Below are positions 1-64,000 of a stretch of 64,000 bases of DNA, piece after piece. Source of the DNA: Planctomycetota bacterium. Its GTDB lineage: Bacteria; Planctomycetota; PLA2. How positions within the stretch are numbered: position 1 is the first letter of the stretch; each line of letters begins with the position of its first letter. The position numbers and the translations under genes are program-made. A model generated the notes under the pieces. The model saw only the letters and a list, made by a program, of their open reading frames with translations, did not search any database and was not told where the DNA came from. The stretch spans positions 5,523-69,522 of the forward strand of contig JAJFFH010000049.1 in the NCBI GenBank assembly GCA_021776735.1, in the 5' to 3' direction.

Positions 1-386
1 GCCGCCGCCTCACGGCGAAAGCGCTCGACATGGCGCGGCGCGAGCAGCAAGAACGGATGCAGCACCTTGATCGCGACCGGTTGGTTCGTGCGCGTATCGA
101 GGGCGTGATAGACCGCGCCCATGCCGCCCCGTCCGAGTTCGCGGCGCAGCTCATAGGCACCCAACCGCCCCGAGAGCGGCGGCAACGGGTCCGGCGGCCC
201 CCCCTGCGCTCCCGGCGTCCCGAGGAGGTCGCGCGTCGAGATGGTCTCCTCGAGCAGACGGCGGGCCTTGTCGCGCAGGCCGGCGTCCGGGCACGCGCCT
301 TGCAAAAAGGCGTCGCGCTCGCCGGTCGGCAGAGCGCTGGCCTCCTCGACAAGCTCGTGAAGCCGCTGGTATCGCTCGGCGTCCAA
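1..386 (-). CDS. Ser/Thr protein kinase, N-terminal part (TTG start at 386..384, gene continues beyond window edge)
   Basis: Own reverse-complement translation: [111 protein letters not shown]. This carries the GxGxxG loop and VAIK lysine of Hanks-type kinases. An in-frame TAA lies immediately upstream. It is absent from the ORF track because no stop falls inside the window. Confidence 0.7.
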
Positions 387-420
387 AGCTTAGGCCCTGC
401 CCACTCTGTTCCCGCTCAAC

Positions 421-924
421 CTATCCACTGAGCCGTTCGGCCATCCAGGTCTTGGCCATTTTCCAGTCGAGTTCGACCGTGCGCAGCGCGGTCCCGAGCG
501 CCTCCCCGGCCTCCTCGTTGGTCAGCCCGGCGAAGAACTTGAGCTCCGCGAGACGCGCATGCCGTTCATTCACCGCCGCCAGCTCCTCGAGCGCCTCATG
601 GATCGCCAAGACGTCGAGGTCACGCCCCGGCACCGCCGCGTCGGCCAGCGTGACCCGCTGCGCCGTGCCGCCACCCCGCTTGAGCGCGGACCGATCCCGC
701 GCATGATTGACCAGAATCTGCCGCATGGCCTGCGCCGCCGTCCGAAAAAAGTGCGCCCGGTCGTTCCACCCCCCGGACCCCATCTTCAGATACGCCTCGT
801 GCACGACCGCTGTCGGCTGCAGGGTGTGCCCGACGTTCTGGCTGCTGAACAGCCGCCGCGCGTGCGCGTGCAACTCGTCGTAGAGCGCCCCAAACAGCGC
901 GTCCGCCTTAGCCGGGTTAGCCAT
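421..924 (-). CDS. ECF RNA polymerase sigma factor (TIGR02999-like subgroup typically paired with protein kinases)
   Basis: 167-aa ORF. Conserved sigma region 2 (HEAYLKM) and region 4 (LTNEEAGEALGTALRTVELDWKMAKTWM), a family signature recalled from memory. A kinase gene lies 35 nt downstream. Confidence 0.85.
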   Translation of the reverse strand: MANPAKADALFGALYDELHAHARRLFSSQNVGHTLQPTAVVHEAYLKMGSGGWNDRAHFFRTAAQAMRQILVNHARDRSALKRGGGTAQRVTLADAAVPGRDLDVLAIHEALEELAAVNERHARLAELKFFAGLTNEEAGEALGTALRTVELDWKMAKTWMAERLSG

Positions 925-984
925 CCCCCAAGTTTACCCAACCCGGCTTGCGGGTTCCGGCTCCGGACCGTGTTTTTTAGATCA

Positions 985-1473
985 ATGTGGCTCGACGGCA
1001 TCCTTGCCCAGGTTCCCGGTCTGAAGGATCGGCTGACCGCAGGCGCCAACGTATTCGCCGCAGTCGGCGCTGCCGCGAGTTCCGGAGCCGGTGATCTCAC
1101 CGACCTGGCCACCAGATTTCAGCGATCGAACTTCGTGGGCTTCTCCGGCTCGACCGGTTCAGCGGGTACAAGGCCGAGGCCGGAACGGACGGCGATTCTC
1201 TTGGCTCGCCGGGTGAATCTGCGCTGGGCCCGGCGCGGACCCGCGCACCTGGTCGATACCGCGCGTTTCGACCTCGTCGTGGTTGCGACCGCACTGGGCC
1301 CGGACCACGCCGAAGCCCTCTCCCGCATCCACGAAGCCCTGCGCCTCGGCGGCGTCCTGCTGCTGCGCGACCGTGCGGTGAAACTCCAAGCCCTGCGCGC
1401 AGCCGGCCTGCGCGAAGTTCACCCGAGAGCCGGATTCCTCGTCGCCCGCCGCCGCGCCGCCCGCAGCGCGTAG
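985..1473 (+). CDS. Class I SAM-methyltransferase-like fragment (motif I not recognisable; possibly degenerate)
   Basis: Only the 3' part of ORF 559..1473 is free of the antisense sigma gene. FDLVVVATALGPDHAEALSRIHEALRLGGVLLL resembles MTase motifs II/III. Contains one copy of the dispersed motif (1184..1199). Confidence 0.3.
   Translation: MWLDGILAQVPGLKDRLTAGANVFAAVGAAASSGAGDLTDLATRFQRSNFVGFSGSTGSAGTRPRPERTAILLARRVNLRWARRGPAHLVDTARFDLVVVATALGPDHAEALSRIHEALRLGGVLLLRDRAVKLQALRAAGLREVHPRAGFLVARRRAARSA
1184..1199 (-). repeat. Dispersed motif copy (AACGGACGGCGATTCT orientation)
   Basis: Core ATCGCCGTCCGTT. Inside coding frame, read as E-R-T-A-I-L. Confidence 0.6.
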
Positions 1474-1497
1474 GCCCGACCTCTGCCCCCGCGCCCC

Positions 1498-2418
1498 CTA
1501 TTTCTTACCCTTCTTGTTGGCGTTCTTGGCCGGCTTCATCACCTTGGCTTCTTTGCGCAGCTTCTCGATCAGCTTGGTGAAGGCCTCGGTCGTGATGCGG
1601 CCGGTGAAGTTGTTGAAGCGGACGACGCCCTTCGCGTCGCGGACGACGGTCCACGGCGTGCCGCCGGTGCCGTTCGTGGCCATCGTCGTGCTGAGTCGGG
1701 CGCCGTCGATGTGACCGTCGAAGCCGACCGGCACCGTCACGCCGTGACGCTTGGCCGCGGGCGGGCCGCGTTCGGGCGTGTTGGTTTGCGTGCCCTCCCA
1801 GACGGTCTGGAGATGCATGAACACGACGTCCTTGGCCTTGGCGAACTTCTGTTCCATCTCACGGTGGCGCGGGAACCCCACGCTGTGGCACCCCGGTCAC
1901 CAACTCTGGAACGTGTGCAGGACCAGGACCTTGCCCTTGGTGTTCTCCGGCGTCGGCGGCTCTTCGCCGTCCGCCACGTTGGCCCACTTGTACGCGTACC
2001 ACGGCAGCATCGCGTGGCCCGTGGGGCCGCCCGCGCGCGTGCCGCGCCGCTGTTGCGCGAGCGCGCCGCGATACGCCCGGCGCGCAACGAGCGTCGCCTT
2101 CACCGTGGCCTTCTTGCCTTTGCGCGTGTAGACCACGTCCACCTTGTCGCCGGCCCCGGCGGACCGCAGCGCCGCATCGACATCGGGCGCGCGCCTGATC
2201 GTCTTGCCGTTGATCTCGAGCAAGACATCGCCGTCCGTCAGCTTTGCCTTTTGGGCGGGCGAATCCTTGAGCACGTGCCCGATCACGACACCCTTTTTCG
2301 TCTCCGCCGAGACGATGCCGAGCAACGCGTCGTTTTGTGAGCGGTGATGGCCCTGGGCGAAGGCGACTTGGGCGAGAAGCAAAGAGGCCGTAAGCACACG
2401 GACGGCGATGTTTCGCAT
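1498..2418 (-). CDS. Exported PDZ + TlpA/redoxin-like thioredoxin-fold protein with in-frame UGA (1897..1899) read as selenocysteine (W-U-P-G-C)
   Basis: ORFs 1897..3375 (C-terminal part) and 1498..1881 are in the same frame and separated only by TGA. N-terminus MRNIAVRVLTASLLLAQVAFA is a signal peptide. PDZ-like stretch LLGIVSAETKKGVVIGHVLKDSPAQKAKLTDGDVLLEINGKTI. Thioredoxin fold KGKVLVLHTFQSW-U-PGCH...KDVVFMHLQ...HGVTVPVGFDG...TPWTVVRDAKGVVRFNN...EAFTKLIEKL. Hairpin 1867..1883 lies 13 nt 3' of the UGA. Confidence 0.75.
2393..2413 (-). repeat. Dispersed motif copy overlapping the start codon of the 1498..2418 gene (encodes M-R-N-I-A-V-R-V)
   Basis: AGCACACGGACGGCGATGTTT. Confidence 0.7.
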
Positions 2419-2468
2419 GCGATGAAGCCTAAACCCGCGTTGTCGGGCGTGCCACGCCCGTTTTGGGG

Positions 2469-3086
2469 CTACTTCGAGGCCGGGCGGCGGCGGCGTTTTT
2501 TTTGGGTCGGGGCCTCGTCGCCCCACTGGGTCCAGCCTTCGCGCGGGTGGCGGGCGAACATCTCCAGGTAGGGGCCGGGGCTGCAGGACTCCACGATGTC
2601 GTAGAACTCGTCGGGCTTGCGGCTGTGCTCGCGCTTGCGGGTGGCGAGCAGGTTCACCTGCCGGCGGCCGGGGGCCAGCGTGCGCATCGAGCCGCGCACG
2701 CCGAACAGGATCATCTCCGTGACGTTGCGGAAGTAAAAGCCGACTCCGCGCCCGTCCGGACCGCCGTCTTTGCGGACCTTGAACCAGACCAGGTTCGACT
2801 TGTACTTGAATCCCCAGGCGTCGAGCACCTCGAGCCCCTCGCGGATCAGCGCGTTGGGGCACCACAGGTAGAGGTGGCTTTTTTGGGCGGCGACCTCGGG
2901 CACGGGCAGCGCCAGGATTTCCTTGTGGGTCATCGTGCCGTAGCGCCGCAGCCGCTTGTGTTCGGGCGCCACTTTGCCGGTCCGGTTTTCGAACTGCCAC
3001 GGCGGATCCGCAAGAATCGTCTGAAACCCGTGCTCGCCGAGGGCGAGCAGGGTCCGGGCGGGGGCGTTTTTCCGGCGCGAGATCAT
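2469..3086 (-). CDS. MT-A70 family DNA N6-adenine methyltransferase (DPPW motif)
   Basis: 205 aa. ILADPPWQFENRTGK...YGTMTHKEILALPV...GFKYKSNLVWFKVRKDG matches the MT-A70/DPPW catalytic signature. Confidence 0.85.
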   Translation of the reverse strand: MISRRKNAPARTLLALGEHGFQTILADPPWQFENRTGKVAPEHKRLRRYGTMTHKEILALPVPEVAAQKSHLYLWCPNALIREGLEVLDAWGFKYKSNLVWFKVRKDGGPDGRGVGFYFRNVTEMILFGVRGSMRTLAPGRRQVNLLATRKREHSRKPDEFYDIVESCSPGPYLEMFARHPREGWTQWGDEAPTQKKRRRRPASK

Positions 3087-3142
3087 GGGAAGGCGCTAGT
3101 GGAGCATGCCGCACCCCCAAGGGGGCGCGCCAGAGCAGTGTT

Positions 3143-3847
3143 TCAGAGTAGCGTCGCCGCGCCGGTGGTCGTTTCCCCGTCGACGAGCGCTGCCGTGATG
3201 CCGAAGACCGCGATCGGGCAGCCGCCGCCCGCGCCGCCGCGCAGGCGGGGGAGGAGCCGGCCCATGTGGGTGGTCGCGGCGCCATAGCTGCTGTACTTGC
3301 CCAGCCGGCGAAACACGTCGTCGAGGTCGTCGGAACGTGTGACGATGACCCCGACGCTGACGACGTGCAGGTCAAACAGCAGCCGGAAGTTGTTTAGGTC
3401 GCGGTCGTAGAACGGATCCTTGTTGTTCCATTCGATTTCGAGCGCGATGCGGCCCTTGAAACAGTCGATCTTGTGCGTGGGGGACTCGTGGCGTTTGCCG
3501 TCCACGACGATGCTGGTGTCGAATCCGCGTTCCTCCCAGCCCAACGCCTCGAGCGCGCCGTCCAGCGAATGCGCGATCGCGCTCTTGTTCCCGCCGCCCG
3601 CGGCGATGTCTCTTTCCGCGAGCCGAAAGGCCGAAAGCACGCCCTCGATCTCCGCCCATTCCCGCGGAAACGCGCCGGTCAGGATCGCAAGCGCATGGCG
3701 CCACTCGTGCACCTCCCACCCGGGAAGCCGCGCGCGCACGTCTTCGACGTAGGTGCTCACCCCGAAAGAGTGCGCGCACGCGGCCCGAAACTCAATATTT
3801 GGCGCCGCTACCCGGTCTATTCGGTGCCGGTCGAACGTTCTTTCCAT
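3143..3847 (-). CDS. Putative Type II restriction endonuclease, BamHI-like PD-(D/E)XK fold
   Basis: Real start MERTFDRH inside ORF 3143..4558 (the upstream part is Arg-rich antisense junk). KIDCFKGRIALEIEWNNKD resembles the BamHI catalytic D...E-x-E segment. Directly adjacent to the MTase. Confidence 0.55.
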   Translation of the reverse strand: MERTFDRHRIDRVAAPNIEFRAACAHSFGVSTYVEDVRARLPGWEVHEWRHALAILTGAFPREWAEIEGVLSAFRLAERDIAAGGGNKSAIAHSLDGALEALGWEERGFDTSIVVDGKRHESPTHKIDCFKGRIALEIEWNNKDPFYDRDLNNFRLLFDLHVVSVGVIVTRSDDLDDVFRRLGKYSSYGAATTHMGRLLPRLRGGAGGGCPIAVFGITAALVDGETTTGAATLL

Positions 3848-4974
3848 TCGGGGGCGTGGCGGTCGTAGTCGCGCATCGCGCGCTGGACGGCCGATGCCAG
3901 CATCTGCGGCGAGCACATGTTGCGGCGGTCCGCGCTCTTCTTTTGGAGCTCGGCGTTCGGATACGGCGAGCCGGTGTCGGACGCCGCGGTCCAGGCGCGC
4001 CGCACAAGGCGGTCGTTCGGCCGGTTCTTCAAGATCCAGCCGAAGTGGAAGTTCGCCCAAGACATGGCGTCGAGGTGGTAGCACGCCTTGCCCGCCAAAA
4101 AGTGCAGCTCCGCCGAGAAACGAGTCGCCTCGTGCGCCTTGGCCGCCGGCTCGAGCATCTTGCGCGCGGCGGCCCACTTCTTTTGGTCCGTCAAGCGGTA
4201 GCCGTCCTCGACCGCGACGGGCGCGGCGTGTTTCTTGCCGGCGCGGAGCGGCGCGAGCAGCGCCTGTTGCGTTTTCCAGTCCTGGCGATAGCGCGCCAGA
4301 CGCGCCCGCGCGATCGCGTTGCCGTTCTTGGCGTACAACTTGTCCGCGTCGTCGTAGCGGCCGAGCTCGTCCAGCAGTCGCGCCGTCGCGGCGTCGCCCT
4401 TCACCAGGGCCTGTCTCTCGTCGGCCGTGGGCGCGGCGTACTGCGGATACTTCGCGAGCAGTTCCTGCAGCCAAACGAACACGTCGTTTTTGTCGGCGTA
4501 GATGCCGGTGCTCGACAGGTACTTGCCGTCCGGCGTAAACGCCGCGAAGAACGCCCACTTGTTGGGTACCTTCCCGCGCACGAAGTCCTTCGCCGCCTGG
4601 TCCTGTCCCTGGCCATGCGAACCCGTGGCGAAAAAGACCGGCACAAACCGGCGGTTGATCAGATCAATGACACGTTTTTCAGCGAAGGCACCTGCCCTCA
4701 TCGGTTCCGCGCCAGGTCACCAACTTCCCGCGGTGGCGCATGTAGCCCCCTTGGCATCGATCCCGAACGAGATTCCCTTGAGCACCAACAACCGGTTTCG
4801 CGCCTTCGCCGCCGCGCGCGCCTTGTCGAATTGCCCCGGCAGGAACCACCGAATCGACGACGTGTCGCTGGTCGTGTCGGCCTTCGGTTTTTGGGCCTCG
4901 GGAACATCAGCCGCAACAAGAAGCTGCACGACGGCGATGCACCCAACAATCAAAAACAAAGAAAAACGACGCAT
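3817..4974 (-). CDS. Exported Thioredoxin_7/DsbD-gamma-like protein with in-frame UGA (4717..4719) read as selenocysteine (S-W-U-P-G-A)
   Basis: ORFs 4717..4974 (signal peptide MRRFSLFLIVGCIAVVQLLVAA) and 3817..4701 are in the same frame and separated only by TGA. The read-through gives ...LLVLKGISFGIDAKGATCATAGSW-U-PGAEPMRAGAFAEKRVIDLINRRFVPVFF. This aligns with Thioredoxin_7 W-C-x-x-C followed by vfsdpevaellnenfvpv. Confidence 0.7.
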
Positions 4975-5061
4975 GGATCAGACCTCCACAAGCACTACGC
5001 GAACGAGGGAGTCCGCCTCCCGGTTGACGCAGTTTTTGACAGAGCGGGTCTCGCAAAAAAG

Positions 5062-5079
5062 CATCGCCGTCGGTTTGCT
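5062..5079 (+). repeat. Dispersed motif copy (1 mismatch), about 85 nt upstream of the 3817..4974 gene
   Basis: CATCGCCGTCGGTTTGCT preceded by an A6 run. Confidence 0.6.
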
Positions 5080-5113
5080 GTCCTTTGCGGGCCCAAGCCC
5101 GCAAGCCTTAACG

Positions 5114-5134
5114 AAAATCGCCCATGGCGATTTT
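5114..5134 (-). terminator. Perfect palindrome AAAATCGCC-CATG-GCGATTTT downstream of the HEAT-repeat gene
   Basis: 9-bp arms flanked by A/T runs immediately 3' of the gene ending at 5144. Confidence 0.4.
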
Positions 5135-5143
5135 CGCAGCGGC

Positions 5144-5897
5144 CTAACCCTTGCCCTTCTTGTCCCAGTCCTTGGTCCCGTTGTCCTTGAGCCAAGCCTC
5201 CCACGCCGCGGAGCTGTTCAGCTTTTCGCCGGTCAACGCGGTCAGGGTCTCGCCGAACGCGGGCTTGCAGATCTTGTAGCGCTTCATCTGCGCGGAATCC
5301 GCGGCCTTGCCGCCGGCGGCGAGCTCCACGCGCTTGAACTGCTTGGCGAGACCTTTCGCGATGATCTTGCGCCATTTCAGGGAGAGGGTCGGGAATTGGC
5401 CGCACGCGCGGATCGCGGCGGCGGCCACGTCCGGATCCTTGGAGATGCCGGTCATCTTCAGGAGGACCGGGGCTGCGTGGTTCGAGCCGCACTTGGCGAG
5501 CGCGTCGATGATGCCGACCTTCTGCGCGGCGGGGCGCTTGGCCTTGAAGCGCGTCATCAGTTTCGTGCGGCCCGTCTTGCCGCCCGCCGCGAGCATGCGG
5601 GCCGTTGCATTCAGGAACGCGGTGTCCAGGTCGTACTTCTTGCTGTACGCGCGATCGAGTTCGAACACGATCCGTATCTGGGCCTTCCTGCTCGCCTTGG
5701 GCAGGTGCTTCTTGATGCGCTCCTCGATGCTGCTCATGCTGCCGCTCGACATGCCGAGCACATGCCGGCGGAATTCGACGATCGCCCCCCATGCCTGGCG
5801 GGTGTCGGCCGGGCCGGCCGTGGCGATGGGGGTCCAGAGGAGCAGAATCCAAAAGACAAGGAGGGGGGCGGGGGCGGCGAGGCGGATGCGCTTCACG
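5144..5897 (-). CDS. Secreted HEAT-repeat protein (hypothetical)
   Basis: Signal peptide (V)KRIRLAAPAPLLVFWILLLWTPIATA. HEAT-like repeats VGIIDALAKCGSNHAAPVLL...DPDVAAAAIRACGQF. The N-terminal part of ORF 5144..6274 is antisense junk. Confidence 0.6.
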
Positions 5898-6969
5898 ATG
5901 ATCCTCCCGGAAGCAGAACGTGGTCGGTGCGTGGGCAGTACAGGTACCACGCACTGCCGGTGCTGATCAGCGTGACCTTGATCGCCGTCTTTCCGTCGGT
6001 GGTCTTCAGGTGCACCGTGGCCTTGGCCCACAGTCCGTGGTGGTCGATTTCCTTGACCGAGAACGACTTGACGAGCGGTCCGACGAGGGTCGCGTCCTTT
6101 TGGGCGGCCTCGCGAAAGCTCGTGAGCGCCTCGTAGGCGCCGCCGGTTCCGCGCAGGATCGGCGAGTACGACGCCCAAAACGCCTTGCGAAACTCGTGCA
6201 GGTTGATCAGGCGCCCGGTGCCGCAGCACTCCTCGCACTCCGTGCCGTCCGAGAACTTGCCTTCGCCGCGACACAGGGCGTGGCGGGCGGCGATCTTTTT
6301 GCGCGCTCCCAGCCAGCTCTTGATGCGGGCGCGGATTCGGCGACCGTCGCGCTTTTGCGTGCGCGCGGTGTCCTCGTCGTCCGGCGGCTCCGGCGCGTCC
6401 AGGTCCAGGGCGACGGGTACCGCGGGCGGCTTGCCCGCGTCAAACGAAACCGCGGCCACAATCTCGTTCGCGACGTCGTCCGGATCCGGCGGATTCGCAG
6501 CGTGGTCGGACTTGTCCTCGCGCGGCTCTTTCTTCGGGCCGGGTTCGGGCTTCGGCTCTTGTTTCGGGTCGGGCTTTGCGGGCTCCGGTTGGCCGCCGGA
6601 GTTTTTTCGCGCCTGCACTTTCTTGTGCTGTTTGAGCCAGAACAGGTGGGCGCGCATCTTGAACGCGTGGCGGGATGCGAGCGAGAGCCGCGCGCGAATC
6701 CCGGCGTGTTCCTCGATCTCAAGTGCCTTTTCAAACTGCGCGAGGCCCGCGTCGTACTTGGCGACGATCGTCTTGACCAGCGCCAGGCGTTCGTCGCCCT
6801 CGGGTTCGTCGAGAATCAGCTTCTTCCAGAGCTGATGCCCCTCCCGGCACAGCGCGACGCCCTTGTCGGTGAGTTTTTTGGCCTTCGGACCGAGCTCGCC
6901 CGCATAACCGGCGACCGCAACGATCCCCAGGAGCACGCCCGCCCGGAGGGCACGAATTCCCCATTGCAT
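5893..6969 (-). CDS. Secreted hypothetical protein with Cys-rich zinc-ribbon-like segment
   Basis: 358 aa. Signal peptide MQWGIRALRAGVLLGIVAVAGYA. Cys-rich segment CRGEGKFSDGTECEECCGTGRL. Pro/Lys-rich linker. Last gene of a sigma/anti-sigma operon. Confidence 0.65.
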   Translation of the reverse strand: MQWGIRALRAGVLLGIVAVAGYAGELGPKAKKLTDKGVALCREGHQLWKKLILDEPEGDERLALVKTIVAKYDAGLAQFEKALEIEEHAGIRARLSLASRHAFKMRAHLFWLKQHKKVQARKNSGGQPEPAKPDPKQEPKPEPGPKKEPREDKSDHAANPPDPDDVANEIVAAVSFDAGKPPAVPVALDLDAPEPPDDEDTARTQKRDGRRIRARIKSWLGARKKIAARHALCRGEGKFSDGTECEECCGTGRLINLHEFRKAFWASYSPILRGTGGAYEALTSFREAAQKDATLVGPLVKSFSVKEIDHHGLWAKATVHLKTTDGKTAIKVTLISTGSAWYLYCPRTDHVLLPGGSS

Positions 6970-7060
6970 GGCGTCAATTGTAGGGACTCGCCGGGATCCG
7001 CGTCCAACTTCTTGTCAACATCACGCGCGCGCCCGCGTCCACCCGCATTCGCTGGACCCT

Positions 7061-7312
7061 TCAGCTTGCGTCGGGGCCGTTCTCGGGGGCGTGCGCCTCA
7101 AGCAGAAGATCGATCTCTTCGCGGCACTCCGAACACACCCGCAGGTGCTGGGCGACCACGCAGAGCGTTTCGGGCAGGTCGTCCGGCCCGGCGGCGACCG
7201 CCTCGACGAACGCGGCCGCGCGGGCGAGCATCTCGTCGCAGTCGATTTCGTGCGCGGCGGTGTCGGCGACGAGCCGCGCCAGTTCGGCGAGTTGTTCGTC
7301 GGTCAGCATCAT
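7061..7312 (-). CDS. Zinc-finger (HxxxCxxC, ZAS-type) anti-sigma factor
   Basis: 83 aa. HLRVCSECREEIDLL motif. 4-nt overlap with the upstream ECF sigma gene. Confidence 0.75.
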   Translation of the reverse strand: MMLTDEQLAELARLVADTAAHEIDCDEMLARAAAFVEAVAAGPDDLPETLCVVAQHLRVCSECREEIDLLLEAHAPENGPDAS

Positions 7313-8037
7313 CGTTTCCGGTCTCCTCGCATCGGCGTTGAAGCCGTGTCCAGGAGCGTGCCCACACCCGTCGCGTCAAAACCGCTGCGCTCCAGTGCGG
7401 TGCGGAGTTTCTTGCGCGCGTCGTGGCCGACTTTGTAGACCGCGTTGGGTTTCGTATCGAGGCGCTCGGCCAGGCGTGTCAGCGGAATACCCGCCAGCTC
7501 GCCCAGGACGACGTGGCGCTGACGCTCGGTCAGTTCCGTGTCGATCGCATGACGCAATGCGGCGAACAGTTCGTTGCGTTCGACGCCTTGACCGGCCTTG
7601 TCCGGTTCCACCAGCGCGGCGTCCACCAGGGGTCCATCGAATTGGGCGAGTTGCGCGCTCGTGCGTTCGACGGACCAGCGGCGCTTGCGCAGCTCGGTGA
7701 GCGCGACGCGAATTGCCACGGCGGTGGCCCATGTCGAGAAACGCGCGTCCCCGCGAAACGAATCGAGTGACGCGAGGATGCGCAGGCACGCGTCCTGCGT
7801 GAAATCGTCGAGATCGGCAGCGGACACGTTGCCTCGTGGCCCGAGTACCACGCCGAGTTTTCGGCGGACGAGCCGGTGCAGCTCCGTGACCGCGGCGTTG
7901 TCGCCGGATGCAAGGTCCGCGATCCAATCGGGTTCGTGCCCAAGCGGCGCCACGTCGTGATCGTAGGCGCTGGCCCGGTGTGCCGACAAGAAAACCGAAA
8001 AAAGCAAACGGACGGCGAGGTAAGAGGCGGCACGCAA
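7309..8037 (-). CDS. ECF RNA polymerase sigma factor (start codon uncertain)
   Basis: Region 2 (LDDFTQDACLRILASLDSF) and region 4 (ERQRHVVLGELAGIPLTRLAERLDTKPNAVYKVGHDARKKL). The 5' end contains a dispersed-motif copy (8003..8020). Confidence 0.85.
   Translation of the reverse strand: MRAASYLAVRLLFSVFLSAHRASAYDHDVAPLGHEPDWIADLASGDNAAVTELHRLVRRKLGVVLGPRGNVSAADLDDFTQDACLRILASLDSFRGDARFSTWATAVAIRVALTELRKRRWSVERTSAQLAQFDGPLVDAALVEPDKAGQGVERNELFAALRHAIDTELTERQRHVVLGELAGIPLTRLAERLDTKPNAVYKVGHDARKKLRTALERSGFDATGVGTLLDTASTPMRGDRKR
8003..8020 (-). repeat. Dispersed motif copy at the 5' end of the ECF sigma gene
   Basis: AGCAAACGGACGGCGAGG preceded by CCGAAAAA. Confidence 0.6.
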
Positions 8038-8097
8038 GACGCGTCAAGGGGGCGGCAGGCACGAGTCAGCCTGCATGGATCGCAATCAGGAGACACC

Positions 8098-8499
8098 ATG
8101 GCCCACATCCGGCTGTTTGAAGAAGACGGCGACGAGCGAGCGCGCGTCCTGCAACAGGGCCTGCGGAAAGCGCTTGGGTTCTTGCCCGGGACGTACCAGG
8201 CGATGGGACGTAGCGGCCGTTTTCTCGAGCCTTTCCTGCGCCTCGAAAACGCCGCCGGCGCCAACCTTGACCGGAAGGCGCGCGAACTGATCGCGATCGC
8301 GGTCAGCGCGGCGAACGGTTGCGGCTACTGCGTCCACGCGCATCGCTCGCTGGCCCTGAAGGCCGGATGCTCGGAGGAGGAGATCACGGGAGCGATCGAG
8401 GTCGCGGCCGTGATCAGCGCGAGCAACACCTTTAACAAGGCCACCGGCCTGACCCACGACATCACACCCGAGGTCGTCGGCGTCGCTGCCGAGGGCTGA
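8098..8499 (+). CDS. AhpD-like / carboxymuconolactone decarboxylase-family peroxidase-related protein (CxxC)
   Basis: MAHIRLFEED...GCGYCVHAHRSLALKAG. AGGAGA RBS 7 nt upstream of the ATG. Confidence 0.85.
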   Translation: MAHIRLFEEDGDERARVLQQGLRKALGFLPGTYQAMGRSGRFLEPFLRLENAAGANLDRKARELIAIAVSAANGCGYCVHAHRSLALKAGCSEEEITGAIEVAAVISASNTFNKATGLTHDITPEVVGVAAEG

Positions 8500-8568
8500 T
8501 TCTCCCCTGCCCCCGAACCCCCTCAACTGGCCCCGAACCCCCTCAACCCAATTGTAAGGAGTCTTTCC

Positions 8569-9438
8569 ATGAGTCGCTTCACCCGAAACTCTCTTCTCGC
8601 GGTCGTGCTGGTCGCCGCCGTCGTTGATGCCGGCGATACCTACGTGGGCGCGGATCGCGCGCGTCCCTACACGCTCACCGTTGCGATGAGCGGCTACAGC
8701 CCGGTCTCTTATCTCGACCAGAACAAGGCCGAGCCCGGTTCGCCGCGCTTTGCGGCCAAGCACGACGGCCTGACGTACTTCTTCACCTCGGCGCGTCAGC
8801 GGCGTGCGTTTCGCGACAACCCCGAGCGGTATCTTCCGGCGTACGGCGGCTACTGCGCGTACGGGTGCGCGGTCAAGGCCAAGGTCGTCGTGGATCCGCG
8901 GAACTTCAAGATCGTCAACGGGCGTACGCACCTGTTTTTCAAGAACGCCAAGGTGGACACGCTTGAGCTGTGGAACAAGGGCAGCGAGTCCGAGTTGACC
9001 GCCAGGGCCGATCGGTACTGGGCGACGCAGGGCGTCAGCCGGGCGTATCTCGGTGCGCGCTATTTGCCGGCGAGCGGCGTCGCGCTGGACGGATACAGTC
9101 CCGTGTCGTACTTCACGCGCGGTCGCGCCGAAAAGGGCGATGCGCGCTACGCCGTCGAGCATCAGGGCGTGACCTACTACGTGGCGTCAAAGGGCCAGGC
9201 CAAGCTGTTCAAGAAGAACCCGGACCGCTACGTGCCGCAGTACGGCGGCTGGTGTGCGTTCGGCATGGCGGTCCGAGACAAGTTCCCGGTCGATCCGACA
9301 TCATTCAAGGTCGTCGATGACAAGCTGTACATGTTCTTGAAGAACACGTCCGTTGACGCCAGAATGCTCTGGAACAAGGGCTCCGAGCGCGAACTCATGA
9401 AGAAGGCAAGCACCCACTGGAACAAGGTCTCGGGCTAA
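8569..9438 (+). CDS. Secreted tandem YHS-domain protein
   Basis: Two repeats of GYSPVSY...YFF(T)S...R..F..NPERY.P.YGG.CA.G. Signal peptide. AAGGAG RBS. Confidence 0.8.
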   Translation: MSRFTRNSLLAVVLVAAVVDAGDTYVGADRARPYTLTVAMSGYSPVSYLDQNKAEPGSPRFAAKHDGLTYFFTSARQRRAFRDNPERYLPAYGGYCAYGCAVKAKVVVDPRNFKIVNGRTHLFFKNAKVDTLELWNKGSESELTARADRYWATQGVSRAYLGARYLPASGVALDGYSPVSYFTRGRAEKGDARYAVEHQGVTYYVASKGQAKLFKKNPDRYVPQYGGWCAFGMAVRDKFPVDPTSFKVVDDKLYMFLKNTSVDARMLWNKGSERELMKKASTHWNKVSG

Positions 9439-9583
9439 CCCAGACTCCGATTCGACCTGTTCCGTTCGTCCCGCACGGGCGGTGCCGCTTCACGCGGTGC
9501 CGCCCTTTTTTCGTGGGCATCCGCGGGTTCGGGTTCGGGCTGCGGTTGTGTCATGGTTTCTCGAATGGGCAATTCTCCGCGTA

Positions 9584-9657
9584 TTCAGCAAGCGCTACGT
9601 CAACGTGAACCTCATTCGCGAACGCGAACGGCGGGATCGGGGTTCGGGTTCGGAGTC
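9584..9657 (+). repeat. Direct repeat copy 1 flanking the four-helix-bundle gene
   Basis: TTCAGCAAGCGCTACGTCAACGTGAACCTCATTCGCGAACGCGAACGG...GGTTCGGGTTCGGAGTC. About 85% identical to 10137..10199. Confidence 0.7.
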
Positions 9658-9661
9658 GGGA

Positions 9662-10090
9662 TCAACCCGAATCCGCCAGTCGCTGCTCGCGGCGGATGAG
9701 TACCGTGAGCATCGCCGCGACTCGCCCGGCGGTACCCTTGAGCGACTTGACGCCCGCGGCGGATGCCAACCCGCAGAAGCACAAGAGATCCAACGCGCAC
9801 GCACACTCCCCGCATTCTCCACGGGCGATCACGAACCGAGATGCCTTGTCCTTGTGGTGCCGGCGATTCGCACCCTCGCCAATGTTAAGGACCGTGGATG
9901 CAGCGCAGCGTCGAAGCTGTTTGAGAAGATCAACGTGCCCTGCCGGTGCCTCGCCGACGATCTCCTCAACACCAAAAAACAGCCGCAGCGCGACACGATA
10001 GACGTCGACTCTTTCGTGAGCGAACGACGTACGAGAATTGTTTATCTGGGATTCCTCCAGGCGCCCTCCCGCCTGGAGACCCACGAACAT
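9662..10090 (-). CDS. Four-helix-bundle protein (23S rRNA intervening-sequence protein / DGR Avd family)
   Basis: YRVALRLFFGVEEIV...HVDLLKQLRRCAASTVLNIGEGANRRHHKDKASRFVIARGECGECACALDL matches the family pattern L..QLRRAA.S...NI.EG..R.....F..IA.GS..E....L. Confidence 0.7.
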   Translation of the reverse strand: MFVGLQAGGRLEESQINNSRTSFAHERVDVYRVALRLFFGVEEIVGEAPAGHVDLLKQLRRCAASTVLNIGEGANRRHHKDKASRFVIARGECGECACALDLLCFCGLASAAGVKSLKGTAGRVAAMLTVLIRREQRLADSG

Positions 10091-10136
10091 TCAAGCGCTG
10101 ACCAGGGGCGCGTTGATCCGCCCCGCGGTCGTAGGC

Positions 10137-10199
10137 TTCAGCAAGCGCGACGTGAACGTGAACGTCGATCGTGAACGAGAACGGTTCGGGTTCGGAGTC
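10137..10199 (+). repeat. Direct repeat copy 2 flanking the four-helix-bundle gene
   Basis: TTCAGCAAGCGCGACGTGAACGTGAACGTCGATCGTGAACGAGAACGGTTCGGGTTCGGAGTC. Confidence 0.7.
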
Positions 10200-10267
10200 C
10201 GCCGCCGTCCTGCGGGCTATGGCGGACCAGGCGGCGTCGGCGTCGGGTACGGGGTTGGGCGTGACAC

Positions 10268-10287
10268 GGACATCGCCGTCCGTTTGC
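10268..10287 (+). repeat. Dispersed motif copy
   Basis: GACATCGCCGTCCGTTTGCT. Confidence 0.75.
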
Positions 10288-10309
10288 TGTTTTGCTGGGC
10301 CTCTCGTGA

Positions 10310-13300
10310 TTACGACGACGGGTTGCGCGTAATCAGGGCGCGGAGATCCATGACCAGACGGAAGAAGGTCGGGATGACGAACAGCGTGAAGACCGTGGAT
10401 ACGACGAGGCCGCCGAGCAAGACGCTGCCGAGGCCGCGGTACAGTTCGCTGCCGGCGCCGGGAAACAGTACGAGGGGTAGGAGGCCGAACACCGTCGTGC
10501 ACATCGTCATGAAAATCGGGCGGATGCGCGTGCCGACGGCTTTGGGGATGGCGTCTTGTGGGCTCAGGTTTTCCTGGCGGATGTATTGGAGTGCCTGGTG
10601 CACGATCAGGATCGCGTTGTTGACGACCGTGCCGATCAGGATGACGAAGCCGAGCATCGTCAGGACATCGAGGGGCTGGTTCACGAAGCGGTTCAGGGTC
10701 CATAGGCCCAGGAATCCACCGACGGCGCCGAGGGGGACCGTCAGCAGAATCACGACCGGGTACAGCCACGATTCGAACAACGCGGCCATGAGCAGGTAGG
10801 TGATCAGGAGGGCGAGCGCGACGTTGAAGCGCAGCGCTTCCCACGTGGCGTCGAGTTTGTCCGCGGTGCCCGAGAGTGCGATGCGGTAGCCGCCGGTCAA
10901 TGCGCCTTGCTCCTGGAGCGGGCCGACGATGTCTCGCCGGATGCGGTCCATCGCGTCTTCGAGCGGCATCGCCGGCGGTGGGGAGACTTCGATCGTGACC
11001 GCGCGCTGTCGTTCGCGGTGGTTGATCTGTTCGGGGCCGCTATTGAGGACCACGTTGGCGATCGCGCGCAGCGGTACGACCGGGCCCTCGGGTGTCGCGA
11101 TCGGAAGATCCTCGAGGTCTTGCAGGTGCGCGGCGAAACGCTTCGCGCCCACCAGCGTGATGTCGATCTTGTTCGCTCCCTCGAAGTAGTCGCCCGCGTA
11201 CGCTCCGTCCACGAGCGAGTCCACGGCGTACCCGAGATCAGCGGCATTCACGCCCAGCGCGGCGGCGCGGTCCCAGCGCGGCAAGACATGCACCTCGGGA
11301 CTCGACAGGTCGAGGCTTGGCACCGGCCGCTGCTGCGCGCCCGGAATACTGCCCGCGACCATGCCCATGACGCGCCCGCCGAGGCCGACGAGTTGCGGCA
11401 GTTCAGCGCCTGTGATCTCGATGTCGATCGTGCGGCCGGCGGTCAGTCCCTGCTCGAACAGGCTCGATTGTTTGGCGACCGCAAACGTGCCGGGTAGGCC
11501 GAACCCGATCCGTTGGATGAGCGGCACCAGTTCGCCGCAGCGCAGTGGGTCGATGGCGCGCACGCCCAAAAACACCGAGCGGCCACGGGCGACAAAAAAG
11601 AAGTCCCGGATCGCGGGATAGTCGAGGTCGTCGAGTTTCGGGTCGTCGGGATCGATGTCCCAGTACGGCTTCATCGCCGTCTCGATCCGCTCGCCGAGCG
11701 CGACCAGCTCGTCGAGGTTGTAGCCCGGCGGCGGCAAGATGATGCCGAACACCAGGTTGCGGTTGCCTGTCGGCAGGTACTCCACCTTGGGAAAGAGCCG
11801 GAAAGTGCCCCAAACGGCGGCGGCCGCAAGGAGCGCGACCGATACGACCTGGCGGATTCGGCCGGCCTGCAGCCAGGCGTTGCCGCGGACGATGAATTGG
11901 TGGATCACGTTGCCAAAAGCGCGGGCGGGCCAGGTCAGCACCGACAGCCACCGAGGCGCGGGACGATCGCGGTGTTCCGAGCGCGGCAGAACCCGCGCGG
12001 CGGTTGTCGGAATCAGCGTGACGGAGACGATCAGCGAGAGGCCGACAGAGAACGAGATCGCCAGGGCGATGTCGCGAAAGAGTTGTCCGGCTTCTTCTTG
12101 CACGAACAGGACCGGCAAGAACACGGCCAGGGTCGTCAGTGTGGAAGCGACGACGGCGCCCCAGACCTCGCGCGTGCCATCGATGGCCGCGGCGACACGC
12201 CGCTTGCCTCCCTGATAGTGGCGATAGATGTTTTCGAGGACCACGATGGCGTTGTCGACCAGCATGCCGACTGCGAACGCGAGGCCGGCGAGGCTGATGA
12301 CGTTGAGCGAGCGGCCCATCAGGTGCAGCAGCAGGAACGTGCCGATGATGCTCGTCGGGATCGCGAGGGCGATGATGAGCGTCGAGCGGCCGCTGCGCAA
12401 AAACAGCAGCAAGACGAGAATCGTGAGCGAACCACCGAGCAGGATGTTGCGCTGCACCAGCCCGACCGCGGAGTGGATGTAGTCGGTCTCGTCGTACACC
12501 TGTTCAAGCTGGAGACCGCGACTCTTCAGGACTCCCTCGTCGAGTTCGCGCAGGGCCGTGCGCAGCCCTTCCATCACATCCATCACGTTCGCGCCCGTCT
12601 CGCGCTGGGCGTTGATCGCGATACACGTCGCCCCGAAGTTGCGCACGGTGCCGTCCGCTTTCTTGAAGCCGACGCGTACGGTCGCGACATTGCGCAGGTA
12701 CACCGTGCCGGCCTCGCCGCGACGGACGACGACACCCTCGACCTCCTCCGGAGAGCGAAAGCGCCCGAGAGTGCGCACGACGTAGCGGCGCTTGCCTTCC
12801 CAGTAGTCGCCGCCCGAAGTGTCGCGGTTGCGACCTTGGAGTGCGCTTCGAACGTCCTCGATTGTCAGTCCGCGGCCCGCGAGGCGCTGGGGATCGACAA
12901 CGACCTGCAGTTCGCGCTCGCGACCGCCGAGCACGTTGCTGTTGGCCACCCCCTTGACCCGTTCCAGCCGCGCCTCGATCACGTCCTCGGCGAACTTGCG
13001 CAGTTTTTGGACCGAAACATCGGGCGGTTGGAGTGGGGCGAGCTCCGCGTCTTTCTCGATGGCGCCCAGCAGGCGGCGGTAGGCGAGACCGGTGTTGTGC
13101 GCGCGCAAGACGGGCGCGAGCGCGTCCTTTTTGTCCGGGTGCTCCTTGAGAAACGCACCGAGAGCCGCCTTGTCGGTCATGCGGGGGCGCAGGATGAACC
13201 ACGCGATCGGCCGATCACCGGAATTCGCCGTCGTGAGCACAGGTTCGTCGGCTTCCGCCGGATACTCGCGCACCTGCTGGAGCCGTGCGTTGACCTTGAG

Positions 13301-13651
13301 CAGGGCCGCACCCATGTCCGTGCCGACCGCGAACTCCATGACCACGCGGCCGGTCGAATCCATGCATTCGCCGGTCATCTTGCGCACGCCTTCGACGCCC
13401 TTGAGCTGCTCCTCCTGCTCCTGGACGATCTCGCGCTCGATCTCCTGCGGGCTCGCCCCGGGCCACCGCGTCTCGATGGTGATCGTCGGCGTCTGCACCT
13501 CGGGCGTGAGCTGCATCGGCATCCGGTCGAGCGCAATCAGCCCGAACAGGCAAGCGAGCAAGACACCGACGGCGACCTTGACCGGGTTGCGCACGATGGC
13601 GCCGACCAGTCCGGTGGATACGGGTGTCTCGCGAGCGGCGTCTTGTTGCAT
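10310..13651 (-). CDS. RND efflux transporter permease (AcrB/CzcA superfamily)
   Basis: 1113 aa with 12-TM RND architecture. Conserved blocks such as AIPTSIIGTF, VGMLVDNAIVVLENI and LGTVVNNAILIV. Confidence 0.95.
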   Translation of the reverse strand: MQQDAARETPVSTGLVGAIVRNPVKVAVGVLLACLFGLIALDRMPMQLTPEVQTPTITIETRWPGASPQEIEREIVQEQEEQLKGVEGVRKMTGECMDSTGRVVMEFAVGTDMGAALLKVNARLQQVREYPAEADEPVLTTANSGDRPIAWFILRPRMTDKAALGAFLKEHPDKKDALAPVLRAHNTGLAYRRLLGAIEKDAELAPLQPPDVSVQKLRKFAEDVIEARLERVKGVANSNVLGGRERELQVVVDPQRLAGRGLTIEDVRSALQGRNRDTSGGDYWEGKRRYVVRTLGRFRSPEEVEGVVVRRGEAGTVYLRNVATVRVGFKKADGTVRNFGATCIAINAQRETGANVMDVMEGLRTALRELDEGVLKSRGLQLEQVYDETDYIHSAVGLVQRNILLGGSLTILVLLLFLRSGRSTLIIALAIPTSIIGTFLLLHLMGRSLNVISLAGLAFAVGMLVDNAIVVLENIYRHYQGGKRRVAAAIDGTREVWGAVVASTLTTLAVFLPVLFVQEEAGQLFRDIALAISFSVGLSLIVSVTLIPTTAARVLPRSEHRDRPAPRWLSVLTWPARAFGNVIHQFIVRGNAWLQAGRIRQVVSVALLAAAAVWGTFRLFPKVEYLPTGNRNLVFGIILPPPGYNLDELVALGERIETAMKPYWDIDPDDPKLDDLDYPAIRDFFFVARGRSVFLGVRAIDPLRCGELVPLIQRIGFGLPGTFAVAKQSSLFEQGLTAGRTIDIEITGAELPQLVGLGGRVMGMVAGSIPGAQQRPVPSLDLSSPEVHVLPRWDRAAALGVNAADLGYAVDSLVDGAYAGDYFEGANKIDITLVGAKRFAAHLQDLEDLPIATPEGPVVPLRAIANVVLNSGPEQINHRERQRAVTIEVSPPPAMPLEDAMDRIRRDIVGPLQEQGALTGGYRIALSGTADKLDATWEALRFNVALALLITYLLMAALFESWLYPVVILLTVPLGAVGGFLGLWTLNRFVNQPLDVLTMLGFVILIGTVVNNAILIVHQALQYIRQENLSPQDAIPKAVGTRIRPIFMTMCTTVFGLLPLVLFPGAGSELYRGLGSVLLGGLVVSTVFTLFVIPTFFRLVMDLRALITRNPSS

Positions 13652-13663
13652 CGGGTGCGCCCG

Positions 13664-14884
13664 CTAGCGATCCACGAAACGGACCATCGGGGTTCCGCGC
13701 AGCCGTTCGTTGCCGCGGACAACCACCTTGGCCCCGGCCGTGAGGCCGCCTGCGATCTCGACCATGTTGCCGACCGCAAGTCCGAGAACGACGGGCGTCG
13801 GCCGTGCGGTCATGGTCTTTTCGTCCACGACCCACACAAGGGGCCGAGGCCCGCCGAGCGAGAGCGCATCCTTGGGCACCAATATCGCCGTCCGTTTGCT
13901 TCCCCGGTCGATGTGTACTCGCGCCAACATGCCCGCCTTGAGCAGCGGCTGGTTGTCTCTCACCGAGTTGCGGAGGCGCAGCTTGACGGGGAACGTGCGC
14001 GCGCGTTCATCGCCCTGCGGCACGATGGCAATGAGCTTGGCCTGGAACGGTCGACTCGGCAGTGCGTCGATCGTGACGGGAACGACGAGGCCCGGTTTCA
14101 GGTCGCCGACGAAGTCTTCGATGACGTGGACGACGATGTCCACCTCGTCGAGAGCGGCCAGAACAGCCACGGATTCGCCGGTGCCGAGCCAGTGGCCGAC
14201 TTCGGTGCGTTCCTCGATGATCCAGCCGGCGAAGGGCGGCTTGATCGTGTGACGGCGTTTGTCGCTTTCGAGGCGGGCGACTTCGGCGGCCTGGGCGTCG
14301 AGACGGGCGCTGGCCTGTTCGATGCGCTCTTTGCGCGTGCCGGCGAGCAGGAGCGCGAGGGACGCCTCTTGTTGTTTCAGGCGCTGGGCGGCGACGCGAG
14401 CGAGGAGGCGCGCATCCTGCACTTCATCTTCGGTGACCGTCTTGTCGGCAAAGAGCCGCTCCGCCGTGTCGCGCTTCCACTCGCGGGTCTTGACTTCGGC
14501 CTGGGCCTGGCCGACCTGCGCTCGGCCGACCGCCAGCTCCTCCTCGCGCGTTCCGTTCTTTGCTTCGGCGAGTTCGTGCTCGCGCAGGCGGGCGACGGCG
14601 CGCGCCGCGGCGAGGCGGCTGTCGATGGTTGCGGTCCGGAGCTTCGCGAGCGTGTCTTCGGGGGTGACGCGGCGCCCCGCGCGTGCCGAAAACTCGATGA
14701 CCTGTCCCTCGACCTCGCTTCCGAGCACGGCGATCCGTGTCGGGCGTACCGTGCCGACGAATGCACGCCGCGCCGCGACCGGTCGACTTTCGGCGACGGC
14801 AACCACGACGGGTACTCCGCGTGCGGGGCTCTGGCCGGGTGCGAGCCGGGCGAGAAGCCCAAGAATCAGCAGGCAGCGAGTGGT
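13664..14884 (-). CDS. RND efflux periplasmic adaptor (membrane fusion protein, HlyD family)
   Basis: Signal/TM MTTRCLLILGLLARLA. Coiled-coil region and beta-barrel motifs. Ends 12 nt before the RND gene. Confidence 0.9.
   Translation of the reverse strand, partial: TTRCLLILGLLARLAPGQSPARGVPVVVAVAESRPVAARRAFVGTVRPTRIAVLGSEVEGQVIEFSARAGRRVTPEDTLAKLRTATIDSRLAAARAVARLREHELAEAKNGTREEELAVGRAQVGQAQAEVKTREWKRDTAERLFADKTVTEDEVQDARLLARVAAQRLKQQEASLALLLAGTRKERIEQASARLDAQAAEVARLESDKRRHTIKPPFAGWIIEERTEVGHWLGTGESVAVLAALDEVDIVVHVIEDFVGDLKPGLVVPVTIDALPSRPFQAKLIAIVPQGDERARTFPVKLRLRNSVRDNQPLLKAGMLARVHIDRGSKRTAILVPKDALSLGGPRPLVWVVDEKTMTARPTPVVLGLAVGNMVEIAGGLTAGAKVVVRGNERLRGTPMVRFVDR
13882..13900 (+). repeat. 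Dispersed motif copy inside the MFP coding sequence (antisense to motif; encodes S-K-R-T-A-I-L)
   Basis: ATATCGCCGTCCGTTTGCT. Confidence 0.7.
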
Positions 14885-14993
14885 CATGCGGCGTCCTTCC
14901 GCGGACCATGGTAGCGACGCCGTCAACGCCGTTGCCGCGGCGGATGCCGAATCTTGAAACGCGGGGGGATGTTGCTCCGTCTACCCTGCACTC

Positions 14994-17900
14994 ATGGACG
15001 ACGCGCCCGAGGTGGAAGCTCTGCTGGCCCATGGCCGCTTTCTTCGTGCTCTTGCGCGCGACATTCTGCGCGACGCGCATCAGGCGGAGGACGTCGTGCA
15101 GGAGGCGTGGTTACGCGCCAGGAATCGAGCGCCGCGCAAGGCCGGAGCGATGCGGGCATGGCTCGCGCGCATCGTGCGCAATCTGGCGCTCGATCGGGTC
15201 CGCGCGGAACAGGCGAGGCGCCAGCGGGAAGTAGCCGTGGGCCGGGCAGCCGTGCGTCAGGGACGGACGGCGATGTCTGTGCCGCCGCCGGATGTGGCCG
15301 CACGGTTCGAGGTGCAAAAACGCACCGCCGACGCCGTTCTGGATCTTCCCGAGCCGTATCGATCGACGATCCTGATGCGGTACTTCGAAGACCTCGCGCC
15401 CCGAGAGATTGCGCGGCGGGTCGGCGTGCCGGGCGCGACCGTGCGCACGCGTGTCCGGCGCGGCCTGGCGATGTTGCGCAAGGCGCTGGACGAACGGTAT
15501 GGCCGGCGCGCGTGGCCCGCACTACTGGTCGTGGGAGGAGGCGTGATGGCGAAACTCAAGGGAGCGGCTGTTGTTGCCGCCGTTCTGGCTGTGATTGCGT
15601 TGACCGTGTGGCGGGTGCGGGCGGACCCGGAGCGGACCCGCGGACGTTCCTCGGAGGGGCGCCGGGCCGCCTCGACATCATCCGGATTGACGTTGGCAGA
15701 CAGCGCCGGCGACACGGTGTCGCATCGGTCGCGTCGCATCCTGAGCGGCGTCGTTCTCGAGACGTCCGGCCGACCCGCGTCCGGGGCCGTCGTCCGCTGG
15801 CGGCTGCGGCAGCCCGACCTCGGTTGGCAGCCCTTTCGGCATTCCGCTTTGCACAGCGGCTCGGCGACGTGTGACGACGCCGGGCGATTTCGGCTCTCGG
15901 TAGATCGTCGTGCCGGATCCCTGTCCGCAGTCAAGGACGGCGATGTCTCTCCGGACTGGGAGGTCGGAACCGGCGATCCCGGCGCTGGCCTGGTGCTGCA
16001 CCTGCGTACACCTGTTTCGGTCGTGATCAGGGTGATTGAAAATCGCGATCGACCCGTCACCGGCGCCCAGGTTCGCGTGGCGCCAACTCTGCTCGGTCCC
16101 TTCGCCGGCGACGTGCACGACGGGGCGACGGATTCGAGCGGTCGCGTGCGGATCGCAGGAGTGCAGCCCGGGTTCGCGTCGGTCGTCGTTCGTGCCGCTG
16201 GGTATGTGACGGCGGTGCGGCGTGCCGTGCGATTGCCCGGGAATGACGTCGTCGTTCGTCTGCGTCGGGGCCGTCCATTCTTTGGCATTGTCTGCGATGC
16301 CGGCGCCGTGCCGGTACAAGACGCTCGTGTGCGTTGGGTCTCGGCGCATGAACACGCCCTGGGCGGTGAGCAGCGCACCGACGCCGGGGGGCGGTTCTTG
16401 GTTCCCGCGCTACCGGCTGGGAGGATCGCGTTTTTCGTGGAGGCCGGTGCGACAGGGCAGGCGTATCACGTCTGTGCGCGGCCGGCGGGCCGGAGCGTGG
16501 GGGAGCGGCAACGATTCGCGCTGGATCCGCCCGTCGGGCTCGAGGGGCGCGTGTGGATGGGCGAGAAGAGCGCGCGGCGGCCGCTGGTGGGAATCCCGGT
16601 ACGGGTTTCCGGCGCCGAGTTTTTTCATGTGACGAACCGCGGCACGTTCGGTGTTCGCGTCATTCGTTTCGGGTCTCTATCGCGGCGAGCCGTCACGGAC
16701 GCCGACGGTCGTTTTGCATTCGCCGGACTTTCGCACCGGGCCACGCAACTCAGCCTTGCGCCGCCGTTCTACGTTGTGAAGCGGCTTGCCGGCGGCGACG
16801 TGCAGGCGGCGCGTGCGGGCCGGGTGCACGGGACCGTTCGCGACGAAGCTGGTCGTCCGGTCGCCGGCGCGGTCGTCTTGCGTCCCGGCGGCGAGGGTTA
16901 TCGCAACATCACCAACGCCAAGGGACAGTATGAATTGTCCCTTGTTCCGGGGGCGAAACGGGCCGTGCGTCTCGACGTGTTCAAAGACGGATTCACGCGC
17001 GTGCAGCGAGGCGTCTCGTCGGCCGGAGCGATCGACTTTCGGTTGGCGCGAGTGTCTTCGATCGACGGCCGCGTTGTATCCGCCGCCGGGCGGCCTATTC
17101 TCGGCGTGAAGGTCGGACCCGTGCGCAACACGGTCTTCACCGATCGCGATGGTCGGTTTCGTTTCTTCCGAAGCCCGGAAACGACCAGCGTCCCGTTCGT
17201 CCACGAATCCTACGAGTATCGGAGCGTGGAGCTTTCGGACGAAGCGACAGTCGTGCTCTCGCCGGCCCCGGTCCGTGTCTTCGTCCGGGGGCGGGTTCTG
17301 GACACGAAGGGAGAGCCGATCGGAGAAGCGGACGTGACCTGGCGATCCGAAGGGAGGCACGAGGCTGCCATAACCGACGGCCGCGGCCGTTTCGAGCTCG
17401 GCCTCGCGGCGGGTGCCTGGACCGTCGTGGTCGAACGCGACGGCTACGCTCCGTGGCGGCGCGAGGATGTCGATGTGCCGCGGGCCGAGCTCCTGGAGAT
17501 CATCGTGCGATCGGGCTCGTCGATTGCCGGTCGCGTCGTGGACGCAGGGGGCGCCGCCGTCGCGGGAGCGACCGTGATCGTTTCTGGTCCCCGCGACGCT
17601 GGCAAGGCACGAAACTGGCGCGCGACGACCGGTGTGGACGGCGGCTTTCACGTGGACGATCTGCCCCATGGACAGTTCGCGGTCATTGCCGCCGGCCCGA
17701 GCTCGGCGGCCGGCCACGACCGGGCTCATGACGTAGCTGCGGACACGGTCGACCTGGAGCTGCGTTTTGCCGCGTCTCGAGCACTGAGCGGCCGCGTGTT
17801 CGATCCGGATGGCCGGCCGTGGCCGGGCGTCGGGATCGTCGTGCGCGTCACCGACGCGGACTTGCGGCGGCACCGACTGCGACGTGATCGTGTCAGCGCG

Positions 17901-18380
17901 GTAACGGACGGTGACGGCCGCTTTCACGTCAAGGGGCTCCACGGTACCCACGCCACGATCGCAGTTGACACGAATCGCGGCTCACGCGCGGAGACCTACA
18001 TGCAGCAGGATCTGCGCGTGGAGCCGGGACAGCGCGACATCGAGATTCGGGTGCGGACCGAACGGACGATCACCGGTCGCGTGCTGGATCCGAAGGGGGC
18101 GCCTGTCGCTGGCGTATGGGTCTCGATCACAGATGTCGCGACCAGCAGCGGCGCGCGGCTGACCACGGACGGCGATGGGCGGTTCCGATTCCATGGCCGG
18201 AGTCGGGCGACCTACGAGTTTTCCGCGTCCGCCCGCCGCATTCCGTTTGGCCCCGGCATGTGGGGCTTCGCGTGGGCAGGCAAAACGACCGCCGGTGCCG
18301 GGACGAATTCGGTGACGGTCGCGTTGCAGGTGGATCAAAACGCGGTTCGGATGGCGGAGCGCGCCCGCCGTGGCCGGTGA
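14994..18380 (+). CDS. ECF sigma factor fused in frame to a TM helix and about 900 aa of CarboxypepD_reg-like repeats
   Basis: N-terminal 180 aa carry sigma region 2 (EDVVQEAWLRA) and region 4 (LDLPEPYRSTILMRYFEDLAPREIARRVGVPGATVRTRVRRGLAMLRKAL). This is followed by TM helix MAKLKGAAVVAAVLAVIALTVW. Then come repeated GRVVDAGGAAVAGATVIVSGP / GRVLDPKGAPVAGVWVSI / TDGDGRFRF units. There is no stop codon between the parts. Confidence 0.8.
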   Translation: MDDAPEVEALLAHGRFLRALARDILRDAHQAEDVVQEAWLRARNRAPRKAGAMRAWLARIVRNLALDRVRAEQARRQREVAVGRAAVRQGRTAMSVPPPDVAARFEVQKRTADAVLDLPEPYRSTILMRYFEDLAPREIARRVGVPGATVRTRVRRGLAMLRKALDERYGRRAWPALLVVGGGVMAKLKGAAVVAAVLAVIALTVWRVRADPERTRGRSSEGRRAASTSSGLTLADSAGDTVSHRSRRILSGVVLETSGRPASGAVVRWRLRQPDLGWQPFRHSALHSGSATCDDAGRFRLSVDRRAGSLSAVKDGDVSPDWEVGTGDPGAGLVLHLRTPVSVVIRVIENRDRPVTGAQVRVAPTLLGPFAGDVHDGATDSSGRVRIAGVQPGFASVVVRAAGYVTAVRRAVRLPGNDVVVRLRRGRPFFGIVCDAGAVPVQDARVRWVSAHEHALGGEQRTDAGGRFLVPALPAGRIAFFVEAGATGQAYHVCARPAGRSVGERQRFALDPPVGLEGRVWMGEKSARRPLVGIPVRVSGAEFFHVTNRGTFGVRVIRFGSLSRRAVTDADGRFAFAGLSHRATQLSLAPPFYVVKRLAGGDVQAARAGRVHGTVRDEAGRPVAGAVVLRPGGEGYRNITNAKGQYELSLVPGAKRAVRLDVFKDGFTRVQRGVSSAGAIDFRLARVSSIDGRVVSAAGRPILGVKVGPVRNTVFTDRDGRFRFFRSPETTSVPFVHESYEYRSVELSDEATVVLSPAPVRVFVRGRVLDTKGEPIGEADVTWRSEGRHEAAITDGRGRFELGLAAGAWTVVVERDGYAPWRREDVDVPRAELLEIIVRSGSSIAGRVVDAGGAAVAGATVIVSGPRDAGKARNWRATTGVDGGFHVDDLPHGQFAVIAAGPSSAAGHDRAHDVAADTVDLELRFAASRALSGRVFDPDGRPWPGVGIVVRVTDADLRRHRLRRDRVSAVTDGDGRFHVKGLHGTHATIAVDTNRGSRAETYMQQDLRVEPGQRDIEIRVRTERTITGRVLDPKGAPVAGVWVSITDVATSSGARLTTDGDGRFRFHGRSRATYEFSASARRIPFGPGMWGFAWAGKTTAGAGTNSVTVALQVDQNAVRMAERARRGR
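15261..15278 (-). repeat. Dispersed motif copy inside the sigma-fusion gene linker (encodes G-R-T-A-M-S)
   Basis: GGACGGACGGCGATGTCT. Confidence 0.65.
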
Positions 18381-18404
18381 CCCGCCCTGCGGCGCCGGCG
18401 CTTT

Positions 18405-19304
18405 CTACCTGCTCAAGTGGCGTAGCGCGAAACGGCAGGCCTCGAGCAGCGGCTCGTCTTGGGTCTCCGCCGCATACGGGCCGACGGTCGCGGTGTGACT
18501 CAGCGCCCGAAACCGTGCGCGCCGACGCGTGTTGTCGTCGACTGAGCCGTACGCGTCGAACAGTCTGTCCCGCGCGGTCGCGGGCAGCAACACATACGCG
18601 ATCATCAGATCGACGGCCGGGTCGCCCCGATGGACGTCGCCCCAGTCGATGACGCCGGACAGGGCCGCGTTCTCGTCGAGGATGATGTGGCGTGCGTACA
18701 GGTCGCCGTGGCAGAGAACGCCCGGACCGTCAAAGGGCATGAGCCCCTTGGCCAGCGGACGATACTCGTCTTCGTTGTCGATCAGTCCCACACGAGTGAG
18801 CTCGGCGAGCTGATCCGGAATCCGGGCCGTTCTTTTGGCCAAGTCCATGCGCCCGATCACGTCACCGGGCAGACCGGCGTCGAAGTCGAGGCCATGCAGC
18901 ACCCCTAAAAAATGTCCGAGCGGCGCCGCCAGGGCAGCCCGTGCCGACTCGTCGAACGGGACGCGGCAGGCGGTCTCGCCCGGCACGAGCGAGTAACCGG
19001 CGAACGGCCACGGGTCGTCGCCGGCGGGCGGCGCGAGATAGCGCGGCTCGGGTATGCGGACGGGCAGCGTCGCCGCCAGGGCATTGAGCACACGGCGCTC
19101 GAGTGCAACGACCTCGGCCCCGAACGGACGCCGCGGAAACCGGAAGACGTATTTGTCATCGACCAGGAAACAGGTGTTGTCCCAACCGGCCCCGAGCAGC
19201 ACAACGGTGTCGGCTCGCACTTCGGGCAGGCGGGCGTGCAAGAGCGTCCGTGCGCCGTCGGCGTCGAGGGTGCGTTGCGGTTCCCACTTCTGCACGGGAG
19301 TCAT
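18405..19304 (-). CDS. Phosphotransferase (APH/choline-kinase-like kinase family)
   Basis: HGDLYARHIILDENAALSGVIDWGDVHRGDPAVDLM is the Brenner/APH motif. Start taken at MTPVQKW. Confidence 0.8.
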   Translation of the reverse strand: MTPVQKWEPQRTLDADGARTLLHARLPEVRADTVVLLGAGWDNTCFLVDDKYVFRFPRRPFGAEVVALERRVLNALAATLPVRIPEPRYLAPPAGDDPWPFAGYSLVPGETACRVPFDESARAALAAPLGHFLGVLHGLDFDAGLPGDVIGRMDLAKRTARIPDQLAELTRVGLIDNEDEYRPLAKGLMPFDGPGVLCHGDLYARHIILDENAALSGVIDWGDVHRGDPAVDLMIAYVLLPATARDRLFDAYGSVDDNTRRRARFRALSHTATVGPYAAETQDEPLLEACRFALRHLSR

Positions 19305-19331
19305 CGTAGCGACGACTGATAGTCTCTGGGC

Positions 19332-20405
19332 GTGAACCAACGAGAGCAAGACGCCGTCCTCGGAGCGCTCACGGCCGATGCCGCCGCACTCGGGCTGCAT
19401 TGGATCTATGACACGGCGCGCATTCGCGATGTCGTCGGCTCCGGGGCTCCGGAATTCGTCACGCCCGACATCGACAACTATCGCAAGACCCAGGCGTACT
19501 TTGCGCATGCAGGCAAGCGCGTCGGCGACTCGTCGCATTACGGCGCGCAGGCGATGGTCGCCCTGCGATCGCTATGTGCTTGCGACGGAGCACTCGACAT
19601 CGCGGACTACGACCGGCGCTACGTCGCGGCCTTCGGGCCCGGCGGAACGTGGGTCGGTTACATCGACTATGCGACCCGCGAGACGCTGCACGCGATCGAC
19701 GCCGCCGGACGCGCCGCACTCGAGGCCGCGCGTGACTTCGATCTCGGCGAGCACGAGAACGAACGCGCGCTGATCCAAGCGAAAGTCATGGCCAACGCGG
19801 GCCGTTGGCAGGGCCCGGAACTCGACCGGGCGATGGAACGCGCGGTCCACATCACCCACCCCGGCAACGCCGCGCTCGTGAGGACGGCGCAGGCGATGGC
19901 GCACTCGGTGGTGAAGGCGCGAGCCGGACCCCATGGTTCGGACGACGTGCAGTTGCCGGCAGTGAGTAGTCTGCCGGCCCTGGGCGCGGCCCTCGACGCC
20001 GCCCGTGTGGAGTCCGCCGTTCGGATCACACATCACAACGACGAGGCGGTGCGCTGGGCCGAGACCTGTGCCGCGATGCTGCGCGCGGCGCACGCGGGCG
20101 CGACATGCCGGGAAGTCGCCGAGGCGGCGGACCAGCCGGCGTTCGAGGAGTACGCCACGGCCGCCGAGGCCGTCCAGAAACACGGGACCGCCTGCAACCT
20201 TGACGCCGCCGTGCCGCTGATGACCGTGCTCTTGCGCGACGCCGCGGACTTCAAAAGCACGATCCGCCAAAACATCCTGCTCGGCGGGGATTCCTCGGGT
20301 CGCGGCATCCTGCTCGGCGCGGTGCTCGCGCTCTGTTTCGGGGTTCCGGACGACTGGCTGAAAAGGACCCACGCCGCCCGCGAAGCCGAACGTTTGTTCG
20401 CGTAG
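19332..20405 (+). CDS. ADP-ribosylglycohydrolase family protein
   Basis: GALTADAAALGLHWIYD...SHYGAQAM...GGDSSGRGILLGAV are family motifs. Confidence 0.85.
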   Translation: MNQREQDAVLGALTADAAALGLHWIYDTARIRDVVGSGAPEFVTPDIDNYRKTQAYFAHAGKRVGDSSHYGAQAMVALRSLCACDGALDIADYDRRYVAAFGPGGTWVGYIDYATRETLHAIDAAGRAALEAARDFDLGEHENERALIQAKVMANAGRWQGPELDRAMERAVHITHPGNAALVRTAQAMAHSVVKARAGPHGSDDVQLPAVSSLPALGAALDAARVESAVRITHHNDEAVRWAETCAAMLRAAHAGATCREVAEAADQPAFEEYATAAEAVQKHGTACNLDAAVPLMTVLLRDAADFKSTIRQNILLGGDSSGRGILLGAVLALCFGVPDDWLKRTHAAREAERLFA

Positions 20406-20434
20406 CGTTCCCGGGATTCCGCTACGATGCACGT

Positions 20435-20848
20435 ATGGCGGAAGACAACGGATTCGATGGGTCTTCGCGACCCGTGTACCTGTTCGCGTTCCTGGTCGGC
20501 GCGGGCATCGCGATCTATCTGTACTTCGTGAAGTTCGACGAGCTCTCGGAAACGCAACTCGTCAACTACTCCGGAGTCTGGTTCCTGATGTTCGTCTTCG
20601 GCGGCACCGGCCTCGCCCTCGAAGCCGCCGCGACGCTCGTCGCCAAGGGCGAGGTCGAGAATCTGTCGAAGGGCATCGTTCGGCACGGCTGCGGTACCGC
20701 ACCGATCACCTGGCTCTTCTTTTTTCCGCTTCTGTTCTACAACGCCGCGAAGAACGCCAAGAAAACACTGCCGGTCGCGATCTACATCACCGCCGTCTGG
20801 GCGGCGCTGTTCTATTTCTTCATGGCCGTCGTGTTCCCGGCCCTGTAA
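20435..20848 (+). CDS. Small integral membrane protein (3-4 TM), hypothetical
   Basis: 137 aa. Hydrophobic segments. Locally lower GC. Confidence 0.55.
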   Translation: MAEDNGFDGSSRPVYLFAFLVGAGIAIYLYFVKFDELSETQLVNYSGVWFLMFVFGGTGLALEAAATLVAKGEVENLSKGIVRHGCGTAPITWLFFFPLLFYNAAKNAKKTLPVAIYITAVWAALFYFFMAVVFPAL

Positions 20849-20850
20849 GA

Positions 20851-20909
20851 ATCGCCGTCCGTTTGCTGTTTGACCGACATCGGACCGTAAGCAAACGGAC
20901 GGCGATGTT
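20851..20909. repeat. Inverted pair of the dispersed motif (ATCGCCGTCCGTTTGCT ... AGCAAACGGACGGCGATGTT)
   Basis: Two copies in opposite orientation 22 nt apart. They lie between the stop of the membrane-protein gene and the start of the FG-GAP gene. Confidence 0.8.
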
Positions 20910-20948
20910 TGCCCGACCGTGGCCGCTGTCGCGTATATGCTGGCAGAC

Positions 20949-22196
20949 ATGAAAACGGGCGTCATCCTCCTCTTGCTCGGCGGCCTCGTGATGGCCCAGA
21001 GCAATCGCTTCGAAAAGCCGGTGCGGCTCAAGGCTGCCGGGAAGGTCATTACGACCGAGGTCGGCCACTCCGCGCCGTATGTGTACGATTGGGACGGCGA
21101 CGGCGTGCGTGATCTGTTGGTCGGGCAGTTCGGCCAGGGCAAGCTGCGCATCTTTCGCAATGCGGGCACGAACAAGGCGCCGCGCTACGAGGAGGGCGTG
21201 TGGTTTCAGGCGGGCGGTGCGCTGGCGACCGTTCCCGCGGGGTGATGCGTCGGTTTTGGTCCGCAGTTGGCGGACCTCAATGGCGATGGGCACGACGACG
21301 TCCTGAGCGGGTCGTACTGGCCCGGGAACATCTTTGTCTTTGACGGCGAAGGCAAAGCGATGTTTGCCAAGCGCCGGGCGCTCGTCGATGAATCGGGTCA
21401 AAAGCTGCACGGGGCGACGCCGTGGCCGGACGAGAAGACTCCCAACATGGACAGCCTCGCTGCGGCGCCGTGGCTCATCGACTTCGATGCCGACGGCGAT
21501 CTCGATCTCCTGATCGGCAACATCGCGGGGCGCGTCATCTTGATCGACAACCTGGGGTCGAAGAAGGCGCCGAAGTTTGCGCGTACGCGCGTGCGGCTGC
21601 AGGCGGGCGGCAAGGATATCCGCGTGCCCGGAGGAGATGCCGGTCCGACGACGGTGGATTGGGACGGCGACGGAAAGTGGGATCTGCTGGTCGGCGCCGG
21701 TGATGGATCGGTCTGGTGGTATCGCAATGTCGGACGCAACGGGGCGCCCGAGTTCGCCGCCGGTGTGAGGCTTATTGACGCGCCGGCACGGGGCGGCGGA
21801 CCGGTGCCGTGGACGGACGAGCCGAAGGAACACGGTTCGCGCACCAAGGTTCATGCGGTCGATTACGACGGCGACGGGCGCCTCGATCTGCTGGTGGGCG
21901 ATTTCAACATGCTCAAGCAGGCCGAGCCCAGGCTGAGCGAGACGCAGACCCAAAAGCGCGACGCGTTGCGTGCGGAGCGGTCCGAACTGCAGACGCGGCT
22001 CAACGACGTGTTCAAGAAGTACAAAACCTTGGAGGACAGGGCCAAACGTGAAGCGGCGATGAAGCCGATCACCGCGCGGTTCACCGCGATCTTCAACGAG
22101 CTGCGCCCCTTCGAGGCCAAAAACGACCCGACCGGATGGGTCTGGCTGTTCGTGCGCAAGACACCTGCCGACTCGAACGCGCCTGTGGGCGAGTAG
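20949..22196 (+). CDS. Secreted FG-GAP/VCBS-repeat (beta-propeller) protein interrupted by in-frame TGA at 21243..21245 (candidate Sec codon or pseudogene)
   Basis: ORFs 20919..21245 and 21267..22196 share a frame and are separated only by TGA. The repeat unit continues across it (...ATVPAG-U-CVGFGPQLADLNGDGHDDVL). A perfect 7-bp hairpin GGTCCGC-AGTTG-GCGGACC (21258..21276) lies 12 nt 3' of the TGA. Confidence 0.55.
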
Positions 22197-22217
22197 GACC
22201 GAGCTCCACCGACTCAC

Positions 22218-22263
22218 ACCTCCGGACCGGGATCACCTACAATCCCGGTCCGGAGGTTTTTCT
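22218..22263 (+). terminator. Rho-independent terminator (14-bp perfect stem + T5)
   Basis: ACCTCCGGACCGGGA-tcacctacaa-TCCCGGTCCGGAGGTTTTT directly after the FG-GAP gene. Confidence 0.8.
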
Positions 22264-22264
22264 T

Positions 22265-24082
22265 ATGAAGCTCGGTGGTTACGCGAATCGCATCGGACAT
22301 GTCGATCTGACGGCTTGGACGGTCGAAAACAAGCCCATCCGCGAGGAGTGGGCTCGAAAATACATCGGGGCGCGCGGCCTGGGCGTGCGCTACCTGCTCC
22401 AAAACGGGCCCGATGTCGATCCGCTCTCGCCCGACAACCTCCTGTGCTTCATGAACGGGCCGTTGACCGGCACGGCGGCGACGATGAGCGGTCGGCTCGC
22501 TGTTGTCACGAAGTCGCCGTTGACCGGCACCGCGACGGACAGCCATCAGGGCGGCTGGTCGGCGGCGCGGTTGCGTTGGGCGGGCTTTGACGGGCTCGTG
22601 ATTCGCGGCCGGGCGGACAAGCCGGCGTACCTCTACGTGTCGGACGACACCGTTGAGATTCGCGACGCCTCCGACGTGTGGGGCCAAGGGGTTCACGACA
22701 CCGTGGCGCACTTTCGCGCGAAGTACGGCGAGAAGGATCTGACCGTCATCGCCATCGGGCCGGCGGGCGAGAACCAGGTCCGTTTTTCGGCGTGGATCAA
22801 CGAGAACGATCGCGCGGCCGGGCGCGGCGGCACCGGCTGTGTCGGCGGCAGCAAGAACCTGAAGGCGATCGTCGTGAAGGCGAAGAAGGTGCTGCCGCAG
22901 CCCGCGGACAAGGACGCGTGGAAACCGGCGCACCAGCGCGCGCTCAAAACGATCATGGATCCCGGCAACGTGACCGCGCCAAACAAGGGCGGTCTGTCGG
23001 TCTACGGCACCAACGTGCTGATGAACATCACCAACACGATGGGGGCGCTGCCGACGAACAACTCCCAGACGACCTCGTTCGGCGAAGGCGGCGAGAAAAT
23101 CAGCGGCGAGTACGTCCGCGAGCACATGCTCGTCGAGGAGCCGACGTGCCACGCGTGCCCGGTCGCCTGCAAGAAGATGGTCGAGGTCAAGGACGGCCCG
23201 TTCAAGGGCGTGCGCATGGAGAGCTTCGAGTACGAGCCGGCGTGGTCGCTCGGCGCGAACTGCGGCAATGACGACGCGAACTCGATCGCGAAGATGATCG
23301 ATCTGGCCAACGACCACGGCTTCGATGCAATCGAGATCGGCGGCATCCTGTCGGCGTACATGGAAGCGACCGAACGCGGCCTTGCGGGCGACAACGGGCT
23401 CGCCTGGGGCGACGTGCCCGGCATGATTGCCACCATCGAACAAACCGTGCGTCGTGAGGGCATCGGCGACGTGCTGGCGAACGGCATCGAGCCGACCGCC
23501 ACGCATTTCGGCGCGCCCGAGACCGGCATGCACGTCAAAAACCAGGGCCTGCCGGCCTACGATCCGCGTGGCATGAAGGGCATGGGCCTGGCGTACGCCA
23601 CCTCGAACCGCGGCGCGTGTCACCTGCGCGCGTATACGCCGGCCAGCGAACTCGGCCTGATCCCGATGAAGACCGACCCGCTCGCCTGGAAGGGCAAGGG
23701 CGATCTCGTAAAACTGATGCAGGACCTGCACGCGTTTTCCGACAGCCTCGACCTGTGCAAGTTCAGCGCGTTCGCCGAGGGGGCGGAAGAGTACGCCCAA
23801 CAGTACTCGGCAATTGTCGGGGTGCCGTTCACGGTCGACGACGTGTTGCAGACCGGCGAACGCATCTACAACCTGGAGCGCCGCTACAACAACCTCGCGG
23901 GTTTCGGCGAGGGCGCCGACACCCTGCCGAAGCGCTACACGAGTGAAGCGTCCACGATGAAGGGCTCGGAAGGCCACGTCTGCGAGCTGAACGACATGCT
24001 CAAGGAGTACTACACCGCGCGCGGCTGGACCGACGGCGGCGTTGTGCCGGACGAGAAGCTGGCCGAGCTTGGGGTGACCTAA
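22265..24082 (+). CDS. aor: Aldehyde:ferredoxin oxidoreductase (tungsten-type AOR family)
   Basis: 606 aa. N-terminal AOR domain (GGYANRIGHVDLT...GARGLGVRYLL). Cys motifs EPTCHACPVACKKM. C-terminal AOR domains. Confidence 0.9.
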   Translation: MKLGGYANRIGHVDLTAWTVENKPIREEWARKYIGARGLGVRYLLQNGPDVDPLSPDNLLCFMNGPLTGTAATMSGRLAVVTKSPLTGTATDSHQGGWSAARLRWAGFDGLVIRGRADKPAYLYVSDDTVEIRDASDVWGQGVHDTVAHFRAKYGEKDLTVIAIGPAGENQVRFSAWINENDRAAGRGGTGCVGGSKNLKAIVVKAKKVLPQPADKDAWKPAHQRALKTIMDPGNVTAPNKGGLSVYGTNVLMNITNTMGALPTNNSQTTSFGEGGEKISGEYVREHMLVEEPTCHACPVACKKMVEVKDGPFKGVRMESFEYEPAWSLGANCGNDDANSIAKMIDLANDHGFDAIEIGGILSAYMEATERGLAGDNGLAWGDVPGMIATIEQTVRREGIGDVLANGIEPTATHFGAPETGMHVKNQGLPAYDPRGMKGMGLAYATSNRGACHLRAYTPASELGLIPMKTDPLAWKGKGDLVKLMQDLHAFSDSLDLCKFSAFAEGAEEYAQQYSAIVGVPFTVDDVLQTGERIYNLERRYNNLAGFGEGADTLPKRYTSEASTMKGSEGHVCELNDMLKEYYTARGWTDGGVVPDEKLAELGVT

Positions 24083-24221
24083 CGCCAGCTAGTCTAGTCG
24101 TGGTCAACGGACACGGCGGAATCGCCTGCGGCGATTTCCGTTAGCTCATGAGCCAGCCGGAGGAAGTCGGAATCTGCATTGGGGGCTCGGCGCGCGGGCC
24201 GGGCGGAGGTTCCGCGGACCG

Positions 24222-24566
24222 CTAGTTGGTCCCCGCCGCCAGCGGCCGGATGCGCTGGGCGATTTCTGCTCCAACGGTTTGTCGGGCCAAACGCAATTCG
24301 TAGTCTGCCTGTAGGCCGATCCAGATGTCTGCGGACACCGCGAAGTAGGTGCCGAGCCGCAGTGCCGTGTCGGCCGTGATTGCGCGCTTGCCGTTGACGA
24401 TTGCGCTGATTCGTCCGGGCGGCACGCAGAGTTCACGGGCGAGCCGGTTGATGCTGATGCCCAAAGGCTTCATGAACTCTTCCAAGAGGATTTCGCCCGG
24501 ATGAATCGGATCAAGTTGAGTCGGGCCGGCTCTCTTCGGGTGGGAACGCTTACGTTTCTGGGCCAT
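24222..24566 (-). CDS. higA: HigA-family antitoxin (XRE helix-turn-helix)
   Basis: HPGEILLEEFMKPLGISINRLARELCVPPGRISAIVNGKRAITADTALRLGTYF. Confidence 0.9.
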   Translation of the reverse strand: MAQKRKRSHPKRAGPTQLDPIHPGEILLEEFMKPLGISINRLARELCVPPGRISAIVNGKRAITADTALRLGTYFAVSADIWIGLQADYELRLARQTVGAEIAQRIRPLAAGTN

Positions 24567-24577
24567 GGTGAACTCCC

Positions 24578-24637
24578 TAGTGATCGTCGATAGTCTCCAC
24601 TTCGTAGGTGTCCTTGCAACGGAACGTCCGAATCATT
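24578..24637 (-). pseudogene. higB: higB toxin remnant (19 codons: MIRTFRCKD-TYEVETIDDH)
   Basis: Own translation. HigB-like N-terminus (MIRSFRHKG...) is fused to a HigB-like C-terminus (...AYDVDYVDYH). This is consistent with an internal deletion. The region is AT-rich. Confidence 0.5.
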
Positions 24638-24698
24638 CCAGTCGGATGGTATTATGTCTCGCGTAATACGTCAAGCGTAATGGTCGGGCCTGGGTTCC

Positions 24699-24956
24699 TC
24701 AGCCGCCTGCGCGCAGCAGTTTTTTTTCGAGGACCTCGTGCATGTGCGCGAGCGCGGCGGGTTCGCCGGTCAGCTGCACGCGCACGCGGCCGACCGTGAG
24801 CGACCCGACGCGGTGATCGGCGAGCGGCGTCAGATGCACCGTCCAACCCTCGCCCGCAACCGTGCGATCGTCCTTCGCGGTGCCGCCTTCCTCGACGAGG
24901 TACTCGCGCAGGAGCCAGAGCGGGATGCCCGTGACGTCGCGGGTAAAGTCAGCCAT
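24699..24956 (-). CDS. Small hypothetical protein ending in Gly-Gly
   Basis: 85 aa, non-biased composition, C-terminus LLRAGG. Function not recognised. Confidence 0.4.
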   Translation of the reverse strand: MADFTRDVTGIPLWLLREYLVEEGGTAKDDRTVAGEGWTVHLTPLADHRVGSLTVGRVRVQLTGEPAALAHMHEVLEKKLLRAGG

Positions 24957-24959
24957 GGC

Positions 24960-25229
24960 CTATCCGCCCGCCACCGCGGGAAAGACATCGAGAACATCGC
25001 CGTCCGCCAGCTTTGTCTCAAGGGCTTGCTCCAGGTAGGGAGCATCGCGGCCGTTGACAAACACATGGACGTGCGGCCACAACTCGCCGCGGTCGTTCAG
25101 CAACTCCGCGCGCATGCCCGGAAAGCGCTCCGCGATCGTGTCGATGACTTCGGCGACCGTGCCCGGTTCGAACTCGGTGCGCTTTTGGCCCGCGATCTCG
25201 CGCAGCGTTGCGTAGAAGTTGACGATCAC
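24960..25229 (-). CDS. MoaD/ThiS-family ubiquitin-like sulfur-carrier protein
   Basis: 89 aa. MIVNFYATLREIAG...GDVLDVFPAVAGG, a C-terminal GG beta-grasp signature. Confidence 0.8.
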   Translation of the reverse strand: MIVNFYATLREIAGQKRTEFEPGTVAEVIDTIAERFPGMRAELLNDRGELWPHVHVFVNGRDAPYLEQALETKLADGDVLDVFPAVAGG

Positions 25230-25273
25230 GGCGGCATTGTCGCATCGGGTTCGGGTCCGGTAAACTCGCGCGC

Positions 25274-26143
25274 ATGAAATGGAGAGGCCGTCGCCAGAGC
25301 AGCAACGTGGAAGACCGCCGTACGCGCGGAGGGCGCAGCATGGCGATGAAGGGGGGCGTCGGCGCCATCGTCATCGCGCTGATCGCCGCGTTCATGGGGG
25401 GGGATGTCGGGAAGCTGCTGAACCAGTTTACGAGTGGGGGGCTCGGGGGCGCCACGTCGTCCGGCCGGCCGCTGACCGCGGAAGAGAAGAAAGTCGGCGC
25501 GTTCATCAGTGTTGTGGTGGCCGATACCGAGGAGGTCTGGCAGAAGCTGTTTTCGCACGCCGGGCGGCGCTACGAGGAGCCCAAGGTCGTGCTCTATCGC
25601 GACAAGGTGAAATGGGCCGGCGGCACGGCCGACAAGGGCATGGGGCCGTTTTACAGTCCGACCGACAAGACCGTGTTCCTGGATCCGACGTTTTTCGAGG
25701 AACTCGCGCGCAAACTCGGGGCGCCGGGAGACTTCGCGCAGGCCTACGTCATCGCGCACGAGATCGGGCATCACGTCCAGAACCTGCTCGGTGCGTCGGG
25801 CCGCGTGCATGCGGCCCGGCGTCGCGTGAGCAAGATCGCGTACAACCGACTGTCGGTGCGTCTCGAACTGCAGGCAGACTTTTTGGCCGGAGTGTGGGCG
25901 CACCACATGCAGAAGAAACACCGGTTCCTCGAAGAGGGCGACATCGAGGAGGCGCTGCGCGCGGCAACGGCGGTGGGCGACGACACGCTATCGCGCGGTC
26001 GCGCCGCGATCGAGTCGTTCACCCACGGCTCGGCGAGACAGCGCGTCGCCTGGTTTCGCCACGGTTTTCGCACCGGCCGGCTCGAAGCGGGCGACACGTT
26101 CGACGACAAGGTGTTTCGCCGCGTAGACCCGGGCCCGCGCTGA
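25274..26143 (+). CDS. YpfJ-like neutral zinc metallopeptidase (Zn_peptidase_2)
   Basis: MKWRGRRQSSNVEDRR N-terminus. TM helix. HEIGHHVQN zinc motif. Confidence 0.9.
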   Translation: MKWRGRRQSSNVEDRRTRGGRSMAMKGGVGAIVIALIAAFMGGDVGKLLNQFTSGGLGGATSSGRPLTAEEKKVGAFISVVVADTEEVWQKLFSHAGRRYEEPKVVLYRDKVKWAGGTADKGMGPFYSPTDKTVFLDPTFFEELARKLGAPGDFAQAYVIAHEIGHHVQNLLGASGRVHAARRRVSKIAYNRLSVRLELQADFLAGVWAHHMQKKHRFLEEGDIEEALRAATAVGDDTLSRGRAAIESFTHGSARQRVAWFRHGFRTGRLEAGDTFDDKVFRRVDPGPR

Positions 26144-26237
26144 CGCGCGCCATCGCGAATAGGCGTCCGCGAAGCGGACTCTTGGGCACTACACTTGGTA
26201 GGGCTTCCGTTGATGGACGAGACCGGGATATCGCTGC

Positions 26238-28529
26238 ATGAGATACATACTCGCCCTTGCCCTGTTGGCCTCCGCCTGCTCCTCTTCGTCGCGTCTTGCC
26301 CTGATCGCCGTGGAGCACGACGGATCCCGCAACGGGATCGTCGTCATCCGCTTTGACCGGCCGGTCGATCCGGCGACGGTGAACGCGGCGAACGTGTCGA
26401 TTCCGGATGCCGTCGGGGCTCTGTCGGTCGTCGGCAACGAGGTGCGCTTTGAGCCGCGGCTGCCGGTGCTTGCCGATACGAGCGACGCCGGACTCGAACC
26501 CGACCGCGCGTACGAAGTCACGGTGTCAGCCGACGTGCGCGGACTCGACGGCAGCGGCATGGGTGGCACCTTCGCCGCGACAATCGCGACCGGTCCGGGC
26601 TTTTCGGATCCGGTCGAGGGCGCGCTGGCGGTGGCCTCCACGACGCCGGCTCAGGGCGAGAGCGGTGTGGGCACCATCGTTGGGATCGGGCCGGGTCCAT
26701 GCGCGGTCTTTGTTCGCCTCGACCCGATCGTGATCGAGTTCGACCAGCCGGTTGCGCCTCCGAGTGTGGCCGGCAGCGTGACCGTCAGAAACCTCACCGA
26801 ACCCGACTTTCGTCTGCAGGTCATGACGAAGCTGCTGCAGGGGGGGGCGGGGGCGCCGCGGATCGAGCTTGCGGTGGAGGGAGTAGACACGCCGTTCGAG
26901 AATGGTGTACTGCTCGGACGGTACGAGGTGGTGATCGATGGCTTGACCGATCTGGGCGGTGCGGCCCTGTCCTTCACGTTCTCGTTTTCCACTGTGGCCC
27001 AGGTGTCCCTGCCGACCGACGTGCGATTCTCGTTCGCCGACGATGACGCGGACGGTGGTGTCGATGTAGGCGGGCTGGCTACGGCGATCAACGATACCAA
27101 TGAGCTCCCCAGTCACGTCGGACCGTTCCTGGGCGGATTGCTGACGCGCCAGCCGGGGGTCGATCCGGCTTCGCCGCTCGCCGTCGAGACGACGGCCAAC
27201 TGGGGCGGCGTCGCGTACTGGACCGGCCGCGAGATGCGTTACAACAACGCGACCTCGATCGCGGCGTCGTTGCGTCTGCGCGGCGGTACGGTCGGTGCGG
27301 CGACTCCTGTCTTGTCTCCGCTCGCGGGGACCGGCGCCAACGGCGACCTCCTCCTGACCGGGACGGAGACGCGCGACCTGTTCACCGGCGACGCGACGAC
27401 GGGACCGATCGCGCACCACTTCCGCCGCATTCGCATCACCGCCACGGATGCAGGACGCCCGGTCTTGAAGGGCCACGGGCTCTTCCCGCTCGTGCTCTTC
27501 GCCGAGGAGGACGCCGTGATCACCGGCGACATCGACGTGCGCGGCGTGCAAGCCTCCGGCGAGGCGGGCGGAGCCGCGGGACCGGGTGGTGGACCCGGCG
27601 GGGACGCGAACGAGAGAGGTGCGTCTCCGCACAACGTGCACGGCGCGATTGCCGGCGCAACCAGCGGTCAGGGCGCGGCGGCTCTCGACCCGAGCGGCGA
27701 CTTTACCGATCCCGACGTGCTCGCGTGTGGAGGTGCAGGCGGACAAGGGGCGTTCGCAAATGGGGGGGGCGGGGGCGGCGGCCTCGTCTGTCTGGCCAGC
27801 GCGGGCGATCTCGTTCTGGCCGCGGACGGTCACGCGGCGTCGGTGCACGCAAACGGTGGCGCCGCGATCGGGGGCGCGCAGTCCGGCGGCGACGGCGGAA
27901 TCGTGCTCGTCAGTGGAGGCACGTTGACCCGCGGCGGTGCGACGCTGGACGTCGGATCCGGTGGGCGCATTTACCTGGCCGATGCGCCCGGCACCGGTGG
28001 CATTGAGGTGTACGGCGACGAGCCGCGCGAGCCCGGCTTCGGCCGCAGCCAGATCGTTTCGGAGTTCCTCGACATGTTCGCCGACGCGTCGACGCTGGAC
28101 AGCGTCCGGGTGTTGTCGAACGCGCCGCGTTTTCCGTACGACATCGCCGACGCCGCGCAGCGCACGATCCGCGTTTTCGTCGATAGCACGGACGCTCGCC
28201 CCGACGGCAGTCCTGATCTCGACGAGATCCGCACCATCGAGATCGATTTGCATGTACGCACACCCGATGGAGCCGCGACATCGGCCGCGCAGTTCGAGGC
28301 GTTCGCAATCGTGCCGAGCGACGCCGATCCCGCACGTTTTTGGCGTGTCCGTATCGTGTTCGACCTTGCAAATGTGGGCGATCCCGACGCCCTGAAGAAC
28401 ACGTTCGCGCTACCAGGAGCGGCCACCTTGCCGATCGCCCCGGACAACTCGTTTGCCGATCAGACCGAGGCCCCCGAAGGCGTCCCCGCCGTCAGCGAAA
28501 TCCGTCTACGAATCACGCCGGGTTGCTAG
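26238..28529 (+). CDS. Large lipoprotein with Gly-rich beta-helix-like repeats (hypothetical)
   Basis: Lipobox LALALLASAC. Gly-rich region GGAGGQGAFANGGGGGGGLVCLASAGDLVLAADGH... Confidence 0.75.
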   Translation: MRYILALALLASACSSSSRLALIAVEHDGSRNGIVVIRFDRPVDPATVNAANVSIPDAVGALSVVGNEVRFEPRLPVLADTSDAGLEPDRAYEVTVSADVRGLDGSGMGGTFAATIATGPGFSDPVEGALAVASTTPAQGESGVGTIVGIGPGPCAVFVRLDPIVIEFDQPVAPPSVAGSVTVRNLTEPDFRLQVMTKLLQGGAGAPRIELAVEGVDTPFENGVLLGRYEVVIDGLTDLGGAALSFTFSFSTVAQVSLPTDVRFSFADDDADGGVDVGGLATAINDTNELPSHVGPFLGGLLTRQPGVDPASPLAVETTANWGGVAYWTGREMRYNNATSIAASLRLRGGTVGAATPVLSPLAGTGANGDLLLTGTETRDLFTGDATTGPIAHHFRRIRITATDAGRPVLKGHGLFPLVLFAEEDAVITGDIDVRGVQASGEAGGAAGPGGGPGGDANERGASPHNVHGAIAGATSGQGAAALDPSGDFTDPDVLACGGAGGQGAFANGGGGGGGLVCLASAGDLVLAADGHAASVHANGGAAIGGAQSGGDGGIVLVSGGTLTRGGATLDVGSGGRIYLADAPGTGGIEVYGDEPREPGFGRSQIVSEFLDMFADASTLDSVRVLSNAPRFPYDIADAAQRTIRVFVDSTDARPDGSPDLDEIRTIEIDLHVRTPDGAATSAAQFEAFAIVPSDADPARFWRVRIVFDLANVGDPDALKNTFALPGAATLPIAPDNSFADQTEAPEGVPAVSEIRLRITPGC

Positions 28530-29161
28530 CCCGTTGTGTCCGGGTCCACGAGGTCCACGTTGACCGTTTCGGTTTGGTCTACGACCGGGGAGGAGCCGTC
28601 CGGGAACAGGCGTTCGATCTGGAGGCGGACCGGGAACACGCTCACGTTGTCTTCGGTGTCGCCGAAGAACGAGAACTGACTTGTGCGTACCGACAAGAAC
28701 AACAAGTTGTCGACGCCGTCTTCAAAGAACTGTTCGACGCTGATCTCGTCCACGAAAAAGCCCGTGCCGCCGGTCGGCTGGAAGAATGCGAGGCCGCTCG
28801 GGCGGCCCGCGCGCGGGTCGCCGTTGTTGAGAAACACGAGACTGCCCTCCGCGCCCTGCCACACGACGTTGTCCAAAATGACCTGGTACAGATCGCTGTT
28901 GAAGCAAAAACCGAGGCCCTCTTCGGCGACGAACACGATGCGGTCCGCGGTGCGGTAGGCATAAAACGCGTCGATGCGCGCGCAGAGCGTCCCGCCCGGA
29001 CCGAGACCCTGGCCGTGGATCATGGTGCCCGGCAGGATCTCGTCGGTCACGATCGTCACGGTAGCGACGAGGCCCTGGGAGCCGAAGATCAAGAGCGTGC
29101 TACTGGTGCCGCCGCCGCATCCGGCGAGCAGGGCGAGGAAGAGGATCAGGGTGCGGATCAT
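28526..29161 (-). CDS. Lipoprotein (hypothetical)
   Basis: Lipobox LALLAGCGGG. 211 aa. Confidence 0.7.
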   Translation of the reverse strand: MIRTLILFLALLAGCGGGTSSTLLIFGSQGLVATVTIVTDEILPGTMIHGQGLGPGGTLCARIDAFYAYRTADRIVFVAEEGLGFCFNSDLYQVILDNVVWQGAEGSLVFLNNGDPRAGRPSGLAFFQPTGGTGFFVDEISVEQFFEDGVDNLLFLSVRTSQFSFFGDTEDNVSVFPVRLQIERLFPDGSSPVVDQTETVNVDLVDPDTTG

Positions 29162-30381
29162 TTGTGGTCACCGTAACCGGCGCCGGAAGGACGGATGACC
29201 CAATCCGCCTCGTAGAACTCGAGCAGCGTCGGCGGAATTCTCACACCCGGTGACGCGAGCCTGAAGTAGAACCCGACCTTGCCCGGTTTGGGGTCCTTGC
29301 CGCGTCCGTCGTTACCCGTGCGGCCCGTACGCTTGCCGACCGCGATCACCTTGAAGGCGACAAAACGCTGCCGCTTCAGGTCGTATGAAACCGTGCCTCG
29401 CAGCGTCGCGTTCATCGTGCGCGGCCAGTCGCGGTCCGGCGTCCAATCCGTCTTTCCTAGGAGCCACGGGCCTTTGGCGACAGCCCTCGTTGTCCCCGAA
29501 ACGGTCAGCCTCAAGAGATCGCCGTCCGTACGCTTTTTTTCGAGGGTTATCTCCGCGTGCACGATCTCGCTCGCGGCGAACGGAAGTGTCTGGCCGCGTA
29601 CGTTGTCGATCAGGTGAAACCGCGCCAGGCGCAGCGCCAGGCTGCGCGGCATTTTCTTTGTCTTGTCGGTCTTGCCGGGGAGCAACGAATTCGCCTCGTC
29701 TTTCGTGAACCAGACGAAGTCGCGGTTCCAGCGGCGGTCGCCCCCCTTGATGTCGCGCACGAACCGCTCGAGTATCAGGCCGCCTTTCGGGTAGCTCTGC
29801 TCCCAGCGATGTTTGGGCGTGAACTTGGACCCGGGCGGGAGTCTCCTGTCGGCGGGTTCCAACGCCTTCCATTTTTTCTTCGCGAGATCGAGCATCGCCA
29901 CGATCTTTTCCACATTGCCGGTGTTCGCCGAGGCGAGCAGCTTGCCACTCGGTGCGATGACGTAGTAGCCCTGCTTGGTGCCGCCCTTGCCCTTGTAGTG
30001 GCCGAGGACGGCGAAGCTCTGGAAGAAGCGGCACTCCGGCCCGGTGCCGTTCTGCAGCCGCCAGGTTTCGTCGGCGGCGAGGGTGAAGTGTTTTTTCAAG
30101 AGCCCGCGCACAAGCGGGTCGCGAAAGACGGACCGCCGGCCCGTCACGCCGTTGTTTCACGTGCAGCCGAGTGGGTGGCCGTTCATGACCCACAAAAACA
30201 ACGGTTGCTGCCGTGCGTGCGCCGTCTTCAGGCCCTCCGCGAAGCTGGGGAACCACGGCAGGCGGTCGGCAGCGAGCTCCTTTTTGGTCGGAAGGATGTG
30301 ATCGCCGCGCGGGTACACGCCCGGCGGGTCTTGGGCGGCAACGACGGTGGTCAGGAAGAGGACCGCGATGACAGAGCGCAT
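29158..30381 (-). CDS. Exported Thioredoxin_7/DsbD-gamma-like protein with in-frame UGA (30157..30159) read as selenocysteine (G-C-T-U); paralog of 3817..4974
   Basis: ORFs 30157..30381 (signal peptide MRSVIAVLFLTTVVAAQ) and 29158..30147 share a frame and are separated only by TGA. Read-through gives ...QQPLFLWVMNGHPLGCT-U-NNGVTGRRSVFRDPLVRGLLKKHFTLA, which aligns with Thioredoxin_7. An 8-bp hairpin (30127..30145) lies 11 nt 3' of the UGA. Confidence 0.7.
29517..29542 (+). repeat. Dispersed motif variant inside the 29158..30381 gene
   Basis: GATCGCCGTCCGTACGCTTTTTTTCG. Confidence 0.45.
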
Positions 30382-30428
30382 CGTTGCAGGCTATCAAAAG
30401 CCGTCCGGTGCGTGCGCTACGCTTCGCG

Positions 30429-32373
30429 GATGGCTGCGCTCGATTGGGCTGCCGTTGTCGCGTACGTGCTCTTCGCCCTCGCCGTGGGGGTGTTCTACGC
30501 GCGCCGGGCGGGCAAGAACGTCGACGAATTCTTCTTGTCGGGGCGCACGCTGCCGTGGTGGATCACCGGCACGTCGATGATCGCGACGAGCTTCGCGTCG
30601 GACACGCCGCTCCTGATCAGCGGCTGGGTGCGCGACTTCGGCATCTGGAAAAACTGGGTGTGGTGGTGCTACGCCGTCTCCGGCATGTTCATGGTGTTTT
30701 TGTTCGCGCGGTATTGGCGCGCGGGCCGCATCATGACCAAGGCGGAGCTCGTGGAATTGCGCTATCCGGGCGCTGCGGCGCGCGCGTTGCGCGGTGGACT
30801 GGGCGCGATGCACGCGTTCATGATCAATCCGCTGATCCTGAGCTGGGTGCTGCTTGCCGCGGCGAAAATCCTCGGCGGACTCTTCGGGATCGACAAGATC
30901 GTCGGGCTGTCGCTCGCTTGCGGCCTGGCGTTGTCGTACTCGCTCATGGCCGGTTTCTGGGGCGTCGTGATCACGGACCTCGTGCAGTTCCTGATGGCGA
31001 TGGTCGGCGCGATCGTGCTGGCGATGCTCGCGTGGCGCGCGGTCGGCGGCACCGATGCGATCCACGACGCCGTCGCGGACGGAACGATCAGTAGCGGTAC
31101 GCTGGACATCATCCCGGAATTCGGCGCGAACGGAATGTCCGCCGCGTTCGCCGGCTTCCTCGTCTACCTCGGGGTTGCGTGGTGGGTTGCCGAGAACGCC
31201 GACGGCCCGACCGTGGCGGTGCAGCGTATCGCCGCGAGTCGCAACGAGCGTCACGGCATGCTGGCGAGCCTTTGGTTTCACGTCGGACACTATGCACTGC
31301 GGCCGTGGTGCTGGATTGCGGTCGGGCTGGCGTCGCTGCTCGTCTTGCCGCAGATCGAATGGAAAGCCCCGACGACGGGACAGGTTACGGCCGCGGAGGA
31401 GGGGCGGGTCGTCATCAAGCGCAAGGCCGGCGGGTCGATGGCGCTCTCGACGGATCCGGCGCGCGACTGGAAGCCCATTCCGACCGTCCAGGTGGGGGAC
31501 GACGTCAAGCAGGGCGACGTCATCGCGAAGACCGACAGCGAACGCGCGTATGTCGTCATGATGAAGCGTTACCTGCCCATCGGGCTGCTCGGCCTCGTGG
31601 TCGCTTCGTTGCTGGCGGCGTTCATGTCGACCGTCGATACCCATGTGAACCTGGCGTCGTCGTACTTCGTGAACGACCTGTACCGGCGATGGTGGAAGCG
31701 CGAAGCGTCGGACCGCCACTACGTCGGGATCGCGCGCATCGTCAGCGTTGTCGTGCTCCTCGCCGGCGGCCTCGTCGCCTGGCAGGCGGACTCAATTGCC
31801 AGGCTGTTCGAGTTTTTCCTCGCCTTCTTGGGCGGCGTCGGACCGGTCTACCTGATGCGCTGGTTTTGGTGGCGCGTGCGCGCTTCGACCGAGATCACCG
31901 CGATGGTCGCGTCGGCGATCACGGCGATCACGATCCAGCTCAAGGAGGGCCGGATCGGTCTCGATCTCGGCCCGCTCTCACCGGACGGCAAGCTCGGTCA
32001 TCCCGGCACGCTCTGCGTCGTGGCGGTCGTCTCGGTCGCCTGTGCGCTCATCGCCATGGTGCTCGCGCGCCGTCCCGATCCCGCCTCGCTCGTGCCGTTC
32101 TACAAACGTGTTCGCCCGATCGGCGCATGGGGCCCGGTGCGCGCGCTGGCCCGAGACGTCACGCCGATCGGCAACGTCGGTCTCGTGATCGGCGGCGCCC
32201 TGAGCGGTCTCGCGCTGGTGTGGGGCGGCATGCTCGGCATCGGCTACTGGATGCTGGGTTACGGTCAGGCAACGGCCGTGAGTTTCGCGATGTGCGCCGC
32301 CGGCGGCGTCGGTACCGCGTGCGCTTTGCGCCGGCTGGTGCCGAAGACCTCCGCAGAGCCCCAGCCCGAGTAG
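30429..32373 (+). CDS. Sodium:solute symporter family (SSF) transporter with a roughly 70-aa hydrophilic insertion
   Basis: 648 aa. Multiple TM helices with SSF-like blocks (SGRTLPWWITGTSMIATSFASDTPLLISG). Inserted segment EWKAPTTGQVTAAEEGRVVIKRKAGG...VGDDVKQGDVIAKTD. Confidence 0.85.
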
Positions 32374-32397
32374 ATCGTTCGGACCGACCCGGAAAAA

Positions 32398-32418
32398 AGC
32401 ACACGGACGGCGATGTCT
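32398..32418 (-). repeat. Dispersed motif copy between convergent genes
   Basis: CCGGAAAAAAGCACACGGACGGCGATGTCT. Confidence 0.75.
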
Positions 32419-32774
32419 CTATGTGCGCCGTGACCGGGGTGCCGGAATCGACAGAGTCCCAATCTAGCGAACGCCTTGCCGATCAGCGGCGGCGCGAAGG
32501 GCCGTGCGCTGCACCGGCTTGTTAGGCGGTCGCGCCCGGGAACCGGTTTTCAGCCACAGAGGACACCGAGATCACAGAGAGACTCGCTGAATGCCATCCA
32601 CCAATCGCGGACTGCCGAGGGCCTCCTCGTAGTCCGACTCCAAGGGACCGGGACCCATGTGGCGACGCACCTCGATCGCCCCGACGATGATCCGCTCGGT
32701 GAGCGGATCTCTCCTTCTCTGAGACCTCTGTGATCTCTGTGGCAAGAAGTTCTCATCGTCCGCCCAACACTCCG

Positions 32775-33614
32775 TCAGCGGATGGTTGGTGGCGTTGCTC
32801 GATTCTTCCGCCCGCGACAAAAAGGGCCGGGTTCGCCGCCTTCGCAGCGGCCGAAAAAGATCACCTCGGCGATCTCGTCGCCTTCCTCGATCATCTCGTG
32901 CCGAAAGCGCACGTACTCGCGTAGCGAATCCGGGTAAACCTCGTCGACGACATCGGCGAAGTCGTCGTCGTCCTCGCTGGACCAGATGCCGACGATGCCG
33001 CCCGGCGCAAGATGATCCATGACCTGGCGCTGCCCGTGCCAGCGATAAAAGGGAAGGCTTGCGTGGTCGAGCGGGTCGCTCGGCGCGTGGTCCACGTCGA
33101 TCAGAATGAGGTCCCAGCAATCCCCGTCCGCCGGGGCCGTGCCGAGAACCTGGGTGTACACGTCGCCCTCGACAATCGCGAGCCGTGGATCGCCGTTGAG
33201 CTTTTCGGAAAGCGGCAGGAGCCCCTCGCGCATCCAGCGAATGACGGTCGGGAGGCGATCCACGACCGTGAGTTGCGCCACGCGCGGATCGGCCAGCACG
33301 GCCGCCGCGGTGTAGCCGAGGCCGAGCCCGCCGACCAACACGCGGAGGTCGCGTCCGGGATGAAGATCAAGACCAACCGAAGCCAGGGCGCGCTCGGACA
33401 CCGAACAGAGGGTGCTCATCAGCATGCCCCCGGCCAGCGTGATTTCGATGACCGTCAGGCCACCGTCTTCGATCCGCCGCCGCAGCTCCAGGGTGCCCAC
33501 CGGTGTCGGAACGCTGTCGAGAACCTCATGCTTCTCGGACTCGGCTCGTTCGTCGCCGGGAAGGCTCGCAAGCCCCCCGTCCTCGGGTTGGGCTATCGCT
33601 GAGGTCTCGTCCAT
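32775..33614 (-). CDS. Spermidine-synthase-like class I SAM-dependent transferase
   Basis: VLVGGLGLGYTAAAVLADPRVAQLTVVD (motif I). ILIDVDHAP (post-II). Confidence 0.7.
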   Translation of the reverse strand: MDETSAIAQPEDGGLASLPGDERAESEKHEVLDSVPTPVGTLELRRRIEDGGLTVIEITLAGGMLMSTLCSVSERALASVGLDLHPGRDLRVLVGGLGLGYTAAAVLADPRVAQLTVVDRLPTVIRWMREGLLPLSEKLNGDPRLAIVEGDVYTQVLGTAPADGDCWDLILIDVDHAPSDPLDHASLPFYRWHGQRQVMDHLAPGGIVGIWSSEDDDDFADVVDEVYPDSLREYVRFRHEMIEEGDEIAEVIFFGRCEGGEPGPFCRGRKNRATPPTIR

Positions 33615-33669
33615 CGCGGAAGGATAGCCGAGAAGAGCGCCCCCAAGCTGTTTTGCGGTTCCGGAAGCG

Positions 33670-34183
33670 TCAATCGCCGTCCGTCCGCTCTTCGCGGGTC
33701 ACTTCCTGGCGTTGGTCGTTGCTTCGCAGACGACGCGGAACCCGACGGTCGATTTCGGCTCGTCGCCTCTCCGAGTCCTTGACCCTGTAGCGGCGCGTTT
33801 CATAGCCGGCAATCGTTGCAGTGGCGTCGGTCGCTTCGAGCTCGGTCCTGAAGTGACGCGCCCTGAGCGCGCGGACGTCCTTGTCCATGGTGTCCAGATC
33901 CGACACCATGCCCCATTCGCTCGTCTTGGCCCCGTAGTCGAGCCGCAGCGCCTTGCGCAGGCCGTAGCGAACGATCGCGCTCCCGTCGCTGAGTCCGCCG
34001 GCGTCGTCTTGCCGATACGCCGCGCGCCCGAAGTGGATCGTGATTTTTTGCGCCGCCAAGCCGCGAAACGCCTTGGCCTGCGCCCCCTCGGCCGACTGCT
34101 CGAAAACAATGCGGCCGGTGAAGTCCTCCTCGCCGGCCCACAGCGGCGCGGCGAGCAGCAACAAAACGAAGCGATGATGCATG
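33670..34183 (-). CDS. Secreted hypothetical protein
   Basis: Signal peptide MHHRFVLLLLAAPLWA. 171 aa. Flanked by two direct copies of the dispersed motif (33673 and 34243). Confidence 0.6.
33673..33689 (+). repeat. Dispersed motif copy at the 3' end of the secreted-protein gene
   Basis: ATCGCCGTCCGTCCGCT. Confidence 0.6.
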
Positions 34184-34242
34184 CGCGGTCTTGTAGGGGA
34201 CGGCAGGGACGCGAGAGTGGGTTTAGGGGGTCGGGGGGCAAG

Positions 34243-34269
34243 GACATCGCCGTCCGTTTTCTTTTTTGG
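34243..34269 (+). repeat. Dispersed motif copy about 60 nt upstream of the secreted-protein gene
   Basis: GACATCGCCGTCCGTTTTCTTTTTTGG. Confidence 0.75.
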
Positions 34270-34335
34270 TGTCTTGTCTGCCCGTGCGCCTGGGGACTGT
34301 CGGATCCCTGCGTATGCTGCACTTGAACCGCTGCA

Positions 34336-34768
34336 CGCAGACCGCGTGCTGTACCTGCTTGCGTTTCTGATTCCGTTCCTGCTCGGTGCTGCCTGGGCTC
34401 GAGGTGCTTCCCGTTGGCGGGTGGGGCGCCGCTTTGCGCGTGCCCGGCGGCGGGGGCGTCGAGGCGAACGGCGGGCGTGGCGACTCTTGCGGCGGCGCGG
34501 ATACCGGATCGTCGCGACCGAGGTCGAGGCCTTGGTGCGCGTGCGGGTGGACGGTGTCGCGCGGGAGTTCACCGTGCGCGCCGACGCGATCGTGCGCCGG
34601 TGGTTTTCCCGCTACGTCGTCGAGGTCAAGGCGGGGGCGCATGCGACGGTGGCGCACCGGGCGACGCGGCGCCAGCTCTTCGAGTATGCCCATGCGTTTT
34701 CGTGCCGCGCCCTGCTGCTGGTCGATGCCGACGCCGGAGCGATTCATCGGATCGAGTTTGCACGCTGA
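34336..34768 (+). CDS. Membrane-anchored PD-(D/E)XK nuclease-like protein (hypothetical; GTG start assumed)
   Basis: TM helix LYLLAFLIPFLLGAAW. Then GYRIVATEV...ADAIVRR...YVVEVKAG resembles YraN/NERD-like nuclease cores. The 5' part of ORF 34181..34768 is Arg-rich junk. Confidence 0.4.
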
Positions 34769-34880
34769 TGGGCTAACCCCGCATTATTCACGACCACGCG
34801 GGTTCTGGCCGGTCCATATCGCCGATCGCAGATAACGGAGTCACGGGTCTCTCGGGCTAAGGTCTCGGACCCGGCTCCAC

Positions 34881-35525
34881 ATGAACTCCACTCTGAAACT
34901 GTCGCTCGTGATGCTCGTTTCGTTCGCGAGCGCGCTCGCGCTCAACTTCGCGTTCGGGTGGTTCGCGCCCGACGACGTGCGGGCCTCGCTGGCGGGATGG
35001 CAGGCGCGGCCGGTGCGGGCCGGGGCGATCATGGTCGGGTTGCTGGCCGTGGATAGCGTGCTGGCGGTACCGACCCTCGCGACGCTGGTGGTCGGCGGAC
35101 ACCTGCTTGGACCGTTTTGGGGTGCGTTGTGCGGCTGGATCGGCATGAACGCCGCGGGCGCGATCTGCTACTACGGCGCCCGTTTCGGGGCCCGGATGTT
35201 CGCGTCCGACGAGGCGCTTGAAAGCGTGCGACGCGACGTGGGCGCCGCCGGACCGGTGCCGCTCCTGTTCGCGCGCGCCGTCCCGGTGTTGCCCGAGACC
35301 CTGAGCGCCATGGCAGGGCTCGGCGGACTGCCCGCGCGGCGATTCTTTCTGTACTTCGGCCTGGGCAACATCCCGTTCGCCGTCGTCGGGGCGTGGTCGG
35401 GCAGCGTCAGCTCGTGGGGCAATCCGTGGCCGGCCCTGATCGCGTCCGTCGGACTGACCGGGCTCGCGGCCCTGGGTCTGCGTTGGTTTCGCCGCCGCCG
35501 CGCGACCGGCCCCCGCGAATCGTGA
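34881..35525 (+). CDS. DedA/TVP38 family membrane protein
   Basis: 214 aa. Multi-TM with the DedA-type GxxxG-rich re-entrant region. Confidence 0.75.
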   Translation: MNSTLKLSLVMLVSFASALALNFAFGWFAPDDVRASLAGWQARPVRAGAIMVGLLAVDSVLAVPTLATLVVGGHLLGPFWGALCGWIGMNAAGAICYYGARFGARMFASDEALESVRRDVGAAGPVPLLFARAVPVLPETLSAMAGLGGLPARRFFLYFGLGNIPFAVVGAWSGSVSSWGNPWPALIASVGLTGLAALGLRWFRRRRATGPRES

Positions 35526-35561
35526 GGGCGGCGGCGGGGGATTTCCGTGTTCTCAAGTGCC

Positions 35562-36734
35562 ATGCGGAATCTCACCATTCTCCTCCTGCTCGCCGGCCTG
35601 GCGCTGGCCGAGGTCTCGATCACCGCTACCGAACTCAAGCGCAAGGACAAGCGCGCCGTCTCGGTCCGCGCGGCGTTCCGTGTCAAGGGACACGCGCATC
35701 GCCGGCTCGACGTCTATTTCCAGGTGCGGGGCCCGGACGCCAAGGCGCTCGTTGGGGCGGACAAGAAGCCTCTGCTGCAGAAATGGGGCGACGTGCTCGT
35801 CCCTGACTCGGGGCATGCCGTGTCGTGGTCGCAATGCCGACTCGATATTCCGCTCGCCTGGCTGGAAGCCGCGACGAACCTGCCCAAGGGCGTGTCACTG
35901 CTGAAGATCGTGTGCGACATCTGGGATCCGCTTCAGAAGAAATACCTGGCAGCGGGCCACGCCGTCGCCGCGTCCCTGTGGGTCAAGGTGGGCGCCGACG
36001 GCAAGATCGCGACCTACGAGTGCTTCTCGGTGCAGCCGACACCGCTGGTCCCGACGAAGTGGGGCGACAAAAAGGAGGCCGTGGTCTGCCGATTCGGCAT
36101 CCAGCATCTCAAGTTGAAGCCGAAGACGGGTGCCTATCGTTCGGTGGGCGAAAAGCACAACGTCTACGACATCCTTCACCTTCACCGCAACGTCGGCACT
36201 TCGCACGAGCAGGGCGAACTCGAGGATCTCTCCCGCGGCCACTTCTTCGTGCCGATCACGACGAAAGAGCAGGCCCGTGAACTCGCGCTACTGGCGCACT
36301 CCGGCGCGCTGGTCATCCCGACCCGCGAAGCGTACGACACCTGCCAGAAGTACCTGCGCGACAAAGGCTGGCAGAGCGCCATCAAGTCGAAGACGCCCCC
36401 GCCGACCTACGGCGTGAGAGTCCACAAGATTCCCGGCGCGGGCTGGCGCGTCTACGTGCTGCTTCAGGAACTCCACGGTTACAACCGCAAGCGCCAGGGC
36501 GTTGTCTGGTGGATCGACTATCACGTCGACCCGCAGGGCCGCATCGGCGAGACCCGTCGCGAAATCATCAACACCGGTGCGGACGTGTTCACCGGTGGCA
36601 TTGCCCAAGCCAAGCAGTGGCCGCGTGTACCCACATGGTTCAAGACCACGGACAAGGTCGTGAACATTCCGAGCCGCGGCAACGAGTCTCCGTGCCTCAA
36701 GGTCGCCAAGTGGCCCGAGGGCATGCGCGACTGA
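35562..36734 (+). CDS. Secreted hypothetical protein
   Basis: Signal peptide MRNLTILLLLAGLALAEV. 391 aa, unbiased composition. Confidence 0.75.
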   Translation: MRNLTILLLLAGLALAEVSITATELKRKDKRAVSVRAAFRVKGHAHRRLDVYFQVRGPDAKALVGADKKPLLQKWGDVLVPDSGHAVSWSQCRLDIPLAWLEAATNLPKGVSLLKIVCDIWDPLQKKYLAAGHAVAASLWVKVGADGKIATYECFSVQPTPLVPTKWGDKKEAVVCRFGIQHLKLKPKTGAYRSVGEKHNVYDILHLHRNVGTSHEQGELEDLSRGHFFVPITTKEQARELALLAHSGALVIPTREAYDTCQKYLRDKGWQSAIKSKTPPPTYGVRVHKIPGAGWRVYVLLQELHGYNRKRQGVVWWIDYHVDPQGRIGETRREIINTGADVFTGGIAQAKQWPRVPTWFKTTDKVVNIPSRGNESPCLKVAKWPEGMRD

Positions 36735-36761
36735 GCTGAGACCGAAGATCCACCCGAAAGA

Positions 36762-36782
36762 AGCGGACGGACGGCGATGTCT
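36762..36782 (-). repeat. Dispersed motif copy upstream of the small ORF / NTase pair
   Basis: CCCGAAAGAAGCGGACGGACGGCGATGTCT. Confidence 0.7.
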
Positions 36783-36812
36783 CCTCGGGACCGGAGGGTA
36801 GACTGGGCGGGC

Positions 36813-36983
36813 ATGCGAGCCGTTATCGACGCATACAAGAAGGACGTGGATCGCACGCTCCTGCGCGAGAACCTGAAGCTGACGCCGGAACAGCGGCTTG
36901 AAAAACTCATGGAGCTTCAGCGTTTTGCCGAAGAACTCCGCCGCGCGGGCCGCCGGCTCCGCCAAGAACGCCAAGTACAGTGA
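36813..36983 (+). CDS. Small protein, possible antitoxin-like partner of downstream nucleotidyltransferase
   Basis: MRAVIDAYKKDVDRTLLRENLKLTPEQRLEKLMELQRFAEELRRAG. Overlaps the next gene by 4 nt. A dispersed-motif copy lies 30 nt upstream. Confidence 0.4.
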   Translation: MRAVIDAYKKDVDRTLLRENLKLTPEQRLEKLMELQRFAEELRRAGRRLRQERQVQ

Positions 36984-37462
36984 CCGAATACCGCACGCTG
37001 CTGGAGATCCTCCATCGCGGTGGGGTCGAGTTCATCCTCGTCGGCGGCGTCGCCGCAACGCTGCACGGGTCGGCTCGCCTGACGCAAGACGTGGATGTCG
37101 TCTATGCCCGGTCGCCGGACAACATCGCCAGGATTGTGCAGGCACTGTCACCCTACCGCGCGTATCTGCGCGGTGCGCCGGCGGGGCTGCCGTTTGTCTT
37201 GGATGAGGCCACGATCCGGGCCGGTCTCAACTTCACGCTGACGACGACGCTCGGAGATCTGGACTTGTTCGGCGAGATCGCCGGGGGTGGCGCGTACGAG
37301 GCGCTCCTGCCGCAGACCGTGGAGATCGACGTGTTCGGTTTCAAGGTGCGTTGTATCGACCTCGTGACCTTGATCAAGGTCAAGCGCGCCGCGGGCCGGC
37401 CCAAGGATCTCGAGGCCCTCGCCGAACTCGAGGCGCTGCGAGACGAGTCCGAGTTGGAATAG
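36980..37462 (+). CDS. Nucleotidyltransferase-fold protein (possible TA-system toxin-like NTase)
   Basis: LVGGVAATLHGSARLTQDVDVVYARSPDNIARIVQAL is a minimal NTase GS...D.D motif. Confidence 0.55.
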   Translation: MTEYRTLLEILHRGGVEFILVGGVAATLHGSARLTQDVDVVYARSPDNIARIVQALSPYRAYLRGAPAGLPFVLDEATIRAGLNFTLTTTLGDLDLFGEIAGGGAYEALLPQTVEIDVFGFKVRCIDLVTLIKVKRAAGRPKDLEALAELEALRDESELE

Positions 37463-37496
37463 TGGCGCAGCACTCCGGTGCTGCCACGGCTCCCAG

Positions 37497-37516
37497 ACAT
37501 CGCCGTCCGTTTGCTT
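37497..37516 (+). repeat. Dispersed motif copy following a terminator-like hairpin (GCAGCAC-TCCG-GTGCTGC)
   Basis: GACATCGCCGTCCGTTTGCTTTCGTTCGG. Confidence 0.75.
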
Positions 37517-37548
37517 TCGTTCGGAGTTCGTTCGATGCGATCTCTCGC

Positions 37549-40440
37549 CTATTCCAGCGTGATCGGGGTTCTTACGCGGACGTTGGCACGGTGGACGCCG
37601 CCGATATTCTTGACCCAGATCGTGATCAGGTTGCCGCGACCCGCGTTGGCGTCGGTGCCGTCCCGGTTGCAGCCGCCCTGGAGGTCCACGAGCCAGCTCG
37701 ATCGGATGGGGTCGGGCGTGTCGTCATCGACGATGGTGGCGCCCGCGAAACTGTTGGCGCCCGCGGCCATCGAGTTGAAGTAGACGTGGCCGCCGCTCTG
37801 CAGATAGAGATCGACGGCGTCGCCGCCGGTTGCCGCGTGGATGTGGTCCACGTTCACCGGCAGGCCGTGGTCAGCGCGGTCGGGAACCTGGTCTTTCGAC
37901 GGATCGAAGTTCAGCGTGCCGGTGCCGAGGCGGCGGTAGTCCAGGACGATGGGGGAGCCTGCGTTCGAGTTGTGGCGGCACATGAAAACGTTGTGGAACG
38001 ACGGCGTGCTGCCGGCGACGCTGTTTTGGCGGACCGGAGTCGGCACGACCTTGAAGTTCTTGACCTGGAAAAAGTCGGGGCTGTTCACGCTGTCGCCGTC
38101 GCGCGAGATTTCCATGCCTCCGCCGTCCGGCAGATCGGCGTGCCAGAAGAAGAGGCGGACTTCCTTGAACGCCGCGAACGGATTGCCGGGCTCGAAGGGG
38201 CCGTCGCCGGGAACCGTGATCTGGATCGTCGTCAGCGGGCCGTAGCCGCACGCCGGGTGGCGCGAGACCGGTTCGAGGTACGGGCCGATGCCATCGATGT
38301 CGATGCCGCGCGTGCCCTCGAAAGGGCCGCTCGCGTGTACATGGAAGAAGGAGCAGCCGGGCTCGTCGCCGACCACGTTGTGGTTGTTGAGCCGGTCGAG
38401 AGCGATGATGGTGCCGGGCGAGAAGTTCGGGCCGCCGGCGATCGTCAGTGGGATCTCGAGCAGAAGCGCATCCGTCGCGGTGACCGTGTTGCCGCTTCCG
38501 TTGTCGCCCACCGCGGACGCGAGATTCTTGTGGTTGCCCTGGTTGAGGTAGTACACGCCAACGTTGCCCCCGCCGATATCGACCGCCTCGGCGTGGTCGA
38601 GGTTCAGCAGATTCGGGCACAGCGACTGCCAGGCGATATCGATCGTATCGACGCGCCGATCGGACATGACCTGGACCATGGGCGTCTTGGCCTGCCCGGA
38701 TTCCAGGCCGCCCAGGAAGAGGCCGACGCGGTTGTCGCTGACGTTCGCGCCGGAGCCAAAGTCGAACAGTTCTTGCGTGTAGAGAACGGACACGCGGGAG
38801 GGATCCGACTGGAACACCCCGTCGGTGCTGCAGCAGCCGTTGCCGAGCGTCTGGAACTTGAAATCGATCACGTTCCGGGCGCTTTCCTCCGGTTGGTCGA
38901 GGATGTCCGTGTTGATCCTCGTGGCGGTGTTGTTTTGCGTGATGTCGCCGGAAGTCGCGTCGTTCACCGAGGTGGTGATGTCGGGAAAGATCGCACGCAC
39001 GAACACCGACGAGGATCCGTTGGTATCGGCGGCCTGGGTCCATGCCGCGAAAATCTGCGGCGTGCCGCAGGTCAGCGTCGTGGTCAAGGAGCCGGGCACG
39101 ACCGGGGTCTCGTCTTCGTCCGCCGGGAACTCGTCGATCTCTTCCACTTCGGGGTTACGGCCCGAGAGGTCGAATCGCGTCACCATGACATCAACTGCCG
39201 TCGATGTATTGCCTTCGTCGAACCCGCCCTCTTGATAGAAAAACCAGTAATGGGGGAGCCCGTGATCATCCCCATAGAAGTTCTTGGCGTCGGGGAACGT
39301 GGGATCGACGACCTGGCCGACGTCGGTGTCGTTACGGGACACGAGCTGGGTGGGCCCGACGCCGCCCGGGCCGAACGTATTCGTGTAGAGAAAGGTCTCC
39401 TCCAGGCTGTCGAGGTCGCTCGTCATGAACGACCAGAGGAGCACGCCGTTGTGGGTGAGGAACTCGTTTCCGGCGGTGCCGCTCGCGCTCTGCAGTGGCC
39501 CGGGGAGATCGTTGCGGACTGCGGTTGCCAGGAGGTCGATCGACCCGTCCGGATTGAACTGCGTCGTGGTGCCCTGCAGGTCGAACCCGTTGTAGAAGAG
39601 CTGCCCCTCGATCTCAAAGGCGGCGAACGCGAACGTCGTATCGTCTCCCGACTCGGACTTGGACTCGTTGTCGTTGAATTCGGCGGAATAGACCAGGCCG
39701 TCCGAAACGAAGCCGAACGCTTCCACGTCCTGGTCCTCGTCTTCCGAGTCGCCGTTGACATCCGCATCGACGAATGTCGCCAGAGCCGTGAATCCGTACG
39801 TCAACGGGGCGCCGTCGGTGGCCGTCGATGCCGGGCGCCCGGCTTCCGAGTGGTCGAAGTAGAAGCTGTACAGACGCGTGTTGCCCTCGTCTTCCGGGTC
39901 GCCATCGCCGTCCCGGTCGATGGCCGTCCCGGACGAGCGGCGCTTGTAGAGAATGAGCGCGTCGCCGTCCCGGTTCTGGACCCCGTTCAAGAACAGTACC
40001 GAGGAGGTGGCCAGCGTTACCGGCGAGGTGTCGTCCTGCTGCTCGCCGACGATCTCGACCGGGGTACCGAAGACGCCGTTGGCGTAGTAGCTGGCCCACA
40101 GGTTGACGGGGATCGGATCATCGTCGTCGTCCGTCGGCGTGCCGGTCGTGAACAGCATGACAGCGTCGTTGTCTTCGCGGTCGATGAAGGCCCGCACATC
40201 GGCCACCGACGTCCCCGGCGGCGAGTACGCGATGCCGTCGGCGCTGTCGTCGGGCACGTTGTCCCGCGAAGGCGCGGCCGGAAAGCGGCTGAGCGGTTCG
40301 GCCGAGCCGTCGCCGAAGAAGAACCGGTTTTTCCCGTCGCATCCCCCGAGCACCGCAAGGGCGACGATCCCGGTCATCCAGCACCACCGCGTCCACCCGG
40401 CCGTCCGCAACGCCGTTATCCGGCACGTTTCTTGGATCAT
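37549..40440 (-). CDS. Large acidic lipoprotein (about 960 aa), hypothetical
   Basis: Lipobox IVALAVLGGCDG. Asp/Glu/Asn/Thr-rich. Several N-x-S/T sequons. Lower GC than its neighbours. Confidence 0.8.
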   Translation of the reverse strand: MIQETCRITALRTAGWTRWCWMTGIVALAVLGGCDGKNRFFFGDGSAEPLSRFPAAPSRDNVPDDSADGIAYSPPGTSVADVRAFIDREDNDAVMLFTTGTPTDDDDDPIPVNLWASYYANGVFGTPVEIVGEQQDDTSPVTLATSSVLFLNGVQNRDGDALILYKRRSSGTAIDRDGDGDPEDEGNTRLYSFYFDHSEAGRPASTATDGAPLTYGFTALATFVDADVNGDSEDEDQDVEAFGFVSDGLVYSAEFNDNESKSESGDDTTFAFAAFEIEGQLFYNGFDLQGTTTQFNPDGSIDLLATAVRNDLPGPLQSASGTAGNEFLTHNGVLLWSFMTSDLDSLEETFLYTNTFGPGGVGPTQLVSRNDTDVGQVVDPTFPDAKNFYGDDHGLPHYWFFYQEGGFDEGNTSTAVDVMVTRFDLSGRNPEVEEIDEFPADEDETPVVPGSLTTTLTCGTPQIFAAWTQAADTNGSSSVFVRAIFPDITTSVNDATSGDITQNNTATRINTDILDQPEESARNVIDFKFQTLGNGCCSTDGVFQSDPSRVSVLYTQELFDFGSGANVSDNRVGLFLGGLESGQAKTPMVQVMSDRRVDTIDIAWQSLCPNLLNLDHAEAVDIGGGNVGVYYLNQGNHKNLASAVGDNGSGNTVTATDALLLEIPLTIAGGPNFSPGTIIALDRLNNHNVVGDEPGCSFFHVHASGPFEGTRGIDIDGIGPYLEPVSRHPACGYGPLTTIQITVPGDGPFEPGNPFAAFKEVRLFFWHADLPDGGGMEISRDGDSVNSPDFFQVKNFKVVPTPVRQNSVAGSTPSFHNVFMCRHNSNAGSPIVLDYRRLGTGTLNFDPSKDQVPDRADHGLPVNVDHIHAATGGDAVDLYLQSGGHVYFNSMAAGANSFAGATIVDDDTPDPIRSSWLVDLQGGCNRDGTDANAGRGNLITIWVKNIGGVHRANVRVRTPITLE

Positions 40441-40557
40441 CGATTGCTCCCGTCCCTAGGCTGCCAGCCCGGCGCGCTCGCTGCGGATCGTTGTGGATGA
40501 GGCCTGCCGGGCAGTCTAGCCGGGACCGTGCACTGAGGTCAACGGAGCGGCCTTGCG

Positions 40558-42969
40558 TTGCCGGAAGTCGCATTCCATGATGGGGGCGTGAGGGCGTGGG
40601 CTGGACTACTTCTGGTTGTGCTCGCCGCGTCGCTTGCCAGGACGCTGCCGGCGTGGGACCACGTTTTCGTCGGTGAGCGTGGCATCCGGCTCCTCGGGTC
40701 GGACGCGTACTATCACCTGCGCCACGCCGGACACATGCGGACCGACGGTGCCCTGCGGCGCGACGACGTCTGGACGCACTATCCGACCGGCCAGCGTGCC
40801 ACGACCCCCGGACTCTTTGCCGTGGCCGTCGCCGCGCTACCCAACGCGGCCCTCCCCTTTGTTCCCCCCGCGCTGGGGGCCCTCGCGTTGCTGGCTCTTT
40901 TTGTCTTGTTGCGCCGCCTCGCCGGATCGGGAGCCGCGCTGCTTGGCGTGGCCTGCCTCGCTCTTTACCCGGGGCAGTTTCTCTCGCGGTCGCTGCTCGG
41001 TTTTTTGGATCATCACGCCGCGGAGGTTCTGCTCTCCCTGCTCTCGGTGCTCGGATTCTTGCGTTGCCTCGATCGCGCAGAGTCCGACGCGCCGCCGAAG
41101 TGGTGGCGCCCCGCTTTCCTCGAAGCGCTACCCATGGCGGTCTTTTTGTTCACCTGGTCGGGAGCGCCCGTCCACCTGCTGCTCCTGGCCCTGAGTGTCG
41201 CGGTCCTCGCCATCGTGCGGCTGGCGATCCACGGCGACTCCGGATGGCTGCCCGAGGCGTGCGCACGCTTTGGTTTCGGGCTCGTCCCCCTCGTGGCGAT
41301 TCCGGCCTGGATCGCTCCCTGGCTCGTGATGCGGCCCGACCTGTTCGCCGCCGTGCTCGCCGGGTGTGCCGCGTTCGCGTGCGCCGCGGCACCCGTGCTA
41401 TGGGCCGTCCGCCGTTACGGCCGTCCCCGCCTTGCCGCCGCGCTGTTGATGATTGCGATGGCGGCGGTCCTTGTGGCCGGCGCCAACACCAGCGCCGGGG
41501 CGCTGCTCTTGAGGACCCGGACGCGGCTCGTCTCCGAGCACCTGACCATCACGCCCGCTTCGGTTTTTGTGGACTACGGCACCATGCTCGTGCTCGCCGT
41601 CGGGGGACTTGCGGCTGCTGGAGTGTGCGTGCGCCGGGACCGCGGGCGACGCGTGTTCGGCACGACGTACGCCCTGTTGGTCGTCGCGCTGTGGTGGAAG
41701 ACGCGTGATTTTGCGTACATGGCCGGACCGTTCCTCGCGCTCCTGGCCGGGTTCGCCTGGTTGCCGACCCTGCGGCTCCTGCAGCGCCCGCGGAGGGCAA
41801 CCGTCGCGGGCGTCGTTACGCTTGCGTTGCTCGCCGGACCGATCTGGCCCTTGGGCCTGTCGCCGCGCCCGTGGCCGTCGCGGTCCTACGTGGATCGGAT
41901 CGTGGTCTGCACGGATGCCTGGGCCGAGGCTGTTTCCTGGCTGCGCACCAAGACGCCACCGCCTACGATCGATGCCGACAAGCCCGTCGCGCCGTTTGGG
42001 GACTTTGCGTATCCGACGGGAACCTACGGCGTGTGGTCGGCCTGGGACTATGCGAATCTCGTCAACGCGTTCGGCCGCCGGCCCGTAGTCTGGAGTCAGG
42101 GGGCGGCGCGCCATCCGGTGCAATGGATGTTGGAGCGCGACGAGAACGAAGCCCTCTCGCTGCTTCAGCAGTCGTGCCGGGGGCCGGAGCGCGTTCGCTA
42201 CGTCATGCTCGACGCGAACACCATGGGCGACAACTATCTCGCGCATCTGACGGCCGCCGGCCATGACATCGCGGCGCTGGGTCGCGGCCTCGTCGATCGG
42301 CCCGTCGGTCAGGCGACGTTCGGCGAGCGCCTGGACAACACGGTGGCAGCTCGCCTGTACTTTCGGGACGGCGATGGACTGCGGCGCTTTCGTCTGGTCT
42401 ATGCCACGACCCAGAGGACGTTCGTGGGCTACGTCGCGCAGACCCGTGGTGCGGGGGCGGTGATTCGCCGCTGCGCGATCCCGGCGGACGGTTTCGACAC
42501 GCGGATGCGACTCGAGATGATCGCCCAACGCGGCGGCGTGACCGAGGTGAAAGATGTCGGCTACGTCTACGGTGGCGTGGTGGAGCAGACCATCAAGGTG
42601 TTTGAGTGCGTCGAGGGCGCACGGGTGCAGGGCCGGACGCGCGCGCGTGCGGTCGTCACGGCCGGCCTCGACTTGATCGACGCGGCGAACAGCCGACGAC
42701 ACTACACGCAAGAGACCCGTGCCGGCGCCGACGGCCGATTCTCGATGCGCATTCCGTACGCTACCGACGCGCGCGCGGGGAGCGTTCGGGCGCGCGGCAA
42801 GCTGGCTCTCGTGGCGCGCGTCTCCGAGCGCAGCGTGATCGCGCGATCGGCGGTCCGGATCACCGAGCAACAGGTGCAGAGCGGCGGCATGGTCGAGGTC
42901 GATCTGCTGCCCACTCAAGCGCCCCCGACGCCCCCGACCCCGATCCCGCCGCCGAAAGGAGACGGGTAG
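40558..42969 (+). CDS. STT3/PglB/AglB-like oligosaccharyltransferase (multi-TM N-domain + periplasmic C-domain, divergent WWDYG motif)
   Basis: About 13 predicted TM helices. First loop SDAYYHLRHAGHMRTDG resembles the AglB/STT3 D-x-x-YH-R loop. C-domain YGVWSAWDYANLVNAFG aligns with the WWDYG block. Confidence 0.55.
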   Translation: MPEVAFHDGGVRAWAGLLLVVLAASLARTLPAWDHVFVGERGIRLLGSDAYYHLRHAGHMRTDGALRRDDVWTHYPTGQRATTPGLFAVAVAALPNAALPFVPPALGALALLALFVLLRRLAGSGAALLGVACLALYPGQFLSRSLLGFLDHHAAEVLLSLLSVLGFLRCLDRAESDAPPKWWRPAFLEALPMAVFLFTWSGAPVHLLLLALSVAVLAIVRLAIHGDSGWLPEACARFGFGLVPLVAIPAWIAPWLVMRPDLFAAVLAGCAAFACAAAPVLWAVRRYGRPRLAAALLMIAMAAVLVAGANTSAGALLLRTRTRLVSEHLTITPASVFVDYGTMLVLAVGGLAAAGVCVRRDRGRRVFGTTYALLVVALWWKTRDFAYMAGPFLALLAGFAWLPTLRLLQRPRRATVAGVVTLALLAGPIWPLGLSPRPWPSRSYVDRIVVCTDAWAEAVSWLRTKTPPPTIDADKPVAPFGDFAYPTGTYGVWSAWDYANLVNAFGRRPVVWSQGAARHPVQWMLERDENEALSLLQQSCRGPERVRYVMLDANTMGDNYLAHLTAAGHDIAALGRGLVDRPVGQATFGERLDNTVAARLYFRDGDGLRRFRLVYATTQRTFVGYVAQTRGAGAVIRRCAIPADGFDTRMRLEMIAQRGGVTEVKDVGYVYGGVVEQTIKVFECVEGARVQGRTRARAVVTAGLDLIDAANSRRHYTQETRAGADGRFSMRIPYATDARAGSVRARGKLALVARVSERSVIARSAVRITEQQVQSGGMVEVDLLPTQAPPTPPTPIPPPKGDG

Positions 42970-42970
42970 C

Positions 42971-44275
42971 GTGACTGCGCGACGTGCACTCCTCACGCGA
43001 CTGTTGCCGATCGCGGATCTGGCGGTGCTCGGGGCTGCGTTCGCTTTGGCGTACCGTCTCCGGTTCGGATCGTTCCCGGGCCCCGGAGACTTGCGGCACA
43101 CGGTGTCGCACCTGCTCTTGGGCCTGGCGCTTCTCGGCGCGTGGCTTCCGGGGTTGTTCCTGTTCGACCTGTACGACCCGGCCCGCTTTCGCGCGCGCGG
43201 CCGCCTCGCCGGCCAGGTCGTGCAGGCCGCGATACTCGTGGCGCTCGTGGCAGCGGCGGTGCTCTTTGGCACCAAGGCCACGCTGGCGAGCCGCGCGGTC
43301 TTTGGAATGACGCTGGTGATGGCGGCGGTGGGTGTGTGGCTGGTGCGCCTCGCCGCCTTCCGCTGGCTGCACGCAGGAACGCGCGAGCAGGCCATCTTGA
43401 TCGTCGGGGAGGGCGCCGATGCCGAGCGAATGGCCCAAGAGATCCCGGGCGCACGCCGGACGACGAGTGCCGCGCTTCGCGAGGTCCTGGACACCGAAGT
43501 CATCGATCGCGTCATCGTTGCGACCGCGTGGGACGACATCGCACCGTGTGTCGAAGTGTGCCTGGAGGTCGGCGCCGACGTCTCCATCGCGGCGCCGCTT
43601 CCCGGCCCGATCCTCGCCCGCGCCGTACCCGACCGCGTTTTCGGAACACCGGTCCTGCACCTGCACGGCTCGCCGCAATACCGCGCGGCGATGGTCGGCA
43701 AGCGCGCGTTCGACATCGTCGCCGCCTGCGTGCTGCTGCCGTTCGCGTTCCCCGTGTTCGCTGTCGCCGCCCTCGCCGTCCGTCTCTCGTCGCCCGGCCC
43801 GGTCCTGTTCGTGCAGGAGCGCGTCGGCCTCGCGGGCCGGCGGTTCAAGCTCTACAAGCTGCGCACGATGCGAACCGGCGCGGCGGCGGCTCCCGGCAAG
43901 CTCGGAAAGCTCGGAAAGCTCGGCGAGAAGGATCCGGACGACCCGCGCGTCACCCGCGTCGGCCGCTTCCTCCGCCGTTCGTCGATCGACGAGTTGCCGC
44001 AGCTCCTCAACGTGTTGCGCGGCGACATGAGCCTCGTCGGCCCCCGCCCCCCCCTGCCCGAAGAGGTCGCGCGTTACGACCGATGGCAGCGCCGCCGCCT
44101 CTCGATGCGCCCGGGCCTCACCGGACTGTGGCAGGTCTCCGGCCGCTCCGAACTCGGCTTTGACGAGTGCCTGCGGCTCGATCTCAAGTACATCGACAAC
44201 TGGAGCCCGTGGCTCGACGTCAAGATTCTCGTGCGCACGGTGCCTGCCGTTTTGAGTGGACGCGGCGCGCGATGA
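42971..44275 (+). CDS. Undecaprenyl-phosphate sugar phosphotransferase (WbaP/PglC-type initiating transferase)
   Basis: [20 protein letters not shown]...FKLYKLRTM...[28 protein letters not shown] is the bacterial sugar-transferase signature. Confidence 0.9.
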
Positions 44276-45093
44276 ACGACGTGCGGCGCATCGGACCCGG
44301 AAGGGGCAGCGTGATTGCATCGCTGCGTGAACTTTGGGGGGGGCGGGGGCTGCTGCGCGCGATCGCGGGTCGCGAGTTTCGGGTGCGCTACACGCAATCG
44401 ATCCTGGGCGTCGCCTGGGCGCTCGCACACCCGCTCGTCTTGATGGGGGTGTTCACCGTCGTGTTCGGCAAGATCGTCCACGTCGGCAGCGAGGGGCAGC
44501 CCTACCCGCTGTTTTCATACGCCGGCCTGTTGCCGTGGACGTTCCTCGCGACCGGTACGACCCTGGCGATGCGCAGCCTCGTCGCGCACGTCGATCTCGT
44601 CACGAAGGTGTACTTTCCGCGCGAGTTGTTGCCGCTGGCGAGCCTCGCGGCGTCATTGGTCGACTTCCTGATCGCCCTCGGCGTGTTCCTGCTCGTGTTC
44701 CTCGCGTACGGACGCGTGCCCGGTGCGAGCTGGCTTTGGCTCGCTCCGCTGATCATGGTGCAGGCGGTACTGGCCGTCGGCATCGCGCTGTTCACGGCGG
44801 CGCTCAACGTGCGGTTCCGCGACGTCAAGCACGTCATGCCGCTGATGCTTCAGGCGTGGCTGTACATGAGTCCGGTGATCTACCCGATGGCGTCCGTGCC
44901 CGACCGCCTGCGCGGCGTCTTCGCCCTGAATCCGATGGCCGGGCTCGTCGATGGCTACCGCGCCGTGCTGCTCCACGGCCATGCGCCGGACGCCGCGCTG
45001 CTCTTGACCTCCGCGGCGGTCTCGTTGCTGACGCTCATCCTGGGCTGGGCGTACTTTCACCGCGTGGAGGCGTACTTCGCCGATGTCATCTGA
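44272..45093 (+). CDS. ABC-2 type polysaccharide export permease (Wzm/KpsM-like)
   Basis: 6 TM. ABC-2 family blocks. ATGA overlap with the upstream gene. Confidence 0.85.
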   Translation: MNDVRRIGPGRGSVIASLRELWGGRGLLRAIAGREFRVRYTQSILGVAWALAHPLVLMGVFTVVFGKIVHVGSEGQPYPLFSYAGLLPWTFLATGTTLAMRSLVAHVDLVTKVYFPRELLPLASLAASLVDFLIALGVFLLVFLAYGRVPGASWLWLAPLIMVQAVLAVGIALFTAALNVRFRDVKHVMPLMLQAWLYMSPVIYPMASVPDRLRGVFALNPMAGLVDGYRAVLLHGHAPDAALLLTSAAVSLLTLILGWAYFHRVEAYFADVI

Positions 45094-45850
45094 AGCGCTA
45101 GGCCAGGACGAGGCGATCCGGTTCGAGGGGGTGTGCAAGCGCTATCGGCTTGGCCGCGGCGGCGCGTGGGCGGGCGACCTGCGCGACGAGGCGGGGGGAC
45201 TTCTAGGCCGCCTCTTGCGGCGCAATCCGGCACCCCCGACCGTCGATGCGCTGGCCGGCGTGTCGTTTTCCGTACGGTGCGGCGAGAACGTCGCGCTGGT
45301 CGGCGCGAACGGTGCGGGCAAGTCCACGGCCCTGAAGCTCGTCGCACGCATCACCGTGCCGACGAGCGGTACCGTCTGGGTGCGCGGTCGCGTCGCGTCG
45401 CTGATTCAGATCGGCGCCGGGTTTCACCGGGAGCTGACCGGCCGCGAGAACGTGTTCCTGTACGGCGCAATCCTGGGGCTCACGCGCGGCGCGATCCGCG
45501 ACCGCATCGACGCCATCGTGGAGTTCGCCGGGCTCGAACGGTTCATGGACACGCCGGTCAAGCGCTACTCGCGCGGGATGTTTTTGCGGCTCGGCTTCAG
45601 TGTCGCCGTGCACGTCGATGCGGACGTGCTCTTGATCGACGAAGTGCTGGCCGCGGGCGACCGCGAATTCCGCGAGCGCTGCTTCGACCGGATGCGCACG
45701 CTCGTGCAGAGCGACAAGACACTCCTGTTTGTCTCCCACCAGCGCGAACTCGTCGAAAAGACCTGCGACCGCGCGCTGCTCCTTGCAGACGGCCGGGTTA
45801 CCGCGGACGGTTCCGTCGCCGACATCTGGCGCACCTACGCCGCCTCATGA
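45083..45850 (+). CDS. ABC transporter ATP-binding protein (Wzt/KpsT-like)
   Basis: Walker A LVGANGAGKST. Signature and Walker B LLIDEVLAAGD. Confidence 0.9.
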   Translation: MSSEALGQDEAIRFEGVCKRYRLGRGGAWAGDLRDEAGGLLGRLLRRNPAPPTVDALAGVSFSVRCGENVALVGANGAGKSTALKLVARITVPTSGTVWVRGRVASLIQIGAGFHRELTGRENVFLYGAILGLTRGAIRDRIDAIVEFAGLERFMDTPVKRYSRGMFLRLGFSVAVHVDADVLLIDEVLAAGDREFRERCFDRMRTLVQSDKTLLFVSHQRELVEKTCDRALLLADGRVTADGSVADIWRTYAAS

Positions 45851-46914
45851 GCGCGCGGCGCAGGATTCTCTATGTGATCCCGTCGTTCGAGGCGGGGGGG
45901 GCGGAAGCCCAGGTCGTCGAGCACCTCCGTCGTCTACCGCGCGACCGCTTCTCGCTGGAGCTCGCGCTGTGCCGCCGCACGGGCCGCCACTTGGCGAACG
46001 TGCCGGATGACGTCGCGATCCATGGTCTGGGAGGGGGGCGGGGGCCGTGGCACTTGCCGTTTCGCGTGCGCCGGCTGCGGCGCCTGATGCGCGAGACGCG
46101 TCCCGACATCGTCGTGAGCCACCTTTGGTACGCCGACCTCCTGAGCCTGCTGGCCGGCGGTCTCGCGCGTCGCGTCTGCGTGCTGCACGCCGATCACGCT
46201 GCCGAGCTGTCGTCCCTGCGGCGCCGCCAGCGTCTCGGACTGCGCTTGACCGAGCGGTTGTACCGGCGCGCGGACGTCTTGGTCGGTCCGCCGTGGATCA
46301 TGTCGCGCTACGGCGGTGGCGCCACTCTCGGACTGCAAAACGGCATCGACCCCCGCAATCTGACCGCGCGTGCCCGTGCCGCTCCGCCGCCGGAGTGGCC
46401 CGGGCCGGGTCTGCGGCTGATGGCGATGGGACGACTGCATCCCGTCAAGGGCTTTGACGTGTTACTGGACGCGCTGGTGCTCGCACGCCAGCGCGGGTTG
46501 ACCGCGTCGCTGCTTGTCGCGGGCGAGGGACAGGAACGGACGGCGATGTCTGTGCGAGCGAAACGGCTCGGCGGCGTAGCCTTGCCGGGCTACTTGACCA
46601 ACCCCTATCCCGCTCTGGCGCATGCCGACGTATTCGTGCTCTCGTCGCGATCCGAATGCATGGCGACCGTCGTAAGCGAAGCGCTCGCGCTCGGAACCCC
46701 GGTCCTTGCCACACCGTGCGCGGCCCGCCATCTTGACGGCGCCGGTGTGGTCGTGCCGGCCGAAGATTCCGCGGCGCTCGCACAGGCGCTGCTGGACTTG
46801 GCCGCGTCGCCGGAGCAGCGCGCGGCGTTGGCCGAACGCGGGCGCGCCCGGGTGGAGCAGTTCGGTTGGGACCACGTCCTGCCGCAACTCGTGGAACTCT
46901 ACGAGTCGCTGTAG
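45847..46914 (+). CDS. GT4-family glycosyltransferase
   Basis: N-terminal ILYVIPSFEAGGAE. C-terminal GT4 EX7E region (SSRSECMATVVSEALALGTPVLAT). Confidence 0.85.
   Translation: MSARRRILYVIPSFEAGGAEAQVVEHLRRLPRDRFSLELALCRRTGRHLANVPDDVAIHGLGGGRGPWHLPFRVRRLRRLMRETRPDIVVSHLWYADLLSLLAGGLARRVCVLHADHAAELSSLRRRQRLGLRLTERLYRRADVLVGPPWIMSRYGGGATLGLQNGIDPRNLTARARAAPPPEWPGPGLRLMAMGRLHPVKGFDVLLDALVLARQRGLTASLLVAGEGQERTAMSVRAKRLGGVALPGYLTNPYPALAHADVFVLSSRSECMATVVSEALALGTPVLATPCAARHLDGAGVVVPAEDSAALAQALLDLAASPEQRAALAERGRARVEQFGWDHVLPQLVELYESL
46535..46552 (-). repeat. Dispersed motif copy inside the GT4 coding sequence (encodes E-R-T-A-M-S)
   Basis: AACGGACGGCGATGTCT. Confidence 0.65.
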
Positions 46915-48095
46915 CCGGCACGCGCGCCCGCGAGGACCATCAAGGTCACGAGCACCGACGCAAGGTTCAGCCCCGAGCCGAGGCAGTAGATCGGGATGAT
47001 CCACAGGGCGAGGAACATGGCCCGGTCGTTGGAGACACCGGCGCCGGAGAGCCAGACGGCGCGCAGGGTCGCTGCGGCGACAAGCATGAACAGGAGCGCG
47101 CCGATCACGCCGAGTTCGGCGAGAAGCCGGGGCGCGAACTGGTCGAGGCTGCGGATCCGCTGGTGGAACGCGAACCGTCGCGGCTCCCAGGGATCACGCT
47201 CATACAGCGGACTGTCGGTGCGCAGCGCGATGACCCCGCCGAACCGGCCCGGGCCCGCGCCCACGGCGCGATGGTCGCGCCAAACCGCCAGGGCGCGCGC
47301 GCGGGCATAGGCACGAAACGAGGGCTTGATCTGCGCCCCCGCCCCCCCCTTTTGCGGTTCTTGTTGCTGTTCTTGCAACGTGAAGCTGAACGTCGCGGCG
47401 AGAAAGGTCGCGGAGACGAGGACCGGTATCCACATCCAGCGCCGCCGGCACAACAAGAAAGCACCGAGCACTGTCGCAGCGGCGTGAACCATACGCGAAC
47501 CGGAGCAAAGGGCGGCGCCGTAGAGCAGCGCGATGCCGGCGTGCGGACGTGTCGTGCGCGCCGTCTCCATGAGAAAAAACGCGATAACATAGAGTCCCAT
47601 CTCGTTGGGATGGGACATGAGGCCGGAGACGCGGTACACACCGAAACGGCGCATGCCCGGGGCGCCGGCGACGAGACGGACGACTTCCTCGCCCAGTGTG
47701 CAGGCGGCGGCGAGCATCGCGACGAGGCGCAGGACGCCATACGCGCGGTGAAACCAGACCCGGTCGCCGCAGAGCACCGCGGCCATCCAGAAAAACAAGA
47801 ACGCCTTGAGGTAGTCGAATGTGCCGAGTGCCGTGATCCAAAGCGGGACTTCGTTCGCGAGACCCGACACGAGGCAGGCGCTGCCGAGTGCGGCGACCGC
47901 GACGGCAAACGCTCGCTCGCCCGCGAAGGCGGTCCGGCGCCGCCGAAGGATGGCCGCGAGGGGCAGCGCCGCAACGAGCAGGATTTCTTCCGCCCACGGA
48001 AGGCCGATGCGTCGTTGAAACGGCAGAAAGACGAGCAAGACGAGAAGAGCCGCGCGCGCAACTGGAAAGGCGTATCGGGCGCCGGCATTCAACAA
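46899..48095 (-). CDS. O-antigen ligase/polymerase-like (Wzy/WaaL family) membrane protein
   Basis: Multi-TM. HPNEMGLYVIAFFLME-like loop. TTG start assumed at the stop of the upstream gene; the 5' 120 codons of the ORF are junk. Confidence 0.65.
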   Translation of the reverse strand: MLNAGARYAFPVARAALLVLLVFLPFQRRIGLPWAEEILLVAALPLAAILRRRRTAFAGERAFAVAVAALGSACLVSGLANEVPLWITALGTFDYLKAFLFFWMAAVLCGDRVWFHRAYGVLRLVAMLAAACTLGEEVVRLVAGAPGMRRFGVYRVSGLMSHPNEMGLYVIAFFLMETARTTRPHAGIALLYGAALCSGSRMVHAAATVLGAFLLCRRRWMWIPVLVSATFLAATFSFTLQEQQQEPQKGGAGAQIKPSFRAYARARALAVWRDHRAVGAGPGRFGGVIALRTDSPLYERDPWEPRRFAFHQRIRSLDQFAPRLLAELGVIGALLFMLVAAATLRAVWLSGAGVSNDRAMFLALWIIPIYCLGSGLNLASVLVTLMVLAGARAGYSDS

Positions 48096-49246
48096 CGGGC
48101 TGCCTCGAGGATCGCGACGAGCTGTTTCGTGAAGCGCGCCGGATCGCATTCGCCTGCGATGAAGGCGCGCCCTCGCGCACCCAGTTCGCGGGCTCGATCT
48201 GCGCCGAGCGACTGGAGTGCCTGGGCGAGCGCGTTGGCGTCGCCCGCCGGGAACAGGAGCCCGCGCTCGTCCGTCCCGATGAGTTCGGGTAGGCCGCCGA
48301 GGTTGCCGGCGACGACCGGGAGGCCCATGGCGAACGCCTCCAGCACCGAGTTCGGGCAGTTTTCGAACCCGATCGAAGGCACGACTTCCGCGCGCCAGTG
48401 GACCCGTTCGCCGGCAAGCGCTTCCGGCCCGAGCCGTCCCAGAAGCGTGACGTTGGACGGCCAATCAAGACGGAGCGGACCGTCGCCTGCAATTCGAAAG
48501 GAGAGTTCGGGGGCGCGGCTGGCGGCATCGCGCAGTACATGAACGCCCTTTTCCTCGGACAGCCGGCCGGCGAAACCGAAGACCGCCGCTTCCCCCGGAG
48601 TGCCCGGCGCGACCAGGGGCACGGGATTGCGGAGCAGGCGAACAGGATGAGCAAAGCCCATCGAGGCGACCTTGTCGATCAGGAATCGGCTGGGCGCGAG
48701 AAACGTCTTCACCGTGCCAAGACGGCGCCGCTCGCGCCGCGCCGACCACGCGAGCACAAGGCCGCGGGCACGCGAGCCGCCGCACGCGTGCAAAAACGCG
48801 TTCCGAAACCGTCCGTCCGCGCAGGCCTCGCACAGCGAGCCGTTGCGCAGCAGGGTGTGCGCGGGACAGACCACGCGCATGTCGTGCAGGAACAGGACCA
48901 CGGGAATACGGCGTGCCGCAAGTTCGTCCAGCAGGCCAGGGAGACCGAGCTGGTGGTACGCGTTGTGGATCAACGCGACGTCCGGGCGCGCCGCGTCCAG
49001 CAGCCGGCGCAGGGGACGCCGCACGCCATAGCCGAGCGCGCGGGTCGCCGCGCGGAGCGACGGACGGTCGTGACCTACCGGCGTCAAAAAAAACGGGTCC
49101 CAACGCGACGGCTCGTTTCGCGGATCGTGCATCGAGAACGGGATGACCTCGTGGTCCTTGGCCGAGAGCAGGGCCGCCATGCGCAGCATCGACGTCTCGG
49201 AGCCGCCGCGCGGGTAGTAGAACTTGTTGACGAGGAGAACGCGCAT
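48089..49246 (-). CDS. GT4-family glycosyltransferase
   Basis: Start MRVLLVNKFYYPRGGSE. C-terminal ENCPNSVLEAFAMGLPVVA. Confidence 0.85.
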   Translation of the reverse strand: MRVLLVNKFYYPRGGSETSMLRMAALLSAKDHEVIPFSMHDPRNEPSRWDPFFLTPVGHDRPSLRAATRALGYGVRRPLRRLLDAARPDVALIHNAYHQLGLPGLLDELAARRIPVVLFLHDMRVVCPAHTLLRNGSLCEACADGRFRNAFLHACGGSRARGLVLAWSARRERRRLGTVKTFLAPSRFLIDKVASMGFAHPVRLLRNPVPLVAPGTPGEAAVFGFAGRLSEEKGVHVLRDAASRAPELSFRIAGDGPLRLDWPSNVTLLGRLGPEALAGERVHWRAEVVPSIGFENCPNSVLEAFAMGLPVVAGNLGGLPELIGTDERGLLFPAGDANALAQALQSLGADRARELGARGRAFIAGECDPARFTKQLVAILEAARC

Positions 49247-49256
49247 GGTCCTGGTC

Positions 49257-50330
49257 TCACGTCCCCGGTGCGGCGTAGATCGCCTCGAGTCGATCCACGA
49301 TGCGTTCCCAGTCGTGTTCTCGGTGCGCGTACGTGCACGCGGCCGCGCCGAGTGCGTCGCGCTCGGCGTGGGAAAGCGCCGCCATCTCGCGGAGGGCCGC
49401 GACGCGTTCGTCATGTGTTCCGGCCGGACGCAGCAGACCGCGACCATCGGCGAACAGTTCACGGTGGCCCGAGATATCGGATGCGAGGCACGCCCGGCCG
49501 TGGGCCATCGCCTCGAGGCAGGCGATGGGCAGGCCTTCGATCGCGGAGAGATTCACAAACGAGTACGCGTTCGCCAGCAGCTCGTCTTTGAGCACGCCCG
49601 TGACCGTACCCGGGAAGGTGCAGTTCGCGGCGGCGCAGCCCGGCGGGGCCCGTCCGCCCCCACCCCCCCCTGCCACGACCAATCGGAGTCCCGTCCCTGC
49701 GTCGGCAAACGCATCAATCAGCGCGGGCACGCGTTTGGCCGGGGACCACCGTCCCAAGAACAGCATGTAGTCGCCGCCATCCAGCCCGTAGCGTTTGCGG
49801 ATCAGGTTCGGCGGATGCGGTGCGGCCGGCTCGACGCCGTTGGGGAGGTACTCGATGCCGTGTCGCGAGGCGAGACTGCGCGAAACGGCGAGAACGGCGT
49901 GGCTGAAACGAAGGGCGCTGCGTTCGCCGGCGCGCAGGGCACCGCGCGCGACGAAGCTCCACTTCTCGCGTTCGTAGTCCGAGGCGTGGATCGTCGTGAC
50001 GACGCGGCGTCCCGCGAGCCGCGGAAGCCCGCAAAACAGCGCAGGGCCGATCGCGTGGTAGTGCACGACATCGAAGCGGCGCGACATCGCCTCCAGCGAG
50101 CAGCGCAGCGAATGCACGCCCGCTTCGGCGTGCTTGCCGACGGGTGCATGGCGGACCAGGAGGCGTACGCCGCGGTCCGTCTTTGCGCCGCGTGCTGCGT
50201 AGGGGGCGCGCACGAACGCCGCCACGTCATGGCCGCGGTCCGCGAGACGGGTGGCGATCGACTCGACGTGCGCTTCGACTCCGCCGCGCGCCGCAGCCAG
50301 CGCGCGCAGTCCCAAGAACGCGATTCGCAT
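49257..50330 (-). CDS. GT4-family glycosyltransferase
   Basis: MRIAFLGLRALAAARGGVEAHVESIA...NLSAIEGLPIACLEAMAHGRACLAS. Confidence 0.85.
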   Translation of the reverse strand: MRIAFLGLRALAAARGGVEAHVESIATRLADRGHDVAAFVRAPYAARGAKTDRGVRLLVRHAPVGKHAEAGVHSLRCSLEAMSRRFDVVHYHAIGPALFCGLPRLAGRRVVTTIHASDYEREKWSFVARGALRAGERSALRFSHAVLAVSRSLASRHGIEYLPNGVEPAAPHPPNLIRKRYGLDGGDYMLFLGRWSPAKRVPALIDAFADAGTGLRLVVAGGGGGGRAPPGCAAANCTFPGTVTGVLKDELLANAYSFVNLSAIEGLPIACLEAMAHGRACLASDISGHRELFADGRGLLRPAGTHDERVAALREMAALSHAERDALGAAACTYAHREHDWERIVDRLEAIYAAPGT

Positions 50331-50336
50331 GGCCCG

Positions 50337-51353
50337 CTATCTGACGTGCGCGCGCGCCTTTTCGGCCAGCGTACGCAACGCGATGCGGCCCGCGCGATGG
50401 CGAATCTGGGTCTTGGCCGTGCACACCATCCAGCAGGCGTGGCAGGCGCCGGCCTCCTTGCGCGCTGCGCTCGCGTCGGGCCCGTGCCAGATGTCGTCGA
50501 AGTTGTGCTCGCGCAGGCTGCCCATGCGCAGCGAACGGACGTGGCAGGCGTGTACGGTTGCATGCGAGTCGAGGTAGAAAAACCCCTCGCCCGCGTCGCA
50601 GGGGAGCGGTCGCGTGCCGCTGGCGAGGTATTCCACGAGACGGCTCTCGAACCAGCCGCGGATCCACGCCTTGGGGCGCGCGCGCCGGAACTCCCGGCGG
50701 ATGATCGGGTTCAGGGCGTCGCGCAGCCGGCCGATGTCGGTCGGGCGAAGCTGCGACTTCCCGGGACCGAAGTAGATCGGCGAATCGGTCGCGACCGTTG
50801 TGCTGAATACGAGTCCGTGTTCGCGCGTGAACTCGTACAGCGGACGCAGGGCGTGCAGGTTTTGCTCCAGGATCGTGACGCCGATGCCGAGGTCGCGAAC
50901 GCCCAGCGAGCGGGCGAGATCGAGTGTGGCGCGCGCGCGCTCGAAGCCGCCGGGCACGCCGCGAATGGCGTCGTGCTCCTCGCCGATGGCGTCCAGCGAC
51001 ACGCGCAGGCCGATGTCGGGCGCCGTCTTGAGAATCGGCGGCAGGAGCCGCGCGATCTTGTCCGTCATGAAGCCGTGCGACGAAATGACAAGCCGCGCGC
51101 GCGGGCAGGTCGAGCGCAGGACGGCGATGATCTCGGGCAGGTCGTCGCGCAAAAACGGTTCGCCGCCGGAGACATTGATGTCGCGGAGCGAATCGGGCAG
51201 GGTTGCGTACTCGCCGGGGGCCATCTCGCCCTCGACGGGCTCCTTCCAGATGTCGCACATGACGCAACGCGCGTTGCAGTTCAGCGTGACCGCGATGACC
51301 GCCGTGCGCGGTCCGCCCTTGACCTTCACGAATCGATCGTACGGCAGCCCCAA
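50337..51353 (-). CDS. Radical SAM enzyme with C-terminal Cys cluster (SPASM/twitch-like)
   Basis: CNARCVMCDIW matches CxxxCxxC. GGEPFL. C-terminal CHACWMVC. Confidence 0.85.
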   Translation of the reverse strand: MGLPYDRFVKVKGGPRTAVIAVTLNCNARCVMCDIWKEPVEGEMAPGEYATLPDSLRDINVSGGEPFLRDDLPEIIAVLRSTCPRARLVISSHGFMTDKIARLLPPILKTAPDIGLRVSLDAIGEEHDAIRGVPGGFERARATLDLARSLGVRDLGIGVTILEQNLHALRPLYEFTREHGLVFSTTVATDSPIYFGPGKSQLRPTDIGRLRDALNPIIRREFRRARPKAWIRGWFESRLVEYLASGTRPLPCDAGEGFFYLDSHATVHACHVRSLRMGSLREHNFDDIWHGPDASAARKEAGACHACWMVCTAKTQIRHRAGRIALRTLAEKARAHVR

Positions 51354-51371
51354 CGGCCGGGCAAGCGCGTC

Positions 51372-53144
51372 TCAGACATCGAAGTCCTGGAGCCGGGCAT
51401 GGCGGGGGAAGGGTCGCGTCGGCAGGTGGCGCCGGTAGTGCGACGGACGCGCCTGCCAGGTATGTTTCTTCGGGTCTCTGCGGACGATCGCGGTGCCGAA
51501 CCGGTCCGCGGAGAAGATCGGAATCCCCGCGCGGATGCAGTCGTCGAAAAACATCGCGTCCTCGGCGGTGGGGGCTCGCCGCCACGTCACATGTTCGCTC
51601 ACCCCGGGTCGATAGGCCATGTTCGGACCTCCGCAGCCCCCGTGAACGTATCTGTATTCGCTGTCGAGGTTGATCAGGATCATCCGGCCGGTCTGTTCAA
51701 ACAGCACGGGTCGACAGGCCTTGACAATCACGCCCGCGGGGCTCGCGGCGGCGTCAAGAACGAAGTCCTCGACATAGTGGGGGCCGTACCAGTCGTCGTC
51801 ATCGATGCGGATGACGAGATGGCCGCGCGCGTGATTCGAGGCAATCTGCAGGCTCTCGCCCTTCGGCATGCGCTGGGGGGTGTGGAAGACCGTGGTCGGT
51901 ATCGACAGCTCGGCGAGACGCCGGTCCACGTCGGCGCGGTCGAAGCGGTCGCCGTGCAGCATCAGCAGGAACTCGATCCGCGGGTACGTCTGGGCGGCCA
52001 CGAGCTCGAGGATGCGCGGCAAAAACGTCGGCCGATTGGTGCAGAGCAGGAGCGACGCGAGCGGAGGCGCATCGTCAAAGGGCAGGTCCATTGCACGGGC
52101 AATCACAGCGAGGCGTCGCGCGAAACACGCGTCGCGCCAGACACGCCGCAGCCGGGCCTTGCGACACCACAGCCGGCCTTCCCGCTCGTCCGCCCACGCC
52201 GGTGCCGCCGGTGTCGCGAGCGGCCGCCCGAGGATCGAGCCGACGCGCGCGCACTCGGACTCGTTGAGGTCCTGCGTACGCGCGACCTTTTCGAGGAGCC
52301 GCCAATCGCGCGGCAACGGATCGCCGTCATGTTTCCAGGACGCCGGCGACCCCGGACCGGCGTCCCAATGGCCGATCGGGTTTTGCAGAAGCGGTTGCAC
52401 CGCCGCCGCGAGTACGGCCACTTCGCGGCCCAGCGTCTCGCGCAGGTGAGCGGCGACATCCTCGTCCGCGGCGAAACACGCGTCCGCGGCGCGGAGCGTG
52501 TCCGTCCATTCCGGGTCGGGTACGCCATCGATGGCCCAGCAGACCAGTTTCCGATGGGGGGGAAGGGGGCCCGGGGGCGGGGGGGACCGGCTCTCCACGG
52601 CCAGCAGCAACGTGGCGGCCTCGCGCGGGAGTCCCTGAGCGCTCGCCATCGCAAGAAACCAGTCGGGACCGGCGCAGGCGATTGCAGGCGCGGCCGAGTG
52701 AACCGGTTGCGACGGAAGGGCGGCGGCGGGCGCGGGCAACGCTGCGCCGTACAACGGGTTGGACTTGGATCTGCGAAACATGCGCCACGGCGCACGCAGC
52801 AACCCGACGAGATGTTCGCCGCGCCGATACGCGGGACTGCGCCGGATCGCGTCCATTTCGTCCCATGTGCGCCGCAGCTCGACGAGCATCGGCGACTCCG
52901 CGTCCACGGAATCGAGGCTAAACGGGACACGATCGAACAGGATCGGTCGCCAGGGCGCCCGACCGCCGCGCAAGAGCCGCATAACGTCAAGAGACAGCCG
53001 CAAGAGACGCCACGGCGCCCCTTGCCACCGCAAGACCGCTTCGCCCAACCGAAACCGAATCGTGCGCTTGAGCCGATCGCGCTCCGCACGAACGAGACCG
53101 ATCTGCGCCTCCAGCATTGCAGACGAAATCCGCCAACCCAGCAC
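51372..53144 (-). CDS. Two-domain glycosyltransferase (unknown N-domain + GT2 C-domain with DDDD)
   Basis: LLLCTNRPTFLPRILELVAAQTYPRIEFLLMLHGD...IRIDDDDWYGPHY is the GT2 signature. Poly-Pro linker SPPPPGPLPP. Confidence 0.8.
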   Translation of the reverse strand: MLGWRISSAMLEAQIGLVRAERDRLKRTIRFRLGEAVLRWQGAPWRLLRLSLDVMRLLRGGRAPWRPILFDRVPFSLDSVDAESPMLVELRRTWDEMDAIRRSPAYRRGEHLVGLLRAPWRMFRRSKSNPLYGAALPAPAAALPSQPVHSAAPAIACAGPDWFLAMASAQGLPREAATLLLAVESRSPPPPGPLPPHRKLVCWAIDGVPDPEWTDTLRAADACFAADEDVAAHLRETLGREVAVLAAAVQPLLQNPIGHWDAGPGSPASWKHDGDPLPRDWRLLEKVARTQDLNESECARVGSILGRPLATPAAPAWADEREGRLWCRKARLRRVWRDACFARRLAVIARAMDLPFDDAPPLASLLLCTNRPTFLPRILELVAAQTYPRIEFLLMLHGDRFDRADVDRRLAELSIPTTVFHTPQRMPKGESLQIASNHARGHLVIRIDDDDWYGPHYVEDFVLDAAASPAGVIVKACRPVLFEQTGRMILINLDSEYRYVHGGCGGPNMAYRPGVSEHVTWRRAPTAEDAMFFDDCIRAGIPIFSADRFGTAIVRRDPKKHTWQARPSHYRRHLPTRPFPRHARLQDFDV

Positions 53145-53436
53145 GCCGCCAGTGTACGGACCCCCCAGAACCTCGCTCGATCGTGAAATCCGGGCTATGG
53201 GCGGTACAATTCTGGTCTAGTTCCTCGGGATGTGTCCGTGACCCGGCATCCCGAAGGGTTGCTGGCCTACCGGTCGATTCGGGGGCTGGCGCGCCCCATT
53301 CCACGCCTTGGTCGGACGACGTGATCGGACCATCGCGGGGGTGTTGTTCGGCGGGTCAATGACCGACCGGACTAGATATCCGGGCAGCAAAGGCTAGTTC
53401 TTGTACCGAAACTCGACGAAATCTCTCCGACTCTCA

Positions 53437-53482
53437 GGGGTACTTCTCTTTGGGGTACTTGTCCTTGGGGCACTTCCCCTCC
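53437..53482 (+). repeat. Three tandem 15-nt repeats GGGG(T/C)ACTT(C/G)(T/C)C(T/C)TT in the 5' leader of the RRM gene
   Basis: GGGGTACTTCTCTTT GGGGTACTTGTCCTT GGGGCACTTCCCCTCC. About 55 nt upstream of the start codon. Confidence 0.6.
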
Positions 53483-53537
53483 CCCCGCAGCCCCCCTCCC
53501 TCTCACTCTCGGGCTCCGCCCGTGATCGAGGTGCAGC

Positions 53538-54005
53538 ATGAGCCGCGGGCACTACTCCATGGGCAAGCGGCAGCGGGACCAGGAAAAGGCCCGCAAGAAG
53601 CGGCGCAAGGCCGAGCGCCGAGCGGTCAAGCGTGAGCAGGGGCCGGCCGAAATTCCGATCTCGACGCCCGAGGATGTTACGGGCGACCTGCTTGCGGCGG
53701 AGCGCGATGTTCGGGCGCAGCGGGCGAATGCCGAGGCTGGCGCTCGCTCGATTCCGGTACGCCTGTTTGTGGGCGGACTGAGTTGGGATACGACCGATGA
53801 CAGTCTGCGCGCCGCATTCGAGCGGATCGGGGCCGTGGCGGATGCTGCGGTCGTGACTGACCGGGACAGCGGCCGTTCGCGCGGGTTCGGGTTCGTGACC
53901 ATGGCGGACCGGCGCGACGCCAAAAAGGCGATCGACGAGATGGACGGCGCCGACCTCGATGGTCGGTCGATCGTGGTCAATACGGCTACGGAAAGGCGAC
54001 GTTAG
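53538..54005 (+). CDS. RRM-type RNA-binding protein with basic N-terminal extension
   Basis: RLFVGGLSWDTTDDSLRAAFERIGAV...RGFGFVTM (RNP2/RNP1). Confidence 0.85.
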   Translation: MSRGHYSMGKRQRDQEKARKKRRKAERRAVKREQGPAEIPISTPEDVTGDLLAAERDVRAQRANAEAGARSIPVRLFVGGLSWDTTDDSLRAAFERIGAVADAAVVTDRDSGRSRGFGFVTMADRRDAKKAIDEMDGADLDGRSIVVNTATERRR

Positions 54006-54017
54006 GCTCGCCGCCGA

Positions 54018-54042
54018 GGGCGCGATCAGCGCCCGGATTTTT
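54018..54042 (+). terminator. Rho-independent terminator
   Basis: GGGCGCGATCAGCGCCC hairpin followed by GGATTTTT. Confidence 0.6.
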
Positions 54043-54138
54043 CCTCTTCCCTCTCCTGACGATGTCGTGGCGCAAAGGCCGCGATTCCGTCGGGATCGGG
54101 ACCCTATACTTCCCCCAAACGATAACGATAACCAGACG

Positions 54139-55227
54139 ATGACGACACCGGCGAAGGTCACCTACAACCCCTCCAGCGAGTTTCAGCAGGCAATCCGCGC
54201 TCGCGTCGATCGCTACTTCCGCATGACGGGCCGGTCGCCCAAAGACAGCGTCCGGATGTACCTGAAGACGGCGACCGTCATTCTCGGGCTGGCCGGGCTC
54301 TACGTGCTGACCGTGTTTGTCGCCGCGGCGTGGTGGCAGGTGCTTCTTCTCTCGGTGGGCATGGGTGTCGGCGTGGCTGCCCTCGGTTTCAACGTCCAGC
54401 ACGACGGAAACCACGGCGCGTATTCCCGCGTCGGCTGGATCAACCGCATCACCGGCCTCACGATGGATTTGTTGGGGGTCAGCAGCTACATCTGGTCACG
54501 CAAGCACAACGTGCTGCACCACACCTACACGAACGTGGCCGGGCACGACGACGACATCGACCTCGGCCCGCTCGCGAGGTTCGCCCCCGAGCAGCGCCGC
54601 TTCCGCTTTCACCGCCTGCAGCACATCTACATGTGGGCGCTCTATTCGGTCATTGTTCCGAAGTGGCAGTTCCACGACGACTGGGCCCAACTCATCCGCG
54701 GCCGCATCGGGAGCCACAAGCTGATGTGGCCCAAGGGCTGGGATCTCGTGTGGTTCGTGGCCGGCAAGCTGGCCTGGATCAGCATCTTCTTCGTCGTTCC
54801 GCTCATGCTGCATCCGGTCTGGGCCGTGCTCACCTGCTACGTGATCACGATGGCCGTCGCCGGAATCGTCCTGAGCGTCGTCTTCCAGCTTGCGCATGTC
54901 GTCGAGTCGCGGCACTTCCCGGTTCCCGACCCGGAGACGGGCCACATCGACACGCCGTGGGCGGTCGAGCAGGTACAGACGACCGCGGACTTCGCGCGCG
55001 GCAACCGACTCCTGTCCTGGTTCGTGGGCGGCCTCAACTTCCAGATCGAACACCACCTCTTCCCGCGCATCTGCCACGTGCACTACCCGAAGATCGCGCG
55101 CATCGTCGAGAAGATGTGCAAGCGGTACGGCATCCACTACCACGCGTTCCCCAACGTCTGGTCCGCGATCCAGTCGCACTACCGCTGGCTGCGCGAAATG
55201 GGCCGACCGGTTCCCGCGACCGCGTAA
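54139..55227 (+). CDS. Membrane fatty-acid desaturase
   Basis: Histidine boxes HDGNH, HNVLHH, QIEHHLFP. 4 TM. Confidence 0.9.
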   Translation: MTTPAKVTYNPSSEFQQAIRARVDRYFRMTGRSPKDSVRMYLKTATVILGLAGLYVLTVFVAAAWWQVLLLSVGMGVGVAALGFNVQHDGNHGAYSRVGWINRITGLTMDLLGVSSYIWSRKHNVLHHTYTNVAGHDDDIDLGPLARFAPEQRRFRFHRLQHIYMWALYSVIVPKWQFHDDWAQLIRGRIGSHKLMWPKGWDLVWFVAGKLAWISIFFVVPLMLHPVWAVLTCYVITMAVAGIVLSVVFQLAHVVESRHFPVPDPETGHIDTPWAVEQVQTTADFARGNRLLSWFVGGLNFQIEHHLFPRICHVHYPKIARIVEKMCKRYGIHYHAFPNVWSAIQSHYRWLREMGRPVPATA

Positions 55228-55321
55228 GTGTGGTCGGACCGGATCTAAAGCAAGCAAAAGGGGGGCGCGGGGCGGCGTTCCCTCTTGCCGTGATCGACCG
55301 GTTGGGAGTAGGTTCGCGCGT

Positions 55322-56062
55322 ATGGCAACCGAGCTGCGCTTCGGCGGCGCCACGATACGCGCCGTGAGCCCTCCCCCGGTCTATGACCCGGGCGGCCCGA
55401 TGTGGATGGCGCAGGGCCGGGGCACGGCCGGCGATTTCGCCGCCGCGGAGGCCGCGGGACGCGATGCGGGCATCGTTCAGATCGTTGTCCCGAAGGGCGA
55501 CCCCGACGTGCTGGTCCCGCTCGGTTTTGCGCCGATGTCGGACTTTTGGGTAGGTGCGTTTTCCGGCGACGGAGACGCGGTCGTAGCGACCGAAGACGAC
55601 CTGGAGTTCATGCTGGATCTCGCCGAGGACCGGCGGAACGAATACGCCAAGGTCCAACCGGTCTTTTGGCGCGCCAGCGCAGAGGCTCGACCCAGGCAGG
55701 GCTTGTGGTTTCGGCATTTGCTGACGTTACAGCCGGACGGGCGTGCGCGGATCCTGATCAGCCGCTCCGAGGCGGGCGAGCGCGCGGGATTCCTGATCGC
55801 CTCGCCCGGCCTGGTCGACGCTCACGACCGGAACTGGAACGTCGATGACTTCATGGTCCTCCGTCCCGAGTTGTGGGCGACGGCTGGACGCCGGCTGCTG
55901 ACCTCGCTTGCGTGCGAAGTCACCGTCACCTGCGCGTGCCACGACGAACCGAAACGAGCACTCATGCGCGCCGCCGGCCTGCGGCCGGCGTTCACGTGGT
56001 TTCAAAAAACGCTGCGCGCCGCCCGTGCCCCCGGGCCCCCTGACCCTGCCTCCGAGGTCTGA
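55322..56062 (+). CDS. Hypothetical protein
   Basis: 246 aa from MATELRFGG. The upstream part of ORF 54890..56062 is junk. Confidence 0.45.
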   Translation: MATELRFGGATIRAVSPPPVYDPGGPMWMAQGRGTAGDFAAAEAAGRDAGIVQIVVPKGDPDVLVPLGFAPMSDFWVGAFSGDGDAVVATEDDLEFMLDLAEDRRNEYAKVQPVFWRASAEARPRQGLWFRHLLTLQPDGRARILISRSEAGERAGFLIASPGLVDAHDRNWNVDDFMVLRPELWATAGRRLLTSLACEVTVTCACHDEPKRALMRAAGLRPAFTWFQKTLRAARAPGPPDPASEV

Positions 56063-56076
56063 CTAGCCGAGGCTAA

Positions 56077-57744
56077 CTAATGCCGGTCGGGGTGGGCGAT
56101 GCGCGGGTACACGACGCGGCCGCCGATGCGGACCCCCTTGAGCGAGCCCATGATGCGCGAGACGTGTTCGCTGGCCACCGCGACGAACGTCACCTTGTCG
56201 AGGATCTTGATGCGGCCGATGACCGCACTCGGGAGTCCGGACTCGCCGGTGATCGCGCCGACGATCGAGCCGGGCCGAACATCGTTCCAGCTTCCGACCG
56301 GGATGACGATCTCGACCAGGTCGTCGTCGTGGTAGTGCTTGTCGTGCCGTTTTTCGTATTGCCCGCCATGCCCGCCGAATTTCTTTTTTCGTTTCGGCTC
56401 CGGTTCCGGCTCGGGGTCCGGCGCGACGTAGAGCGGTGACTCGCCCCAGGCCATGCGTACGGCCGCAGCCGCAAGGTCGGTTGCGTCGAGCTCCTCTTCG
56501 GTTGCCATTTCCTGGACCAGACTGCGAAACGCGTCGATGTCGCCGGTGATCAGCGCGCGCAGCTTGTCCTTGAGGCGCTCGCGCCGTCGATCGACGAGCT
56601 CCGCGCGGCCCGGAATGCGCATGGTTTCGAGGCGCTTGCCGCTGGCCCGTTCGATCGCGCGCATCATGTTGCGGTCGCGCGGCTGGCAGAGGGTGATCGC
56701 GCGGCCGGCGCGGCCCGCTCGGCCCGTGCGGCCAATGCGGTGGACGTAGACCTCCGGGTCGCGCGGCACGTCGAAGTTGACGACGAGACCGATGTGATCG
56801 ACATCGAGGCCGCGCGCGGCGACGTCGGTGGCGACGACAACCTTGGTTTGCTTGGCCCGCAGCCGCTTGACGACGACGTCGCGCTGCGGCTGGTTCATGC
56901 CGCCGTGGATGCACTCGGCCGGGTAGCCGCGCCCCTGCAGGTGCTCGGCGAGCCGGGCGGTCGCGAGTTGGGTGCCGGCGAAGATGAGAACGGCGTCGTA
57001 GTCCTCGGCCTCGAGCACGCGTTCGAGCGCCTCGGTCTTCTCCTTGCGGCCGACGGGCATCGCGTACTGCTCCGTGGTCGCCAGCGTCAGGACGCGCTGC
57101 ACGGTCTTCACGTCCACGGGGTCGCTGAGATGGCGCTTGGCAACGCGGCGAATCGGCGCCGGCATCGTGGCGGAGAAGAGCGCGATCTGGCGTTCGTCGG
57201 GCGCGTGCTCGAGGATGAACTCGACGTCGTCGATGAAGCCCATCTTGAGCATCTCGTCGGCCTCGTCGAGCCCGAAGAACCGCACGCCGGCGAGCGAGAG
57301 CGTGCCGCGCTGGAGGTGGTCGCGCACGCGCCCCGGCGTGCCGATGACGACGTGGACACCGCGGCGCAGCGCGTTGCGCTGGATGTGAATTGGCTGACCG
57401 CCGTAGATCGGCAGCACCGAGACGCCGCGCTTGCCGAGATGCTTGCCGTAGGAACGGACGGCCTCGCCCACCTGCATCGCGAGCTCGCGCGTGGGCGTGA
57501 GCACGATCGACTGCACGGTAGAATCGTCGATGTCGAGACGCTGCAGGAGCGGCAGCGCGAACGCCGCGGTCTTGCCCGTGCCCGTCTGCGCCTGACCCAC
57601 AAGATCGCGCCCTTCAAGCAGCGGCGGAATCGCCCCGGCCTGAATCGCGGTGGGCTGTTCGTACCCAAGCTCTTCGAGGGCGCGCACGAGCGGCGGGCAG
57701 AGCTCGAGGTCGTGAAACGAAACGTCGTCGTTGGAGTCAGTCAT
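56077..57744 (-). CDS. DEAD-box ATP-dependent RNA helicase with C-terminal extension (DeaD/CsdA-like)
   Basis: Q-motif. Walker A AQTGTGKT. DEAD. SAT. HRIGRTGRAGRAG. C-terminal RNA-binding-like tail. Confidence 0.95.
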   Translation of the reverse strand: MTDSNDDVSFHDLELCPPLVRALEELGYEQPTAIQAGAIPPLLEGRDLVGQAQTGTGKTAAFALPLLQRLDIDDSTVQSIVLTPTRELAMQVGEAVRSYGKHLGKRGVSVLPIYGGQPIHIQRNALRRGVHVVIGTPGRVRDHLQRGTLSLAGVRFFGLDEADEMLKMGFIDDVEFILEHAPDERQIALFSATMPAPIRRVAKRHLSDPVDVKTVQRVLTLATTEQYAMPVGRKEKTEALERVLEAEDYDAVLIFAGTQLATARLAEHLQGRGYPAECIHGGMNQPQRDVVVKRLRAKQTKVVVATDVAARGLDVDHIGLVVNFDVPRDPEVYVHRIGRTGRAGRAGRAITLCQPRDRNMMRAIERASGKRLETMRIPGRAELVDRRRERLKDKLRALITGDIDAFRSLVQEMATEEELDATDLAAAAVRMAWGESPLYVAPDPEPEPEPKRKKKFGGHGGQYEKRHDKHYHDDDLVEIVIPVGSWNDVRPGSIVGAITGESGLPSAVIGRIKILDKVTFVAVASEHVSRIMGSLKGVRIGGRVVYPRIAHPDRH

Positions 57745-57926
57745 CGGAACCTGCCATGGGAACACGCGCGGCCCGATTCGACGACATTCGGCGGGAACGC
57801 GCGTGCTGATTCTGAGACAGGATCAGGGGCTCGGGGGCAGGCGGCGGGGCGGAGCCGGCCGGTAGCGCCACGATTCGGCAAGCGAACGGGACAGCTTCTT
57901 GACAACGTCAGCTCGCGTCCTAGAAT

Positions 57927-57944
57927 CGTAAGTAGATACTTACG
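57927..57944. promoter_or_regulatory. Perfect 8-2-8 palindrome CGTAAGTA-GA-TACTTACG (putative TetR operator, autoregulatory)
   Basis: 5 nt upstream of the tetR start codon. Confidence 0.6.
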
Positions 57945-57948
57945 GATC

Positions 57949-58566
57949 ATGTCAAACACCGATCGTGCCACCGAACGCCGTCGGGCGTTTACTCCGCTCC
58001 TCGCGCGAGCATTTTCCGAGTTGGGTTACCGCCGTGCGACGACGGCGGAGCTGGCGCGCCGCTGCGAGGTGCGCGAAAACATCCTCTACCGCCTGTGGCC
58101 GGACAAGCGCGCGATGTTCATCGGCGCCATCGAGTACGTGTACGACCTGTCGACCAGGAAATGGGAGGAGTTGCTCGCCGGCAGCGGTGGGTCGGACGGC
58201 TCAAGTGCTGCCGAGCGGGTGCTGGCATACGAATCCAAGCATCACGGCGAGTTCGGGCTATATCGGATCGTTTTCGCCGGTTTGACCGAAACCGACGATG
58301 AGCAGATTCGCGAAGCCCTGCGCCGGATGTATGGGCGGTACCAGGCGTTCATCGAACGTCGGATCAGCGAGCACCGGCAGCGCCGAGGGGACTCCGATTC
58401 CGTGCCTGCGAGCGCCGCGCTGACCGCGTGGGCGATTGTGGGCATGGGAACGGTCACGAGCATTGGCCGTGATCTCGGGCTGCTCACGTCCGAGGACCGC
58501 GAACAGCTTTGGAGCCAGGTGGGACGCGTGCTGCTCGAAGGCGGCACGGACTCGGAGCCCCGCTGA
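57949..58566 (+). CDS. TetR/AcrR-family transcriptional regulator
   Basis: HTH TTAELARRCEVRENILYRLWPDKRAMF. Confidence 0.9.
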   Translation: MSNTDRATERRRAFTPLLARAFSELGYRRATTAELARRCEVRENILYRLWPDKRAMFIGAIEYVYDLSTRKWEELLAGSGGSDGSSAAERVLAYESKHHGEFGLYRIVFAGLTETDDEQIREALRRMYGRYQAFIERRISEHRQRRGDSDSVPASAALTAWAIVGMGTVTSIGRDLGLLTSEDREQLWSQVGRVLLEGGTDSEPR

Positions 58567-58582
58567 TTCTTTTTGTCTCAAA

Positions 58583-58600
58583 CGTAAGTGAATGCTTACG
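58583..58600. promoter_or_regulatory. Second operator-like palindrome CGTAAG-TGAATG-CTTACG
   Basis: Same half-sites as 57927..57944. 30 nt upstream of the lipoprotein gene. Confidence 0.5.
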
Positions 58601-58629
58601 GTAGGAGTTCTCAGGAAAGGAATGAAGTC

Positions 58630-59703
58630 ATGACCCACAAAACCAGAAACATCGCCATCCTTGGCTGTTGTTCGCTGTTGTTTCTTACGACCGCGTGCCA
58701 AAGCCGGGACGAACCCGATCCCCAGCAACCCGGGCCCGCGTCGGTGACGGTGTACCCGATCGTGCTTGCGGGGCGCCCCAGCGCGGATGTCGCGCGGGTC
58801 GTGGCGTTGATGCTGGAGCGCGGCGGCGCAACACAAATCGAATTCGGCGCGGCGGCGTTCGTGCCCAAGGCGGGTGCTGACTTCGATCAGCAATCGAGGA
58901 CGTTCGCGACCTTCGCGACCAAGCAGCCGCTGGATACCGACTACGCGTTGTACGGCGCCTACCTGGGTTCGCCGACGCGCGGTGTGGACGAGGTTCGGGG
59001 CGTGCTGGTCGATGCGCACGGGCGTGTTGTCTGGTCGGACCGCCAGCGCCCGGGCAACAGGGACTTCGATCGTCTGAAGCCGAGCAACCCGATGTCGTGC
59101 ACGAGGCTGTTGGTCGAGCGCCTGCGCAAGCCGCTGCATCTGGCGGATCCGTTTCGCAAGAACGCCCCGCGCGGCAAGCAGGCCGAACAGTTCAGACGCG
59201 AGTCGGGCATCCCGGACGATACGGAGCGCGCCGCGATGGCAGCGCGCCAGAAGAGCCTGCGCGCGGCGGCGCCGAAGGCGAACGTGGTGGTGTACCCGAT
59301 GCGCGTCGGCAACGACTATTCGCACGCCCGCGCCGAGGATTTGGCGAAACGCATCAACAAGAACGGACTGCTCGCGGCGCGAGTGGCCAAAGAGGAGCTG
59401 CGCTTCGATTTCGAGCCCAGCATGAACGAGCAAAAGGTGTTGTGGAGCGGCGCGCGGTCGATCCAGTCCAGGCTGCGCGCCGTGTCCCTGGACGCGGACT
59501 ATGCGCTGATCGCGCACTGCGTGACAACCGGCGCCGCCAAGGAGCCGTTCGCGATGCACCTGTACGTGCTCGACCGCCGCGGTGATCTGGTGGTCGTCGA
59601 TTTCCAGAACTCGCACCATTCGGACTTCCGGCGGTTGGTGCCGGGTACGTCGGACAGTCAAACGAAGCTGGCCGTGGCACGGCTGAGGAGGTACTTGAAA
59701 TAG
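58630..59703 (+). CDS. Lipoprotein (hypothetical), probable target of the TetR regulator
   Basis: Lipobox ILGCCSLLFLTTAC. AGGAAAGGA RBS. Confidence 0.75.
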   Translation: MTHKTRNIAILGCCSLLFLTTACQSRDEPDPQQPGPASVTVYPIVLAGRPSADVARVVALMLERGGATQIEFGAAAFVPKAGADFDQQSRTFATFATKQPLDTDYALYGAYLGSPTRGVDEVRGVLVDAHGRVVWSDRQRPGNRDFDRLKPSNPMSCTRLLVERLRKPLHLADPFRKNAPRGKQAEQFRRESGIPDDTERAAMAARQKSLRAAAPKANVVVYPMRVGNDYSHARAEDLAKRINKNGLLAARVAKEELRFDFEPSMNEQKVLWSGARSIQSRLRAVSLDADYALIAHCVTTGAAKEPFAMHLYVLDRRGDLVVVDFQNSHHSDFRRLVPGTSDSQTKLAVARLRRYLK

Positions 59704-59719
59704 GGGGCGCGGGGGCGAA

Positions 59720-60355
59720 TTACCACGGGCGTGTGTACCACCAGGGATCTGGGTGGACGAACTCGCTCTCGCAGGTCGGCCCGCTGATTCTGTCCGGCTT
59801 GTCCCATGCGCGAAAGGTCAGCCGTACGCCATCGGGCAGACTTTTCCAGTAGGTCGCCTGCCAGGGGTGCAGGCGTGTCTGCTCGACCTTGCTCAGGAGA
59901 TCGATCTGGTACCTGCACAGGTACGACAGGTATTCGTCGGCTACTTTCTCCGTGGCGGCTTGAAGCACGTAGCTCTTGTCTTCCGGGTCGCTGGACTCCT
60001 CGACGTACCGGCTCCAGTCGGGCATGGCCGCGTGCTCCCAGGCGCTGGCGCCCGCGTCGGTGAGGCCGTAGGCGATGCGTTTCCCCCAGCACTTTTCCGG
60101 GAAAGCCGCGAGAACGGCCTCCGGGGACATCCGCTCGATTGGAATCTCGTCCTGCAAGTCGTCGGAGTATCTCTGGGCTTCAATGAGCCCATTGTCGAGT
60201 AGTCGCGAGAGGGCGGCGGCCACCTCGGTGTCGGGTGCGTCGTGGCCTTCGACGTTGAACATCGGCCCGATGACGGGTTCCACGACGAATGCCATGGGGC
60301 TCCGAAGCTCGACCACGAGGTCGAGGAGGCAGTAGTCGAGTCGGGTGAGGTTCAT
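59720..60355 (-). CDS. Hypothetical protein
   Basis: 211 aa, unbiased composition. Confidence 0.55.
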   Translation of the reverse strand: MNLTRLDYCLLDLVVELRSPMAFVVEPVIGPMFNVEGHDAPDTEVAAALSRLLDNGLIEAQRYSDDLQDEIPIERMSPEAVLAAFPEKCWGKRIAYGLTDAGASAWEHAAMPDWSRYVEESSDPEDKSYVLQAATEKVADEYLSYLCRYQIDLLSKVEQTRLHPWQATYWKSLPDGVRLTFRAWDKPDRISGPTCESEFVHPDPWWYTRPW

Positions 60356-60385
60356 GTGCAGGCGGCCGACGAGAGAACGCTTTTG

Positions 60386-60628
60386 TCAAGAAGAACCGGT
60401 GCGTGCGGCCGCGACCGCTTCGTTCGCCAGTTTCAACGCCTGGTCGGCGGTGAGGCCGGCGTTCTGCTTGCGGATCTCGGCGACGGTGCGACGGAGGATT
60501 TCGGACCGGCATGCCTGCTCGACGAATGCCGACAGATCGGCCTCCGTCTGGCCCGAGCGGGAGAGGAAGGAGCGCACTAATCGGTCGGTCCGATCTTGGA
60601 TGGACAGATTCCAGCGAGGCATGGGCAT
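60386..60628 (-). CDS. Ribbon-helix-helix (CopG/ParD-like) small DNA-binding protein
   Basis: WNLSIQDRTDRLVRSFL (beta strand plus helix). Second helix TEADLSAFVEQACRSEIL. Confidence 0.5.
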   Translation of the reverse strand: MPMPRWNLSIQDRTDRLVRSFLSRSGQTEADLSAFVEQACRSEILRRTVAEIRKQNAGLTADQALKLANEAVAAARTGSS

Positions 60629-60737
60629 CTCATCATAAGGATTTCTTTTACCCGGGGATGCCCCGGCGGACGCGGGTCGGGCCTGCGGCGAACTCCTCGA
60701 CGGCGCCGTCGTCAGACGATTTTCGGGACACTATCGG

Positions 60738-60758
60738 TATGATATCATCCTGATATGA
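60738..60758. promoter_or_regulatory. Palindromic element TATGATATCATCCTGATATGA in the divergent promoter region
   Basis: Perfect 10-bp palindrome ATGATATCAT plus a second TGATATGA half-site. Lies between the RHH gene and the SPFH gene. Confidence 0.4.
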
Positions 60759-60786
60759 ACCAGGTCAGGTCCCGAGGAGACATGAG

Positions 60787-61671
60787 ATGACGACGACCGA
60801 GAACGTTCGCGGCGGGCGGCCGGGTCTGCCGATCCTACTGATCCTGATCGCGGCGATCGGGTTCGCGATCTACTGCTTGGCGCAGGCCGCGCAGCACGAA
60901 AGTCCGGCGTGGGGCATCAGCGGTTTGGTGGTCCTGCTGCTCGGTATCACGGGGATGCCGGGCCTGATGATGATCATGCCCAACGAGGCCAAGGTGCTGC
61001 TGCTGTTCGGCGCGTATCGCGGCACGATCAAGGACGAGGGCTGGTGGTGGGTCAATCCCTTCTACATCAAGAAAAAGATCTCGCTGCGCGTGCGCAACTT
61101 CGAGACCGAGCGCCTCAAGGTCAACGACCTCGACGGCAACCCGATCGAGGTCGCCGCGGTCGTCGTCTGGAAGGTGGTGGACACCGTCGAGGCCCTGTTC
61201 GAGGTGGACGACTTCGTGAACTACGTGCACGTGCAAAGCGAGTCGGCGTTGCGCAACCTCGCGACGCACTACGCCTATGACACGCATGGGGGCGACACCC
61301 ATGAAGGCAACGAAGTCTCGCTGCGCGGTTCGACCGACACGGTGGCCGAGAAGCTCCAGGAGGAAATCCAGAAGCGGCTGACCAAGGCGGGCGTCAACGT
61401 GCTCGAGGCGCGCATCACGCACCTCGCCTATGCCACCGAGATCGCGCAGGCGATGCTGCGCCGTCAGCAAGCGGGCGCGATCATCGCGGCACGCCAAAAG
61501 ATCGTGGAAGGAGCGGTCGGCATGGTCAAGCTCGCGCTGACCCATCTCTCCGCCGAAGGCATCGTCGACCTGGACGAAGAGCGCAAGGCGACGATGGTCT
61601 CGAACCTCCTCGTCGTGCTGTGTTCCGAGCAGGCCACAAGCCCGGTCATCAACACGGGTTCCCTGACGTAG
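60787..61671 (+). CDS. SPFH/band-7 (stomatin/prohibitin-like) membrane protein
   Basis: TM anchor plus SPFH core LLFGAYRGTIKDEGWWWVNPF... Confidence 0.9.
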   Translation: MTTTENVRGGRPGLPILLILIAAIGFAIYCLAQAAQHESPAWGISGLVVLLLGITGMPGLMMIMPNEAKVLLLFGAYRGTIKDEGWWWVNPFYIKKKISLRVRNFETERLKVNDLDGNPIEVAAVVVWKVVDTVEALFEVDDFVNYVHVQSESALRNLATHYAYDTHGGDTHEGNEVSLRGSTDTVAEKLQEEIQKRLTKAGVNVLEARITHLAYATEIAQAMLRRQQAGAIIAARQKIVEGAVGMVKLALTHLSAEGIVDLDEERKATMVSNLLVVLCSEQATSPVINTGSLT

Positions 61672-61682
61672 CGACAAACGAC

Positions 61683-61850
61683 GTGGCAAAGAAGAAGGCC
61701 TTCTTGTTGCGCCTGGACCCAAAGGTCCACAAAGCGATGCAACGCTGGGCGCAAGACGAACTCCGCAGCCTGAACGGCCACATCGAATTCCTCCTGAGGC
61801 GAGCGCTAAAAAAAGAGCGCCGCCTCAAGGAGGAGGAGCGGAGAGGGTAG
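61683..61850 (+). CDS. Arc-like ribbon-helix-helix DNA-binding protein (GTG start assumed)
   Basis: AKKKAFLLRLDPKVHKAMQRWAQDELRSLNGHIEFLLRRAL matches the Arc domain pattern. Confidence 0.55.
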   Translation: MAKKKAFLLRLDPKVHKAMQRWAQDELRSLNGHIEFLLRRALKKERRLKEEERRG

Positions 61851-61852
61851 GT

Positions 61853-62539
61853 CTACCGAAACACGGGAGATCCGATCGGCGGCTCGTGTTCTCCGCCGGC
61901 GATCTCACCGCCGAGTCGTTCAATCGAGAGCGCACGACGCCAATCCGCGCCGGAGCGGTGGATATGCGCGACCTGCGTGACCGCGTTGACGAGACCATAC
62001 AGCGTCATGTCTCCTGCGCGATCGAACTCCCGCTGAATCCGAGCGTGTTCATCGTCCGTGATCAAGCGTTGGGCGCTCAGGTGGAGGAGGTATTCGTACG
62101 GTGTACTGAGCATTTCCTCCACCGTCCGTCGGAGTCGCCGGGTCTGATCGTCGAGACAGCCGCCATCGAAGCTTCGGGCGACAACGGCGCCGAGTTTCTG
62201 CTTCCAGTCTTGCGGTGGCTGCGCACTCGAGAACTCGACGCGCTGTCCTTCGACTTCATCCACCAGTGCGCCGTTGCGGCACGCGACGCGATAGATCCGG
62301 ACACCTGCCTCGGTCACCGCGTCGGGCGCGTGGGCGAGAAAGAAACCGGCATAGACGTAGTCTCCGACATCGACCTGGTTCGCGATGCCGGGCGCGAAGG
62401 CGGTAACGTGGAACTCGCCATCGCTCCAAACGGCATGTTCGACGCGAAGGCGGTGACCGACGTTCGATAGCAGCTCACTTGTTTCGTCGAGAAGTTCCAC
62501 CGAGAAACCGCGGGCTTTGGCGCGAAGCTTTTGCAGCAT
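61853..62539 (-). CDS. Hypothetical protein
   Basis: 228 aa, unbiased composition. Confidence 0.55.
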   Translation of the reverse strand: MLQKLRAKARGFSVELLDETSELLSNVGHRLRVEHAVWSDGEFHVTAFAPGIANQVDVGDYVYAGFFLAHAPDAVTEAGVRIYRVACRNGALVDEVEGQRVEFSSAQPPQDWKQKLGAVVARSFDGGCLDDQTRRLRRTVEEMLSTPYEYLLHLSAQRLITDDEHARIQREFDRAGDMTLYGLVNAVTQVAHIHRSGADWRRALSIERLGGEIAGGEHEPPIGSPVFR

Positions 62540-62695
62540 GGGATTACCTCAAGACCAGTCTAGCCCTCCAATGCTACGAGCGGTCGTCAAAACGAAGAAC
62601 CGCTCCTAAGTCGTTTGTTCTTGCGGTTGTTGGATCGCTGGTTCGGTGGCGTACGAGAGTCGATGTCGCACGTCGCGCGCTCACGATCACCGCGC

Positions 62696-63400
62696 TCACG
62701 ATCCGCCGTAGGCTCTCCAGTAGCCCGAGAACACCAACGTGCTCCGCCACGCCTTGTCTTCGATCGGATCTTCGGACAGCGTCTCTGACGTTCTCATTGC
62801 TCCGACGGCGACGAAGAACCCGTCCAGGTCGTAGTGCAGCCACATCATGGGCCAGATCCCTGCGCCTATGTTGAACGACGTGGGCCTCGGCAACCGAAGA
62901 TCTCGCTCAATCTTGCCGACCGAGACCTCCGACGAGGGGTCGAGTTCGGCCAGGTAGGTCCAGTAGCGCGCTGGAACGCCGCGAGGCGGCAGCCGCGCTT
63001 GACTCGGCATGAGCCGTGACGCTCTTCGATGCCGGTCACGGTCGAACCTATGGGGTGCTGACTTCGCAGTGCGGATCTTCCAGACTCCGCACCACAGGAA
63101 GTCGCTGCGCCGCTCGGGGTGGGGACCGCCCGTTATGCGGTCGTCTTCGGAGACGCCCAGCTCAACGAGGCGACCGTCGATGTCATAGAGGAACCACCAG
63201 AACGGATCCGGGAAGCTGGGCGAGAGCACGTCCACCGGATTGCCCAGCCCCAGCTTGCTCTCGACGTCCTCCAGCGTGGCGTTCGTGTCGATTCCCAGGA
63301 GCAACCCCTCAAGGCCGCGCTCCCTCTCCGTCCGCAGGCCGGAGCACGAACAGACCGAGAGAGCCAGAACGACGTGGCTCCAACGCGTGCGCATCGGCAT
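62696..63400 (-). CDS. Lipoprotein (hypothetical)
   Basis: Start MPMRTRWSHVVLALSVCSCSG inside ORF 62696..63721. Confidence 0.55.
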   Translation of the reverse strand: MPMRTRWSHVVLALSVCSCSGLRTERERGLEGLLLGIDTNATLEDVESKLGLGNPVDVLSPSFPDPFWWFLYDIDGRLVELGVSEDDRITGGPHPERRSDFLWCGVWKIRTAKSAPHRFDRDRHRRASRLMPSQARLPPRGVPARYWTYLAELDPSSEVSVGKIERDLRLPRPTSFNIGAGIWPMMWLHYDLDGFFVAVGAMRTSETLSEDPIEDKAWRSTLVFSGYWRAYGGS

Positions 63401-63594
63401 GAATCCTAACTGCGCGCATTGACAACGTTGCCCCTGAGGGGCTTCGCCCCCAGGCCTCGCTACACGCTGCTTCGCCGCGCTTCGCCCGCCCCCGTACCCG
63501 GTCGCTAGCTCGAATCTCGCTCGCGGGAATCGTCTCAACAGCGTCAGTCGTTGAATCAGACCGTACGAGAGGGCGCCCCAAGGGACCCCCTCGC

Positions 63595-63622
63595 TGGTCG
63601 GGGTGACTAGATTCGAACTAGC
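63595..63622 (-). repeat. Partial duplicate (28 nt) of the 3' end of tRNA-Pro (att-site-like)
   Basis: TGGTCGGGGTGACTAGATTCGAACTAGC is identical to 63805..63832. Confidence 0.75.
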
Positions 63623-63804
63623 CTTCGCGATGCTGCGCTTCGCTTCGCAACGCTGCGGCAGCGGGCGCCGCGTCTTGTGGGGGCTCCGCCCCCAACCGGG
63701 CGCTCTGCGCCCGCCCCGCACCCGGTCGCTAGTCCGAATCTAGTAGACGAAGCGGATGAGCGCTGATTGACGGGAAGCCGCCGTGATGTCCGGCGGCTTC
63801 CAAT

Positions 63805-63882
63805 TGGTCGGGGTGACTAGATTCGAACTAGCGACCTCTTGACCCCCAGTCAAGCGCGCTAACCAGGCTGCGCTACACCCCG
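63805..63882 (-). tRNA. tRNA-Pro (anticodon GGG)
   Basis: Manual fold: acceptor CGGGGUG/CACCCCG, D-arm GCGC-AGCCUGGUUA-GCGC, anticodon stem CUUGA/UCAAG with loop CUGGGGG, T-arm GCUAG-UUCGAAU-CUAGU, encoded CCA. Confidence 0.85.
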
Positions 63883-64000
63883 GACTCTTTGTTTTCTAAC
63901 CGGGCCATTGGGCTTCGGTTTGGGGGATCGGAGTGTAACCGGGGTTTTGGGGGCTGCAAGGCGTTCTGGAACGGGCCGGATTCTTCTGGCTGGATTTCGT

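What the first reader, a model, noticed from the sequence alone, without database searches (positions are those of the whole stretch)
14994..18380. ECF sigma factor fused to a transmembrane helix and a 900-aa CarboxypepD_reg repeat ectodomain
One uninterrupted 1128-codon ORF carries a complete ECF sigma (regions 2 and 4). It continues into a TM helix (AAVVAAVLAVIALTVW) and about 10 carboxypeptidase-regulatory-like beta-sandwich repeats. A membrane-tethered sigma with a built-in extracytoplasmic sensor would have sigma and anti-sigma in one polypeptide. It would need proteolytic release. Such C-terminally extended ECFs are rare, and this partner domain is unusual.
Basis: partly seen in the sequence, partly recalled or inferred. 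Interest (0 to 1): 0.6.

Follow-up and report, generated by a model that had tools for sequence, protein, structure and literature searches.

The report
Membrane-tethered sigma factor with nested start
This is a real single gene that joins a bacterial transcription switch (an ECF sigma factor) through one membrane-spanning helix to a long outside chain of ten beta-sandwich domains; it belongs to a very large, uncharacterised family, mostly from Planctomycetota, and carries a conserved internal ribosome-binding site and start codon that probably also yield a second, sigma-less protein from the same gene.

Summary
ORF 14994-18380 (+, 1128 aa) encodes ECF sigma regions 2 and 4, one TM helix (residues 190-206) and ten CarboxypepD_reg repeats. 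It is not a frameshift artefact: one coding frame runs throughout, and an independent assembly gives the identical protein.

The fusion is the rule in a huge family. 12,043 cluster representatives score E<=1e-30, about 90% of the best 150 exceed 400 aa, and 40 of 43 sampled carry CarboxypepD_reg. So the architecture is neither rare nor an unusual pairing. There is no anti-sigma domain between sigma-4 and the membrane, so "sigma plus anti-sigma" is not shown. The closest tested analogue is IutY, a tethered sigma released by Prc and RseP.

The new finding is an in-frame internal initiation signal just before the TM helix, GGGAGGAGG-N4-ATG (15533-15548). It is conserved at nucleotide level across 22 homologous loci:
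- The codon is always ATG, GTG or TTG (P ~1e-6 for the non-Met cases).
- An SD core is present in 15 of 22, against a 7.9% background (p ~1e-11).
- Local RNA structure is reduced.

Best reading: two nested products, a tethered sigma and a sigma-less anchored ectodomain. Release by proteolysis and the short isoform's role are inferred, not shown. I rate it a new variant of a known kind, interest about 0.6.

The parts
14956..14981 (+). Candidate ECF-type promoter GAAAC-N17-CGTC, 12 nt upstream of the long-isoform ATG (weak, unproven)
   Evidence: The pattern gives 4 matches in the window against 2.7 expected. A comparable motif sits upstream of only 3-5 of 20 family genes. No sigma-70-type promoter was found.
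14994..18380 (+). Long isoform ORF: ECF sigma, TM helix and 10 CarboxypepD_reg repeats (1128 aa). Its start has no Shine-Dalgarno (ccctgcactcATG).
   Evidence: Most homologous loci also lack an SD at the long-isoform start.
15027..15212 (+). Sigma region 2 (residues 12-73)
   Evidence: Pfam PF04542, E 1.1e-12. D33, Q36 and W56 are invariant in the family. AF2 pLDDT exceeds 90.
15330..15488 (+). Sigma region 4 (residues 113-165)
   Evidence: Pfam PF08281, E 6.4e-10. P121, R123 and R162 are invariant. PDB sequence hits (SigW 5wuq, SigK 4nqw and others) end at residues 165-168.
15501..15533 (+). Conserved post-sigma-4 segment GRRAWPALLVV (residues 170-180; family motif G.RR.W..AL.PL)
   Evidence: Alignments A1 and A3: R171, A177, L178 and P180 are nearly invariant, and W174 is invariant in A3. 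AF2 predicts a helix at 171-182 with low confidence. Function unknown.
15533..15541 (+). Internal Shine-Dalgarno-like GGGAGGAGG, in frame as Gly181-Gly182-Gly183 (two rare GGA codons)
   Evidence: GGAG/GAGG lies at -14..-8 in 15 of 22 family junctions against 87 of 1100 background codons (Fisher p 9e-12). It is always in frame as GGA-Gnn. Bona fide gene starts in this window use the same SD type.
15546..18380 (+). Proposed short isoform ORF (944 aa): Met185, n-region AKLK, TM helix, ectodomain, no sigma
   Evidence: The codon at this position is ATG in 11, GTG in 9 and TTG in 2 of 22 loci, and never a non-start codon. In 138 representatives it is about 85% Met and about 10% Val. Local RNA structure is reduced, mean percentile 0.88, p 1.8e-5.
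15561..15611 (+). Single transmembrane helix (Gly190-Trp206)
   Evidence: Hydropathy peak at 188-206. AF2 helix at 191-209. A single TM helix lies at residues 185-260 in most homologs.
15612..15740 (+). Arg/Ser-rich juxtamembrane linker (residues 207-249), a candidate site-1 cleavage region
   Evidence: Composition is 10 Arg and 8 Ser in 44 residues. Codon-position GC is atypical here. There is no Pfam domain.
15741..18323 (+). Array of ten CarboxypepD_reg (transthyretin-like beta-sandwich) repeats. Repeat starts are at nt 15741, 16014, 16278, 16539, 16824, 17061, 17283, 17523, 17784 and 18069.
   Evidence: Pfam PF13620, E 5.7e-79, 10 stretches. There is no PDB sequence relative at E<=1e-3.

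Best explanation
The gene belongs to a very large family, mostly from Planctomycetota. In this family an ECF sigma factor is tethered by a short linker and one TM helix to an extracytoplasmic array of CarboxypepD_reg beta-sandwich domains, with no anti-sigma domain.

I propose that it makes two nested products. The long isoform (1128 aa, from ATG 14994, which has no SD) is a type II membrane protein with its sigma domain held at the cytoplasmic face of the membrane. By analogy with IutY, that sigma is inactive until the ectodomain is clipped and a site-2 protease cuts in or near the TM helix, which frees sigma to bind RNA polymerase. The short isoform (944 aa, from the strong internal SD plus ATG at 15533-15548) is the same anchor and ectodomain without sigma. 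It is probably the more abundant product and most likely associates or competes with the long form outside the membrane, setting when the long form is cleaved.

Shown here: the architecture, its conservation, and nucleotide-level conservation of the internal initiation signal. Inferred: topology, proteolytic release, actual production of the short isoform, and its role.
For: - Architecture and a single coding frame. The identical protein appears in an independent assembly.
- The fusion is the rule. More than 100 fused homolog clusters exist. Intact loci are fused in Planctomycetota MAGs, in Saltatorellus ferox Poly30, and in Haliangium- and Brocadiaceae-labelled MAGs. The exhaustive profile search gives 12,043 representatives at E<=1e-30. 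Its best 150 all match sigma, junction and TM, and 127 of the 142 new ones are >=400 aa. 40 of 43 sampled carry CarboxypepD_reg.
- No anti-sigma domain.
- Internal start. All 22 junctions have ATG, GTG or TTG. For the 11 non-Met cases P = 10^-6.4 from each ORF's own codon usage. SD is present in 15 of 22 against 7.9% background, p = 9e-12, always in frame as the minority codon GGA followed by G.
- Prospective test. Six new loci were chosen only because the protein shows V, L or A at that position. All six carry GTG or TTG there (in L164, GTG lies one codon upstream of the aligned column, which is Ala), and five of six carry GGAG.
- A HEAT-type member also has the SD and ATG.
- Protein-level echo in 138 representatives: Met about 85%, Val about 10%, Gly at -4 in 73%, and G-initial codons (A/V/G) at -3 in 81%.
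- RNA around the site is less structured than the rest of the ORF.
- The organism uses GGAGG/AGGAG at ordinary gene starts, while the long-isoform starts mostly lack an SD.
- Precedent for tether-only inactivation and release by RIP: IutY (PMC5411451; review PMC8999054).
Against: - There are no expression, proteomic or ribosome-profiling data, so the short isoform is inferred from sequence only.
- Seven of the 22 junctions scored, plus L168 and L170, lack a clear SD. These include the copy examined in the only cultured representative (S. ferox, L009), so internal initiation may not be universal.
- The choice of the equivalent codon in L164 and L085 involved some judgement. L088a and L088b are paralogs, so they are not independent.
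- Reduced RNA structure is partly a by-product of the Lys-rich n-region codons.
- No site-1 or site-2 protease gene was found among the roughly 20 window ORFs I annotated. Gene neighbourhood is not conserved.
- No conserved ECF promoter motif was found.
- Five Arg residues in the first 15 residues after the TM helix weaken a positive-inside topology argument.
Confidence: 0.5

Rival explanations
1. It is a plain one-product sigma/sensor hybrid. Only the full-length protein is made. The G-[GAV]-x-x-M motif is a protein-level juxtamembrane requirement, and the SD-like sequence is incidental.
For: The fused ORF is conserved. SD-like strings can arise from protein constraints: GGAGG plus GTG at 15096 is created by the conserved AEDVVQ codons of sigma-2. 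Seven of the 22 junctions scored, plus L168 and L170, lack an SD.
Against: Protein-level selection does not explain synonymous choices. The rare GGA codon (7-27% of Gly codons) is used at the -4 Gly. GTG is used for every Val and TTG for every Leu at the position. It also does not explain why Met and Val dominate over Leu, Ile, Ala and Phe.
Confidence: 0.25
2. The internal SD and start are a non-functional fossil of gene capture. In this view a duplicated sigma module landed upstream of a signal-anchored CarboxypepD_reg gene and read through into it (the Pinto et al. model for Planctomycetes), and the old ribosome-binding site has simply not yet decayed.
For: PMC7671368 proposes exactly this origin for planctomycetal C-terminal extensions. 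The sigma-to-TM spacer is hypervariable in length, 0 to about 80 aa, and low in complexity, like a translated former intergenic region. Sigma-less CarboxypepD_reg proteins with N-terminal signal sequences exist.
Against: The sigma-TM-CarboxypepD_reg unit is old and essentially monophyletic: 40 of 43 sampled members share it, and whole-protein identity falls to about 25% (sigma module about 35-48%). The SD and start nevertheless persist, always in the same codon register (15 of 15), inside an otherwise hypervariable spacer. A neutral fossil should have decayed. This model explains the origin of the signal, not its maintenance.
Confidence: 0.12
3. The tethered sigma works while still in the membrane, like ToxR or CadC, recruiting RNA polymerase to membrane-proximal DNA. 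No proteolysis is needed, and the ectodomain modulates activity allosterically or by clustering.
For: There is no anti-sigma domain and no protease gene nearby. The tether is very short in this member, the shortest of 38.
Against: In the one tested tethered sigma, IutY, every truncated variant that retains the TM helix depends on RseP for activity; only IutY-168, which lacks it, is RseP-independent (PMC5411451). A tether of about 24 residues leaves little room for a holoenzyme on DNA at the membrane. That second point is inference.
Confidence: 0.1
4. It is an assembly or sequencing artefact that fused two separate genes, a sigma gene ending at the out-of-frame TGA at 15544 and a downstream gene starting at ATG 15546.
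For: The junction reads TGATG, a classic stop/start overlap, and is preceded by an SD.
Against: The TGA is out of frame with sigma regions 2 and 4. One frame codes throughout. An independent assembly gives the same protein. Thousands of homologs are fused.
Confidence: 0.02

Closest known systems
IutY of Pseudomonas putida (sigma/anti-sigma hybrid of cell-surface signalling, ECF243; PMC5411451)
   Same: An N-terminal cytosolic ECF sigma domain is joined by a single TM helix to a large periplasmic domain, with no separate cytoplasmic anti-sigma N-tail. In IutY, all TM-containing truncated variants depend on RseP for activity, and activation involves Prc and RseP. This is the best mechanistic model for the long isoform.
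   Different: The IutY ectodomain is a FecR-type domain that receives a signal from an adjacent TonB-dependent receptor. Here the ectodomain is ten CarboxypepD_reg repeats and no receptor gene is adjacent. The papers I read describe no internal start for IutY.
Actinobacterial ECF52, ECF53 and ECF48 (for example SCO4117; PMC8999054)
   Same: ECF sigma with a C-terminal extension containing TM helices and an extracytoplasmic, carbohydrate-binding-type region. Activation by proteolysis is proposed.
   Different: Those extensions carry a zinc-finger (ZAS-like) anti-sigma segment between sigma and the membrane. Here there is no Cys at all in residues 1-214 and no such domain.
ECF57 (formerly ECF01-Gob), the planctomycetal ECFs with long C-terminal extensions (PMC8999054, PMC7826278, PMC7671368)
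   Same: Relatives come mostly from Planctomycetota, with a long C-terminal extension and no separate anti-sigma gene. No member of ECF57 has been characterised experimentally.
   Different: ECF57 is described as having a prevalence of WD40-like repeats and two conserved Cys that link sigma-2 and sigma-4. This family has CarboxypepD_reg arrays and no conserved Cys. Formal ECF-group assignment could not be run.
Bacterial genes with in-frame internal initiation giving two isoforms (CheA-L/CheA-S, ClpB, IF2, SctQ/YscQ; from my own knowledge, not checked here)
   Same: An SD and a start codon inside an ORF, in frame, give a long and an N-terminally truncated product that can interact with each other.
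   Different: None of these is a sigma factor or a membrane sensor. Here the short product would lose the entire cytoplasmic output domain and begin exactly at a signal-anchor.

Membership tests
ECF (group 4) sigma-70 factors | Sigma regions 2 and 4 only, scoring above the curated family threshold | tested here: met
   PF04542 and PF08281 hit. TIGR02937 scores 69.7 bits against a cut-off of 42.9. No sigma-3 or sigma-1 hits. The closest solved relatives are SigW, SigK, SigE and SigL.
ECF (group 4) sigma-70 factors | Directs transcription from cognate promoters (autoregulated GAAC...CGT-type promoter) | tested here: inconclusive
   GAAAC-N17-CGTC lies at 14956-14981, but the window holds 4 matches against 2.7 expected, and only 3-5 of 20 family upstream regions have a similar motif.
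Sigma/anti-sigma hybrids of cell-surface signalling (IutY-like, ECF243) | Sigma domain linked by one TM helix to a periplasmic domain | tested here: met
   A single TM helix at 190-206 lies between sigma-4 and the ectodomain.
Sigma/anti-sigma hybrids of cell-surface signalling (IutY-like, ECF243) | FecR-type periplasmic domain and an adjacent TonB-dependent receptor | tested here: not met
   No FecR-family Pfam hit at E<=1. The neighbours are an RND pump, an MFP, an APH kinase and an ADP-ribosylglycohydrolase.
Sigma/anti-sigma hybrids of cell-surface signalling (IutY-like, ECF243) | Activation by site-1 and site-2 proteolysis | not testable with these tools
   This needs protease mutants and Western blots. 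No M50 or Prc-type gene was found among the roughly 20 window ORFs I annotated.
Class I anti-sigma domain / ZAS-containing fused ECFs (ECF52, ECF53, ECF48) | A folded anti-sigma domain or HxxxCxxC zinc motif between sigma-4 and the TM helix | tested here: not met
   Only about 24 residues (166-189) lie there. There is no Cys in residues 1-214. No anti-sigma Pfam family hits. AF2 shows one short, low-confidence helix.
ECF57 (planctomycetal ECFs with C-terminal extensions) | WD40-like repeats in the extension and two conserved Cys in sigma-2 and sigma-4 | tested here: not met
   No WD40 hits. The invariant columns in A1 and A3 include no Cys.
ECF57 (planctomycetal ECFs with C-terminal extensions) | Assignment by the ECF Hub group HMMs | not testable with these tools
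   The group HMMs are not available here, and the supplement of PMC7826278 is not held.
CarboxypepD_reg (PF13620) repeat proteins | Repeated matches above the gathering threshold | tested here: met
   261 bits against a cut-off of 32.3, in 10 stretches.
Genes with in-frame internal translation initiation (two nested isoforms) | A conserved SD and start codon inside the ORF, in frame | tested here: met
Genes with in-frame internal translation initiation (two nested isoforms) | The short product is detected in cells | not testable with these tools
   This requires Western blotting, N-terminomics or initiation-site ribosome profiling.

The most novel reading that the evidence does not exclude
One gene encodes a complete, self-contained signalling pair. 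The long product is the membrane-tethered sigma. The short product, made from the conserved internal ribosome-binding site, is its sigma-less twin and acts in trans as the regulator. It would be the functional stand-in for an anti-sigma factor, for example by co-assembling with the long form's ectodomain and shielding it from the site-1 protease. Alternatively the short product is the abundant envelope protein whose integrity the rare long form reports. This would be a nested-gene solution to sigma/anti-sigma stoichiometry, used by thousands of genes, mostly in Planctomycetota.
Probability: 0.3. Interest if true: 0.8.

Novelty: new variant of a known kind. Interest (0 to 1): 0.6.

Why it matters
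In the reviews I read (PMC8999054, PMC7826278), no planctomycetal ECF sigma factor with a C-terminal extension is described as experimentally characterised. Yet these proteins are among the most expanded regulators in that phylum.

This work defines one very large, coherent family: sigma, TM helix and CarboxypepD_reg array. It shows that the family has no anti-sigma domain. It also finds a nucleotide-level signal, an internal SD and start codon, that predicts a second protein from the same gene.

If confirmed, this would be, as far as I know, the first sigma factor gene with a nested sigma-less isoform. It gives a concrete, cheap experiment (tagging plus synonymous SD and start mutations), for example in a cultivable planctomycete such as Saltatorellus ferox. 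It also warns annotators that the pre-TM G-[GAV]-x-x-M motif is a translated ribosome-binding site.

Tried and rejected
1. Sequencing artefact or two genes: rejected.
2. L012 as a natural split: rejected. The break lies inside sigma-4 and the rest continues in another frame through the TM helix and ectodomain.
3. The sigma-only search for unfused orthologs returned short proteins. Inspection showed contig-end fragments or frameshifted tails, not clean stops.
4. ECF promoter motif upstream of family genes: inconclusive. It appears in 3-5 of 20 loci and is not enriched in the window.
5. The sigma-70 promoter and terminator scan around the 5' end, the internal start and the 3' end found nothing useful.
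6. Conserved gene neighbourhood or partner protease: none seen.
7. Paralogs of either half elsewhere in the window: none.
8. The first alignment (A1) was too divergent for the locus search.
9. Cluster look-ups gave no organism names. The taxonomy of the window is therefore only inferred from labelled relatives.
10. Literature searches for this architecture or for internal initiation in sigma/anti-sigma genes found nothing specific. The supplement of the ECF reclassification paper is not held.
11. SD-driven translational pausing as an explanation for the internal SD: considered and set aside, because it does not explain the start-codon constraint.
12. A cleavable signal peptide (VRA|D after the TM helix): the motif is not conserved in homologs, so a signal-anchor is assumed. 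This was not tested.


Full report

Yes. The ORF listing returns a 1128-aa ORF at 14994..18380 on the + strand.
- Pfam finds Sigma70_r2 (residues 12-73), Sigma70_r4_2 (113-161) and CarboxypepD_reg in 10 stretches (E 5.7e-79).
- NCBIfam's general ECF model TIGR02937 passes its cut-off, 69.7 against 42.9 bits.
- A hydropathy scan gives one TM segment, 188-206. AlphaFold2 on the N-terminal module gives confident sigma-2 and sigma-4 (mean pLDDT 86) and a helix at 191-209.
- The ten repeats begin at residues 250, 341, 429, 516, 611, 690, 764, 844, 931 and 1026.

ORF length alone is not evidence in this ~69% GC DNA. An 1133-aa shadow ORF runs antisense to the neighbouring efflux genes. The domain statistics are decisive.

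**2. Is the fusion an artefact?**

No.
- Codon-position GC keeps the same frame across the whole ORF.
- The sigma part and the TM/ectodomain part are read in the same frame.
- A separately assembled Logan contig from run SRR15505515 encodes the identical protein.

The junction did deserve attention. It reads GGGAGGAGG CG TGATG GCG AAA CTC AAG (15533-15557). That is an SD-like run, an out-of-frame TGA overlapping an in-frame ATG, and then MAKLK followed by a hydrophobic helix, which looks like the N-terminus of a signal-anchored protein.

**3. Ortholog architecture**

- A full-length search found more than 100 distinct clusters with Sigma70_r2, r4_2 and CarboxypepD_reg in one 700-1450 aa protein. 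Where they are named, they come from Planctomycetota MAGs.
- A sigma-module alignment used as a query recovered intact fused genes in further Planctomycetota MAGs, in the cultured Saltatorellus ferox Poly30 (1098 aa), and in MAGs labelled Haliangium and Brocadiaceae. It also recovered them in metagenome contigs, including one contig with two tandem copies.
- An exhaustive HMMER search of 1.84 billion representatives with the N-module profile gave 12,043 proteins at E<=1e-30. The best 150 (E 1e-72 to 1e-81) all match sigma, junction and TM. Of the 142 new ones, 127 are >=400 aa and 113 are >=700 aa.
- An every-third subsample of these representatives, chosen without regard to ectodomain, showed CarboxypepD_reg in 40 of 43.
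- Minor variants replace the array with LRR or HEAT repeats, or add a C-terminal PDZ domain.

I found no clean natural split.
- L012 is broken inside sigma-4 and continues in another frame through the TM helix and ectodomain.
- The short top hits of a sigma-only search are contig-end fragments or run into out-of-frame Arg/Gly-rich tails.

"Rare" and "unusual partner" are also wrong, because this is the standard architecture of a very large family.

**4. Anatomy of the conserved N-module (alignments A1 and A3)**

The order is:
1. sigma-2 (D33, Q36, W56 invariant)
2. linker
3. sigma-4 (P121, R123, R162 invariant)
4. G.RR.W..AL.PL
5. a hypervariable, low-complexity spacer of 0 to about 80 aa
6. 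G-[GAV]-x-x-M-x-x-K-x-K
7. TM helix
8. Trp

The window protein has the shortest spacer of the 38 aligned, so sigma-4 ends only about 24 residues before the membrane.

Nothing resembles an anti-sigma domain.
- No anti-sigma Pfam family hits at E<=1.
- There is no Cys in residues 1-214.
- PDB relatives (SigW, SigK, SigE, SigL and others) stop aligning at residue 165-168.
- AF2 gives only a low-confidence helix at 171-182 and disorder at 182-189.

"Sigma and anti-sigma in one polypeptide" is therefore not demonstrated.

**5. The internal initiation signal**

Reading the junctions as DNA showed that the Gly four residues before the conserved Met is usually encoded by the minority codon GGA followed by G. 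This gives GGAG 8-12 nt upstream of the in-frame ATG.

Where the protein has Val or Leu instead of Met, the codon is GTG or TTG. I then fetched six further loci, chosen only because their proteins show V, L or A at that position. All six carry GTG (five) or TTG (one) there. Five of the six have GGAG, GGAGG or GGAGGAG upstream.

Over 22 junctions:
- The codon is ATG in 11, GTG in 9 and TTG in 2, and never a non-start codon.
- For the 11 non-Met cases, the probability from each ORF's own codon usage is 10^-6.4.
- An SD core lies at -14..-8 in 15 of 22, against 87 of 1100 (7.9%) at other in-frame start-capable codons in the same ORFs (Fisher p = 9e-12).
- All 15 SD cores are in the same codon register, GGA-Gnn. 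This explains the protein motif G-[GAV].

Caveats: L088a and L088b are paralogs, and the choice of codon in L164 and L085 involved some judgement.

Further observations:
- A HEAT-type member also has GGAGGTGGAG before its ATG. One LRR member and one other member do not.
- In 138 representatives from the exhaustive search, the position is about 85% Met and about 10% Val. ATG and GTG differ by one transition and both are start codons. Other hydrophobic residues are rare there. Gly is at -4 in 73%, and A, V or G at -3 in 81%.
- The RNA from -25 to +20 around the site is less structured than elsewhere in the same ORFs. The mean percentile is 0.88 and Wilcoxon p is 1.8e-5. This is partly a consequence of the Lys codons.
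- Ordinary genes in the window use GGAGG or AGGAG at their 5' ends, for example at 8569, 22265, 25340, 42971 and 60787.
- The long-isoform start here and in most homologs has no SD.

Protein-level selection cannot explain these synonymous choices. Translational pausing at SD-like sites cannot explain the start-codon constraint.

**6. Mechanism**

Shown: the architecture, its conservation, the absence of an anti-sigma domain, and the conserved internal SD and start.

Inferred:
- *Topology.* The sigma domain must be cytoplasmic. CarboxypepD_reg arrays are otherwise found on secreted or envelope proteins, and sigma-less relatives carry N-terminal signal sequences. The protein is therefore N-in and C-out. 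The five Arg residues just after the helix weaken the charge argument.
- *Release.* The long isoform is inactive while tethered and is released by regulated intramembrane proteolysis. In IutY, a sigma joined to a TM helix without a cytoplasmic anti-sigma tail, all truncated variants that keep the TM helix depend on RseP for activity. Only the variant that lacks the TM helix (IutY-168) is RseP-independent (PMC5411451; review PMC8999054). The Arg/Ser-rich linker 207-249 is a plausible site-1 target.
- *Short isoform.* A 944-aa sigma-less product is made from Met185 and is probably more abundant, given its SD. It most likely modulates cleavage of the long form by associating or competing with it outside the membrane.

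What the ectodomain senses is unknown. An array of ten beta-sandwich domains would form a long stalk that could span the enlarged planctomycetal periplasm. This is an inference from general knowledge.

**7. Surroundings**

- Divergently upstream lie an MFP (13664-14926, -) and an AcrB-type RND pump (10310-13651, -).
- Convergently downstream lies an APH-family kinase (18405-19538, -), whose stop is 24 bp from the stop of this gene.
- Next come an ADP-ribosylglycohydrolase, an FG-GAP protein and an aldehyde:ferredoxin oxidoreductase.
- A second ECF-like sigma lies at 7309-8043 (-).
- I found no protease that could carry out RIP among the roughly 20 window ORFs I annotated.
- Neighbourhoods of homologs are not conserved. 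This agrees with PMC7671368.
- A candidate ECF promoter (GAAAC-N17-CGTC, 14956-14981) is not supported statistically or by conservation.

**8. Comparison with what is known**

Fused ECF sigmas with transmembrane extensions are a known kind: IutY/ECF243, SCO4117/ECF52, ECF48, ECF53 and planctomycetal ECF57. Pinto et al. describe a planctomycetal ECF clade with diverse C-terminal extensions and propose an origin by duplication and read-through into downstream genes.

This family differs in four ways:
- It has no anti-sigma or zinc-finger segment.
- It has no FecR domain and no adjacent receptor.
- It has no WD40 repeats and no conserved Cys pair.
- It has a CarboxypepD_reg array as its canonical ectodomain.

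I found no paper describing this architecture or an internal start in any sigma or anti-sigma gene. Formal ECF-group assignment could not be done.

The Pinto model nicely explains the origin of the junction: the spacer would be a former intergenic region, and the SD and Met the former start of the downstream gene. It does not explain why the signal persists across a family that has diverged to about 25% whole-protein identity.

**9. Verdict**

- The gene is an ordinary member of a large, experimentally uncharacterised family. The nested internal start is new and testable.
- Novelty: a new variant of a known kind.
- Confidence in the full two-isoform, proteolytic-release model: about 0.5.
- Confidence that it is a genuine fused gene: above 0.95.
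- Interest: 0.6.

Noticed in passing
window 11513-14914 (+): An 1133-aa ORF lies antisense to the real RND pump and MFP genes. It has codon-position GC 0.83/0.46/0.72, the mirror image of a real gene. It is a shadow ORF and a reminder that kilobase ORFs arise by chance in this GC-rich DNA.
   Followed up: partly
window 7309-8043 (-) and 5144-6439 (-): A second ECF-like sigma (Sigma70_r2 hit only, E 3e-12) lies upstream of a 431-aa ORF with no Pfam match. That ORF has an internal GGAGG plus GTG at 5896. It may be another sigma/partner pair, or its start may be mis-set.
   Followed up: no
window 40537-42969 (+), with 42839-44275, 46899-48464 (-), 48089-49552 (-), 51372-53216 (-): An STT3/AglB-type oligosaccharyltransferase (STT3 N-terminal domain plus AglB_L1) sits in a cluster with a Bac_transf initiating transferase, a Wzy_C-like protein and GT1, GT4 and GT2 glycosyltransferases. 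This looks like a protein N-glycosylation-type locus in a bacterial genome.
   Followed up: no
L088 (metagenome contig Ga0126377_10020742, 5402 bp): Two tandem, near-identical fused sigma-TM-ectodomain genes lie on one contig. Both have GGAGG plus GTG at the junction, which indicates a recent duplication of the whole unit.
   Followed up: partly
L012 4201-7490; proteins P0123, P0128, P0129: Several family copies are disrupted by frameshifts, either inside sigma-4 or just after sigma-4 or the TM helix. These may be pseudogenes or assembly errors. None shows a clean stop between sigma and the TM helix.
   Followed up: partly
proteins P0015, P0023, P0044, P0065 (L164 601-4044): Some family members end in a PDZ domain after the CarboxypepD_reg array. 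PDZ domains sense C-termini in the DegS and RseP pathways, which hints that the ectodomain does take part in proteolytic signalling.
   Followed up: no
L166 3821-4371 (-); L165 1-351 (-): One homolog has a convergent neighbour with Asp_protease_2 and PDZ domains. Another has a divergent sigma-less CarboxypepD_reg protein. These are isolated cases and not conserved.
   Followed up: no
L170 1784-4291 (protein P0109): A HEAT-repeat member of the same sigma-TM family comes from the same sequencing run (SRR15505515) as the window gene. It may be a paralog in the same organism. Its junction has an ATG but no SD.
   Followed up: partly
window 15086-15098: GGAGG followed by an in-frame GTG occurs inside sigma-2, created by the conserved AEDVVQ codons. 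This is a natural example of an SD-like string produced by protein constraint, and it is useful as a negative control for the junction signal.
   Followed up: partly
window 18378-18407: The stop of the sigma gene (18380) and the stop of the convergent APH-family kinase gene (18405) are only 24 bp apart. No terminator-like hairpin lies between them.
   Followed up: partly

What the first reader, a model, noticed from the sequence alone, without database searches (positions are those of the whole stretch)
29158..30381. Third unannotated selenoprotein, paralog of 3817..4974 (G-C-T-U) with a strong downstream hairpin
ORFs 30157..30381 (signal peptide) and 29158..30147 share a frame and are separated only by TGA 30157..30159. 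The read-through ...QQPLFLWVMNGHPLGCT-U-NNGVTGRRSVFRDPLVRGLLKKHFTLA... aligns residue for residue with the 3817..4974 protein. In both, the U-to-F spacing is 11 and both follow LPWFPSF/RWFLPGQF. It also matches the Thioredoxin_7 pattern. Here the motif is C-x-U. An 8-bp stem with triloop (GACGGGCC-GGC-GGUCCGUC, 30127..30145) begins 11 nt 3' of the UGA, which is textbook SECIS placement.
Basis: partly seen in the sequence, partly recalled or inferred. Interest (0 to 1): 0.8.

Follow-up and report, generated by a model that had tools for sequence, protein, structure and literature searches.

The report
Unannotated exported thioredoxin-fold selenoprotein gene
The two "genes" at 29158..30381 are one gene for an exported thioredoxin-fold protein whose in-frame TGA almost certainly encodes selenocysteine, and it represents a large family, mostly from Planctomycetota, that I could not find in Pfam, NCBIfam or a 2026 list of known selenoproteins.

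Summary
On the minus strand, ORF 30381..30160 (signal peptide) and the ORF ending at 29158 share a frame and are split only by TGA 30159..30157. An 8-bp hairpin (30145..30127) starts 11 nt after it.

The selenoprotein reading is strongly supported.
- All 79 related loci carrying this region have TGA at that codon, never TAA, TAG or a sense codon. The family's true terminators are mixed (TAG 28, TGA 24, TAA 24).
- The protein is conserved on both sides: ..KPLLLWVMNGHPLGCT-U-(G/N)NGVAGRRSVW...
- No downstream start codon is conserved.
- Rare full-length homologs carry Cys at that position (C-N-C, S-T-C).
- The hairpin is conserved with compensatory changes. In AT-rich homologs it keeps G/C at synonymous stem positions.
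- It meets every criterion of the published bacterial SECIS model.
- One relative sits 1.8 kb from a Sec-containing selD.

An AlphaFold model places the Sec-equivalent residue in the β1–α1 loop of a Thioredoxin_7/DsbD-γ-like domain, followed by a β-rich domain with no convincing PDB match.

The "paralog" at 3817..4974 is only a remote homolog of the N-terminal domain, but it also looks like a selenoprotein.

Sec machinery could not be checked in this genome, and the biochemical function is inferred.

The parts
29158..30381 (-). Complete selenoprotein gene. It encodes a 407-residue precursor with Sec at residue 75. The terminal stop is TGA at 29158..29160.
   Evidence: Single frame interrupted only by TGA 30157..30159. 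The same architecture is found in 79 of 79 related loci.
30331..30381 (-). N-terminal signal peptide (MRSVIAVLFLTTVVAAQ). The cleavage site is approximate.
   Evidence: A hydrophobic N-terminus is read directly from the sequence. Homologs start with signal or lipoprotein-type leaders such as MKRLSLLVIFLIGC. No signal-peptide predictor was available, so this is an inference.
30157..30159 (-). In-frame TGA, read as selenocysteine 75
   Evidence: TGA in 79 of 79 homologous loci, while the terminal stops of the same genes are TAG 28, TGA 24, TAA 24. Distant full-length homologs P0243 and P0254 have Cys at this position.
30163..30165 (-). Cys73 codon, two residues before Sec (C-x-U motif)
   Evidence: Present in 78 of 79 loci; L078 has Pro. 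Nearly invariant in alignment A4.
30127..30145 (-). SECIS-like hairpin: 8-bp stem and GGC loop, starting 11 nt 3' of the UGA
   Evidence: fold; 88.6% paired, 5 of 8 pairs with compensatory changes. G/C kept at synonymous stem positions in 21 of 21 AT-rich homologs. It meets the published bSECIS criteria.
29842..30264 (-). Thioredoxin-fold domain (Thioredoxin_7/DsbD-γ-like), about residues 40-180. It is split by the TGA: β1 is upstream and α1 downstream.
29161..29841 (-). C-terminal β-rich domain of unknown function, residues 181-407

Best explanation
Region 29158..30381 (minus strand) is one gene for an exported selenoprotein of about 390 residues after signal-peptide removal.

Decoding (inferred). 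During translation, the UGA at 30159..30157 is read as selenocysteine. The conserved hairpin 11 nt downstream would act as a bacterial SECIS element, recruiting SelB·GTP·Sec-tRNA(Sec) to the ribosome.

Protein (shown by sequence and model). It has a signal peptide, a thioredoxin-fold domain of the Thioredoxin_7/DsbD-γ type, and a β-rich C-terminal domain of unknown fold family.

Active site (inferred). Sec75 lies in the loop between β1 and α1, where Trx-fold redox enzymes carry their catalytic Cys. Cys73 lies two residues upstream (C-x-U). The family's invariant residues flank it in sequence: Asn67, His69, Arg82, Asp104-Glu105-x-Trp-Arg-Leu-Gln110 and Gln137.

Function (inferred). The most likely role is an extracytoplasmic thiol/selenol redox enzyme. 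Sec would be the attacking or redox-active residue, and Cys73 a resolving partner forming a selenenylsulfide. The C-terminal domain would bind the substrate or a partner.

Shown: one continuous conserved coding frame, TGA specificity, RNA-level selection on the hairpin, Sec/Cys pairs, and the fold.
Inferred: SelB dependence, export, and the redox chemistry.
For: 1. TGA is at the same codon in 79 of 79 related loci, mostly Planctomycetota MAGs. The flanking protein motif is conserved on both sides.
2. Ten invariant residues lie upstream of the TGA in alignment A4.
3. True terminators of the same genes are TAG 28, TGA 24, TAA 24. The first in-frame start after the TGA ranges from codon 4 to codon 92.
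4. Among the proteins listed by the two database searches, nearly all homologs are C-terminal fragments beginning just after the TGA. The profile search counted 1573 hits at E<=1e-3.
5. Five rare full-length homologs have sense codons at this position, two of them Cys: P0243 A-C-N-C and P0254 G-S-T-C.
6. Hairpin: 88.6% paired against at most 53% for slid controls. Compensatory changes occur at 5 of 8 pairs, including C-G to U-A at two third-codon positions.
7. In 21 AT-rich homologs (mean GC3 0.28), the two third-position stem columns are G/C in 21 of 21.
8. The hairpin meets the bSECIS model in PMC13188914: loop 3-9 nt, stem 4-16 bp, G in the first two loop positions, 16-37 nt from UGA to loop, MFE <= -7.5 kcal/mol.
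9. The model has a Trx fold with the TGA position in the β1–α1 loop, so neither half could fold alone.
10. Locus L011 has a selD gene (TIGR00476, 324.7 bits) that itself carries an in-frame TGA at the catalytic position. It lies 1.8 kb from the family gene.
11. A second, remotely related TGA-containing gene in the same window also has its TGA and hairpin conserved elsewhere.
12. Some Planctomycetes are documented to have complete Sec machinery (PMC4807772).
Against: - No selA, selB, selC or selD was found in the 64-kb window. ARAGORN and Rfam find only tRNA-Pro. The Pfam scans covered about 30 of its ORFs, and the rest of this genome could not be searched.
- The hairpin's free energy is not distinguishable from shuffled sequence (z -0.52).
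- Part of the hairpin's conservation is confounded with the conserved peptide GRRSV.
- Cys-containing homologs are few and distant. Three other full-length homologs have Ala, Arg or Ser at the Sec position, so the residue is not indispensable for every member.
- No conserved gene neighbourhood points to a function.
- There is no experimental evidence of selenium incorporation.
Confidence: 0.88

Rival explanations
1. These are two independent genes. A small secreted 74-residue peptide ends at a genuine TGA stop, and a separate 329-residue protein starts at GTG 30147. This is how gene callers annotate the region.
For: This is how every public gene call treats it: P0264 (74 aa) and P0001 (329 aa). 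GTG 30147 is available as a start in this window.
Against: - The stop is TGA in 79 of 79 loci, although real terminators of the same genes use all three codons.
- The position of the first downstream start codon is not conserved: codon 4 to codon 92.
- The Trx fold would be cut between β1 and α1.
- Full-length homologs with sense codons at this position exist.
Confidence: 0.03
2. The UGA is read through without selenium. One route is hairpin-stimulated near-cognate insertion of Trp, Cys or Arg. Another is a SelB-like system delivering Cys. Either would give a full-length non-seleno protein.
For: Sec machinery is not demonstrated for this genome. Some homologs tolerate Cys, Ala, Arg or Ser at the position. 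From general knowledge, UGA-to-Cys recoding with tRNA and SelB variants has been proposed in a few bacteria.
Against: - Strict TGA conservation together with a hairpin meeting all bSECIS criteria is the signature of SelB-dependent decoding.
- The position is the catalytic site of a Trx fold next to a Cys, as in many known selenoproteins.
- A relative is linked to a Sec-containing selD.
Confidence: 0.06
3. It is a pseudogene or a sequencing or assembly error that introduced a stop into an ordinary thioredoxin-like gene.
For: The window comes from an apparently metagenome-assembled contig, and a single in-frame stop is the commonest kind of artefact.
Against: The identical stop is at the identical codon in 79 independent assemblies, a single-cell genome (L066) and a cultured isolate (RAS1, L084). 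Both flanks are under strong purifying selection.
Confidence: 0.01

Closest known systems
Bacterial Trx-fold selenoproteins decoded through an in-ORF SECIS. [quoted passage not shown]
   Same: UGA inside the ORF with a stem-loop immediately downstream. Sec lies at the β1–α1 active-site loop of a thioredoxin fold, next to a Cys. Several of these families are also exported. The C-x-U spacing has precedents: Sec.1, rhodanese form 3, UshA-like and ferredoxin-thioredoxin reductase.
   Different: No sequence model of any of these families matches, whether Pfam or NCBIfam, even at E<=1. The motif context MNGHPLGCTU(G/N)NG is distinct. The protein carries an additional 230-residue β-rich domain with no convincing structural relative. 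Sec forms vastly outnumber Cys forms.
Thioredoxin_7 (PF13899) / DsbD-γ-like / AGR-type thioredoxin-fold domains, for example PDB 3f9u, 2lst and 3ph9
   Different: The hits are below Pfam's threshold. The canonical W-C-x-x-C is replaced by a longer loop, NGHPLG-C-T-U-GNG. The family signature DEVWRLQ and the C-terminal domain do not come from these Trx families: no Pfam or NCBIfam model matches the full protein.
E. coli fdhF-type bacterial SECIS and the consensus bSECIS model
   Same: A stem-loop starts 11 nt after UGA. The apical loop is small, with G in its first positions. It lies 19 nt from UGA to loop, within the 16-37 nt range.
   Different: The stem and loop sequences are family-specific (GGGCC/GGUCC core, loop (C)GNNN). 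No bulged U is evident. SelB binding is untested.
The second TGA-containing gene of this window (3817..4974) and its homologs
   Same: Signal peptide, Trx-like N-terminal domain, (C/S)-x-U motif with Sec at the aligned position (hhalign 90.4%). It has its own conserved TGA and hairpin.
   Different: About 23% identity over the N-terminal domain only, and BLASTP detects nothing. The motif is KG(R/K)W-U-PGAEP. The C-terminal half carries TPR annotations on some homologs rather than the β-rich domain.

Membership tests
Bacterial selenoprotein gene (SelB/SECIS-dependent UGA recoding) | In-frame UGA inside a continuous, conserved coding frame | tested here: met
   the protein motif is conserved on both sides, and TGA is present in 79 of 79 loci.
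Bacterial selenoprotein gene (SelB/SECIS-dependent UGA recoding) | Homologs with Cys at the position of the UGA (Sec/Cys pair) | tested here: met
   P0243 (..PLACNCPSE..) and P0254 (..PLGSTCSNG..). These are few and distant. Three other full-length homologs have Ala, Arg or Ser.
Bacterial selenoprotein gene (SelB/SECIS-dependent UGA recoding) | bSECIS stem-loop downstream of UGA: loop 3-9 nt, stem 4-16 bp, G in the first two loop positions, 16-37 nt from UGA to loop, MFE <= -7.5 kcal/mol | tested here: met
   Criteria from PMC13188914. The window has an 8-bp stem, GGC loop, 19 nt spacing and -17.3 kcal/mol. The hairpin is conserved with covariation.
Bacterial selenoprotein gene (SelB/SECIS-dependent UGA recoding) | The genome encodes selA, selB, selC (tRNA-Sec) and selD | not testable with these tools
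   None in the 64-kb window among the ORFs scanned. Indirect support: a Sec-containing selD lies next to a family member in L011, and there is a second TGA gene in the window.
Bacterial selenoprotein gene (SelB/SECIS-dependent UGA recoding) | Selenium actually incorporated at the UGA | not testable with these tools
   Needs 75Se labelling or mass spectrometry.
Thioredoxin_7 (PF13899) family | Sequence match to the Pfam model above the gathering threshold | tested here: not met
   No hit for the window protein. Six of 28 family members give sub-threshold hits, best E 0.0063.
Thioredoxin_7 (PF13899) family | Thioredoxin fold most similar to Thioredoxin_7/DsbD-γ structures | tested here: met
Thioredoxin_7 (PF13899) family | C-x-x-C (or C-x-x-S) redox motif at the N-terminus of α1 | tested here: not met
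   The motif is C-x-U within a longer loop, NGHPLGCTU(G/N)NG.
Any selenoprotein family with an NCBIfam or Pfam model in the 2026 catalogue (PMC13188914 Table 1) | Match to the family's HMM | tested here: not met
   There were zero NCBIfam and zero Pfam families at E<=1 for the full read-through protein with Cys in place of Sec. This covers, for example, Trx7/PDZ NF041199, GOS_B NF041374, GOS_C NF045500 and Sec.1/Sec.2 PF13192. There were also none for the full-length homologs P0250 and P0254.
Paralog of the 3817..4974 gene | Significant sequence similarity over the protein | tested here: inconclusive
   BLASTP finds nothing and a profile against the single sequence gives 1.7%. A profile-profile comparison of the N-terminal domains gives 90.4%, E 1.4e-6, with Sec aligned to Sec. 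The C-terminal halves are unrelated.

The most novel reading that the evidence does not exclude
This gene and its remote relative at 3817..4974 may define a previously unrecognised superfamily of exported Thioredoxin_7-like selenoenzymes with a (C/S)-x-U active site. Members are almost always the Sec form; Cys forms are rare. The superfamily is abundant in Planctomycetota and in AT-rich MAGs and a single-cell genome labelled Marinimicrobia/Neomarinimicrobiota. Members are fused to different substrate-binding modules, so the chemistry may differ from known thiol-disulfide exchange, for example a periplasmic peroxidase or reductase for a specific substrate.
Probability: 0.45. Interest if true: 0.7.

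Novelty: new member of a known kind. Interest (0 to 1): 0.6.

Why it matters
Gene callers split this gene into a 74-residue "hypothetical" and a truncated C-terminal fragment. The profile search found 1573 relatives at E<=1e-3 and 1159 at E<=1e-10 among representatives clustered at 50% identity, and almost all of the best 150 are such fragments. A large, conserved protein family is therefore systematically mis-annotated.

Recognising it would have several effects.
- It adds a family, and probably a second related one, to the roughly 119 known prokaryotic selenoprotein families.
- It would add to the selenoproteins known from Planctomycetota and their relatives.
- It gives a case where the Sec form dominates so strongly that searches relying on Sec/Cys pairs could overlook it.
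- It supplies a conserved SECIS variant for improving prediction models.

A cultured carrier, Phycisphaerae bacterium RAS1, makes the prediction experimentally testable.

Tried and rejected
- **Pfam and NCBIfam on the full read-through protein:** no hits. The protein could not be assigned to any described family.
- **Homolog search with the 74-residue N-terminal ORF alone:** it found only itself. The word index was too insensitive, so that search was wasted.
- **Submitting the U-to-C read-through sequence to the representative search:** I used the alignment of C-terminal fragments instead and looked for hits with N-terminal extensions.
- **afdb50 fold search:** not available.
- **Conserved gene neighbourhood:** none. 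The window's neighbours are a lipoprotein, a Big_5 protein, a Zn peptidase and an SSF symporter. They are not conserved next to homologs, apart from a divergent symporter in 11 loci.
- **Domain fusions as a functional clue:** too heterogeneous to point to one function. They include Exo_endo_phos, PQQ propeller, FGE-sulfatase with Planctomycete cytochrome domains, kinase with Kelch, and SecDF head.
- **tRNA-Sec in the window and in the first 60 related loci:** none.
- **Full-text search for the motif strings HPLGCT and NGHPLG:** no occurrences.
- **Hairpin stability as evidence:** rejected, because it is not different from shuffles.
- **Genome-wide UGA reassignment:** rejected. This gene itself ends in TGA, and 24 of 76 family genes terminate with TGA.
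Full report
**1. The observation**

On the minus strand, ATG 30381 opens an ORF that encodes MRSVIAVLFLTTVVAAQ...QQPLFLWVMNGHPLGCT. It is interrupted by TGA at 30159..30157. The same frame continues NNGVTGRRSVFRDPLVRGLLKKHF... for 332 codons to TGA 29160..29158. The read-through product has 407 residues, with the TGA at codon 75 and Cys at 73 (C-x-U).

The hairpin GACGGGCC-GGC-GGUCCGUC occupies 30145..30127. It begins 11 nt after the UGA and is part of the minimum-free-energy fold (-17.3 kcal/mol). In this 66% G+C sequence that stability is unremarkable: z = -0.52, and 57 of 200 shuffles fold as well. The hairpin by itself is therefore not evidence.

**2. Comparative evidence that this is one gene**

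- **Protein searches.** A search with the read-through sequence returned 233 homologs. All of the best 120 cover only the C-terminal 52-81% (mostly 64-81%) of the query, and every one of the eight retrieved begins just after the TGA position. An exhaustive profile search found 1573 relatives (E<=1e-3) among 50%-identity representatives. Again almost all of the 150 listed start right after that position.
- **DNA of related loci.** I fetched 80 related loci. About 49 are labelled Planctomycetota lineages and 7 Marinimicrobia/Neomarinimicrobiota, and the rest are unclassified or carry odd labels. In every one of the 79 loci that include the region, the upstream frame continues into a conserved N-terminal part: signal or lipoprotein leader ... 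IPW..sF.eGl..A....KPLLLWVMNGHPLGCT. The interrupting codon is TGA in 79 of 79.
- **Stops and starts.** The true terminators of the same genes are TAG 28, TGA 24, TAA 24. The first in-frame ATG/GTG/TTG after the internal TGA lies anywhere from codon 4 to codon 92. The downstream part therefore has no conserved start of its own, and UGA is not reassigned genome-wide.
- **Conservation upstream.** Ten invariant residues lie upstream of the TGA: Trp43, Pro60, Trp64, Met66, Asn67, Gly68, His69, Pro70, Gly72 and Thr74.
- **A cultured isolate.** Phycisphaerae bacterium RAS1 shows the same arrangement.

**3. Sec/Cys pairs**

Among the 150 best profile hits, a handful are full-length with an N-terminal extension. 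The five I retrieved have a sense codon at the Sec position:
- P0243: ...GNPLACNCPSE... (C-x-C)
- P0254: ...GHPLGSTCSNG... (S-x-C)
- P0250: Ala
- P0255: Arg
- P0182: Ser

Two of the five therefore have Cys. This is the classical criterion for a selenoprotein family. Cys forms are rare and distant here.

**4. The hairpin as RNA**

In a gap-free alignment of 71 sequences, the 8-bp stem is paired in 88.6% of cells, against 32-53% when the 3' partners are slid. Five of 8 pairs show compensatory double changes. These include C-G to U-A between two third-codon positions (columns 21 and 27). None of 500 column shuffles reaches the observed covariation score. RNAalifold recovers the core of the stem.

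Because the stem encodes the conserved peptide G-R-R-S-V, I checked synonymous sites. In 21 AT-rich homologs the gene-wide GC3 averages 0.28. Yet the third-position stem columns 21 and 27 are G/C in 21 of 21. This indicates selection on the RNA rather than on the peptide.

The element meets all criteria of the published bacterial SECIS model, as quoted from PMC13188914:
- loop of 3-9 nt: GGC, or CGNNN when the closing pair is open
- stem of 4-16 bp
- G in the first two loop positions; G23 of the alignment is invariant
- 16-37 nt from UGA to loop: 19 nt here
- MFE <= -7.5 kcal/mol

From general knowledge, 11 nt is also the spacing required between the UGA and the minimal stem-loop in E. coli fdhF.

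**5. Sec machinery**

The window has only tRNA-Pro. None of about 30 ORFs I scanned is a sel gene. The rest of this genome could not be searched, so this criterion is untested for this organism. The indirect support is good.
- In L011, a selD gene (TIGR00476, 324.7 bits against a cut-off of 125) lies 1.8 kb downstream of the family gene. It carries an in-frame TGA at the catalytic position...YAACAG-TGA-AAKMPQ..., the UxxK motif. An organism with a Sec-containing SelD must decode Sec.
- The window holds a second TGA-interrupted gene whose TGA and hairpin are conserved in other genomes (section 7).
- Complete Sec machinery has been reported in several Planctomycetes (PMC4807772).

**6. What the protein is**

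Neither Pfam nor NCBIfam matches the full protein. That includes the models for the described selenoprotein families.

- **Whole-protein model.** An AlphaFold2 model of the full-length homolog P0250 is confident (pLDDT 90.7, pTM 0.89).
- **Position of Sec.** The Sec-equivalent residue lies in the β1–α1 loop, three to four residues before α1. This is the region of the catalytic Cys in Trx-fold enzymes. The TGA thus cuts the fold between β1 and α1.
- **Context.** Fusions in some homologs are heterogeneous but all extracytoplasmic in flavour. Gene neighbourhoods are not conserved.

**7. The "paralog" at 3817..4974**

BLASTP between the two read-through proteins finds nothing. A family profile against the single sequence gives 1.7% probability. 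A profile-profile comparison of the N-terminal domains gives 90.4% probability, E 1.4e-6, over 125 columns at 23% identity. It aligns G-C-T-U with G-(S/C)-W-U, so Sec matches Sec.

The two are therefore remote homologs in the Trx-like domain only. Their C-terminal halves differ: β-rich here, with TPR annotations on some homologs of the other gene.

That second gene is itself a good selenoprotein candidate.
- In L047, L081 and L082, the short upstream ORF with a signal peptide ends in TGA at the same codon: ...CATKG(R/K)W-TGA-PGAEPMRAGAF....
- The hairpin GAGGGCA-GG-UGCCUUC is identical in the window, L081 and L082.
- In L047, the two families sit about 800 bp apart on opposite strands.

**8. 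Mechanism proposed**

*Shown.* The frame is a single conserved coding frame. The stop is TGA-specific. The hairpin is under RNA-level selection. Sec/Cys pairs exist. The fold is Trx with the recoded residue in the active-site loop.

*Inferred.*
- SelB·GTP·Sec-tRNA(Sec) binds the hairpin and inserts Sec at codon 75.
- The precursor is exported through its signal peptide.
- Sec75 is the redox-active residue, and Cys73 can form a selenenylsulfide with it. Cys73 is present in 78 of 79 loci, with Pro in L078.
- The many invariant polar residues flanking the site in sequence suggest a dedicated active site rather than a generic disulfide exchanger. These are Asn67, His69, Arg82, Asp104, Glu105, Trp107, Arg108, Gln110 and Gln137. 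I cannot name the substrate.

**9. Rivals**

- **Two separate genes.** This is contradicted by the TGA specificity, the lack of a conserved start, the split fold and the full-length homologs.
- **Selenium-free read-through or UGA-to-Cys.** This cannot be excluded without experiments, but it is disfavoured by the complete bSECIS signature and the selD linkage.
- **Pseudogene or sequencing error.** This is excluded by conservation across 79 assemblies, one single-cell genome and one isolate.

**10. Novelty**

The mechanism is the ordinary bacterial one. The family appears undescribed.
- It matches no HMM of the 119 families and subfamilies catalogued in 2026 (PMC13188914).
- BSepDB was built from previously reported families.
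- The GOS survey's new-family screen was presented in terms of Sec/Cys pairs, and such pairs are rare here.
- The motif strings do not occur in the searchable literature. Figures and alignments are not searchable, so prior description cannot be fully excluded.

I rate it a new member of a known kind, of moderate-to-good interest to selenoprotein and Planctomycetota specialists.

Noticed in passing
window 3817..4974 (-), TGA at 4717..4719, hairpin about 4683..4700: This is a second TGA-interrupted gene: signal peptide, Trx-like domain with ...AGSW-U-PGAEPMRAGAF..., and a C-terminal half with TPR annotations on some homologs. The same TGA occurs in L047, L081 and L082. The hairpin GAGGGCAGGUGCCUUC is conserved in L081 and L082. 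All 13 database homologs are called from the Met six codons after the TGA. It is probably another unannotated selenoprotein family, remotely related to the one studied here (hhalign 90%).
   Followed up: partly
L011 4600..5664 (+), TGA at 4651..4653: A selenophosphate synthetase gene (selD, TIGR00476 324.7 bits) carries an in-frame TGA at the catalytic Cys/Sec position (CAG-U-AAK). It lies 1.8 kb downstream of the family member in that MAG contig, separated by a large minus-strand ORF of 568 codons (2792..4498) that I did not characterise.
   Followed up: yes
L047 about 1975..2800 (-) and 3423..4418 (+): Members of the two TGA-containing families lie next to each other on opposite strands, about 800 bp apart, in one Planctomycetota MAG.
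   Followed up: partly
window 8569..9438 (+): A secreted protein with two YHS domains matches NCBIfam NF041384, "YHS domain-containing (seleno)protein" (205.9 bits). Here both copies have Cys (GGYC, GGWC), so it is the Cys form of a family that is a selenoprotein elsewhere.
   Followed up: partly
window 28526..29161 (-): A 211-residue putative lipoprotein (MIRTLILFLALLAGCGGG...) has a start codon that overlaps the selenoprotein's stop (ATGA), which suggests translational coupling. It has no Pfam or NCBIfam match and is not conserved next to homologs in other genomes.
   Followed up: partly
window 40558..42969 (+) and 42971..53144: An STT3/AglB-like oligosaccharyltransferase (PF02516, PF18079) is followed by a sugar transferase, several glycosyltransferases, an ABC ATPase and a radical-SAM/SPASM protein. 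This may be a protein-glycosylation or polysaccharide cluster.
   Followed up: no
window 14994..18380 (+): An 1128-residue protein has an N-terminal ECF-type sigma-70 region 2/4, followed by six CarboxypepD_reg repeats and Ig-like domains. Fusing a sigma factor to a long extracytoplasmic-type repeat region is unusual.
   Followed up: no
window 22136..25229: An aldehyde:ferredoxin oxidoreductase (AFOR_N and AFOR_C) lies beside a ThiS/MoaD-like small protein and a DUF1952 protein on the opposite strand.
   Followed up: no
Proteins P0204, P0170, P0161, P0237, P0243 (homologs from the representative search): Some family members are fused to other modules. These are FGE-sulfatase with Planctomycete cytochrome c and PSD domains, a PQQ β-propeller, Exo_endo_phos, Ser/Thr kinase with Kelch repeats, and a SecDF P1 head.
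   Followed up: partly
L005, L028, L029, L031, L034, L053, L066 and other AT-rich loci: A clade of AT-rich homologs (gene GC3 0.18-0.37) includes MAGs, and one single-cell genome, labelled Marinimicrobia/Neomarinimicrobiota. The family is therefore not confined to Planctomycetota, unless those bins are mislabelled. In this clade the conserved second Cys (..DPEC..) is replaced by D-A-S/T.
   Followed up: no

Follow-up and report, generated by a model that had tools for sequence, protein, structure and literature searches.

Positions 40558–53144 of the window (the whole 64,000-nucleotide stretch of planctomycetotal DNA that was analysed) hold two convergent operons (Table 1). The first runs from an STT3-like oligosaccharyltransferase (OTase) through a WbaP-type polyprenyl-phosphate hexose-1-phosphate transferase (PGT), Wzm and Wzt to a GT4 enzyme, and the second from a GT2 fusion through a radical SAM/SPASM enzyme and two further GT4 enzymes to a Wzy_C-like protein. 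The gene calls are backed by GC3 frame bias and profile matches, and every gene listed in the first-pass annotation was recovered in its place, several true starts lying 3′ of the longest-ORF starts. A single nucleotide separates the OTase stop from the PGT start, whose AAGGAG ribosome-binding site lies within the 3′ end of the OTase gene, and the junctions PGT/wzm, wzm/wzt and wzt/GT4a each overlap by 4 or 11 nt. The flanking host genes (RND efflux pump, HlyD, ECF sigma factor, DeaD/DbpA) are bacterial on both sides.

Table 1. Genes and OTase motifs of the locus, in window coordinates.
Feature	Position	Strand	Evidence or remark
Acidic predicted lipoprotein, 963 aa	37549..40440	-	LGGC lipobox; divergent to OTase
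STT3/AglB-type (GT66) OTase homologue, 803 aa	40558..42969	+	Pfam STT3 and AglB_L1, AfAglB-L match, AF2 model
EL1 motif SDAYYHLR, catalytic Asp49	40699..40722	+	opposite GNDPWYYYR of AfAglB-L
Second acidic motif GFLDHHAAE (D151, H153, E156)	40999..41025	+	opposite GFNDHHIWE of AfAglB-L
EL5 motif LVSE (TIXE/SVSE equivalent), Glu327	41527..41538	+	opposite T-I-A-E of AfAglB-L (profile alignment)
Divergent WWDYG equivalent S-A-W-D-Y-A	42037..42054	+	
RRPVVWSQG, replacing the canonical R(I/P)PxANPFQ segment	42076..42102	+	clade-specific
DK-motif equivalent DANTMGDNYLAH	42211..42246	+	opposite D-I-E-M-E-T-G-K-Y-Y-A-M of AfAglB-L
WbaP/EPS-type PGT, initiating enzyme	42971..44275	+	Bac_transf E 2e-66, CoA_binding_3
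Wzm-like ABC-2 permease	44272..45093	+	ABC2_membrane E 1.9e-17; ATG overlaps PGT stop
Wzt/TagH-like ABC ATPase, 255 aa	45083..45850	+	ABC_tran
GT4 (a)	45847..46914	+	Glyco_trans_1_4, Glycos_transf_1, Glyco_transf_4; ATG overlaps wzt stop
Wzy_C-family membrane protein, 416 aa	46899..48149	-	weak Wzy_C match (29.2 bits; cutoff 31.7)
GT4 (b)	48089..49246	-	Pfam GT4 domains
GT4 (c)	49257..50330	-	Pfam GT4 domains
Radical SAM/SPASM enzyme	50337..51329	-	Radical_SAM and SPASM
Fusion, ~350-aa N-terminal part then GT2	51372..53144	-	Glycos_transf_2 E 1.4e-10, residues 368-474

The 803-residue protein is an STT3/AglB (GT66) enzyme and neither an ArnT nor a PMT; a protein identical to it is recorded from an NCBI assembly. 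An N-terminal multi-helix membrane domain precedes a C-terminal periplasmic domain, and the protein matches the Pfam models STT3 (PF02516; 67 bits, cutoff 24.5) and AglB_L1 (PF18079; 53 bits, cutoff 23.6). Its best NCBIfam model, TIGR04154 (oligosaccharyl transferase, archaeosortase A system-associated), is aligned end to end (3–831 of 831; E 3.2e-78), yet the score of 264 bits lies below the cutoff of 450 and the host is bacterial; no archaeosortase or PGF-CTERM context was noticed among the genes scanned. Searched with HMMER against the sequences of solved structures, the single sequence finds Archaeoglobus fulgidus AglB-L (AfAglB-L; 3waj, 5gmy, 7e9s), an archaeal single-subunit N-OST of family GT66, at E 2e-16, and the family profile finds it at E 6.8e-95 (profile 5–818 against chain 5–867), which by sequence places the match far above chance. 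In the HMMER alignment, the OTase segment 'YGVWSAWDYANLV' stands opposite 'YGVISWWDYGHWI' of AfAglB-L. An AlphaFold (AF2) model of the OTase (pLDDT 89, pTM 0.90) was matched by Foldseek to AfAglB-L (7e9s) at E 8e-31 and TM 0.75, the likeness extending over the full length and including the peripheral C-terminal domains; human STT3A/B follow at ~1e-15 and PglB at E 1.6e-10 with a TM of 0.47. No PglB chain appeared among the matches to solved structures in either the single-sequence or the family-profile HMMER search. Profile and structure comparison thus bears out the first-pass call of an STT3-type oligosaccharyltransferase, while the accompanying label 'PglB-like' has to give way to archaeal AglB-L-like.

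The enzyme falls in a clade that counts at least 135 sequences, drawn from Myxococcota, Latescibacterota, Verrucomicrobiota, Bacteroidetes and further MAGs, and a literature search found no characterised member of it. A neighbour-joining tree contains one split that parts 135 sequences without the WW of WWDYG from 33 sequences with it, with no exceptions. The clade is closer to archaeal and eukaryotic sequences than to PglB and is related to euryarchaeal AglB-L.

Conservation was counted in 135 members of this bacterial clade and in 33 canonical relatives. The catalytic residues Asp49, Asp151, His153 and Glu327 are kept at 98–100% in the clade: Asp49 in 135/135 members (and in 33/33 canonical relatives), Asp151 and His153 each in 135/135, and Glu327 in 132/135; Glu156 is present in 134/135. 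The EL5 loop that carries Glu327 is modelled with lower confidence (pLDDT 71–79), which fits a flexible EL5. AfAglB-L shares the EL1 Asp, the GxxDHHxxE motif and the Glu of the EL5 (T/L)(I/V)xE motif, but is only ~18% identical to the OTase and differs from it at three further motifs, where WWDYG has become SAWDYA, the DK Lys has become Asn, and ANPFQ has become VWSQG.

These differences extend across the clade. The first Trp of WWDYG, found in all 33 canonical relatives, is present in none of the 135 clade members; at the remaining positions Trp496 is kept in 134/135, Asp497 in 88/135 and Gly499 in 131/135, the OTase of the window having Ala at 499. In place of ANPFQ, where canonical relatives have Asn513 (33/33), Pro514 (26/33), Phe515 (26/33) and Gln516 (32/33), the clade has WS(R/Q)xP, with Ser513 in 111/135 and Arg, Gln or Gly at 514. 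The DK-motif Lys (position 559) occurs in 26/33 canonical relatives versus 15/135 clade members and is Asn559 in the window protein. Both motifs that had been picked out from the sequence alone are real (SDAYYHLR at residues 48–55, SAWDYA at residues 494–499), and the divergence of WWDYG, with the DK Lys mostly lost and the catalytic residues invariant, proves to be a property of the clade. WWDYG and the DK/MI motif form the Ser/Thr-binding pocket (PMC8342417). Because this +2 pocket (first Trp of WWDYG and Lys of DK) is missing clade-wide, the acceptor rule is probably not canonical N-X-S/T, and the earlier suggestion of non-canonical acceptor recognition is strengthened by the combination of these changes with intact catalytic residues. 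The retention of Trp496 and Asp497 in the window protein could allow partial Ser/Thr recognition.

OTase genes of the clade adjoin glycosyltransferase genes (GT4, GT28 and GT2) and several types of flippase. Locus L067 carries a GT2, a PglK/MsbA-type ABC, two GT4 enzymes, a WecA/Alg7-type PNPT and a GT28; L066 an acetyltransferase and a MurJ-like flippase; L025 a GT4, an oxidoreductase, Wzx and another GT4; L002 a GT4, a radical SAM enzyme, a GT4 and a Wzy_C protein; and L005 and L008 both GT4 and GT28, to which L008 adds an ABC. In 13 further loci, the most frequent neighbour families are GT4, ABC and GT2. Orthologues of GT4 (b) and GT4 (c) adjoin the OTase gene in L002 (34% and 33% identity, respectively) and L025 (40% and 39%). 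The setting resembles the Campylobacter pgl locus, in which a bacterial single-subunit OST gene also lies amid genes for an initiating transferase, GT4 enzymes and a flippase, a likeness heightened by the PglK/MsbA-type ABC of L067 and L008. PglB itself carries WWDYG and an MI motif and requires D/E-X-N-X-S/T (PMC4894442, PMC4287180).

In place of the dolichol-phosphate machinery that serves AfAglB-L, the bacterial locus has Und-P-type initiation by the WbaP-like PGT (TIGR03025, 368.7 bits, above the 295.55 cutoff) and Wzm/Wzt. The Wzm/Wzt pair and the Wzy_C protein recall the ABC-dependent O-antigen pathway with its WaaL ligase. That pathway, however, is initiated by a WecA-type PNPT rather than a WbaP-type PGT, the Wzt-like ATPase of the window lacks the C-terminal carbohydrate-binding domain (its top NCBIfam models, TagH and galactan Wzt, both score below cutoff), and the first gene of the operon encodes an STT3-type transferase. 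The Wzy_C protein has no NCBIfam match and no PDB sequence match; its L002 orthologue (34% identity) reaches 44.4 bits for Wzy_C, above the cutoff, and the domain, sub-threshold in the window protein, is shared with PglL/PilO O-OTases and WaaL ligases. Its role may be that of a polymerase, a PglL-like O-OTase or a WaaL-like ligase. The Wzy_C Pfam family includes the WaaL ligases that serve ABC-dependent O-antigen pathways, so the co-occurrence of an ABC exporter and a Wzy_C protein is in itself not odd; the first-pass annotation was right that both stand beside an STT3-like enzyme. The radical SAM/SPASM enzyme, which presumably modifies a sugar or the glycan, belongs to a family with 583 clusters at E<1e-20 (L002 orthologue 36% identical). 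The N-terminal ~350 residues of the GT2 fusion gave no match in searches that included Pfam and NCBIfam.

We lean towards a reading in which the locus builds a glycan on undecaprenyl phosphate and exports it, and the GT66 OTase transfers it en bloc to extracytoplasmic proteins by an acceptor rule other than N-X-S/T; the donor lipid, acceptor class, linkage and role of each GT are what we infer from the gene content. The PGT would make Und-PP-hexose at the cytoplasmic face, the three GT4 enzymes and the GT2 fusion would lengthen the glycan, the radical SAM/SPASM enzyme would modify it, and Wzm/Wzt would bring the lipid-linked product to the periplasmic face. There the AglB-like OTase would act as a single subunit on periplasmic or surface proteins, with Asp49, Asp151-His153 and Glu327 as the putative metal- and amide-activating residues and probably an Asn side chain as acceptor. 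The Wzy_C protein probably shares the lipid-linked glycan, for ligation to lipid A-core or O-linking to proteins. The 963-residue lipoprotein is a speculative candidate acceptor: it has no Pfam or NCBIfam match, shows no sequon excess (8 N-X-S/T sites against ~8.7 expected), and is not conserved beside related OTase genes, where no conserved acceptor gene was found.

The best-surviving alternative, which we nonetheless consider unlikely, is a canonical N-glycosylation enzyme that still reads N-X-S/T through Trp496 and Asp497, as in AglB or PglB. The near-universal Trp496, the Asp497 of the window enzyme, a catalytic site identical to that of canonical OSTs and a fold near AfAglB-L are all in its favour; set against these, the first Trp is absent throughout the clade, Asp497 is missing in 47/135 and the DK Lys in 120/135, and ANPFQ has been swapped for a different conserved motif. 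WWDYG is carried by all AglBs studied, and the Asp and Lys of DxxK are catalytically important (PMC4287180). That the motif changes are coordinated and clade-wide points to an altered pocket and not to a substitution that is merely tolerated.

Next in rank, and likewise improbable, is a locus of the usual O-antigen or exopolysaccharide kind, whose STT3-like protein uses a non-protein acceptor (lipid, peptidoglycan or glycan) or is accessory, with the Wzy_C protein as a WaaL-type ligase. Besides Wzm/Wzt and the Wzy_C protein, which suit the ABC-dependent pathway, and the lost peptide Ser/Thr pocket, it draws on the radical SAM/GT4/PGT part, a general polysaccharide module also found in polysaccharide loci that have no STT3 gene; the glycan may therefore be primarily O-antigen or EPS. 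Nevertheless, Asp49 and Glu327, equivalents of the residues by which known OSTs bind the acceptor carboxamide, are essentially invariant, the entire AglB-L periplasmic architecture is retained, and the OTase genes of relatives lie in loci of a pgl-like or Alg-like kind (PNPT, GT28, PglK-type ABC) that have no O-antigen hallmarks. No GT66 enzyme is known to us to use an acceptor other than protein.

A decayed STT3 relic, an archaeal contaminant or a chimeric assembly piece is very improbable. The score below the TIGR04154 cutoff and a nearest relative only 49% identical could be read that way; the conservation of catalytic residues and clade-specific motifs over at least 135 sequences largely refutes it, and an intact ORF with GC and GC3 like its neighbours, bacterial genes on both sides and translational coupling of the OTase gene to a bacterial PGT also speak against it. 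A PMT/ArnT-type GT-C enzyme is ruled out by the Foldseek ranking, in which ArnT (E 8e-5, TM 0.27) and Pmt4 (E 9e-4), sharing the distant membrane fold common to all GT-C enzymes, fall far behind AfAglB-L, and neither ArnT nor PMT is among the Pfam or PDB sequence matches.

The reading we favour, transfer to proteins under a non-canonical acceptor rule, concerns a clade of OTases that have kept their catalytic residues but no longer have those by which a protein's target site is normally recognised.

The glycan locus (40558-53144) consists of two convergent operons whose 3' ends overlap at 46899-46914. The window has a GC content of ~67%, so that many spurious frames crowd its raw ORF lists; the genes of the locus were resolved by GC3 frame bias together with profile searches, and their start codons were refined. 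On re-reading of the sequence, the gene list, order and coordinates of the first-pass annotation proved correct, as did the two motifs it had quoted (SDAYYHLR and SAWDYA) for the oligosaccharyltransferase-like protein (OTase). A single nucleotide separates the OTase stop codon from the start of the WbaP-type initiating transferase (PGT), which is preceded by an AAGGAG ribosome-binding site, and the following genes overlap by 4 nt (PGT/wzm and wzt/GT4a) or 11 nt (wzm/wzt), so the plus-strand genes make up one translationally coupled unit. A promoter and terminator scan gave nothing decisive.

Features of the window and of the loci of relatives (L numbers), each in the coordinates of its own sequence
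Sequence	Position	Strand	Feature	Remarks
Window	14958-18380	+	Stop-free frame, 1140 codons	ECF sigma-70 regions 2 and 4 at start
Window	22052-24082	+	Aldehyde:ferredoxin oxidoreductase	AFOR_N + AFOR_C, E 2.5e-123
Window	34836-35525	+	DedA/VTT-domain membrane protein	5 kb upstream of glycan locus
Window	35547-36734		395-aa protein	No Pfam matches
Window	36980-37462	+	Small nucleotidyltransferase, AbiEii/DUF2204 type	Toxin-antitoxin-like; between DedA-like region and glycan locus
Window	37549-40440	-	963-aa acidic predicted lipoprotein	LGGC signal; divergent from OTase gene
Window	40558-42969	+	STT3-like protein (OTase), 803 aa	Pfam STT3, AglB_L1
Window	42971-44275	+	WbaP/EPS-type PGT	TIGR03025 above cutoff
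Window	44272-45093	+	Wzm	ABC2_membrane
Window	45083-45850	+	Wzt	ABC_tran
Window	45847-46914	+	GT4 (GT4a)	
Window	46899-48149	-	Wzy_C-family protein	
Window	48089-49246	-	GT4	
Window	49257-50330	-	GT4	
Window	50337-51329	-	Radical SAM/SPASM	
Window	51372-53144	-	N-terminal region of unknown type fused to GT2	
L001	1-5528		Large flanking protein	
L001	5719-6597		LGT	PF01790
L002	7159-7929		LGT	PF01790
L002	18431-21885		Large flanking protein	
L025	705-4523; 8760-9941		Large flanking proteins	
L065	453-3503		Large flanking protein	
L072	10001-11035		Radical SAM relative	Anthocerotibacter panamensis
L073	10001-10993		Radical SAM relative	

The first gene of the locus encodes an STT3-type enzyme. 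The Pfam families STT3 (67 bits) and AglB_L1 (53 bits) both match above their gathering thresholds, and the archaeal STT3 model of NCBIfam, TIGR04154 (archaeo_STT3), aligns end to end (E 3e-78) with a score of 264 bits, below the curated cutoff of 450. The top solved structure in a phmmer search was AglB-L of Archaeoglobus fulgidus (AfAglB-L; E 2e-16); a profile of 40 family members aligned to it over positions 5-818 versus 5-867 (E 6.8e-95) and also recovered human STT3A (4e-17) and yeast STT3 (6e-8), with no ArnT, PMT or PglB chain among its solved-structure matches. An AlphaFold2 model built from the family alignment (pLDDT 89.2, pTM 0.90) predicts a membrane domain of the GT-C type and, C-terminal to it, a periplasmic/luminal domain, as in solved oligosaccharyltransferases (OSTs), and Foldseek places AfAglB-L first (E 8e-31, TM 0.75/0.70), eukaryotic STT3A/B at ~1e-15 and PglB at 1.6e-10. 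The enzyme is of the AglB-L type. The suggestion that it is an STT3 rather than a PMT/ArnT protein is thus borne out, the latter identity being rejected with a TM of 0.27 for ArnT (E 8e-5) versus 0.75 for AfAglB-L, an E of 9e-4 for Pmt4 and no PMT/ArnT match in Pfam. The first-pass annotation had named PglB and AglB together as the comparison to make; by profile and structure, only the AglB half held. A PglB-type identity is rejected, as no PglB chain occurs among the HMMER matches of the single sequence or the profile, the Foldseek TM is 0.47, and the motifs differ; the PglB subfamily is marked by detectable sequence similarity to PglB together with WWDYG and an MI motif. Very probably the OTase is a GT66 enzyme that is catalytically competent and has a lipid-linked glycan as its substrate.

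Alignment of 168 full-length sequences, sorted by the WWDYG position, yielded 33 canonical relatives with (S)WWDYG and 135 lacking its first Trp. The canonical sequences come from archaea, some Dehalococcoidia, one Planctomycetota MAG and one Gammaproteobacteria MAG, and a single split in a neighbor-joining tree of all 168 parts them from the non-WW sequences with no exceptions; the divergent WWDYG reported for the window protein is a property of the whole clade.

Conservation of motif positions (numbering of the window OTase) in the two groups
Position	Motif or role	Non-WW	Canonical
D49	First acidic motif, EL1, SDAYYHLR; catalytic Asp	135/135	33/33
D151	Second acidic DXD-type metal-binding motif, GFLDHHAAE	135/135	33/33
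H153		135/135	33/33
E156		134/135	33/33
E327	EL5 TIXE/SVSE-type motif, here LVSE; catalytic Glu	132/135	33/33
First Trp of WWDYG		0/135	33/33
W496		134/135	33/33
D497		88/135	33/33
G499	Ala in window protein	131/135	33/33
559	DK-motif Lys; Asn in window protein	15/135	26/33

GFLDHHAAE aligns to the DHH of AfAglB-L and LVSE to its TIAE. The pocket that binds the Ser/Thr of the sequon is formed by WWDYG and the DK/MI motif together (PMC8342417); every AglB is described as carrying WWDYG, and in the DxxK motif both Asp and Lys are described as important for catalysis (PMC4287180). In the OTase, WWDYG is absent (SAWDYA), and only the positions of Trp496 and Gly499 are conserved at this motif across the clade. 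The DK/MI motif is incomplete, with Asp552 kept and Asn559 at the Lys position, which was located by profile alignment to D-I-E-M-E-T-G-K-Y-Y-A-M of AfAglB-L. The canonical R-x-P-x-A-N-P-F-Q segment (N in 33/33, Q in 32/33) gives way in the clade to R-P-P-V-W-S-(R/Q)-x-P, with the Ser present in 111/135. As judged from the alignment, the catalytic site of the membrane domain is strictly conserved and the periplasmic acceptor-reading elements are rebuilt in a clade-specific way. With the catalytic residues kept, the first Trp of WWDYG and mostly the DK Lys lost, and ANPFQ replaced by a conserved clade-specific motif, the pattern is a signature of changed specificity and not of decay. Recognition of the canonical sequon after all, one of the two main rival readings, with the membrane-domain site shared between the two groups on one side and the rebuilt Ser/Thr pocket on the other, is in our view unlikely.

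Word-indexed protein searches with the OTase returned few relatives only. When 1.84 billion cluster representatives were scanned exhaustively with HMMER, 1341 relatives came up at E<1e-3, of which 164 reached E<1e-30; even the closest shares only 49% identity. When one genome per species was scanned, the closest relatives (26-35% identity) were exclusively bacterial MAGs, of Zetaproteobacteria, Latescibacterota, Myxococcota/Myxococcales, Bacteroidetes, Verrucomicrobiota and Selenomonadaceae; Burkholderiales and Vulcanimicrobiota MAGs followed at 24-25%, and archaeal relatives (Halobacteriales, Methanoperedens) lay mostly at 21-25%. Two non-canonical paralogues occupy separate sites in one Latescibacterota genome (L003, L004) and in one Burkholderiales MAG (L012, L014). 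Canonical WWDYG/WWDHG AglB-like genes are found in bacterial MAGs as well, from Dehalococcoidia (L046, L049, L050, L052, L055), Planctomycetota (L026) and Gammaproteobacteria (L038), so that archaeal-type OST homologues of two or more kinds exist in bacteria.

The gene neighborhoods indicate that the OTase gene is consistently embedded in predicted loci for lipid-linked glycan assembly. In L067 (OTase 40% identical) it is accompanied by a GT2, a fused ABC_membrane/ABC_tran protein of the PglK/MsbA type, two GT4s, a Glycos_transf_4 protein (WecA/Alg7-type PNPT), a GT28 (MurG/Alg13-14-like) and an SDR; in L066 by a hexapeptide acetyltransferase and a MurJ-like flippase; and in L025, from Myxococcales, by GT4, a GFO/IDH oxidoreductase, Wzx and GT4, with two GT2 genes upstream. 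L001 contains LGT, polyprenyl synthase, GT4, GT28, OTase, GT4 and GT2, and GT4 and GT28 lie directly downstream in L005 and L008, the latter with a PglK-type ABC protein. The best genome match, L002, reads LGT, B12-dependent radical SAM, OTase, GT4, radical SAM/SPASM, GT4 and Wzy_C, the last four being orthologues (33-36%) of minus-strand genes of the window. Another 13 loci contributed 121 neighboring ORFs, in which the most frequent Pfam families were GT4 (12), ABC_tran (10, including some ABC-F proteins that are not relevant) and GT2 (5). The type of flippase varies (Wzx, MurJ, PglK-like ABC, Wzm/Wzt), as expected for an enzyme that picks up its lipid-linked glycan after flipping, on the outer face of the membrane. 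The PGT, Wzm/Wzt, GT2 fusion and 963-aa neighbor of the window are not conserved beside the relatives' OTase genes.

Two unrelated loci, L001 and L002, carry an LGT gene near the STT3-like gene; together with the predicted lipoprotein beside the window OTase, this may be a sign that lipoproteins are acceptors, or a coincidence. In several loci (L065, L025, L001, L002) the STT3-like gene has large secreted or repeat proteins at its flanks, among them PKD (1016 aa), CBM2 (1272 aa), LRR, transglutaminase-core (3124 aa) and RTX plus S8 protease types. A seemingly conserved 395-aa neighbor without Pfam matches (window, L025, L067) was dismissed as coincidental, the proteins having no mutual similarity.

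The radical SAM/SPASM family is large and well conserved and comprises 583 clusters at E<1e-20, with 43-62% identity among the best 120, and its PDB matches are weak (SkfB, BtrN, ~1e-5). Because the family recurs in polysaccharide loci without STT3, in the order GT4, radical SAM, GT4, PGT in L073 and beside GT2, MBOAT and pyruvyl-transferase genes in the cyanobacterium of L072, we regard the enzyme as putatively acting in glycan biosynthesis, neither a peptide maturase nor OTase-specific. A RiPP maturase whose peptide the OTase would glycosylate was rejected, given these plain polysaccharide loci beside GT4 and PGT genes and no precursor-like context. The N-terminal ~350 residues of the GT2 fusion, two thirds of the protein, begin with a coiled-coil-like segment and had no detectable match in family searches.

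The Wzm/Wzt pair (ABC2_membrane and ABC_tran, overlapping adjacent genes) is a feature of ABC-dependent O-antigen pathways. The Wzy_C-family protein scores 29.2 bits versus a cutoff of 31.7, a sub-threshold match to a profile that does not distinguish WaaL, PglL and Wzy. ABC-dependent pathways need a WaaL ligase, itself a member of the Wzy_C Pfam family, so the pairing of an ABC exporter with a Wzy-like protein, which the first-pass annotation had pointed out, is not odd in itself. A non-protein acceptor within an O-antigen or EPS pathway, the other main rival reading, with this pair and the Wzy_C protein on its side and the STT3-type fold and the pgl- or Alg-like loci of relatives on the other, seems to us quite improbable.

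The predicted gene complement is that of a bacterial host, with AcrB/HlyD efflux proteins, an ECF sigma factor, a DeaD protein that carries a DbpA domain, and a lipoprotein with a lipobox; because of these neighbors and the OTase gene's composition, which is like theirs, contamination or chimerism is unlikely. The aldehyde:ferredoxin oxidoreductase may indicate that the host lives anaerobically or microaerobically. In the 1140-codon frame, the sigma regions are followed by seven CarboxypepD_reg repeats and Ig-like domains, as a fusion or two overlapping genes. DedA-family proteins have been linked to undecaprenyl-phosphate recycling, and the DedA/VTT protein may by analogy serve lipid-carrier turnover. 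The very acidic 963-aa predicted lipoprotein (D+E 14%, Asn 6%) has no Pfam or NCBIfam match; it was rejected as a sequon-rich acceptor, having 8 sites versus ~8.7 expected and lacking homologues near the OTase genes of relatives (no match in any of their loci by tblastn). A PEP-CTERM/exosortase or archaeosortase link was likewise rejected: no such proteins were noticed in Pfam and NCBIfam scans of the window, and matches of some GTs to XrtA-associated NCBIfam models fall far below cutoff.

We propose that the PGT would prime undecaprenyl phosphate (Und-P) with hexose-1-phosphate, that the GT4s and GT2 would extend the glycan and the radical SAM enzyme modify it, and that Wzm/Wzt would export the Und-PP-glycan. 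The AglB-like enzyme would then transfer the glycan en bloc to an amide nitrogen in proteins of the periplasm or the surface through its conserved Asp/Asp-His/Glu site, with acceptor recognition independent of a +2 Ser/Thr; the Wzy_C protein may draw on this donor too, to modify lipid A-core or for O-linkage. Towards this mechanism as a whole, in which the acceptor is a protein and the rule non-canonical, we lean with modest confidence. More doubtful is the wider proposal of a widespread bacterial GT66 clade nearest euryarchaeal AglB-L that has kept its catalytic machinery, rebuilt its acceptor pocket and glycosylates proteins outside N-X-S/T from hexose-first Und-PP glycans; its rule might do without a hydroxy residue at +2, follow another motif or even use another acceptor residue.

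We know of no clade member that has been studied experimentally, and to our knowledge PglB of Campylobacterota and Desulfobacterota is the only source of experimental evidence for OST-dependent N-glycosylation in bacteria (cf. PMC4894442, PMC12229607). STT3 homologues in such bacteria are not new, since NCBI/JGI pipelines already label relatives 'STT3 domain-containing protein [Myxococcota bacterium]' or Stt3 subunit, and a 2016 phylogeny placed a few bacterial homologues among euryarchaeal AglBs (PMC4973528). In the literature searched, we found no description of this non-WW clade, of its size and separation from canonical sequences, of the first Trp, DK Lys and ANPFQ being lost together while the catalytic core stays intact, or of the clade's association with Und-P-type glycan loci in bacteria. 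Glycoengineering would profit from an OST that accepts hexose-initiated Und-PP glycans and follows a looser or altered acceptor rule, because the sequon and reducing-end sugar requirements of PglB are limiting (PMC11164674, PMC4894442). If the proposal is true, OST-type protein glycosylation would reach Myxococcota, Latescibacterota, Verrucomicrobiota, Bacteroidota and other phyla; a second bacterial OST lineage, archaeal in type and numbering at least 135 distinct sequences, would broaden what is known of protein glycosylation in bacteria, and the clade would be a natural experiment in which the sequon-reading pocket of an OST changes while its catalytic core stays fixed.
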